From: Candidatus Parcubacteria bacterium
Lineage (GTDB): Bacteria; Patescibacteriota; Minisyncoccia; Minisyncoccales; S141-161
Length of the DNA stretch: 22,552 bases
Direction of reading: 5' to 3'
Assembly: GCA_027046565.1 (NCBI GenBank)
Contig: JALTXW010000007.1
Location: forward strand, 1 to 22,552
Part shown: one piece after another, positions 1 to 22,552 of the stretch
Layout of the letters: every line of letters starts with the position of its first letter
How positions within the stretch are numbered: position 1 is the stretch's first letter
The notes under the pieces: generated by a model
The model's input: the letters and a program-made list of their open reading frames with translations, nothing else
The model's database searches: none
What the model was told of the DNA's origin: nothing
Made by a program: the position numbers and the translations under genes

Positions 1-2157
1 CTAACTCAAAGGCTAAAAAAGATAGAAAATAAAAAAAGCCCTCTCCAGAGCAGATTAGATCATTTAAAAGAGGAGCTAGAAAAAATAGAAGAAAAGTTAT
101 CTCAAATATTGGAAGAAGAAGAAAGAATTTCTGCTAAAATAGCTAAAGTAGAAGCCGAAGAAAAAGCTACTAATGATCCTGAAATTAGAAAAAAGGCGGA
201 AAAGGAAAGATGGGAATTAGAAGATAAACTAAAAGCGAAAATCACCGCAAGATGGAAGCTAGAAGATGAAAAAGTAAATTTAGAAAACAAGATAGAGAGA
301 ATAAATAAAAAACTTAGAACTCTATTACAAGAAGCAACAGAAATAGAGTTAAAGAGAGATAAATTAGAAAATAGGAAAAGACTAATTGAGCTTATAAAAC
401 AGAGGTGGAAAATTTTAGATCAACGCAAGGAATTAGAAAATGAGCTTCAGCCATTGGTGCGGAAGAGAAAGTTATTATTAGCAAAACTTTCACCTATAGA
501 AATAGAGCTTAAAAATATAATAATCAATGAGGAGGAGGTAGAAACTAAGATTAAAACCTTAGAAAAAAAACTTGCTCAAACTAGAGATTATCTACTTCGG
601 AGAGAGATTAGAGAAGATATTTTTAAATTAGAGGAAGAGAGAAGAAAGATAGAAAAAAGTCGATGGGAAAAGGAAACTAAAAAAGAGGAAATAGAAAGAG
701 AGATAAAGCAGGTAGAGAAAAAGATAGAAAACCTTCTATTAAAAAGAGAAGAGTTAAACTTAGAACTTGAAGAATTAGAAAGGGAGATTCGCGGAGAGCC
801 TTCTAAAGAAATAACTTTACCCCAATTTAAATTAAAAAAAGAACATCTCGAGGAAAATCGATACTTACCTTTAAAAGAAATCAATACTGTAGAAGAGACA
901 ATAAGAGACATAAAAAAGAGCTTACAGAAAAAGGTGAAAGCAAAAGAAGTGAAAGCAAAAGAAAAAGATGTAAAGCTTGAAAAAAAAGAAAAAGCCAAAA
1001 AAGAATCTCAAGAATTAAAAAGCAACGAAGAAGAAAAAGAAGAAGATCAAAAAGACGAAGAAGAAAATAAACTCCCGCCTTTAAAGAAACCTATTAATAC
1101 TTCTCAACCTAAGCCAAAACTCATTGCTCCTGAGGTTAAAGAAAAGTTAGAAAAGATAAAAGAAGAAAAAGAGAGAGAAAAAGAAGAGTTAAAGAAGAAA
1201 AAAATAGAAGAGTTAAGAAGAAAGTTAGCTCATCTTCAAAAGTTAGAGGAAGAAAAAAGACTAAAGTTTGCAAAAAAAGTAGCATCTCATCAGTATAAGA
1301 TTCCCTCTATTAATCCAGGAGAAAACTTAATAAAAATAGAATCTTCCAAGCCTACGGGAGAACTAATAGTTAAAGCAGAAAAACCTACCAAAAGCTCAAA
1401 GATTTTAACCAGGATAATAATTCTGGCCGTTTTATTTTTGGGTCTGGGAGCTACAGCTGGTTTTTGGTATTGGATGGTAGTTATCAAACCTAACCAACCT
1501 CCTCCTGTAATTCAAATTCCTCAACCTGAAAGACCTCCAGAGGAAGAACTTGAAACTCCAGAGCGCCCTATAGAGCCTCCATCTTCTTTAGTAATAGTAG
1601 ATAGCACTTCAACCTTAGAGGTAGAGGTAGATAATGAAATCCCACCTAAACTTTTAACTGAGCTTCAAAGAGAAGACTTAGGTTTTTTAGTGAGAATCTT
1701 AATTAAAAATAAAAAAGAAGGATTTTATTATGATTTAGAAAAGCTCTTTGCAGTTTTAGCTATAGAATATCCTGAAAATCTGTTTGAAAAGATAGATAAA
1801 GAAAATTATAATCTTTTACACCACTTCTTAGGGAGAGACAGAAGATATTTAAGAAAGCATTACTTTGCTATCATAGCTAAGATAAAAGAAAAAGAAGGTA
1901 TTTTAGATTTTTTCTTAAACTGGGAAAAGACTATGGAAGTAGATACCGATATCTTCTTTAGACTAATAGGTAAAAAAGGAAAAGCGGTACAAAAAGCTTT
2001 CGGGGAGTTTTCGTACAAAGGTTACAGGATAAGATGCATACCTTTTGAAGTAAGAGCTGATTTTGGGATATGCTGGACTATAACTGAACAAAATTTCATC
2101 TTTACTTCTTCAGGTAGAACCGCTACTCTAGTGATAGATAGGTTAATTAAACCTTAA
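1..2157 (+). CDS. 5'-partial K/E-rich coiled-coil membrane-anchored protein of unknown function
   Basis: The reading frame is open from position 1 with no in-frame stop, and the track begins at a TTG at 109, so the gene continues upstream of the window. It has a long KEKLEEL-type charged heptad-like N-terminal region. A single TM helix (ILTRIIILAVLFLGLGATAGFWYWMVVI) follows, then a Pro-rich linker (PPPVIQIPQPERPPEEELETPERPIEPP). The ~200-aa C-terminal globular domain is predicted outside by the positive-inside rule. The stop is TAA at 2155-2157. Confidence 0.6.
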   Translation, partial: LTQRLKKIENKKSPLQSRLDHLKEELEKIEEKLSQILEEEERISAKIAKVEAEEKATNDPEIRKKAEKERWELEDKLKAKITARWKLEDEKVNLENKIERINKKLRTLLQEATEIELKRDKLENRKRLIELIKQRWKILDQRKELENELQPLVRKRKLLLAKLSPIEIELKNIIINEEEVETKIKTLEKKLAQTRDYLLRREIREDIFKLEEERRKIEKSRWEKETKKEEIEREIKQVEKKIENLLLKREELNLELEELEREIRGEPSKEITLPQFKLKKEHLEENRYLPLKEINTVEETIRDIKKSLQKKVKAKEVKAKEKDVKLEKKEKAKKESQELKSNEEEKEEDQKDEEENKLPPLKKPINTSQPKPKLIAPEVKEKLEKIKEEKEREKEELKKKKIEELRRKLAHLQKLEEEKRLKFAKKVASHQYKIPSINPGENLIKIESSKPTGELIVKAEKPTKSSKILTRIIILAVLFLGLGATAGFWYWMVVIKPNQPPPVIQIPQPERPPEEELETPERPIEPPSSLVIVDSTSTLEVEVDNEIPPKLLTELQREDLGFLVRILIKNKKEGFYYDLEKLFAVLAIEYPENLFEKIDKENYNLLHHFLGRDRRYLRKHYFAIIAKIKEKEGILDFFLNWEKTMEVDTDIFFRLIGKKGKAVQKAFGEFSYKGYRIRCIPFEVRADFGICWTITEQNFIFTSSGRTATLVIDRLIKP

Positions 2158-2160
2158 AAA

Positions 2161-2535
2161 ATGGAAAAAGAGCTTTTAGAAAAAATCAAAAAACAACTTT
2201 TGGAAGAAGAGCGTTCTTTAGTTTCTCAACTTTCTAAAATAGCTAAAAGAGAAGGTCAAGATTGGGAACCAAAGTATCCAGAGTTTAGAGAAGAAAGCTC
2301 TCCTGGAAGTTGGAAAGATGAAATCTCAGATGAGGTAGAAGAGTTCTCGCACTTAGTTTCAATAGAAAAAGCTTTAGAAGAAAAGCTTAAAAAAGTAAAG
2401 AAGGCTTTAAAAAAGATAGAAGAAGGAAACTTTGGTAACTGCGAGTTATGCCAAAAAGAAATAGAGAGAGAAAGGTTAAAAGTTAATCCTACAGCCGAAA
2501 CTTGTATTACTTGCTTAAAAAAGTATGAACTTTAA
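2161..2535 (+). CDS. DksA/TraR-family C4-type zinc-finger protein
   Basis: The C-terminus reads CELCQKEIERERLKVNPTAETCITC, which is a CxxC-x17-CxxC motif typical of DksA/TraR zinc fingers. The N-terminal part is an acidic coiled-coil. The ATG lies 4 nt after the upstream stop, and the 3' end overlaps the comM start by 11 nt, which suggests translational coupling. Confidence 0.75.
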   Translation: MEKELLEKIKKQLLEEERSLVSQLSKIAKREGQDWEPKYPEFREESSPGSWKDEISDEVEEFSHLVSIEKALEEKLKKVKKALKKIEEGNFGNCELCQKEIERERLKVNPTAETCITCLKKYEL

Positions 2536-4024
2536 GGTCTACTCTGGAGCTTTATTAGGGATCAAAAGCCAATTAGTAGAAGTTGAAGCTACTACCTTTT
2601 TTAAAAGCTTACCGGGATTTTTAATTGTAGGGTTACCAGATAAAACTGTTGAAGAGTCTAAAGAAAGGATAATTTCAGCCCTCAAAAATTTAAACTTAGA
2701 TTTTAAAGTAGAAGGCAAAACTATTGTAAACTTAGCTCCTGCAGATTTAAAGAAAGAAGGCTCTTTATTTGATCTCCCTATAGCTTTGAGCTACTTAGCT
2801 TCAAGAAAAGCTTTGCTTTTTAACCCTAAGGATTTTTTATTTGCAGGAGAACTCTCTTTAGAAGGAAAACTAAGAAAAATAAAGGGAGCTATTCTCTTAG
2901 CTGAATTAGCGAAAAAAGAGAATATTCCAAATTTGATCATCCCTAAAGAAAATTTAAAAGAAGCTTTACTAATTAGAGAAATTAATGTTTATGGATTTGA
3001 AACCCTTAAAGAAGTAGTGAAATTTTTAAACAAAGAAAAAAGTTTTAATCCGACTACGAGAGAAGAATTCAAAATTCACCCTAAAGAAAACTTCCCTACA
3101 GATTTTGCTGAAATTGGAGGACACCAAATAGCTAAAAGAGCTTTAACTCTTTCTGCGATAGGAAAGTTAAATGTTTTAATGTTAGGACCTCCAGGAACCG
3201 GCAAAACCCTTTTAGCTAAAGCTCTAATATCAATATTACCACCTTTAGAGGAAGAAGAAATTATAGAGCTAACTAAAATTTACAGTTCAGCTGGATATCT
3301 TAAAGAAGAAGAGGTAATTGCTCAACGACCTTTTAGAAATCCTCACCATTCAGCTTCAAAAAGTGCAATTGTAGGAGGAGGTAATCCTTTTAGGCCAGGA
3401 GAGATTACTTTAGCTCACAAAGGAGTTTTATTTTTAGATGAGTTAGCCGAGTTTCACCGAGATGTTTTAGAAAGCTTAAGGCAACCTTTAGAAGATAAAA
3501 AGATCTTAGTTTCCAGAAGCAACTATGCTTTAGAGCTTCCTGCAGACTTTATATTTATTGGAGCTTCTAATCCTTGCCCTTGCGGAAACTTTTCTAATCC
3601 TTATAAAGAGTGTTATTGTTCTCCTTCCCAGATTTCAAAATACAAAAGAAAGCTCTCTGGACCTTTAGCAGATAGAATTGATATCTTTTTAGAAATTCCT
3701 TACCAAAGCTCAGAAAGTTTAACTCAAACTCAAGAAAGCAGTGCAAAAATTAGAGAAAAAGTGAAGGAAGCTTTGGAATTTAGAGAAAAAGAAAGAAGAG
3801 GAGATTTTTCTTTAGAAAACTTTGAAAAGGCTTTAAAGTTAGAGCCTTCAGCTAAAAATATCTTAGATAAGTTTTTAGATAAAGGAGAAATTTCTCTAAG
3901 AGGCTACTTTAGAACCTTAAAAGTTGCAAGAAGCATAGCGGATTTAGAGCTTTGTCCCCAAATTAAAAAAGAGCATATCTTAGAAGCTCTAAGTTACAGA
4001 TTGAGAGGAGAAACCTCTATTTAG
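2525..4024 (+). CDS. comM: YifB/ComM family Mg-chelatase-like AAA+ ATPase
   Basis: The N-terminal Lon-protease-like domain carries ComM-type motifs (VGLPDKTVEESKERI, NLAPADLKKEGSLFDLPIAL, GELSLEGKLRKIKGAILLA). Walker A is GPPGTGKT and Walker B is LFLDELAEF. The C-terminal region resembles the Mg-chelatase ChlI C-terminal region. Confidence 0.9.
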   Translation: MNFKVYSGALLGIKSQLVEVEATTFFKSLPGFLIVGLPDKTVEESKERIISALKNLNLDFKVEGKTIVNLAPADLKKEGSLFDLPIALSYLASRKALLFNPKDFLFAGELSLEGKLRKIKGAILLAELAKKENIPNLIIPKENLKEALLIREINVYGFETLKEVVKFLNKEKSFNPTTREEFKIHPKENFPTDFAEIGGHQIAKRALTLSAIGKLNVLMLGPPGTGKTLLAKALISILPPLEEEEIIELTKIYSSAGYLKEEEVIAQRPFRNPHHSASKSAIVGGGNPFRPGEITLAHKGVLFLDELAEFHRDVLESLRQPLEDKKILVSRSNYALELPADFIFIGASNPCPCGNFSNPYKECYCSPSQISKYKRKLSGPLADRIDIFLEIPYQSSESLTQTQESSAKIREKVKEALEFREKERRGDFSLENFEKALKLEPSAKNILDKFLDKGEISLRGYFRTLKVARSIADLELCPQIKKEHILEALSYRLRGETSI

Positions 4025-4982
4025 CAAAAGGATTTTTAGCTCCTCTTACTCCAAAGTGAACATGACAACCTGCAGGCCCCTTTGGGATAGTAAATCCGGT
4101 GTAACCTGTATAACCTATAACTTGACCCTGGTAAACTCTTTGGCCAGGGTAAACTATTATCTTAGAGAGATGTCCATAATAAGTAACAATATTGTTTTGA
4201 TGCAAAATCCTAATGTATTTTCCTCCAATTCGAGAATAACCTGTCTTTTGAACCACTCCTCCCGCTGCAGCTAAAACTGGTTCTCCGCATATTCCGTTAG
4301 ACATATCTACCGCATTATACCAATGTAAACCTTGAGTGATTCTACAAGATCTTCCTAAAGGACAGATAAAGAAAGAGGATAAAGCCTTGGCAAATTTTTT
4401 CAGATTAACAGCATCCATTCTCTCTTTAGCACCAGGAATAATTAATAAGTCTCCGACATAAATCTTTCCCTCAACATCTAAGTTGTTAACCTTTATAATT
4501 TCTTGAGGATCAATATTGTAAAGTTTAGCTAAATAACTAACCGTTTCTCCCTCCGAAACATAATGCAAAATCCCTTTCACTGGCAAAATTATAAGCTTTT
4601 GTCCTGGTGTAATATTAAGCGAAGTTAAGTTATTAGCTTTAACTATAGTATCAACATCTATTCCAAAATCTTGAGCTATGGAACTTAAAGTATCGCCTTC
4701 TTTAACTATATACTCTATTATCGTCTTATCTTCTGTCAAAACGGAAAACTTTGAAAAAGAAATATAAGGAAGCTTCACAGGGTAAAAGGTGTTCTCTTGA
4801 AAAATAGAAAAAGAAGAAGATTCTAAAGATAAAGAGTTTTTCTTAAAATCTAAAAAGAAACTTTCTAGCTTTCCTCCATTCGGATAAAATTGAAAGAGAG
4901 AGTTAAAAGCAAAAGTGAAAATTAAACTAAAAGTGAAACCTAAAATAAAAAACCGCCACTTTCTTAAGCTATAGCTTTCCAT
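4017..4982 (-). CDS. LysM-domain M23 family peptidoglycan metalloendopeptidase
   Basis: There is an N-terminal TM anchor, two LysM repeats (GDTLSSIAQDFGIDVDTIVKANNL and GETVSYLAKLYNIDPQEIIKVNNL), and the M23 catalytic motifs HxxxD (HWYNAVD) and HxH (CHVHFGV). The gene is convergent with comM and overlaps it by 8 nt. Confidence 0.9.
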   Translation of the reverse strand: MESYSLRKWRFFILGFTFSLIFTFAFNSLFQFYPNGGKLESFFLDFKKNSLSLESSSFSIFQENTFYPVKLPYISFSKFSVLTEDKTIIEYIVKEGDTLSSIAQDFGIDVDTIVKANNLTSLNITPGQKLIILPVKGILHYVSEGETVSYLAKLYNIDPQEIIKVNNLDVEGKIYVGDLLIIPGAKERMDAVNLKKFAKALSSFFICPLGRSCRITQGLHWYNAVDMSNGICGEPVLAAAGGVVQKTGYSRIGGKYIRILHQNNIVTYYGHLSKIIVYPGQRVYQGQVIGYTGYTGFTIPKGPAGCHVHFGVRGAKNPFAK

Positions 4983-5019
4983 CTTTACTTTAGAAGTATT
5001 TTAAACTATTTTAACTTAA

Positions 5020-5850
5020 ATGTCAAAAGAAATCTTGCTTTTCTCTAAAGAGAAATTAAAGGCAATCTTTAAAAAAGAAGGTATATGGCCCAGAAAGGCT
5101 TTGGGCCAAAACTTTTTAATCAACTCTAAAATCGCCCGAAAAATAATTCAAGCTTTAAACTTAACTCCAGAGGATGTAGTAATAGAAATAGGATCGGGCA
5201 TAGGAAGGTTAGGCTTTTTGGTTTCAAAATCTGCAAAAAAGGTAATAGGGATAGAAAAAGATGAAAAATTAGTGAAAGTAGCCAAAAAGCTTTTTAAAGC
5301 TAAAAACTTAGAGTTTAAAAGTGAAGATATTTTAAGCTTCTTAAAAAAACAAAACTTAGAAGGCTTAAAAATAGTAGGCAACATTCCTTATTATCTAACC
5401 GGAAAAATCTTAAGAATACTTTTAGAAAGAGAAGATTTGCCTAAAGTGATAGTCTTAAGCTTGCAAAAAGAAGTAGGGGAGAGAATCATATCTCAACCAC
5501 CTAAAGCTACTCTTTTAGGAAACATTTTGCAATATTTAGCTAAAGTTGAGATAATAGAAAAGAAGATTCCTTCTAACTACTTTTATCCTCCACCTAAGGT
5601 AGAATCTATCCTGTTGAAGATAGAACCTAAAAATAGAGCTTTTAACTCAGATAAAAAAGTTATAAAATTGATGAAGGCAGGGTTTTCTCACCCCAGGAAG
5701 ACTTTAATTAAAAACTTAAAAGAAAAGCTAAACTTAAAAGAAGAAAAAATTAAAGCTGTTTTCAAAGAATGCGATCTCAAGGAAACATCCAGAGCTCAAG
5801 AATTAACTCTTCCCCAATGGGAAAAACTAAAAACAAAGTTAGAGTTTTAA
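5020..5850 (+). CDS. rsmA: 16S rRNA (adenine1518/1519-N6)-dimethyltransferase RsmA/KsgA
   Basis: The LGQNFL hallmark motif is present, along with the SAM-binding motif VIEIGSGIGRLG and the NIPY motif. The length of 276 aa is typical for KsgA. Confidence 0.92.
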   Translation: MSKEILLFSKEKLKAIFKKEGIWPRKALGQNFLINSKIARKIIQALNLTPEDVVIEIGSGIGRLGFLVSKSAKKVIGIEKDEKLVKVAKKLFKAKNLEFKSEDILSFLKKQNLEGLKIVGNIPYYLTGKILRILLEREDLPKVIVLSLQKEVGERIISQPPKATLLGNILQYLAKVEIIEKKIPSNYFYPPPKVESILLKIEPKNRAFNSDKKVIKLMKAGFSHPRKTLIKNLKEKLNLKEEKIKAVFKECDLKETSRAQELTLPQWEKLKTKLEF

Positions 5851-8411
5851 TCTTATTTTTGGCATCCTTTTTTATTTTAGCAAATTCAGCCTTAGCTCAA
5901 GGAGAAGACATCGAAAACTTTATTTCTCCTGATGTAAGACCATCCGATCCTGTAACTGAGATAGTAAAACGAGGAGCTAAAGTTGTTTTAGGATCTTTGG
6001 CAAGTCTGGGACTGTCTATAATAGCTGCCGTAGTCGCAGGCCTAGCTTATGTTGCTTACAAATTTGGTTCTTTAGCTCTATTAGCTTTAGGATGGGCTTT
6101 ATATCAAACTATCAATATCCCTATCTTAAGAGATGCAGCTGGTCAGCCTACTTGGGCCTTAGAAGTAGGATGGAGATTTACCCGAGACTTGGTAAATATG
6201 GTTTTTATCATAATCTTAGCTTGGATTGGAATAGCTACGATTTTAAGGCTTTCAGAATATAGAACTGGAAGGGTATTTTTAAACTTAATCTTGATAGCTT
6301 TGTTAGTAAACTTTAGCCCGGTTTTGGTAGGTTTAGTTATAGACGTATCCAATATAATTGCAGGGTTTTTCATTAACGGAATATTAAACAATCCCCAATC
6401 TACCAACGTGTTAGACTCTTTATGTGTAGGCGATAACGATCCCACCACCGAAGAGCGAGGGATTTGGTGTGCAATGGGGGCTGAAATAGCTACGATTTTA
6501 AGCAAAGCTGCTAACATCACTCCCGACCTTACCGATAACTTAGAAGGTATCTTTGCTTTAGTAGCTTATGGAGGTTTCTTTGTGATAGCTACCTTTGTTT
6601 TTGGATTATTAGCTTTGCTTTTTATCTTTAGAGTAATAGCTTTTTGGATATTGTTAGTGTTAGCTCCAATTGCCTTTGTAGCTTTTATTCTCCCAGCTAC
6701 AAGATGGATTTGGAATATGTGGTGGCACCAGCTTCTGCAATGGGCATTTATAGGAGTGATAGCAGCTTTCTTTATCTTTTTGAGCTTCCAGCTTTTAGAA
6801 GCATCAACCTCTACCCAACTTACTCAAGCTTTTGAATGCGGAACTCCAACTGGAGAATCAATTTGTGATGTAGTAGCTCAAAGAAGCGGAGGAGATAGAG
6901 ATAACCCTTCCGCAATTGCAATCTTTGCGGAAAGAGTTTCAAGGTTTGTGATAGCTTTAGCCTTTATGATAGCAGGGCTATTTTATGGTTTTTCAACCAG
7001 TGCAATGGGAGCTACCACTATAATGAGATTCACTCAAAAGAGAGCTCTTCCTGCAACTTTAAGATTTGCAGGCAGGAGTGCAGCTTGGGTTCCAAGAAAG
7101 GTAATTTCTCATCCTCGAGCTAAAGCCAGAATTCAACAAGCAGCTTTAACTACTCCCACTCTAAGAGAAAGCTTTGCCCAAGCTAAAGGAGTAGGAGGGA
7201 AAATTAAAGCTGTAGCTTTGTCTCCTTTTCGCTTTGCTAAAAGAGAAACCGCTCAACTCTTGTTGAGAGGAGAAGAGTTTGAAAGAAGGAGATTTGAAAG
7301 ATTAGGAAAAGAGTTAGCAGAAAGAAAAACTGAAAGTCAAATTCTAAATACCTTGAGATTTGGAAAAGTTTCCCAAGCCTCTGCATTGGCCCAATCTTTA
7401 GCTCAAAAGGGGGAGCTTAAAGATTACACTCAAAGATTGAGAGAATTAGGGATGGAAGAAAAAACTTTAAACCAAAGAATGAAAGAATTAATCAAATATG
7501 CAGCTGGAATTAGCCCAGATTTAGCTAAAGAGATGGTAAAATCTCAAGTTCATTTAGCAGATGAACTAGCAAAAGAGCTTCCTAGAGATCTAGCTAAATC
7601 TATAGGTTTGAGCTTTAAAGATGAGGAAGAGAGAAGAAAATATGAAGATAGCTTAGTTGCAAAGCTTTTAGATAAGATGGGAACTAAAGATATACCTAAG
7701 ATAGATATAGAGGGGTTGAAGCAATTGTTAGAAAGAGGGTTTGCTTCTCCTGCAGGAAGCAAAGAGTTACTTCAAGCTCAAAAGATAAGAGAACAAATTA
7801 ACCTTTGGGATAACGCTAAGTTTTCTAAAGCTGCCGAAGAGTTTGGAGAAGATTTTGTGAAGATTTTGGAAAAGGAAAAGCCAACTTTAGGCAAAATTTT
7901 AGTAGATTACAAAAATCTATCTCAAGCTACTTGGTTAGCTAGCAATGCCGCTAAAGAAGCAGGAATTCCTTATTCAACTGTGTTATCTCCAAGGCAAGTT
8001 ATAGGTTTGCATCGGACTTTAGAGCTTGCAAAGAAACAACCTGAAATCTTAAAGAAAAATCTTGAAAATGTTAATAAAGAGTTAGAGAGCCTTCAAGAAA
8101 AAGCAGAAAGGCAAGAACTAACTGAAGAAGATTACAGAAGACAACAAGAGTTAGAAGAAATAAGAGAAGTCTTAAGGTATGCTATTGAAAAGCAAGGAGA
8201 AGAAGAAAGGAGAGAGGAAAGAGAAGAAAGAGGTCCTGAAGAAGAAGGACCTACTCCTACTTTACCTTCTATAGGACCCAGAGGTAGAGGCGGATCTTCG
8301 AGAGGAGCGCCCTCAACTCCATCTTTACCACCTCGCGGTAGAGGAAGTGCTCAATCTCCCAACCCTCAACTTCCTCCTTCTATTCCTAGAAGAGGAAGAA
8401 AAATAGAATAG
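5817..8411 (+). CDS. Polytopic membrane protein with signal peptide and long charged/RG-rich C-terminal tail; a possible VirB6/TrbL-like channel component
   Basis: I chose the ATG at 5817 (MGKTKNKVRVLILFLASFFILANSALAQ, a signal peptide with an AxA site) over the track start at 5769, which would overlap rsmA by 80 nt. There are at least 7 hydrophobic helices between residues ~70-420, followed by a ~450-aa helical K/E-rich hydrophilic domain ending in PRGRG repeats. The VirB6-like assignment rests on topology and context only, with no motif-level proof. Confidence 0.55.
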   Translation: MGKTKNKVRVLILFLASFFILANSALAQGEDIENFISPDVRPSDPVTEIVKRGAKVVLGSLASLGLSIIAAVVAGLAYVAYKFGSLALLALGWALYQTINIPILRDAAGQPTWALEVGWRFTRDLVNMVFIIILAWIGIATILRLSEYRTGRVFLNLILIALLVNFSPVLVGLVIDVSNIIAGFFINGILNNPQSTNVLDSLCVGDNDPTTEERGIWCAMGAEIATILSKAANITPDLTDNLEGIFALVAYGGFFVIATFVFGLLALLFIFRVIAFWILLVLAPIAFVAFILPATRWIWNMWWHQLLQWAFIGVIAAFFIFLSFQLLEASTSTQLTQAFECGTPTGESICDVVAQRSGGDRDNPSAIAIFAERVSRFVIALAFMIAGLFYGFSTSAMGATTIMRFTQKRALPATLRFAGRSAAWVPRKVISHPRAKARIQQAALTTPTLRESFAQAKGVGGKIKAVALSPFRFAKRETAQLLLRGEEFERRRFERLGKELAERKTESQILNTLRFGKVSQASALAQSLAQKGELKDYTQRLRELGMEEKTLNQRMKELIKYAAGISPDLAKEMVKSQVHLADELAKELPRDLAKSIGLSFKDEEERRKYEDSLVAKLLDKMGTKDIPKIDIEGLKQLLERGFASPAGSKELLQAQKIREQINLWDNAKFSKAAEEFGEDFVKILEKEKPTLGKILVDYKNLSQATWLASNAAKEAGIPYSTVLSPRQVIGLHRTLELAKKQPEILKKNLENVNKELESLQEKAERQELTEEDYRRQQELEEIREVLRYAIEKQGEEERREEREERGPEEEGPTPTLPSIGPRGRGGSSRGAPSTPSLPPRGRGSAQSPNPQLPPSIPRRGRKIE

Positions 8412-8421
8412 AAATAAAGGA

Positions 8422-8444
8422 GGGGAGCTAATATTTAGCTCCCC
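8422..8444 (-). terminator. Hairpin at convergent gene junction (GGGGAGCTA-atatt-TAGCTCCCC), a possible intrinsic terminator for the SPFH gene
   Basis: There is a perfect 9-10 bp GC-rich stem. On the minus-strand transcript it is followed by the U-rich UCCUUUAUUUCU. It overlaps the stop codon of the minus-strand ORF and lies 11 nt after the plus-strand stop. Confidence 0.4.
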
Positions 8445-9754
8445 GGAGAAGAGGTTTCTTTTTGTAGTTTTTTAATAAAATCTTTCAGAGCTCTTATTTC
8501 TTCTGGAGTAAGTGTAAACTGAGGTGGAAGAGAGACGCCTAAGGCTTTACTTAAAAGATCTGAAATTCCTGGCAATATTACCCATTTAGCTCCTTGGGCA
8601 GGACTCTTCTCTAAAGCTTCTAAAACCCTCACTAATTTTCCTAACTCATCGAACTCCTGAATTCTTCCATAAACTTTCTTAATCCGATTACTCTCGGCTG
8701 TAGCCTCAATCTCAATTCTTTTTCTCTCTTGTTTAGCCAAAAACTCTTTCAAAGTAGCTTCTCTCTGTTCTGGAGGAGGATCAATGTTTATTACCTCTAC
8801 AGCCAAAACTAAAACTCCATAATCTCTTTGAAACCCTTCAATTATCTCTCTGATGTTCTCGTATATTTCTCTTCCAATAGCTTCCTGTTTCCTGATCAAC
8901 TGGTCAAATCTTTCTCTGGTAATCCTGTCTCTCACTGCGGGTTTAATTCTATTAATAACAGCCTCTAACCAGTTATCTATCCTAAACAAAGCTTTATAAG
9001 GATTAACTACCCTTATTCTCATAATCAAAGAAACATCTAAAGGCAATCTATCGTAATCCTCAGCTTTCTCTACTTTGGTAAAGTAAACCTCTTCTTTGAG
9101 CAGAATGTAGTCTAAAGTTTCTCGAGGATGATACTCCACAGTACCATCTGGCTTCAATCCCCACCATTCAAAGTCATAAATATAAATATCATCTACAGGA
9201 TGAAAGCCATAAAAATAAAATCCTCCAAAGAGTCTACCCATCCTTAGCATTTGCCAATTGCTCAAAGGAGGATTTTGCTCTGAAACTTCAACAATATTTC
9301 CCTCTTCATCTATCGTATGATCTTCCCATTGAAACAAAATTCGGTGAAACTTTTCGCTTCTCACTACTGCTTTAGCTGTTCCTTCACTCACAAAAGTAAA
9401 AAATCTATTTTCTGGAGCTAAAACAAAGAAAGCAAGCAAAAAGAAAGAAATCAAAGTTAAAGCTATAGCTAAAATTCCAGGTATTCCTTGAAGAACTAAA
9501 GATACCAAGCTAAAAGCTAAAATCCATATAGACATCATCCCTAAACCTATCATTACCTTTAGAGAAGACACTAAAGCTAAAAGCCCTAAAAATATTCCAA
9601 AACTTAAAGCTATAGGCCCTAAAGGAGAACCAACTAAAACTCCCAATCCAAGCAAACTTATGTGGTACAAAATAATTATCCCAAATATCACCCAACCTTT
9701 TCTAATCCAAAGTCTTAACTGATAATTCAAAGGAGTCTGCCTAGTTTGCTGCAT
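8435..9754 (-). CDS. SPFH/band-7 (stomatin/prohibitin/HflK-like) domain membrane protein with multi-TM N-terminus
   Basis: The N-terminal ~120 aa are highly hydrophobic with several TM helices. The central region has SPFH-like motifs (VVNPYKALFRIDNWLEAVINRIKPAVRDRITRERFDQL and VLAVEVINIDPPPEQREATLKEFLAKQERKRIEIEATAESNRI). A strong RBS (AAAGGAGGGG) lies upstream of the ATG at 9754. Confidence 0.8.
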   Translation of the reverse strand: MQQTRQTPLNYQLRLWIRKGWVIFGIIILYHISLLGLGVLVGSPLGPIALSFGIFLGLLALVSSLKVMIGLGMMSIWILAFSLVSLVLQGIPGILAIALTLISFFLLAFFVLAPENRFFTFVSEGTAKAVVRSEKFHRILFQWEDHTIDEEGNIVEVSEQNPPLSNWQMLRMGRLFGGFYFYGFHPVDDIYIYDFEWWGLKPDGTVEYHPRETLDYILLKEEVYFTKVEKAEDYDRLPLDVSLIMRIRVVNPYKALFRIDNWLEAVINRIKPAVRDRITRERFDQLIRKQEAIGREIYENIREIIEGFQRDYGVLVLAVEVINIDPPPEQREATLKEFLAKQERKRIEIEATAESNRIKKVYGRIQEFDELGKLVRVLEALEKSPAQGAKWVILPGISDLLSKALGVSLPPQFTLTPEEIRALKDFIKKLQKETSSPGS

Positions 9755-9785
9755 TTTTCACCCCTCCTTTTCAAGGTTCTGAAGC

Positions 9786-9791
9786 CAAAAT
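9786..9791 (-). promoter_or_regulatory. Candidate -10 element (TATAAT on minus strand) for the SPFH gene
   Basis: There is a perfect TATAAT ~30 nt upstream of the minus-strand start codon. No well-spaced -35 is present, as the TTGACA-like hexamer is only 8 nt away. Confidence 0.3.
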
Positions 9792-9851
9792 ACAAATTAT
9801 ATTGACTTTTGTCAAGTTTAAAGTTAAAACTTTTTCAGAAAGGAGGAAGAG

Positions 9852-10076
9852 ATGAAAACCTTAAAAACTTGGACAGTAAGATTGCTTATCTTTTTGATTC
9901 TTATCTTCCCTTTTGTAAGCAAAGGATTCGTTGTACCTAAAAACCCATCTGGAAGTGAATTAGGAAAAGCTATCGGAGAAAACATTATAAACTGGATACT
10001 ATTTTGGATGGAACTGATAGAAGGGATGGTTAAAGTATTTCAAAAAATAATCAACTCAAAAGCCCCTGGCCTCTAA
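9852..10076 (+). CDS. Small (74 aa) secreted/membrane peptide with N-terminal signal/TM segment
   Basis: An AGGAGG RBS lies 8 nt upstream. The N-terminus has a hydrophobic signal-like segment (LLIFLILIFPFVS) and an amphipathic C-terminal helix. The stop codon sits in the loop of the downstream terminator hairpin. Confidence 0.5.
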   Translation: MKTLKTWTVRLLIFLILIFPFVSKGFVVPKNPSGSELGKAIGENIINWILFWMELIEGMVKVFQKIINSKAPGL

Positions 10077-10100
10077 CGAGGTCAGGGGCTTATTATTTTG
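10061..10100. terminator. Bidirectional rho-independent terminator between convergent small genes
   Basis: A 12-13 bp stem (GCCCCTGGCCTC / GAGGTCAGGGGC, one G-U pair) with loop TAAC is followed by TTATTATTTT on the plus strand and by a T-rich run on the minus strand. It spans both stop codons. Confidence 0.7.
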
Positions 10101-10300
10101 TAAATCATATATCCTATAGCAATGTAGAAGCCTATAAGAAAAGCTAAAGGAATTAAAAAGGTAAGAAAGAAACCAGAAATCTCTGCAATTATATCTAAAG
10201 CTCTTTTTCCTAAGAATTGAACTACACCAACCAAACCAATAATTAAGAAAAACACTAGCACTCCTAACATCCCTAGTAAAAGAAAAAAGATAAATTCCAT
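10082..10300 (-). CDS. Small (72 aa) two-TM membrane protein of unknown function
   Basis: It has two long hydrophobic helices separated by GKRALDIIAE. A strong RBS (GAAAGGAGGGGAGAAAAT-ATG) and a strong upstream promoter are present, and it ends inside the terminator hairpin. Confidence 0.6.
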   Translation of the reverse strand: MEFIFFLLLGMLGVLVFFLIIGLVGVVQFLGKRALDIIAEISGFFLTFLIPLAFLIGFYIAIGYMIYKIISP

Positions 10301-10332
10301 ATTTTCTCCCCTCCTTTCAAAGAACTGGCTAA

Positions 10333-10361
10333 ATTATACCACATATATCAAAATATTTCAA
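10333..10361 (-). promoter_or_regulatory. Sigma70-type promoter for minus-strand small membrane protein gene (-35 TTGAAA, 17-bp spacer, extended -10 TGgTATAAT)
   Basis: Read on the minus strand the sequence is TTGAAA-N17-TGGTATAAT, placed ~30-60 nt upstream of the start codon at 10300. The -35 matches consensus at 5/6 and the extended -10 is perfect. Confidence 0.55.
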
Positions 10362-10400
10362 TCCCCTTGACAGGGAGATAAAATTCAATTGCGCCAAATT

Positions 10401-10414
10401 TTCACGATCGTGAA
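10401..10414. promoter_or_regulatory. Perfect 14-bp palindrome TTCACGATCGTGAA in the leader region of the VirB4 operon, a candidate operator
   Basis: It is an exact inverted repeat ~80 nt upstream of the first operon gene, flanked by A/T runs. Downstream there is a weak extended -10-like TGgTAAAAT at 10473-10481. Confidence 0.35.
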
Positions 10415-10494
10415 GATTTTGCTCCGCTTTCTTGCTGTATCTTTTATTAGGGTTTTATTGAGAAAGAGTTTCTGGTAAAATTAATTTAGAAAAT

Positions 10495-10902
10495 ATGGAA
10501 GAATTAACTAGAGAAGAGTTTTGGAAAATTTACAAGCTTTTGCCTAAAGAACTTAAAGAAGCTATCTTTTCTCCAAAAACAGCAGATGCTATAGCTTCAG
10601 CTTTAGACTCAGCTAATATTGAAGATTCAAGAGCAGACTTAGTAGCAAAACTTACAGGACGAGTCTTGCTTGGACTTTTGCCTCCTCAAGACTTTACTCA
10701 AGCTTTGGAAAAAGAAGCTAATCTTTCTCCAGAAGAAGCGAGAAAAGTAGGACTAAAGATTTCAAGATTAGTCTTTTTGCCAGTAAGAGATAAGTTAGAT
10801 TTAATTTATTCAGAAGAGTTAACTCCCGGAAGCAAAGAAAAAGCTTTAAAAGAACCTCAGAAACCAAAATATTACGACCCTTACAGGGAACCGATAGAAT
10901 AA
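10495..10902 (+). CDS. Hypothetical soluble acidic protein, first gene of VirB4 operon
   Basis: The ORF is 135 aa with no TM segments, and the next gene starts 4 nt after its stop. I could not identify a recognisable family from the sequence alone. Confidence 0.5.
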   Translation: MEELTREEFWKIYKLLPKELKEAIFSPKTADAIASALDSANIEDSRADLVAKLTGRVLLGLLPPQDFTQALEKEANLSPEEARKVGLKISRLVFLPVRDKLDLIYSEELTPGSKEKALKEPQKPKYYDPYREPIE

Positions 10903-10906
10903 AAAT

Positions 10907-11323
10907 ATGGCAGAGTTTACAGTACCAAAATTTATTGAAAGAGAACCGGTTTTAATTTGGAAGATAACTTTTAGACAATTTATGATTTTAGCTTTGGGAG
11001 TATTAGTTTTGACCGTCTTAAAATTTGCTTTACCTCCTTTCCTCTTTTATTTAACTACTACATTCTTTGTAATCTTTGCCTTCTTGGCTATCTTTGTCAA
11101 AATACACGGAAGACCTTTCACCACTGTGTTAAAAAACTTTGTGCTGTATACTTTTTCTCCTAAAACTTTCCTATGGAAAAGAAAATCTTCAATGCCAAGA
11201 TTGATTACTAAAGAAAAAAAGCAAAAAGAAAAAACTAAAGAAGATATTTTAGAAAGTCCACTTCAAGTTATAGGCAAAAGCAAACTTAAAGAGATTGCCA
11301 GAAGGGTAGAAACTGGAATTTAA
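10907..11323 (+). CDS. Small two-TM membrane protein, PrgI/VirB3-like candidate
   Basis: The 138-aa protein reads WKITFRQFMILALGVLVL ... FLFYLTTTFFVIFAFLAIFV, i.e. two TM helices preceded by a (L)T-x-RQF motif reminiscent of PrgI-family VirB3 analogues. It sits immediately upstream of VirB4 as in Gram-positive T4SS loci. The C-tail is charged. Confidence 0.45.
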   Translation: MAEFTVPKFIEREPVLIWKITFRQFMILALGVLVLTVLKFALPPFLFYLTTTFFVIFAFLAIFVKIHGRPFTTVLKNFVLYTFSPKTFLWKRKSSMPRLITKEKKQKEKTKEDILESPLQVIGKSKLKEIARRVETGI

Positions 11324-11327
11324 AATT

Positions 11328-11954
11328 ATGGTTAGAACTTCAACCCAACAATTTTTAGAGTTTGATCAAATTAGAGAAGGAGTAATAATTTTAAAAAACA
11401 AAGGATTGAGAGGAATCTTGATGGCTTCTTCTTTGAACTTTGCTTTGCTTCCTCAAGAAGAACAAGATGCAATCACTTACCTCTACCAAGATTTCCTAAA
11501 CTCTTTAGATTTTCCTATCCAAATTTACATTCAATCTCGAAAGCTAAATTTAACTGGATATTTGGACCAAATTAAAGCTTTAGCTGAAAAACAAACTAAC
11601 GAACTTTTAAAAGCTCAAACTGTAGGATACTATAAATTTATCAAACAACTAGTTACGGAAGGAACTATAATGACTAAATCCTTCTATATCGTTATACCTT
11701 TTACCTTAGCTGATATGGGACTCAAAGCAGGAAGAAAAGGAATTATTAATTTAACCGAAAGCTTATTTCAAAAGGCCAAAACTCAGCTTTTTCAAAGAAT
11801 GGAGTTTGTAGCTTTAGGATTAAAAAGATTAGGAATTAGAGCTATCCCTTTAACTACCGCAGAGATAATTGAGCTTTTTTGGGCGATGCACCACCCTCAA
11901 GAGATGGAAGTAGGATATTTTCCAGAAATTCCTCCAGAACTAACTTCTCGATAA
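11328..11954 (+). CDS. VirB4-family N-terminal domain protein (separate ORF)
   Basis: The sequence FDQIREGVIILKNKGLRGILMASSLNFALLPQEEQDAITYLYQDFLNSLDFPIQIYIQSRKLN matches the conserved N-terminal segment of Gram-positive-type VirB4/TraE ATPases (I-dG-i...iN..L.s.eEq......fLNsL.fpiQi). It ends with TAA at 11952-11954, 1 nt before the ATPase ORF, which is in a different frame. Confidence 0.6.
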   Translation: MVRTSTQQFLEFDQIREGVIILKNKGLRGILMASSLNFALLPQEEQDAITYLYQDFLNSLDFPIQIYIQSRKLNLTGYLDQIKALAEKQTNELLKAQTVGYYKFIKQLVTEGTIMTKSFYIVIPFTLADMGLKAGRKGIINLTESLFQKAKTQLFQRMEFVALGLKRLGIRAIPLTTAEIIELFWAMHHPQEMEVGYFPEIPPELTSR

Positions 11955-11955
11955 T

Positions 11956-13758
11956 ATGAAGCTGAAGCTTAATTTACCTTTCTTACAACCTAAAAAGCCA
12001 GAACTTCCAGAGTTAACCTTTGGGGAACCTATTAATGTTAAAGACATTGTAGCTCCGCCTTTTATCGAAATCACCCAAAACTATATTAAATTAGGAGAAA
12101 GATTTGCTAAAACTTTCTTTGTTTTCTCTTATCCCAGATATTTAAGCACAGCTTGGATGTCACCTCTAATTAACTTAGATACCCCTTTTGACATTTCTAT
12201 CTTCATCTTCCCTGCAGATGTAGGTGAAGTGTTAAGGCAATTAAGGAAAAAGGTAGCTGAAGTTCAATCTGAAATTATTGAAAGAGAAGAAAAAGGATTA
12301 GTAAGAGATCCAGAATTAGAAACAGCTTACAGAGACTTAGAAGAGTTAAGAGATAGATTGCAAACTGCTCAAGAAAAGATGTTCCATGTAGGAGTTTATA
12401 TTACAGTTTACGCTAACTCTGAAAAAGAACTTCACGACTTGGAAGCTCAACTAAGATCTATCTTGGAGGCAAGATTAGTTTACATTAAACCTGCAATCTT
12501 TCAACAAAGAGAAGGGTTTATAACTACAGCTCCTTATGGGATGGATCTAATTCAAGTTTACACTCCAATGAATACCGCGCCTTTATCTTCTATGTTTCCT
12601 TTTGTCTCTTATGATCTAAGTTCAAACGAAGGAATCTTGTATGGAATAAACAAACACAACAACTCCTTAGTTTTATTTGATAGATTTACTTTAGAAAATG
12701 CAAACGAAGTAGTTTTTGGAAAAGCAGGTTCAGGTAAAAGCTATGCAGTAAAGCTTGAAATTCTAAGATACCTGATGATGGGAGTAGATGTGATAGTTAT
12801 TGATCCTGAAAACGAATACGAATTTTTAGCTGATGCAGTGGGAGGTTCTTTCTTTAATGTATCTTTAGCTTCTCCTCATAGAATCAATCCTTTTGACCTG
12901 CCTCAGCCTACACCCGAAGAAAGACCTGAAGATGTTTTAAGAAGTAATATCATCAATTTGGTAGGTTTAATTAGGATAATGTTAGGAGGATTAACTCCTG
13001 AAGAAGATGCTATAATTGATTCAGCTTTAACTCAAACTTATGCTATCAAAGATATCACTCCCGAATCAGATCCTGCTACTTGGCCAGAAAAAGTTCCTTT
13101 ATTTTCAGATCTCCAAGATGTCTTAGAAACGATGGAAGGTGCAGAAAGCTTAGTAAGAAGACTTCAAAGGTTCACCACTGGAACCTTTGCAAGCTTTTTT
13201 AATCAGCACACTAACATCTCTATTAACAATAAGTTTGTAGTCTTTGGAATAAGGGATATGGAAGAGAGTTTAAGACCAATTGCAATGTATATCATTATGA
13301 GATTCATCTGGAATGAAATTAGAAGAAAGTTTAAAAAGCGAATCTTAGTAATAGATGAGGCTTGGTGGTTAATGCAAACTGAAGATGGAGCTTCTTTCTT
13401 ATATGGTTTAGCTAAAAGAGGAAGAAAGTATTGGTTAGGAGTTACTACTATCACCCAAGATGTAATTGATTTTTTGAGATCTGATTATGGCAAACCTATA
13501 ATTACCAACTCTTCTTTACAGCTTTTGATGAAGCAAAGCACAGCTGCAGCTGAAACCTTAGTTAAAACCTTCAATTTAACTGAACCAGAAAAGATGTTTT
13601 TGATTGACGCTCCAGTGGGAGAAGGATTATTTTTTGCAGGCCAAAAGCATGTAGCTATTAGAGTAGTCTCTTCTTATGCAGAACATCAAATCATTACTAC
13701 TGCTCCAGAAGAAGTGGCTAAAATTAGAGAGGCTAAAAGGATAATCAAAGGTTACTAA
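11956..13758 (+). CDS. virB4: VirB4/TrbE/TraC-family type IV secretion ATPase (central and C-terminal ATPase domains)
   Basis: The central region typical of VirB4 (FAKTFFVFSYPRYLSTAWMSPLINLDTPFDISIFIFP) is present. Walker A is FGKAGSGKSY, followed by VIVIDPENEY. Walker B is ILVIDEAWWLM, carrying the DEAW signature. The ITQDVIDF and SLQLLMKQS motifs are also present. Confidence 0.9.
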   Translation: MKLKLNLPFLQPKKPELPELTFGEPINVKDIVAPPFIEITQNYIKLGERFAKTFFVFSYPRYLSTAWMSPLINLDTPFDISIFIFPADVGEVLRQLRKKVAEVQSEIIEREEKGLVRDPELETAYRDLEELRDRLQTAQEKMFHVGVYITVYANSEKELHDLEAQLRSILEARLVYIKPAIFQQREGFITTAPYGMDLIQVYTPMNTAPLSSMFPFVSYDLSSNEGILYGINKHNNSLVLFDRFTLENANEVVFGKAGSGKSYAVKLEILRYLMMGVDVIVIDPENEYEFLADAVGGSFFNVSLASPHRINPFDLPQPTPEERPEDVLRSNIINLVGLIRIMLGGLTPEEDAIIDSALTQTYAIKDITPESDPATWPEKVPLFSDLQDVLETMEGAESLVRRLQRFTTGTFASFFNQHTNISINNKFVVFGIRDMEESLRPIAMYIIMRFIWNEIRRKFKKRILVIDEAWWLMQTEDGASFLYGLAKRGRKYWLGVTTITQDVIDFLRSDYGKPIITNSSLQLLMKQSTAAAETLVKTFNLTEPEKMFLIDAPVGEGLFFAGQKHVAIRVVSSYAEHQIITTAPEEVAKIREAKRIIKGY

Positions 13759-13762
13759 AATT

Positions 13763-14107
13763 ATGGAAGAAGAGATTGTTTTAAAATCAAGATTTTATAA
13801 CAATTTAGTAGGACCTGAAGGTGTCCTAATGCTTTCTTTAGCTTTTGGATTTGACTTAATAGAGATTATAGCCAACTTAGTACCTGTAGCTGGCGACTCA
13901 ATAAGCTTAGCAATAGACGTTTTAGCTTTCATATTTATAGGAGGATGGCTAATACTGAGAGGAGAATTTTGGAGAAGAATTACAAAAAGGAGAAAGTTAA
14001 GAATGTTGAAATCCTTGATGATTTTAGCTGAAATTTTACCAATCCCTTTTATAGGAGATCTTCCTTTCTGGACAATTATCGTGTTTACCGAATTAAGAAA
14101 CTCTTAA
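13763..14107 (+). CDS. Small (114 aa) multi-TM membrane protein of unknown function (alternative VirB3-like candidate)
   Basis: It has three hydrophobic segments and a basic loop (RRITKRRKLRMLK). It sits between VirB4 and the first pilin-like gene, and flanking genes are 1-4 nt away. Confidence 0.5.
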   Translation: MEEEIVLKSRFYNNLVGPEGVLMLSLAFGFDLIEIIANLVPVAGDSISLAIDVLAFIFIGGWLILRGEFWRRITKRRKLRMLKSLMILAEILPIPFIGDLPFWTIIVFTELRNS

Positions 14108-14108
14108 A

Positions 14109-14942
14109 ATGCTCCAAGTTACCACCCAAATCCAATATCCAAATTTGCCTCAGACTCCTTTTCCCTCCCCTTTAACTTTACCTTCCTTTTTTAACTACAT
14201 TTACAACCTTTTAATTGTGGCTGGGATAATAATAGCTTTAACTCTGCTAACTAGTGCAGGATTAACCTATCTTTTTTCTGGAACAAATGTTCAGCGTAAA
14301 CTTCAAGCTAAAGAGCAAATAATTTCAGCTTTGTTGGGCTTGGGAATCTTATTAGGTTCTTATCTTATACTTTCAGCTTTAGATCCCAACTTAACTGTGC
14401 CTGCAATTTCTAATCTTCCTCAAATCGAAATCCCAACTTCTCCTCCTATTTCTTATCAACCTTATCGTCCTTCTGCAGTATTGGAAGTAATAGATAGTTA
14501 CGAAAGAGAAACTTTAGAGCTTATTTCTTTTTTGGAAGCTTCAACCTTTAACTTGTATAACTTAATTTTGAGTTTAGAAATCTTAGACTTTACTAAAAAA
14601 GTAGATGAAGCTTTAAAGCTTCCCAACTGCGCTAACACTGAAGCTATCTGCGTTCCAAAAGGACTTTTGCCTATACCTGCTAAATGCGAATGGAAAGAAT
14701 CTCCAGTGAAGTTAGCTTCAGAACTTTTGCAAAAAGACTTGGTGTTAAAAGTTAGAGATCCTATCTTAGAGTTAATAAACTCCCAAAAGCCTAAGGAGTT
14801 AACTTTAACTCTTTCTAAAATTAACAACTGCTTAAGCTCTTTAGAAAAACAGCTTTTTATAGAAGGAGAGTTTCAAGATTACTTAAGCTACTTTAACCTT
14901 TCTTCTAAAGGTCCTTTAACCTTTTATTGTGCTAAAAGATGA
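14109..14942 (+). CDS. VirB2/TrbC-like pilin-hairpin fusion protein, paralogue 1 (277 aa)
   Basis: A QIQYP box lies at residues 7-11. The two-helix hairpin reads LLIVAGIIIALTLLTSAGLTYLFSGTNVQRKLQAKEQIISALLGLGILLGSYLILSALDPNL. The C-terminal domain contains Cys and ends FYCAKR. It overlaps the next gene by 4 nt (ATGA). Confidence 0.6.
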   Translation: MLQVTTQIQYPNLPQTPFPSPLTLPSFFNYIYNLLIVAGIIIALTLLTSAGLTYLFSGTNVQRKLQAKEQIISALLGLGILLGSYLILSALDPNLTVPAISNLPQIEIPTSPPISYQPYRPSAVLEVIDSYERETLELISFLEASTFNLYNLILSLEILDFTKKVDEALKLPNCANTEAICVPKGLLPIPAKCEWKESPVKLASELLQKDLVLKVRDPILELINSQKPKELTLTLSKINNCLSSLEKQLFIEGEFQDYLSYFNLSSKGPLTFYCAKR

Positions 14943-15655
14943 GATTTGGCTTAAAAGAAAAAATTTTAATCTTGGCCGTGGGTTTATCTTTTATCTTTAA
15001 TGGCTTCCCTAATCCTAACGAAGCGAGTTCTATTGGAGAATGCAAGTTGGCTCCAATTGGCCAACCTTCAAAGAGGGCTTTAGAAATTCACAAAGAGTTA
15101 ATCTATTTATTTTTGCTTTTGGAAAATGAGCTCTCTGCTTTAGAAAATAAAGCTTCCCAAGTTTTACCTTTAATTGTCCAATGTTCAATTGACAAATGCA
15201 AAATAGAAAAAGATATGTGCCCTTTTATATGCAAGCCTGAAGAGTGTGAAGTAAAAGCTTCCTGTAAACCTATTTCACCAGACTTTGAAGAAACGGTATG
15301 CTCTCAAGAAGTAAAAGATGAGATTGAAAATATAAAAAAAGAGATAGAACCTATAACAGAGAGCATAAAAGAACTCTTAGTTAAAATTGGAAAGTTAGGT
15401 TCCCCTATACCTATTACTATTGGAGGAATAAATGTAGTAGGAGAATTGTCTGAACTTAAGCAAAAATTAAAAAAGGGAAAAGATATCCTTTTAAACTTTG
15501 ATCCTCAGAAAGAAGTTCTGTTAAACTGCAATCAAGCTAAAAGGTTTAAAGTGGTGCCTTCCTGTTTTCCAGAAATAATCAACTTTTTAGGCATTACCCT
15601 TCCTTTAAGTGATACTCCAGATAGTCAAATTGATTACTTTGTATGCCAAAAATGA
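14939..15655 (+). CDS. Secreted cysteine-containing protein (238 aa)
   Basis: It has a signal-peptide-like N-terminus (ILILAVGLSFIFNG) and ~13 Cys in clusters (CSIDKCKIEKDMCPFICKPEECEVKASCKP). The C-terminus reads YFVCQK. Confidence 0.6.
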   Translation: MRFGLKEKILILAVGLSFIFNGFPNPNEASSIGECKLAPIGQPSKRALEIHKELIYLFLLLENELSALENKASQVLPLIVQCSIDKCKIEKDMCPFICKPEECEVKASCKPISPDFEETVCSQEVKDEIENIKKEIEPITESIKELLVKIGKLGSPIPITIGGINVVGELSELKQKLKKGKDILLNFDPQKEVLLNCNQAKRFKVVPSCFPEIINFLGITLPLSDTPDSQIDYFVCQK

Positions 15656-16842
15656 AAACTTTAATTTTAAAAAGCCTCTTTTTGCTTCTCTTTTCAGCCT
15701 CTTTTGCTTTAGCTCAAAACTTACAGTTAGAATATCCTTCTCCCCCTGGCACCCCTTCGCCTTCAGGAGGAGTAGAAGACTTTTTTAGATATCTTTATAC
15801 TTTCTTACTGATCATAGGAGGAATTTTAGCTGTATCTTTAGTATTTTTAGGAGGTTTTTTTTATCTTACTTCTTTTGGAAATCTTCAAAGAGTATCTCGA
15901 GGAAAAGAGCTTATAGTCTCAGCGTTATTGGGAGCTTTTATTTTATTCTCTTCCCATCTAATATTAAATACTTTAGATCCTTACTTAGTTACTATTCCAA
16001 ATTTAAGAATTAGACCTCTTGTTCTCCCATCTTTTTCTGTTCCGGTTTTAGAAAAAGAAAAAAGAGCAACAGGTTGTCAACCTTTAAATCTTCAAGCTAA
16101 ATTAGAAGCTATTTTTTCTAAAGAGAAGGAAGCTTTAGATATAGCTGAAAAAGCAATAAAACTGGATGCTTTGCAAAAAATAAAACAGAAAACAGAAGAA
16201 ATAGTCAATGTAGTAGCTCAGTGTGATTGCTCTAAATTTCAACCTGAGTGTTTAGTAAAAGATTCGGGTTCTCCTGCTTGTCCTGCAAGATGTCCTCCTA
16301 GTTCTTCTATTCCTCCTCCTCCTTCTGAAGATCCTTGTCCTCCAGAACTTAGATCTAAGTTAATCCCAGAATTAGAGGAAATCTTGGATTTCTATCCTGA
16401 ACTCTTCAGTTTAATAGAAAGCTTTGGATTTGATCTAACTTCAGAACAAGAAGATTTAGTAAAATCTATAATTGATAAACTCTTAATTCAAGACAAAACT
16501 TCTTCTTTTTCTTTGTTTGTAGATAAATTTATAAAAGATTTGGAAGAGTTAGTTTTAAAACAGAATCTTTCTTCAGATCCCCAAGAAAGAAAGAAAAGAA
16601 TAAAAGAATTAGAAAGGTTGTTTTCCCAATCTTTATGGATATTAACTAAAATTTTAACTAATATCACTACTTCTTTGGCTAAGTTAAATTTTGAATTAGA
16701 AAAGATATTGCAAGAAGCTACTCAAGCTCGTACCGATATAGGATCAGTCAAAGTTTTAACTTGTTACCAAGCTTTGGCCGAAGGAAAAGTAGATATTGGA
16801 GAATGCGTAGGAAGGGAGTTGGATTTATATTATTGCAAATAA
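15643..16842 (+). CDS. VirB2/TrbC-like pilin-hairpin fusion protein, paralogue 2 (399 aa), Cys/Pro-rich C-terminal domain
   Basis: The signal peptide (cleavage at ALA-QN) is followed by an LQLEYP box. The hairpin reads FLLIIGGILAVSLVFLGGFFYLTSFGNLQRVSRGKELIVSALLGAFILFSSHLILNTLDPYLV. The C-terminal domain has CDC and CPARCPP motifs and a PPPPSEDPCPP stretch, and ends LYYCK. Confidence 0.65.
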   Translation: MPKMKTLILKSLFLLLFSASFALAQNLQLEYPSPPGTPSPSGGVEDFFRYLYTFLLIIGGILAVSLVFLGGFFYLTSFGNLQRVSRGKELIVSALLGAFILFSSHLILNTLDPYLVTIPNLRIRPLVLPSFSVPVLEKEKRATGCQPLNLQAKLEAIFSKEKEALDIAEKAIKLDALQKIKQKTEEIVNVVAQCDCSKFQPECLVKDSGSPACPARCPPSSSIPPPPSEDPCPPELRSKLIPELEEILDFYPELFSLIESFGFDLTSEQEDLVKSIIDKLLIQDKTSSFSLFVDKFIKDLEELVLKQNLSSDPQERKKRIKELERLFSQSLWILTKILTNITTSLAKLNFELEKILQEATQARTDIGSVKVLTCYQALAEGKVDIGECVGRELDLYYCK

Positions 16843-16843
16843 G

Positions 16844-17875
16844 ATGCAGGGTTTAACTAAAAATAAAATTTGGCTGTTAGTTTTGTTTTCTATCTTTGTT
16901 ATCTCTTTTATCTTTCAAGAGAAAAATCTCGTAGCTCAAACACCAGCCCCAGTCAATCCTACCATTTTGAGAGGTTTAGAAAGTGGAGAGATAAAAATCT
17001 GCGGAAGAGAGATAAACTTAGGAGGGCATTTAGAAAGAGTGAACCTCCATCTTAAAGAATTTCTACCCATACTAACTGATTTGGAAAAATCTTTTGAAGC
17101 TATTCTGCTTAGTGGCAAAAAAATTTCTAATCTTGCTAAAAATTGTTTGAGAGAAAACTGCGGAGCTTCTTGTGGGTGTAGAAATGTGGCGGTTACTAAG
17201 TTTAATTATTGCGAAACAGTTTCTTTAATATGTGAGTGCGAGGTCAAAGGTAATGTCACTATATGCAAAGCTGGAGGCTATAAGATTAGAAAAGATCTAA
17301 ACATAGAATGCAGAGACAAAGGAAAAGTGGTTAAAAAAAGGATAGAACTTCAAGTTCCAGAAGTAGCTTGTTTTCCAAATCAACAAGGCGACTTAATAAA
17401 AATTGAAAAAGTTTGCACTGGAATCCAAGATGTTCCTGAGTGTGGAAGGGAATGCTGCACAGAACAAGGAACAGTATACAATCCGCCAGATATATCCGAA
17501 GGGGGAGTACAGCAGTTGGGATGTCAAAAGGTAGACAGCTGTAAAGCTCAACCTCAACAATGCCAAGGAATAGGAGAAGGACCTTTAGGAACTGCTCCTT
17601 GTCCCGAGGGAATCAATAAAAACTATCAGAACGTTAAAGACTTAATTGAAAATATACCAGATATTTTGAAAGAGTTAGAACAACTTCAGTTTTCAATTTA
17701 CAAGCTAGAGAGAGAAAAAAGAGATTTAGCTAGAACTTTTCGAACCTGGTATTCTCAAAGAGACAAGAAAGATCTGTTTGATTGTATTACGATGCGAAGC
17801 TTGGAAAAATACTTAGTTAAATATCCAGTAGAATGCCCTTATGGAGGTTTAACTTATTTTGAATGTGAAAGATAG
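16844..17875 (+). CDS. Secreted highly cysteine-rich protein (343 aa, ~30 Cys)
   Basis: The signal peptide is KIWLLVLFSIFVISFIF...LVAQ. Dense Cys clusters follow (NCGASCGCRN, CECEV, CGRECCTEQG, CKAQPQQCQG). The C-terminus reads YFECER. Confidence 0.65.
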   Translation: MQGLTKNKIWLLVLFSIFVISFIFQEKNLVAQTPAPVNPTILRGLESGEIKICGREINLGGHLERVNLHLKEFLPILTDLEKSFEAILLSGKKISNLAKNCLRENCGASCGCRNVAVTKFNYCETVSLICECEVKGNVTICKAGGYKIRKDLNIECRDKGKVVKKRIELQVPEVACFPNQQGDLIKIEKVCTGIQDVPECGRECCTEQGTVYNPPDISEGGVQQLGCQKVDSCKAQPQQCQGIGEGPLGTAPCPEGINKNYQNVKDLIENIPDILKELEQLQFSIYKLEREKRDLARTFRTWYSQRDKKDLFDCITMRSLEKYLVKYPVECPYGGLTYFECER

Positions 17876-17891
17876 GTTATAATTTAAAAAT

Positions 17892-19460
17892 ATGAAAAAG
17901 ATTTGGATAATTTTAGCTTTGATAATTTTAAGTTTAGCTTTTAAAGCTGAAGCCCAAATTAAAGAAAGAGGGATCCTACCTCAGTTAGATTATCCTGCAG
18001 TAAGAGGATTAGATTTGGATCAACTAATGAGAGAAGGACAGATTACTTTAGATACCATAGCAAGATATGTTTATTACTTTTTTATAACTATTGGAGGAAT
18101 AGTAGCCTTGACAGGTTTAGTGTTAGCTGGGATAAAGTGGCTGCTATACTCTGGATCTCCGTCAGGAATCTCTGAAGCTAAACAAAGTTTTTTAGCGGTA
18201 TTTTTAGGAATGATAATTCTTTTTGGTTCTTGGGTAATCTTAAACACTTTAGATCCTCACCTCAAAAATCTTCCTTTATTAGGAACTAAAGCCAAAGTCC
18301 CAACTCCTCCAGAAAGAGGACCTTTACCTGGAGAAAGTCATATTAGAATTTATGTGGAACCATCTGCAAACACCAGACTGCCTCGAAGTTTAATAGAAGA
18401 TGGAATTGCGCTTACCGAAGAAAGTTTTCCTATTTTAAATCTTAAAAAGCTTAAAATTGGAAACAAAGTTTATGATTTATCCGGCGGAAATAACTCTGAT
18501 GGAAAGATAGTTGGAGTTAGATTTTTCTTAAAGAGTAAAGGTAGCGGGATAGACTGGGTAGCTCCGAAAGGGCCTACTATTGGAGGAGGAGTAGCACTCT
18601 TGCCTCAAATTCCAGAGTTTCATTATGGAGTAGTATGTTTTGAAGAGCCTCAAAATAGAGGAAGGTTCACACTTGTATTTTCTATGGAAAGTTTAGAATA
18701 TAATCCTCAAACTGGATTTCTAGAAAGTCCTTCTACTCCTATTCCTTTAGTGATTTACAACAATCGCATTTCTGATAATCCCGAATCTCCTTGCCAATCT
18801 TTAGGATTGATAAAAGTTCCCACCGGAGGAGAAGTGGTTGGCCTTCCTTTAGATTCTGAAAACATTACTTTTTATGAATTTCCTTTACCTGAAGCTGTAA
18901 TCCTGACTACTTCAGCTGGAGGTCTAAAAGAGCTTAAAGGAGGATGCATAGAGATAGGTGAGAGGTTAGATTTAGATTGTGAGACCGGAGTCAGTGTAAT
19001 GCCAATAATTGCAGCTTCGATGGGATGGAAAGCATCTTTTGCTCCACCAATTTGTAGGAATTTAAAAGGAAAAACTAAGATAGATCCTGATAAAGACATC
19101 TTTAGAGAATGGTATCCTATGGCAATGGAGCTTTACGCAGAAAATAAAAACAAGTATTTAGTAATCCTGCTTCCAGATATCTCTGAAAATCCCTGGGATC
19201 CGGCTTCACCTAATGGATTTTACATTAGACGAGAAGGGTTTTATGGAGGACCTGCCTACTTTATTACAGGAGTAAGAACAATAGATAGTTTTAAAACTCT
19301 TTCAGATCTTACTTATTGGATTACCAGATATCCTAACCCTTCAAAGCTGTATTATTATGGGCCTGCAGTAGATTTAGACTCTCTATTGGAAGCTGAAAAG
19401 TACGCTCCTAAAAGTTGTATCATCATCCCTATAATCTCAGTCAAGATTCATTCTGGTTAA
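17892..19460 (+). CDS. VirB2/TrbC-like pilin-hairpin fusion protein, paralogue 3 (522 aa)
   Basis: The signal peptide (cleavage after AEA) is followed by the PQLDYPAVRGLDLDQLM box. The hairpin reads FFITIGGIVALTGLVLAGIKWLLYSGSPSGISEAKQSFLAVFLGMIILFGSWVILNTLDPHL. The AGIxWLxxG motif resembles the VAIGISWMFG of VirB2/TrbC pilins. It has a large C-terminal domain. Confidence 0.7.
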   Translation: MKKIWIILALIILSLAFKAEAQIKERGILPQLDYPAVRGLDLDQLMREGQITLDTIARYVYYFFITIGGIVALTGLVLAGIKWLLYSGSPSGISEAKQSFLAVFLGMIILFGSWVILNTLDPHLKNLPLLGTKAKVPTPPERGPLPGESHIRIYVEPSANTRLPRSLIEDGIALTEESFPILNLKKLKIGNKVYDLSGGNNSDGKIVGVRFFLKSKGSGIDWVAPKGPTIGGGVALLPQIPEFHYGVVCFEEPQNRGRFTLVFSMESLEYNPQTGFLESPSTPIPLVIYNNRISDNPESPCQSLGLIKVPTGGEVVGLPLDSENITFYEFPLPEAVILTTSAGGLKELKGGCIEIGERLDLDCETGVSVMPIIAASMGWKASFAPPICRNLKGKTKIDPDKDIFREWYPMAMELYAENKNKYLVILLPDISENPWDPASPNGFYIRREGFYGGPAYFITGVRTIDSFKTLSDLTYWITRYPNPSKLYYYGPAVDLDSLLEAEKYAPKSCIIIPIISVKIHSG

Positions 19461-19464
19461 AAAT

Positions 19465-20823
19465 ATGGTCAAAGCTTTCTTTTATCTACTCTTGATCCCT
19501 CAGCTAGATTACCCTTCAATAGGGGGAAGAGATTTAGATCAAATAATGTTATCTTCTCCTATAGGAGCTACAGTAAGAGATTTAGCTTTGTATCTTTTTG
19601 ATTTTTTAATTTTAAGTGGAGTAATTTTAATCTTATTGAGCTTAACTTTTGCTGGAATAAAGTGGCTTTTAAGCCAAGGCAATCCTGGAAAACTCCTTTC
19701 AGCTAAAAACCAAATGCTTTCTGCTTTGACCGGAGGTTTCATCTTATTGGCTTCTTGGGTAATCTTAAATACTTTAGATCCTTATTTGGTAAGGATAAGA
19801 GAACTGCCTAACTTTTCAATTCAAACTCCAAATAAAAAACCTTTAGAGAAAGGAAATAAAATAATTTTAATCATTGAACCGTCGTCAAATTCTAAGCTTC
19901 CCTTAGGAATTCAAACAAGAAAGAGGATAGTTTTAGATGAAAACTCTTTTCCTATTCCAGATATAACTAAGTTTAAGTTAGGAGGTAGAACTTATGATCT
20001 ATCTGGAAAACCTAACTCTGATGCTAAAATTTTAGGTATAAAGTTTGAAATAGAAGCAGAAAAGGATACAGAAAAGTTAGATTGGAACAAAGGTTTAGTC
20101 AAAAATCCTCCCCAATTCCATTATGGAGTTTTATGTTTTGAAAAGAAAAGTTACAAAGGAAAATTGGAAATCGTGTTTTCATTTATGCCCGAAAAGTATA
20201 AAGACCCTCCTGGGATTTGGATTACTAACTTACGAGAACTAAAAGTAAAGTATGGAGGTTTAAACTCTCCTTGTCAATCTTTAGGACTAATAAAAGTCCC
20301 TCTTCCTCACAAACTTTTAAGTTTGCCAAGTTACGGAGATAACCTTACCTTCTACGAAAATCCCTTTCCTCAAAGATACAAAGTAAACATAGATCCTACT
20401 ACCGGCAAAGAAAGCTTCGAATTAATTGGAGAATGTATAGAATTAGGAGATAGAGCAGACCTTAATTGCAGAATCACTACTCCTAATTTATTGCCTATTC
20501 ACAGAATAGGGACACCGTGGTGGGAATGGTTTTTAGTACAAGGTTGTGTTAATTTAAGTTTGCCAGGAGGCAAATTTCCTACCTCTTTAGAGGTTTACCC
20601 TGCTAACATTCAGCTTTATTTGATTTTATTATTAGATACTGCCTATCCTAACCCTGGAGCTTATTTTTCATCTAACTATAGCCTTTCTGCTAATCCTTTT
20701 TATTATGTTTTTGGAATCACTCAAATAAACAACTTTGACCAGCTTCCCAAAGAGATAAGAAAGAGACCCAAAAGTTGCGCTATCGTGCCCATCGACGGAA
20801 TAAAGATAGAGAAAGTATTTTAA
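19465..20823 (+). CDS. VirB2/TrbC-like pilin-hairpin fusion protein, paralogue 4 (452 aa), tandem duplicate of paralogue 3
   Basis: The PQLDYPSIGGRDLDQIM box lies at residues 12-28, followed by the same hairpin and the SWVILNTLDPYLV motif. The C-terminal domain shares motifs with paralogue 3 (FHYGV-CFE, SPCQSLGLIKVP, YDLSG-NSD-KI-G, IE-G-R-DL-C, KSC-I-PI). The 30-nt nucleotide islands match paralogue 3 at 29 of 30 positions. Confidence 0.7.
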   Translation: MVKAFFYLLLIPQLDYPSIGGRDLDQIMLSSPIGATVRDLALYLFDFLILSGVILILLSLTFAGIKWLLSQGNPGKLLSAKNQMLSALTGGFILLASWVILNTLDPYLVRIRELPNFSIQTPNKKPLEKGNKIILIIEPSSNSKLPLGIQTRKRIVLDENSFPIPDITKFKLGGRTYDLSGKPNSDAKILGIKFEIEAEKDTEKLDWNKGLVKNPPQFHYGVLCFEKKSYKGKLEIVFSFMPEKYKDPPGIWITNLRELKVKYGGLNSPCQSLGLIKVPLPHKLLSLPSYGDNLTFYENPFPQRYKVNIDPTTGKESFELIGECIELGDRADLNCRITTPNLLPIHRIGTPWWEWFLVQGCVNLSLPGGKFPTSLEVYPANIQLYLILLLDTAYPNPGAYFSSNYSLSANPFYYVFGITQINNFDQLPKEIRKRPKSCAIVPIDGIKIEKVF

Positions 20824-21278
20824 ACCTTCGGCTTAATCACTACTCTGCGATTAGGCTCTTGACCTATGCTTTCTGTATAAACATTTGGAAAATCAGATAA
20901 AGCTAAGTGTATAGCTCTTCTTTCAAAAGCTGACATTGGTGGAAGTTCTTTAGCTTTTTTAGTTAAAGCTACCTCTTGAGCTAACTCTTTAGCAAAGCTT
21001 TTTAAAAACTCAAGCTTTTTCTTGCGATAGTTGTTAATATCTAAAATAATTCTCAATCCTAAATCAGGGAAATCTTTTTTAACTACTACTCTAATAATAT
21101 GCTGGAGAGCATTTAAACCCTCAGCCCTTTGAAAAAGTAAAAGTTTAGCTTCTTCCTTATGTAAAACCAAGTTTAGTTCTAAAGAATCTTCACTAACCGA
21201 AGCTTGAGTTTTAACTTCAAAGCCCATTCTTTTAATTATCTCCTGACAAATCCTTTGAAGAGTTTCTATCTCTCTCAT
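20820..21278 (-). CDS. jag: Jag/KhpB-like RNA-binding protein (KH + R3H domains)
   Basis: The KH-like region reads ...LFQRAEGLNALQHIIRVVV. The R3H motif reads ERRAIHLALSDFPNVYTESIGQEPNRRVVIKP. It lies immediately downstream of yidC, in the canonical rnpA-yidD-yidC-jag order. The track start at 21278 overlaps yidC by 47 nt. An alternative in-frame Met at 21230 would remove the overlap. Confidence 0.8.
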   Translation of the reverse strand: MREIETLQRICQEIIKRMGFEVKTQASVSEDSLELNLVLHKEEAKLLLFQRAEGLNALQHIIRVVVKKDFPDLGLRIILDINNYRKKKLEFLKSFAKELAQEVALTKKAKELPPMSAFERRAIHLALSDFPNVYTESIGQEPNRRVVIKPKV

Positions 21279-22011
21279 AGTCTTTTTTAATTTTATATTT
21301 CTTATCTAATCTTTCAAGAATAAGTTTTCTCTCTAAAATGGAAAACACTATGTTTGCTATCCAATAAACACCTAAAGCAGAAGGAAACCTAACTAATAAA
21401 AAGAAAGTAAGAAAGGGCATCAAAAATAAAATTTGTTTTTGCAGTAAAGCTTCTTTTTTTCCTTGAAAAGAAATCTCTTTGATCTCTTTACTAACCTGCC
21501 AAAACTGCAAAAGAGAAGCAAACAAAGCTAAAGCAAAATTAGGGGAATTTAAATTAAGCAGTCCTCCTAAAGCTATAGGGCTTAGATCCTTTGGCTGAGG
21601 CAGAAAAGAATAAACCAAATCCAGTTTATCTTCTTTTATGCCTTTCCAAAAAATTTGAAACAAAGCAATCAACACCGGGAATTGAATTAAAAATGGCAAA
21701 CACCCTGAAGCTGGAGTAATCTTTTCTTTTTGATAAAGCTCTAAAATAAACTTAGCCTGCTTTTCAGGATCTTTTTTAAACTTTTCTTTGTGTTTTTCTA
21801 TTTCTTTTTGAATTCTCAAAAGCTTTTTTTGAGCTACAATTCCTTTTTTACTTAAAGGAAACAACATTAGTTTTAATATCAAAGTCAAAAAGATTATAGC
21901 TAAAGCTAAATCTTTAAAAGGCAAAAGCCAATAAATTAAAATTAAAAGATTAAAGATAGGCTGCAGGATAAAATTGGAAAAAAGGTAAACTCCGATTTCT
22001 TTAAACTCCAT
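21232..22011 (-). CDS. yidC: YidC/Oxa1-family membrane protein insertase (short Gram-positive type)
   Basis: The conserved motifs PASGCLPFLIQFPVLIALFQ and LGGLLNLNSPN are present, with 5 TM segments and a basic C-tail. Confidence 0.9.
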   Translation of the reverse strand: MEFKEIGVYLFSNFILQPIFNLLILIYWLLPFKDLALAIIFLTLILKLMLFPLSKKGIVAQKKLLRIQKEIEKHKEKFKKDPEKQAKFILELYQKEKITPASGCLPFLIQFPVLIALFQIFWKGIKEDKLDLVYSFLPQPKDLSPIALGGLLNLNSPNFALALFASLLQFWQVSKEIKEISFQGKKEALLQKQILFLMPFLTFFLLVRFPSALGVYWIANIVFSILERKLILERLDKKYKIKKDYERDRNSSKDLSGDN

Positions 22012-22221
22012 TTAAATACAACTTAAAATTCTTTTTAAAGCTAAAAATGAACCTTTCCAAAATCCATAATTTAAAATTGCTCTTTTAGCGTATTCAGAAC
22101 AAGAGGGTTTATGTTTGCAAATAGGATAATTTAAAGGATAACCTAAAACACTCTTTAATACCAATTTTAAAAACGTTTGATAAAAGCTAAAAAATTCTAA
22201 AACCAAGTTAATTAGTTTCAT
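22012..22221 (-). CDS. yidD: Membrane protein insertion efficiency factor YidD
   Basis: The FYQTFLK...CKHKPSCSEYAKRAILNYGFWKGSFLALKRILSC signature is present (conserved Cys/PSCS-Y motif). It overlaps rnpA by 14 nt as is usual. Confidence 0.85.
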   Translation of the reverse strand: MKLINLVLEFFSFYQTFLKLVLKSVLGYPLNYPICKHKPSCSEYAKRAILNYGFWKGSFLALKRILSCI

Positions 22222-22546
22222 TGTTAATTTTGGTTAAAAACTTTTTGAAATCTTCTCTAGCTTTCCAGTAATCAATTTCGCAACTTTTAGCTTTAACTAA
22301 AAGCCAAACTTTAAATCCAGAGTAATCCAAAAGTTCATCTTTTAAAGCTGCTCTTAACACTCTTTTTATTCTATTCCTTTTAACCGCCTTTCTGCAAACT
22401 TTTTTAGAAACCAAAACTGTAGCTTTAAAATCAGAAACATCTAAGAGATAAAAAATATCAAATCTTTCTCCTTTAAACTTCTTTCCTTTTTTAGCTACTT
22501 TTTCGATTTCTTTTGTCAATCTTAGTCTATACTTTTTAGGGAACAT
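22208..22546 (-). CDS. rnpA: Ribonuclease P protein component RnpA
   Basis: The RNR motif region KKVCRKAVKRNRIKRVLRAAL is present. The basic 112-aa protein lies at the head of the rnpA-yidD-yidC cluster. Confidence 0.88.
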   Translation of the reverse strand: MFPKKYRLRLTKEIEKVAKKGKKFKGERFDIFYLLDVSDFKATVLVSKKVCRKAVKRNRIKRVLRAALKDELLDYSGFKVWLLVKAKSCEIDYWKAREDFKKFLTKINNETN

Positions 22547-22552
22547 CTACAC

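Follow-up and report, generated by a model that had tools for sequence, protein, structure and literature searches.

A chromosomal VirB4-centred T4SS locus with extended pilin-like proteins in a Candidatus Parcubacteria bacterium

The DNA analysed here (the window, a contig of 22,552 nucleotides) very probably carries a Paceibacteria-lineage instance of the chromosomal T4SS of CPR bacteria, in which hairpin proteins would form a host-contacting surface structure. The membrane/ATPase core of this system is made up of a VirB6 protein (5817-8411), a PrgI/VirB3 protein (O2), a VirB4 split over two genes (O3 and O4) and two small proteins (O1 and O5), and downstream of it lies a variable array of six genes, four of which start with a VirB2-like two-helix hairpin. 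A chromosomal VirB4-centred T4SS or pilus-like apparatus lacking conjugation functions, as in episymbiotic CPR bacteria, had been proposed from the DNA alone (the original prediction), and family matches and synteny now support it. The less ordinary feature of the locus is that all four pilin-like proteins bear large, fast-evolving, Cys-containing domains predicted to be on the outside. These long C-terminal extensions, and the difference in rate between them and VirB4, are not discussed in the papers by Wang (2023) and Quinonero-Coronel (2025) that describe the system.

Gene layout and the membrane/ATPase core

The ORF listing and junction analysis place 11 co-directional, tiled plus-strand ORFs between 10495 and 20823, not the 12 genes first counted, and a twelfth fits in none of the successive gaps of 4, 4, 1, 4, 1, -4, -13, 1, 16 and 4 nt. 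The lower end of the spacing originally given (-13 to +14 nt) thus stands, while the upper end is +16. Junctions include TAAAAATATG, TAAAATTATG, TAATATG, TAAAATG, ATGA and TAAGATG, among which are the expected ATGA and TAAnATG forms, and the spacing suggests that O1-O11 constitute an operon. At the usual distance from the start codon, no Shine-Dalgarno match precedes any of the 11 genes (the sole matches of O5 are 15 and 25 nt upstream of its start); a small gene at 9852, by contrast, has a strong one. The core and its neighbours comprise the following.

4017-4982, minus strand: LysM plus M23 peptidoglycan endopeptidase (Pfam LysM twice, Peptidase_M23)
5817-8411, plus strand: VirB6/TrbL-like extended polytopic membrane protein, 864 aa (TrbL below threshold, orthologues, synteny)
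10495-10902, plus strand: O1, small soluble protein without TM segments, 135 aa; first operon gene, conserved family
10907-11323, plus strand: O2, PrgI/VirB3-like two-TM protein, 138 aa (PF12666)
11328-11954, plus strand: O3, TrsD-like protein, 208 aa (NCBIfam TrsD, BLASTP)
11956-13758, plus strand: O4, VirB4 ATPase, 600 aa (NF045971, P-loop_TraG, PDB 4AG5)
13763-14107, plus strand: O5, small three-TM protein, 114 aa; conserved family

O4 is assigned to VirB4 of the monoderm CD1110 type by its matches to NF045971 ('VirB4-like conjugal transfer ATPase, CD1110 family'; 378 bits, cutoff 325), to P-loop_TraG (91.6 bits) and, as the top solved structure, to 4AG5, the VirB4 C-terminal domain (E 1e-43), which place it in the VirB4 family rather than with HerA or FtsK. 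Both motifs named in the original prediction were located. Walker A (GKAGSGKS) spans aa 255-262, encoded by nt 12718-12741, and DEAW, the Walker B motif, spans aa 467-470, encoded by nt 13354-13365. The protein shares 63-72% identity with chromosomal VirB4 of CPR bacteria and 29-36% with plasmid VirB4 from Bacillota and Actinomycetota. Its relatives are found in at least 577 genome stretches in species-representative genomes, and the best 80 of these VirB4-bearing stretches, all from CPR and mostly from Paceibacteria, formed the synteny sample (the related loci).

O3 matches the NCBIfam models TrsD (E 3.6e-4), VirB4_plasma (positions 103-233, E 2e-6) and conju_CD1110 (positions 2-133), and its aa 5-184 align by BLASTP with aa 26-189 of the 797-aa VirB4 of the Clostridium botulinum plasmid pCDC3875 (E 3e-6). 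Since in this full-length clostridial VirB4 aa 26-189 are colinear with O3 and about aa 212-792 with O4, the VirB4 of the window is split into a TrsD-like N-domain and an ATPase body, O3 being equivalent to the detached N-terminal domain of a full-length monoderm VirB4. Relatives of O3 are present in 79 of the 80 related loci. The split had gone unnoticed in the original prediction. O2, expected to be a two-TM PrgI/VirB3-like protein, has two TM segments and passes the gathering score of PF12666 (30.5 bits, threshold 27), and it is matched in 73 of the 80 loci.

The polytopic protein at 5817-8411, the gene of which shares 34 nt with the end of rsmA, has multiple TM segments in a TM-rich N-terminal half, followed by a long, hydrophilic C-terminal half with an Arg/Gly/Pro-rich tail. 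Its own match to Pfam TrbL is under the gathering score (E 0.0045-0.006); among orthologues from related loci TrbL is matched by 8 of 35 (best E 1.8e-8) and TrbL_4 by 2 of 35, and 59 of the 80 loci have a homologue in the position upstream of PrgI-TrsD-VirB4. The partner role originally suggested for this protein is thereby retained, and an identity is added to it, as the protein is assigned, at the level of the orthologue family, to the VirB6 component of the system. Neither a VirB8-like component nor a clear VirB1-like one was identified.

O1 has a C-terminal D.YREP.E motif and no family in Pfam or NCBIfam searches, and its jackhmmer family (81 sources) contains 68 ORFs directly upstream of PrgI. 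O5 combines intramembrane acidic residues with a basic loop and has only a weak Pfam match (DUF4112); 50 ORFs in the 81 sources belong to its family, 30 of them directly upstream of a hairpin gene, and its partners are VirB4 or the hairpin array, with hairpin fusion in no case. On this recurrence both are assigned as lineage-conserved components. The LysM/M23 endopeptidase, with generic MepM/DipM-like matches only in NCBIfam, is found in 34 of the 80 loci, beside rsmA every time, and is possibly a VirB1-type wall-remodelling helper; M23/LysM-containing VirB1 homologues have been reported, as has the association of VirB1 homologues with virB4 in Paceibacteria (PMC12102498).

The hairpin proteins and the Cys-rich array

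The six genes downstream of the core are as follows.

14109-14942, plus strand: O6, VirB2-like hairpin protein, 277 aa (PF18895 24.1 bits; hairpin HMM E 2e-25); hairpin nt 14133-14396, C-terminal extension with 5 Cys, end ...FYCAKR
14939-15655, plus strand: O7, non-hairpin Cys-rich orphan, 238 aa, 11 Cys; C-terminal aromatic-Cys motif, end ...YFVCQK
15643-16842, plus strand: O8, signal peptide plus hairpin protein, 399 aa (PF18895 22.5 bits; hairpin HMM E 5e-24); hairpin nt 15730-15990, C-terminal extension with 10 Cys, end ...YYCK
16844-17875, plus strand: O9, signal peptide plus Cys-rich protein, 343 aa, 22 Cys; N-terminal hydrophobic segment, end ...YFECER
17892-19460, plus strand: O10, signal peptide plus hairpin protein, 522 aa (PF18895 29.7 bits); hairpin nt 17991-18263, all-beta C-terminal domain of ~390 aa, nt 18279-19457
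19465-20823, plus strand: O11, hairpin protein and O10 paralogue, 452 aa (PF18895 27.2 bits); hairpin nt 19510-19791, truncated N-terminal hydrophobic leader

As predicted, four proteins (O6, O8, O10 and O11) contain a VirB2/TrbC-like, two-TM PF18895 hairpin. With respect to the gathering score of this T4SS_pilin family (26.6), O10 and O11 are above and O6 and O8 just below; the four proteins are mutually homologous (BLASTP E 3e-8 to 5e-14), and the hairpin also shows weak matches to TrbC/VirB2 (O8 to TrbC PF04956, E 0.0065) and to NF045849, a pilin-like family of Mycoplasma ICEs. Homology between O6 and O8 covers aa 24-185 (E 2e-15). N-terminal hydrophobic leaders are present on O8, O9 and O10, and a normal signal peptide is absent from O6 and O11. 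Two secreted Cys-rich proteins had also been described; O7 and O9 are indeed Cys-rich, and the hydropathy scan supports a secretion signal in O9. The N-terminus of O7 looks signal-like by eye, and the same scan gives no TM or signal segment there.

In all four hairpin proteins of the window the extension is 180-400 aa long, and the contig lacks a short pilin (~100-140 aa). Short pilins occur in Saccharimonadia and a few relatives (L073, L077 and L080), while of the 121 hairpin proteins of this lineage 109 have a C-terminal extension of at least 100 aa. The extensions contain 5-10 Cys each in the window and a median of 12 in relatives, where the count is even in 83%. Tblastn matches of the hairpin proteins to relatives stop close to the hairpin, at a median query position of aa 106-129, and median identity falls from 68% for VirB4 and 55% for TrsD to about 31-34% for the hairpins. 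Judged by these searches, the extension domains are near-orphans while VirB4 stays about 68% identical. The O8 extension is a weak member (E 6e-6) of a cluster of 43 extensions, a set of 1.84 billion representatives contains 7 members of the O10 C-terminal domain family, and one extension domain may have a beta-gamma-crystallin-like fold (weak evidence). O9 was an orphan in a word-index search of 5.8 billion proteins, and its N-terminal ~115 aa recur in 17 related ORFs, both stand-alone array proteins and hairpin-protein extensions. O7 has no family in Pfam or NCBIfam and no relative in the 80 loci, jackhmmer included.

A proposed surface structure and alternative functions

By analogy with VirB4 in other T4SSs, the VirB3/VirB4/VirB6 platform would pull the hairpin modules out of the membrane, and a surface structure resembling a pilus or fibre would then be assembled from them. 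The K/R-rich hairpin loops, readable directly from the sequences, would be positively charged and lie in the cytoplasm, so the disulfide-capable C-terminal domains would be outside the cell, a topology predicted from the Cys counts and the loops, and there they could contact the host. The extreme divergence of these domains fits host-specific recognition or adhesion. Judging from published F-pilus geometry, F-pilus-like packing would be sterically implausible if every subunit bore a 20-45 kDa domain, and hence the hairpin fusions may serve as minor or tip subunits, undergo cleavage close to a conserved T(I/L)(N/D)P.L motif, or just be anchored in the membrane.

It is also conceivable, though unlikely, that the machine is chiefly an importer, a ComB-/Ced-like T4SS that draws host DNA or RNA through a pilus-like tube for a cell unable to make nucleotides. 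A comM/yifB gene lies 8 kb upstream at 2525-4024 (TIGR00368, 522 bits, cutoff 362) and 17 of the 80 loci contain a homologue, but ComM is a widespread housekeeping/competence helicase, and its gene is separated from the operon by housekeeping genes such as rsmA. Import is consistent with the absence of an export coupling protein and relaxase, with the proposal that nucleotides are acquired via T4SS (PMC11665869), with reports of host RNA uptake and of tubular structures that reach into the host, suggested to be T4SS pili, in a cultivated Minisyncoccota parasite (bioRxiv 10.64898/2026.06.21.733656), and with the observation that in class ABY1 the T4SS has comF, recG and radA in its vicinity (PMC12102498). 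However, the sequence reveals no nucleic-acid-binding component, the CedB match is at the level of the P-loop only (44.9 bits, cutoff 700) and a CedA-like protein was not detected. In Ca. Southlakia epibionticum comEC is dispensable and the T4SS essential (PMC12857230), which separates the T4SS from classical competence and is still compatible with direct import. The likeness to archaeal Ced/Ted DNA import drawn in the original prediction is not supported by the CedB score.

Less probable again is that the array proteins are Sec/YidC-exported, membrane-anchored or secreted adhesins that are independent of VirB4, their adjacency reflecting the clustering of envelope genes near the origin. The leaders on O8, O9 and O10, the neighbouring yidC, and extensions that are large, Cys-containing and unlike classical pilins would all suit such adhesins, as would the separability of the array, which in some relatives is inverted upstream of VirB6 or not detected beside VirB4. 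Even when relocated, however, the array is still beside VirB6, the hairpins match pilin families, such pilin genes lie near virB4 in 1,135 assemblies (PMC12102498), and Tn-seq of S. epibionticum showed its pilin array to be essential along with the T4SS genes (PMC10633639). For the host-contacting T4SS favoured here, the association of the hairpin proteins with VirB4 is a genomic one, as read from gene context.

Chromosomal setting and comparison with known systems

The recurring order in the related loci is rsmA - VirB6 - [O1] - PrgI - TrsD - VirB4 - [O5 and variable hairpin array] - jag - yidC - rnpA, and the array differs among them in gene number and sequence and in where it lies, either downstream of VirB4 or, inverted, upstream of VirB6. 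The flanking core genes of the window are those originally named, rsmA on the left and jag (R3H), yidC, yidD and rnpA on the right, and this rsmA-yidC position recurs in most of the 80 genomes (jag 63, yidC 61 and rsmA 38, many loci being incomplete). Core sequence and position by the jag-yidC-rnpA(-rpmH-dnaA) origin region are kept in most of these genomes, and the shared order in the best 80 CPR stretches argues for a conserved chromosomal locus and against an ICE. As predicted, profile searches of the whole contig gave no relaxase, T4CP (VirD4), VirB11 or integrase, and boundary-like or att-like direct repeats were not found; nor was a tRNA or Rfam RNA found on the contig. In the one relative checked beyond rnpA (L031), the locus runs into rpmH-dnaA-dnaN with no mobile element. 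Although the clostridial conjugative module has homologues of VirB4, PrgI and VirB6 in a similar order, a decayed ICE or plasmid remnant stripped of relaxase, coupling protein and integrase is very hard to sustain, given the recurrent chromosomal neighbours in species-level CPR genomes, a VirB4 far closer to CPR than to plasmid homologues, equal GC in operon and left flank (0.343), the lack of integrase, tRNA and att-like repeats, and ORFs that are all intact and closely packed. The original prediction likewise saw no obvious ICE or plasmid remnant.

The same system has already been published (Wang 2023; Quinonero-Coronel 2025), and its missing relaxase, its arrays of pilin genes and its location close to rnpA/ksgA/dnaA are already on record (PMC10633639; PMC12102498; PMC12857230). 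The CPR T4SS derives from monoderm (MPF-FATA, CD1110/CTn2-like) conjugation machinery minus its DNA-processing functions. In the clostridial conjugative module of pCDC3875 the order is VirD4-VirB6-PrgI-hyp-VirB4-small protein-SLT hydrolase, and VirB6, PrgI and VirB4 are ordered alike in the window.

Gene layout and core components

The stretch between 10495 and 20823 is covered by 11 tiled plus-strand ORFs, designated O1 to O11, rather than the 12 genes of the original prediction, since the ORF listing and junction analysis leave no gap that fits another gene. The ORFs referred to below include:

10495-10902 (+), O1, soluble protein of 135 aa
10907-11323 (+), O2, PrgI/VirB3-like protein
11328-11954 (+), O3, TrsD-like protein
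11956-13758 (+), O4, VirB4 ATPase
13763-14107 (+), O5, three-TM protein of 114 aa
19465-20823 (+), O11, last gene of the array O6-O11

Successive ORFs are separated by 4, 4, 1, 4, 1, -4, -13, 1, 16 and 4 nt, and the junctions consist either of a stop codon, an A/T-rich spacer and ATG (TAAAAATATG, TAAAATTATG, TAATATG, TAAAATG, TAAGATG) or of ATGA. Such a layout is compatible with the translational coupling that had been proposed, but it is no proof of coupling. A Shine-Dalgarno match at the usual spacing from the start codon is found in none of the 11 operon genes, with the matches of O5 lying only at 15 and 25 nt upstream of its start, and in this the operon genes differ from a small gene at 9852 that has AGGAGG. 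Within the operon, scans for consensus promoters and terminators gave hits at or below shuffle expectation and hence do not speak for or against a single transcript.

The core components are those of a type IV secretion system (T4SS). O2 was correctly recognized as PrgI/VirB3-like, with two TM segments and 30.5 bits to PF12666 (gathering score 27), and the VirB4 identity of O4 is borne out by the NCBIfam model NF045971, 'VirB4-like conjugal transfer ATPase, CD1110 family' (378 bits, cutoff 325), by P-loop_TraG (91.6 bits) and by the presence of both the Walker A (GKAGSGKS) and Walker B (DEAW) motifs. The best solved relative of O4 is the C-terminal domain of Thermoanaerobacter VirB4 (4AG5, E 1e-43). 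A HerA/FtsK identity is ruled out, as the HerA-type match is at P-loop level only while O4 matches the VirB4 family and 4AG5. O3, which had been left without assignment, is TrsD-like: it matches NCBIfam TrsD (E 3.6e-4) and also the N-terminal segments of full-length VirB4 models, and it is found in 79 of 80 related loci. A PDB sequence search with O3 gave no match. O3 aligns to residues 26-189 (E 3e-6) and O4 to about residues 212-792 of the same 797-aa VirB4 encoded by the Clostridium botulinum plasmid pCDC3875, and therefore VirB4 is split into two genes in the window.

The polytopic membrane protein of 864 aa at 5817-8411, noted earlier as a nearby partner, scores only 17 bits with TrbL, below the gathering score of 25.9. 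However, TrbL is matched by 8 of its 35 orthologues (best E 1.8e-8) and synteny is conserved, such that the protein is, judged from its orthologues, most probably VirB6-like. Its gene shares the first 34 nt (5817-5850) with the end of rsmA, which suggests possible co-transcription with this housekeeping gene, and the tail of the protein (8270-8411) is Arg/Gly/Pro/Ser-rich and of low complexity (...RGRGGSSRGAPSTPSLPPRGRGSAQSPNPQLPPSIPRRGRKIE).

No described family is matched by O1 or O5, and Pfam scans with 36-38 orthologues of each gave scattered sub-threshold matches only. Iterated searches of 81 sources extended the two families to 68 ORFs for O1 and about 50 for O5. Profile comparison (hhalign) found no relation of O5 to O1 or to the small protein encoded after VirB4 in pCDC3875. 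A reading of O5 as a pilin leader that has become a separate gene is rejected, as no fusion of O5 with a hairpin ORF was seen and the hairpin genes after O5 mostly have a leader of their own.

Chromosomal position and neighboring genes

A scan with O4, using one genome per species, showed that at least 577 stretches encode a relative, and the best 80 were used for locus comparison. In these best 80 the VirB4 relatives are 63-72% identical and all are from CPR genomes, mostly Paceibacteria (Nealsonbacteria, Staskawiczbacteria and Minisyncoccales), while the closest plasmid VirB4s are 29-36% identical to O4 and come from Bacillota and Actinomycetota, in modules with VirD4 and an SLT hydrolase. 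By its nearest neighbors, O4 would thus be placed in an MPF-FATA-related Patescibacteria VirB4 clade.

The rsmA-yidC synteny was checked by tblastn of all window proteins against the 80 loci, and the position of the locus between the flanking core genes of the original prediction, rsmA on one side and jag-yidC-yidD-rnpA on the other, recurs across most of the related genomes. The recurring order is dksA - comM - M23(-) - rsmA - VirB6 - [SPFH(-)], followed by [O1] - PrgI - TrsD - VirB4 - [O5 - hairpin array] - jag(-) - yidC(-) - yidD - rnpA(-), and in one related locus (L031) rnpA is followed by rpmH and then dnaA - dnaN. In a subset of relatives VirB4 directly abuts jag and the hairpin genes are inverted upstream of VirB6, in several cases together with O5. 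The locus is therefore a conserved feature of the chromosome near the origin, with an array that is mobile and variable. An ICE remnant is rejected by the recurring position, by the 63-72% VirB4 identity within CPR and by a GC content (0.343) equal to that of the left flank (0.343). In agreement with the predicted lack of conjugation machinery, there was no match to a relaxase, a coupling protein (T4CP; VirD4/TcpA) or an integrase among the ORFs of 100 aa or more that the 22.5-kb contig contains, and the contig has no att boundary, and scans for tRNAs, Rfam RNAs and boundary-like repeats found nothing in the window. There is a 54-nt DNA repeat family (15959-16012, 18235-18288 and 19760-19813; 65-70% identity to the reference copy), but it corresponds to the conserved hairpin end (ILNTLDP[YH]L) of O8, O10 and O11 and reflects paralogy rather than a mobile-element boundary.

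Several neighboring genes deserve mention. A minus-strand gene between VirB6 and the operon (8435-9754) encodes an SPFH/Band-7 protein (HflK-like, E 7e-9) whose N-terminal part is a polytopic membrane region, and 22 of the 80 related loci have a homologue at this place. Between this gene and the operon are two small convergent genes, 9852-10076 (+) and 10082-10300 (-), one encoding a 74-aa protein with a single N-terminal hydrophobic segment and the other a 72-aa two-TM protein. Both have a strong Shine-Dalgarno sequence, unlike the operon genes, and they have in common a bidirectional terminator-like hairpin with a 14-bp stem (10060-10091), while a good promoter-like site for the minus-strand gene (TTGAAA-17-TATAAT with TG) lies at 10361-10333. 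Neither belongs to a family or has a homologue in the 80 related loci. At the contig edge, 109-2157 (+) encodes a 682-aa protein with a Lys/Glu-rich, coiled-coil-like N-terminal part of ~440 aa, one TM, a Pro-rich linker and a C-terminal domain of ~180 aa. It matches no Pfam or NCBIfam family and has weak homologues upstream of dksA in three related loci, and its bitopic architecture may loosely recall VirB8/VirB10-type T4SS components. The M23/LysM protein gave generic MepM/DipM-like matches only and is rejected as a demonstrated VirB1. Of the 80 related loci, 17 have on their upstream side a homologue of the YifB/ComM-family AAA+ protein of the window (2525-4024, +; TIGR00368, 522 bits, cutoff 362). 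As ComM is known from other bacteria for its part in natural transformation, its proximity could be a sign, still unproven, that nucleic acids are handled close to the T4SS.

Hairpin proteins and their putative ectodomains

The four pilin-like hairpin proteins that had been predicted, O6, O8, O10 and O11, are mutually homologous (pairwise identity about 33-42%) and have a two-TM hairpin matching PF18895 (T4SS_pilin), two of them above the gathering score and two just below it. The hairpin consensus is YP...GG..yl.S.GnP....AK.rI...lGL.iLl.SyLIL.TINP.L. By their TM pairs and PF18895 matches, all four resemble classical VirB2/TrbC pilins, in which a two-helix hairpin comes after a leader peptide (O6 and O11 lack a normal signal peptide), but none is the small all-hairpin protein (precursor of ~100-140 aa) that is also typical of these. 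Rather, they are 277, 399, 522 and 452 aa long and their hairpins end at residues 96-124. This is a general property of the lineage: a hairpin-HMM search of the 81 sources yielded 121 hairpin ORFs with a median length of 499 aa (range 127-2075), 109 of which continue for 100 aa or more beyond the hairpin and only a few of which are short classical pilins. Cysteines are abundant in the extensions (median 12) and are even in number in 83% of them. In addition, some relatives encode proteins of 550-820 aa (L047:581-3043, L073:534-2879, L015:11-1654 and L067:4-2289) upstream of VirB6 in which Cys/Trp-rich repeats are N-terminal and the hairpin is C-terminal; hence the hairpin is joined to large ectodomains in both orientations.

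Interspersed among the hairpin proteins are O7 and O9, which had been described as two secreted Cys-rich proteins. Both are Cys-rich and lack the hairpin, but as to secretion, a hydrophobic N-terminal segment was found by scanning in O9, while the N-terminus of O7 is signal-like only by eye. O9 is an orphan among 5.8 billion clusters and a word-index search with it returned only the query itself.

Two classes of ectodomain are present in the window. The first, in O6-O9, contains Cys and closes with an aromatic-aromatic-Cys(-Cys) C-terminal motif, that is, an aromatic-(x)-Cys a few residues before the C-terminus, often as Cys-Cys, then one to three residues and the stop codon.

Aromatic-Cys C-terminal motifs in the window
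14890-14942 (+), FYCAKR
15600-15655 (+), YFVCQK
16790-16842 (+), YYCK
17820-17875 (+), YFECER

The motif is also found in the related loci L006, L007, L008, L013, L025, L027, L032, L035, L036, L041 and L063, in forms that in relatives include NYYCC.., NYYCCN, NFFCCDLK and NWFCCH, and it is common to hairpin-fused and stand-alone Cys-rich array proteins, some of which have a signal peptide. It could mark a common terminal subdomain or a site of intermolecular disulfide formation. The second class, in O10 and O11, is a rare all-beta domain that is possibly beta-gamma-crystallin-like, a fold marked by paired Greek-key motifs and a [YFW]xxxx[YF]xG signature. An AF2 model of the O10 C-domain had pLDDT 60 and pTM 0.67 with a 7-sequence alignment (pLDDT 30 with 2 sequences), and Foldseek comparison of this model with the PDB gave no significant match. 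Only five further relatives of the O10/O11 C-domain were found among 1.84 billion representatives, all with the arrangement leader, hairpin, domain, and word-index searches returned the query and its window paralogue with O10, and O10 and one other protein with the C-domain profile.

The evolutionary rates of core and array differ sharply. Median identity to relatives is 68% for VirB4 and 55% for TrsD compared with about 31-34% for the hairpin proteins, for which tblastn matches stop near the hairpin (median query end at residues 106-129). Within the lineage, strong conservation of the core contrasts with an array so divergent that its members are almost orphans, and this contrast suggests that determinants of host specificity be sought in the array.

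Proposed role and comparison with known systems

An unusual T4SS, closest to Gram-positive conjugative systems, was reported in Ca. Southlakia epibionticum, where its predicted pilins are essential and coupling and relaxase proteins are not recognizable (Wang et al., 2023, PMC10633639). The system was later surveyed in 3,035 genomes (Quinonero-Coronel et al., 2025, PMC12102498), a study that treats the hairpin proteins simply as small VirB2-like pilins and reports finding no adhesins, and a 2025 review counts it as a new arrival in the T4SS superfamily, with the speculation that its pilus serves as a conduit (PMC12857230). The function of the Patescibacteria T4SS has been described as 'completely unknown' (PMC11665869), and a 2026 preprint on a cultivated Minisyncoccota parasite reports host RNA uptake and tubular structures, possibly T4SS pili, that enter the host (bioRxiv 10.64898/2026.06.21.733656). 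A cluster of VirB4, PrgI and PF18895 genes beside rnpA/yidC in low-GC CPR contigs is therefore a known system, and the original prediction of a T4SS/pilus-like apparatus, while right in its overall interpretation, has no novelty. The locus is real and of a kind already known, and what is worth a note is the pilin-ectodomain fusion, a lineage-typical variant feature. The window is a clean Paceibacteria example, in that every hairpin protein has a large variable ectodomain.

The analysis demonstrates which components are present, that VirB4 is split, that the chromosomal position is conserved and that the array varies. A role can be sketched by analogy with established T4SS biology, according to which the VirB3/VirB4/VirB6 platform would pull the hairpin modules out of the membrane and the extracted modules would form a surface fiber. 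The basic hairpin loop is predicted from the sequence to be cytoplasmic, which would make the Cys-rich extensions extracellular and well placed for host contact. From geometry we infer that F-pilus-like packing is closed to a pilus made up solely of subunits with a domain of 20-45 kDa each. Hence the fusions may represent minor or tip subunits, may undergo processing close to the conserved T(I/L)(N/D)P.L motif, or may stay anchored in the membrane, and the large ectodomains caution against modeling the hairpin proteins as simple pilins. It is proposed only tentatively, as a rather less than probable reading, that the Paceibacteria 'pilin' hairpin has become an all-purpose module for export and assembly, N-terminal or sometimes C-terminal, by which large host-recognition domains, hypervariable and rich in disulfides, are mounted on a surface fiber built by VirB4, the arrays being host-range determinants of these episymbionts. 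The matter is of interest as epibiotic growth requires the Patescibacteria T4SS in the single species in which this was tested.

The closest known systems are those of S. epibionticum (SEML1_0006-0019) and the surveyed Patescibacteria (PMC10633639; PMC12102498), which have the same order of PrgI, TrsD-like and VirB4 (~600 aa) genes, a divergent array of PF18895 pilin-like genes with non-pilin genes interspersed, and no nearby relaxase or T4CP, all as in the window, and an extended VirB6 whose counterpart in the window is probably the 864-aa protein. The location of Paceibacteria T4SSs near rnpA/ksgA/dnaA (PMC12102498) is likewise that of the window. However, the four S. epibionticum array genes of stated length, SEML1_0016-0019, are 312-417 bp (about 104-139 aa) and the hairpin is near the C-terminal end, whereas all four window proteins are 277-522 aa with an N-terminal hairpin and a Cys-containing extension of 180-400 aa. 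The window also has O1 and O5 as lineage-conserved extras, and no peptidase or lysozyme gene directly downstream of VirB4.

In the monoderm conjugative MPF-FATA system of CD1110/CTn2 type, as exemplified by pCDC3875, the order VirB6 - PrgI - x - VirB4 - small TM protein is colinear with the window, and O4 is above the CD1110 equivalog cutoff, with 30% identity over 95% of VirB4. The plasmid module has VirD4 (CD1115), an SLT hydrolase, a relaxase (MOBP typing) and an undivided VirB4 of 797 aa, none of which is in the window, where VirB4 is split as O3 and O4 and a hairpin array is added. Of the Mycoplasma ICE families, the Mbov_0397 VirB4 model (894 positions) is matched by O3 at 103-233 (E 2e-6) and O4 at 293-892 (E 2.6e-84), and not significantly by O2 at 5-117 (E 0.27), while the pilin-like Mbov_0395 family is weakly matched by O10 (E 1.7e-4) and O6 (E 0.015), such that another wall-less/monoderm lineage pairs this type of VirB4 with a pilin-like hairpin. 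The scores are far below the equivalog cutoffs (283.6 vs. 590; 21.2 vs. 40), and the Mycoplasma T4SS, unlike that of the window, is a mobile ICE with a fused VirB3-TrsD-VirB4.

Diderm VirB2/TrbC/TraA conjugative pilins resemble the window proteins in that a leader precedes a hydrophobic hairpin of two helices whose connecting loop is basic, and O8 matches TrbC (PF04956) with E 0.0065. Classical pilins of these families are short mature proteins of roughly 70-120 aa, while the window proteins have large predicted extracellular domains and belong to a monoderm cell. The likeness to the archaeal Ced/Ted systems suggested for VirB4 and its polytopic partner did not hold up. These are also non-conjugative chromosomal systems with a VirB4-family ATPase and without a relaxase or T4CP, but the match to CedB is at P-loop level only (44.9 bits, cutoff 700), that to CedD is 23.3 bits (cutoff 600), and an NCBIfam scan detected no CedA-type partner among O1-O10. 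The accessory genes of the window, encoding PrgI, TrsD, VirB6 and PF18895 proteins, are unlike those of Ced/Ted and are of bacterial monoderm T4SS types.

Follow-up and report, generated by a model that had tools for sequence, protein, structure and literature searches.

PF18895-type pilin-module proteins with large C-terminal extensions in a T4SS operon of a Paceibacteria-type genome

Results

Gene content of the operon

The window analysed here is the whole stretch of 22,552 nucleotides of contig JALTXW010000007.1 from a Candidatus Parcubacteria bacterium. The operon is chromosomal, with rnpA-yidC-jag beside it; the genome is of Paceibacteria type, and all genes described below are on the + strand. 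Further upstream, 5769..8411 encodes an extended VirB6/TrbL-like polytopic membrane protein of 880 aa (Pfam TrbL, E 0.0059); besides 7-8 hydrophobic segments it has a large hydrophilic tail. The orthologous array in another contig, L090, has a TrbL-annotated neighbour that shares 34.5% identity with this protein over 692 aa. A strong terminator was found at 10060-10091, upstream of the first operon gene (10495..10902), which encodes a small conserved protein of unknown function with 40-45% identity to its positional counterparts in related loci; the terminator scan detected no strong terminator within the operon. Next come a PrgI family (VirB3-like) gene (10907..11323; PF12666 30.5 bits, cut-off 27), a separate N-terminal VirB4 piece that is TrsD-like (11328..11954; NCBIfam VirB4_plasma positions 103-233, E 2e-6; TrsD, E 4e-4; 59-61% identity in related loci) and a VirB4-family ATPase of 600 aa (11956..13758; NCBIfam conju_CD1110 378 bits, cut-off 325). 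The best relatives of this VirB4 were 63-72% identical and came from MAGs of Nealsonbacteria, Staskawiczbacteria and other Paceibacteria. A small polytopic membrane protein (13763..14107) travels with the array; phmmer found it 36 times in related loci, usually immediately behind virB4. No relaxase or coupling protein was found nearby, and no VirB8/VirB9/VirB10-like protein was detected in the window.

The array follows as part of the same tight operon, with genes overlapping or closely spaced. Four genes with a pilin module, interrupted by two without it, begin 351 nt after the virB4 stop; their position directly behind PrgI/VirB3 and VirB4 supports the pilin reading of the first-pass annotation. 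A1 (14109..14942; module nt 14175-14414) encodes 277 aa, with a Pro-rich linker and an extension ending FYCAKR. B1 (14939..15655) encodes a secreted Cys-rich protein of 238 aa with 11 Cys and a signal-like N-terminus, ending YFVCQK and lacking a pilin module. A2 (15643..16842; module nt 15772-15999; 399 aa) has a signal peptide and a Cys-rich, mostly helical extension ending LYYCK. Its true start is probably 15652, which would overlap the stop of the gene before it in an ATGA. B2 (16844..17875), again secreted, Cys-rich and without the module, has 343 aa, 22 Cys and a signal peptide, ends YFECER and was linked by iterative profile to Cys-rich proteins of related loci, both with and without a fused pilin module. 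C1 (17892..19460; module nt 18039-18275; 522 aa) consists of a signal peptide, a PQLDYP motif, the module, a Pro-rich linker and a beta-rich extension (approximately nt 18342-19448), and C2 (19465..20823; module nt 19570-19800; 452 aa) is its full-length paralog. For B1 and B2, considered as VirB5-type minor pilins, no VirB5/TraC family was among the Pfam/NCBIfam matches at E up to 1, and a PDB profile search gave weak coiled-coil hits only.

A two-helix module shared by four proteins

A two-helix module of about 80 aa, closing in L(N/S)(T/A)LDP, was found in exactly four ORFs of the window. The clade HMM placed it at residues 23-102 of A1, 44-119 of A2, 50-128 of C1 and 36-112 of C2, with scores of 83-88 bits (87 for A1), the next-best window ORF having an E of 0.12. 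Pairwise BLASTP of module against module gave E 1e-13 to 1e-15. With PF18895 (T4SS_pilin; curated gathering cut-off 26.6 bits), C1 (29.7 bits) and C2 (27.2 bits) scored above the cut-off, and A1 (24.1 bits, E 4e-5) and A2 (22.5 bits, E 1e-4) slightly under it. The C1 module alone reached 34.2 bits, and 77 of the 85 related modules of the clade were matched. All three methods bear out the common module that the first-pass annotation had read from the translations, and the profile check places it in PF18895. The motifs quoted there (IGGI, AGIKWLL, LNTLDP[YH]L) are present, together with LSALDPNL in A1.

Hydropathy and column statistics showed a signal/leader region and then a pair of hydrophobic helices with a short polar loop between them, as in PF18895. 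Across the clade the loop is rich in K/R and the region before helix 1 is acidic. An (N/D)P motif, with its P 98% conserved, ends helix 2, and a flexible linker rich in Pro comes next. The AF2 model of the hairpin had helices at H53-85 and H97-125 (pLDDT 65-73), and a structure search with the hairpin returned generic helical hairpins only.

The module had previously been likened to VirB2/TrbC. This resemblance was reproduced in register but fell short in score: hhalign of the module alignment against eight annotated VirB2/TrbC proteins paired the whole hairpin over 63 columns, AGIKWLLYSG here with AIGISWMFGR there, but with E 0.03 and a probability of 1.7%. The PF04956 (VirB2/TrbC) scores of A2 (17.1 bits, E 0.0065) and the C1 module (16.5 bits, E 0.0098) were under the curated cut-off of 27.9 bits, and only 3/85 relatives were matched (best E 1.3e-5). 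Canonical members such as Agrobacterium VirB2 share with the proteins described here a signal peptide ending AxA before Q, a hydrophobic helix pair with a short loop and a gene adjoining virB3/virB4. However, VirB2 has 100-120 aa, is cyclised and carries no extra domain, and canonical VirB2/TrbC precursors in general are hairpin-only proteins of ~70-145 aa, whereas the proteins here have large C-terminal domains and a total length of 277-522 aa; the host is also a monoderm with a Gram-positive-type T4SS, unlike the canonical setting. A small two-helix protein beside an MPF-FATA-type VirB4 is also known from Mollicutes ICEs (NCBIfam NF045849, Mbov_0395 family). This model matched C1 at E 1.7e-4, far under its curated cut-off (21 vs 40 bits), and its companion model VirB4_plasma matched the window VirB4, but the Mollicutes protein has ~80 aa and no extension.

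C-terminal extensions and topology

The large C-terminal extensions noticed at first pass, and given there as 200-430 aa, measured 175 (A1), 280 (A2), 394 (C1) and 340 aa (C2). They are not four different domains as had been claimed: C1 and C2 are 34% identical over 510 aa (E 2e-78), and with the module removed they still aligned at z 65. The A2 extension was weakly related to the module-less B1 (z 5.1) and B2 (z 3.1, also by a profile link), and that of A1 had no detectable relative in the window (z 2.0 vs A2). In A2 and C1 a signal peptide is followed by two hydrophobic helices, so that the large domains are predicted to lie outside the cell. The extracellular topology proposed earlier is therefore supported for these two proteins, but A1 and C2 have no clear signal peptide.

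The C1/C2 extension resembles a beta-gamma-crystallin-like double domain, with a double Greek-key fold and [YF]xxxx[YF]xG...S-type motifs in its family. Pfam Crystall (PF00030) matched one of 13 relatives of this extension (E 0.061), the best Foldseek hit against PDB had E 0.86, and a canonical Ca-binding motif was not evident. Long insertions set the domains apart from microbial beta-gamma-crystallins (Protein S, clostrillin, M-crystallin, spherulin 3a, DdCAD-1), and conserved Cys pairs occupy the usual place of the Ca-binding motif. No fusion of a crystallin-fold protein with a T4SS pilin module is known to us.

Conservation in related loci

The comparison set consisted of 80 loci with a VirB4 63-72% identical to that of the window and contained 112 module-bearing ORFs, 108 of them at least 200 aa long. 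Their median length was 490 aa, as compared to the short characterised Saccharibacteria pilins. In 41/62 loci a module ORF followed virB4 on its strand at a distance of at most 8 kb. The number of copies per locus was 1-4, their length 127-2075 aa, and the type of extension varied widely. A signal-like N-terminus was present in 99 of the 112 and a further membrane segment in only one. The Cys-rich character ascribed to the extensions holds across these relatives (Cys 4.7% of residues, an even Cys count in 89/112). Related database proteins carry 2-9 tandem modules per chain.

In L090 we found a positional ortholog for each of the six cassette genes, in the same order and with 22-31% identity. 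Those of A1 (full-length, 29% over 291 aa, E 5e-27), B1 (26% over 255 aa, E 4e-20), A2 (31% over 385 aa, E 5e-34) and B2 (E 7e-10) illustrate the relationship. The array there is headed by an ortholog of the 13763..14107 gene and no virB4 is present, indicating that the array can stand apart from virB4. The cassette is thus a conserved set of distinct components, and not a free mix of adhesins.

Discussion

The core idea is not new, because VirB2-like pilin arrays beside virB4 in Patescibacteria have already been published (Quinonero-Coronel et al. 2025, PMC12102498; Wang et al. 2023, PMC10633639). Such arrays, defined as at least two PF18895/PF04956 genes in tandem or with one non-pilin gene between them near virB4, adjoin virB4 in 383 assemblies and include ones interrupted by non-pilin genes (PMC12102498). 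The array of S. epibionticum (SEML1_0014-0019) is essential (PMC10633639). As here, the published arrays have PF18895 with weak PF04956, tandem divergent copies with non-pilin genes between, PrgI/VirB3 and VirB4 beside them on the chromosome, close to the origin and to rnpA and ksgA, and no relaxase or coupling protein nearby. In contrast, the Saccharibacteria pilins are short (SEML1_0017-0019 are genes of 381-417 nt), whereas every copy here has an extension of 175-394 aa. Protein length, fused domains and positional orthology of the cassette are not mentioned in PMC12102498 or PMC10633639. The large Cys-rich fused domains and the conserved six-gene layout with positional orthologs in another contig appear to be new. 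In Paceibacteria-methanogen cultures, PF18895 proteins ranked with the extracellular proteins of highest expression.

We favour, with a probability of about 0.6, a pilin array of a chromosomal Gram-positive-type T4SS of Paceibacteria in which the pilin is a mere N-terminal handle of a much larger protein; its most likely role is host contact or surface display linked to the T4SS. All four proteins would sit in the cytoplasmic membrane via their PF18895 hairpins, with both termini outside and the short basic loop in the cytoplasm. Helix 2 would be followed by the (N/D)P cap, the Pro-rich linker and a disulfide-bonded extracellular domain, predicted to be a beta-gamma-crystallin-like double domain in C1 and C2, Cys-rich and helical in A2 and an orphan in A1. 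In B1 and B2, related Cys-rich domains would follow a plain signal peptide, and the 13763..14107 membrane protein accompanies the set. The VirB4/VirB3/VirB6 machine may treat the hairpins like VirB2-type pilins, and a heteromeric surface structure could then arise from the six proteins, be it a short pilus, a stalk or a tip complex, with outer domains that touch the host cell. Counting against this reading, the similarity to true VirB2/TrbC stayed under the thresholds, PDB sequence searches with the module as query gave no matches, the clade HMM scan found no short stand-alone pilin on the 22.5-kb contig, two of the proteins have no clear signal peptide and the crystallin-like domains no evident Ca-binding motif. 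To our knowledge there is also no VirB2-type pilus with a globular domain of 175-394 aa on each subunit, and packing would be expected to be tight if every subunit bore one. It is conceivable, though we consider it unlikely, that in Paceibacteria the hairpin is no classical pilus building block but a T4SS-recognised handle by which VirB4 pulls large disulfide-bonded proteins out of the membrane and assembles them, with six fixed subunits (four hairpin-anchored, two secreted) forming a new heteromeric host-contact organelle and the poly-pilin chains of 2-9 modules as a variant.

Other readings were weighed. The proteins might be precursors, cut near (N/D)P to free the Cys-rich or crystallin-like domain in secreted or wall-associated form and to leave a short polymerising pilin. 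The conserved P with its flexible linker would suit such a cut, tandem modules make sense in polyproteins, the same Cys-rich domain occurs on a plain signal peptide, and the contig has no short pilin. C-terminal trimming of a pilin precursor is also established for RP4 TrbC. However, the operon has no protease gene recognisable by Pfam/NCBIfam and (N/D)P may be merely a helix cap at the membrane surface, and we find this route rather improbable. Similarly doubtful is that the hairpin only docks the proteins to the T4SS channel, where they would never polymerise and, as static wall-spanning or scaffold parts, would functionally replace the missing VirB8/VirB9/VirB10-like components. Structural parts would be expected to form a fixed set of distinct subunits conserved in position, as the cassette does, none of those three components was detected in the window, and the large domains seem ill-suited to tight helical packing. 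Yet the array can be apart from virB4, copy number and extension type vary in a way unusual for a core scaffold, and short PF18895 members also match TrbC/VirB2.

The paralogs may instead be interchangeable variants in an adhesin repertoire, each tuned to a different host strain. An antigenic-variation or host-strain reading has been proposed and discussed for pilin arrays (PMC12102498), and the first-pass annotation also implied it. Extensions have indeed been swapped wholesale between loci with ~70% identical VirB4, and phmmer over the 80 loci gave no hits for the C1/C2 or A1 domains. We nevertheless regard this as the least probable account: the six positional orthologs in L090 at 22-31% identity indicate that the copies are old and non-redundant, not recent variants, and the operon is tight with no switching elements seen.

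The T4SS with its pilin array is essential in the sole genetically tractable patescibacterium and is thought to form the host-cell contact or conduit. In a large clade of Paceibacteria these "pilins" are proteins of 300-1200 aa with disulfide-rich outer domains. Should they constitute a conserved set of several subunits, a simple VirB2 pilus would be the wrong picture, and the outer domains would be concrete candidates for host recognition. In enrichment cultures the proteins offer clear targets for antibodies, cryo-ET labelling, binding assays and structural studies.

Pilin-like module and its relation to VirB2/TrbC

With a profile of 85 related modules, the two-helix module was found in exactly four ORFs of the window, starting at nucleotides 14109, 15643, 17892 and 19465 (83–88 bits), and the next-best ORF had an E value of 0.12. 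As this profile contains the window sequences, Pfam served as the independent test. The T4SS_pilin family PF18895 (cut-off 26.6 bits) gave 29.7 bits for 17892, 27.2 for 19465, 24.1 for 14109 and 22.5 for 15643. The module spans ~80 residues. An acidic lead-in bearing the conserved motif [LI]x[LIV]xYP comes before helix 1, a loop (consensus S-x-G-N-P...A-K-x-R) leads to helix 2, and a nearly invariant (N/D)P forms the cap. The motifs and coordinates in the first-pass annotation were correct, and the observation is real.

The hairpin had also been likened to VirB2/TrbC pilins. When it was compared by hhalign with an alignment of eight plasmid-encoded proteins that carry a VirB2 or TrbC/VirB2 annotation, the whole hairpin was in register and the proposed pairing of AGIKWLL with AIGISWMF was recovered, but only with an E value of 0.03 and a probability of 1.7%. 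The TrbC/VirB2 family PF04956 scored 15643 at 17.1 bits and the module of 17892 at 16.5 bits, and matched 3 of the 85 relatives (best E 1.3e-5). Short PF18895 members of S. epibionticum also match PF04956 in the published annotation, at ~1e-6, and the PF18895 family has been found next to virB4 in 1135 assemblies (PMC12102498). Homology of the module to VirB2 is probable, on the basis of context and family name more than of direct similarity. The pilin interpretation is reasonable, and its core idea has already been published. A reading as type IV pilus (T4P) pilins was rejected: a Sec-type signal is followed by two membrane helices, there is no class III signal, and PF18895 is matched. A word-indexed homolog search with ORF 17892 returned only itself and its paralog, and PDB sequence searches with the full paralog pair and the 85-module profile gave nothing, or membrane-helix and coiled-coil noise.

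Occurrence of long module-bearing proteins

In 80 related loci, retrieved by way of VirB4, 112 module-bearing ORFs were detected, of which 108 were at least 200 aa long (median 490, maximum 2075 aa). The module started around residue 40–60 in most of them. The virB4 strand was shared by 101 of 111 module-bearing ORFs, and in 41 of the 62 loci with enough sequence a module ORF was located downstream of virB4 at a distance of no more than 8 kb. With the 17892/19465 pair as query, an exhaustive HMMER search gave 10,446 cluster representatives at E ≤1e-3; the best 150 of these measured 134–1147 aa (median 421 aa). Two to nine tandem modules per polypeptide were present in 29 of the best 150 (e.g. 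P0029, P0068, P0077, P0016 and P0022), with nine modules in the 1147-aa P0029, and the [LI]x[LIV]xYP motif precedes modules in P0004, P0005 and P0014. These tandem-module chains may be polyproteins, or membrane proteins with several hairpins. The Saccharibacteria pilins that have been studied by experiment are short (SEML1_0017–0019, genes of 381–417 nt), whereas the proteins described here are mostly long. The published accounts consulted regard all of them as small pilins of the VirB2 type and mention neither length nor fused domains (PMC12102498, PMC10633639).

Topology and nature of the C-terminal extensions

Clear signal peptides were found in 15643 (ALA-Q) and 17892 (AEA-Q), followed by two membrane helices, which places the C-terminal domains outside the cell. 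Among the 112 module-bearing ORFs from related loci, 99 had a signal-like N-terminus and only one had a further hydrophobic segment. These figures agree with the predicted extracellular position of the large domains, as proposed. Cysteine made up 4.7% of the extension residues in these 112 ORFs as compared to 1.7% in all ORFs; at least four cysteines were present in 103 of them and an even number in 89, as expected for disulfide-bonded extracellular domains.

The view that the four proteins carry four different C-terminal domains did not hold, since 17892 and 19465 are full-length paralogs (34% identity, E 2e-78; z 65 without the module). Between the 15643 extension and the interleaved ORFs that have no module there is weak similarity (z 5.1 with 14939, z 3.1 with 16844), and the window contains no relative of the 14109 extension. 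An extension common to 14109 and 15643, suggested by a 259-aa BLAST alignment, was dropped, as z was 2.0 after module removal.

The 17892/19465-type extension was aligned in 13 sequences, namely the two window proteins and 11 relatives of full length that the exhaustive HMMER search had supplied. Its consensus fits a Greek-key signature (YGVxCFExPxFxGR...PCxSxxxFR and DxIxFYExPxP), and Cys 249, 301, 352 and 363 of ORF 17892 are invariant. The crystallin-like fold of the model has moderate support. Counting against this assignment, Pfam Crystall found practically nothing (one of the 13 relatives, E 0.061), conserved cysteines take the place of the usual Ca-binding motif, and a Foldseek comparison of the extension model, the check that had been proposed for the C-terminal domains, found nothing significant in the PDB. 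A word-indexed search with the 13-sequence profile returned only the database relatives P0018 and P0001, and a PDB sequence search with it gave nothing, or membrane-helix and coiled-coil noise.

The 15643 and 16844 domains fall into one Cys-rich family in a local iterative profile search. In related loci this family occurs both fused to the pilin module (e.g. L041_3853, L065_3796, L052_12095) and on its own after a signal peptide (L008_13932, L014_13441, L079_3146). It had no Pfam, NCBIfam or PDB match other than membrane-helix and coiled-coil noise in the PDB search. A VirB5-like identity of 14939 and 16844 was dropped, as neither matched such a family in Pfam or NCBIfam. The sequence N-[FYW]-[FY]-C-C-x(0-3) forms the extreme C-terminus of many Cys-rich proteins of related T4SS loci, whether or not they carry a pilin module (L019, L026, L008, L014 and other loci). 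One-Cys versions of the tail in the window (FYCAKR, 14925–14942; YFVCQK, 15638–15655; LYYCK, 16825–16842; YFECER, 17858–17875) belong to 14109, 14939, 15643 and 16844. This tail may serve as a signal for sorting or for cross-linking.

T4SS operon and surroundings

The 22.5-kb contig has a G+C content of ~33%. All genes from 10495 to 20823 are on the + strand with stop/start overlaps or gaps of 1–17 nt, and a terminator scan found no strong terminator inside this operon. A strong bidirectional terminator-like hairpin (10056–10091, with the terminator at 10060–10091; 14-bp stem, 9 G-C pairs) lies directly upstream, flanked by convergent small membrane-protein ORFs (9852–10076, +; 10082–10300, −), and is the upstream limit of the T4SS operon. 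The operon opens with the gene for a small conserved protein (10495, +). Next come PrgI/VirB3 (+; PF12666, 30.5 bits), a separate 208-aa TrsD-like N-terminal piece of VirB4 (11328–11954, +), the 600-aa VirB4 ATPase (11956–13758, +; NCBIfam conju_CD1110, 378 bits), and a polytopic membrane protein of 114 aa that matches DUF4112 only weakly (13763–14107, +), followed by the six ORFs from 14109 to 19465. One base separates the two VirB4 pieces, and the split is kept in related loci at 59–61% identity. The 13763 protein has a very basic loop (RRITKRRKLRMLK). Its gene directly follows virB4 in many loci and heads the pilin cassette in L090 (contig FWWL01003424.1), where there is no virB4, which suggests that it is part of the array.

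The exact product of 399 aa from the ATG at 15643 is absent from the protein collection, in which the products of all neighbours are present; translation probably starts instead at the ATG at 15652, which overlaps the stop codon before it (ATGA).

Upstream neighbours are genes for an extended VirB6/TrbL-like protein, an SPFH/Band 7-domain (HflK-like) protein, ksgA, a LysM-M23 peptidase, comM/yifB and a dksA/traR-type zinc-finger gene; jag, yidC and rnpA lie downstream. VirB4 is 63–72% identical to that of Nealsonbacteria, Staskawiczbacteria and other Paceibacteria MAGs. The gene neighbourhood and these VirB4 relatives indicate a chromosomal, origin-proximal T4SS locus as published for Patescibacteria; for a phage origin, no PHROGs match was found. 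The LysM-LysM-M23 peptidoglycan endopeptidase (4017–4982, −), which is encoded near the T4SS genes and, in L090, next to the orthologous array as well, could be a wall-opening enzyme replacing a VirB1 homolog. A 682-aa Glu/Lys-rich ORF (109–2157; 117 E, 108 K, one hydrophobic segment) had no family match and probably extends past the start of the contig. In L090 the same neighbourhood contains a relative of 953 aa (29% identity).

Conserved cassette and possible assembly

L090 carries the same genes as the window cassette in the same order. Its products of 130, 312, 260, 396 and 326 aa correspond to 13763 (33% identity), 14109 (29% over 291 aa, E 5e-27), 14939 (E 4e-20), 15643 (E 5e-34) and 16844 (E 7e-10), and three proteins of 487, 500 and 471 aa correspond to 17892 and 19465 (25–29% identity). 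The array adjoins the same VirB6-like gene (34.5% identity), ksgA, LysM-M23, comM and dksA/traR genes, with no virB4 on this stretch. Each cassette gene is thus an old, distinct component, which argues for heteromeric assembly and against interchangeable variants of recent origin. In loci with VirB4 ~70% identical, the 17892/19465 and 14109 extensions were undetectable; VirB6, PrgI and 13763 were still found. Over this range the extension domains are replaced.

In the solved VirB2-type pili (F- and T-pilus) both termini are on the outer surface, and the C-terminal domain would therefore face outward. VirB4, VirB3 and VirB6 would handle the hairpins as VirB2 pilins are handled, and the proteins might be polymers, tip or stalk parts, or cleaved. 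Cleavage at the (N/D)P-linker junction, giving a short pilin and a released domain, is a live alternative in view of the poly-module proteins among the database relatives and the unfused homologs of the Cys-rich domain.

PF18895 proteins are among the most strongly expressed extracellular proteins in Paceibacteria-methanogen cultures (cf. co-cultures, PMC10936435). The large fused domains, near-universal in the clade, the modelled crystallin-like fold and the conservation of the six-gene cassette make up a variant that appears to be undescribed and merits follow-up.
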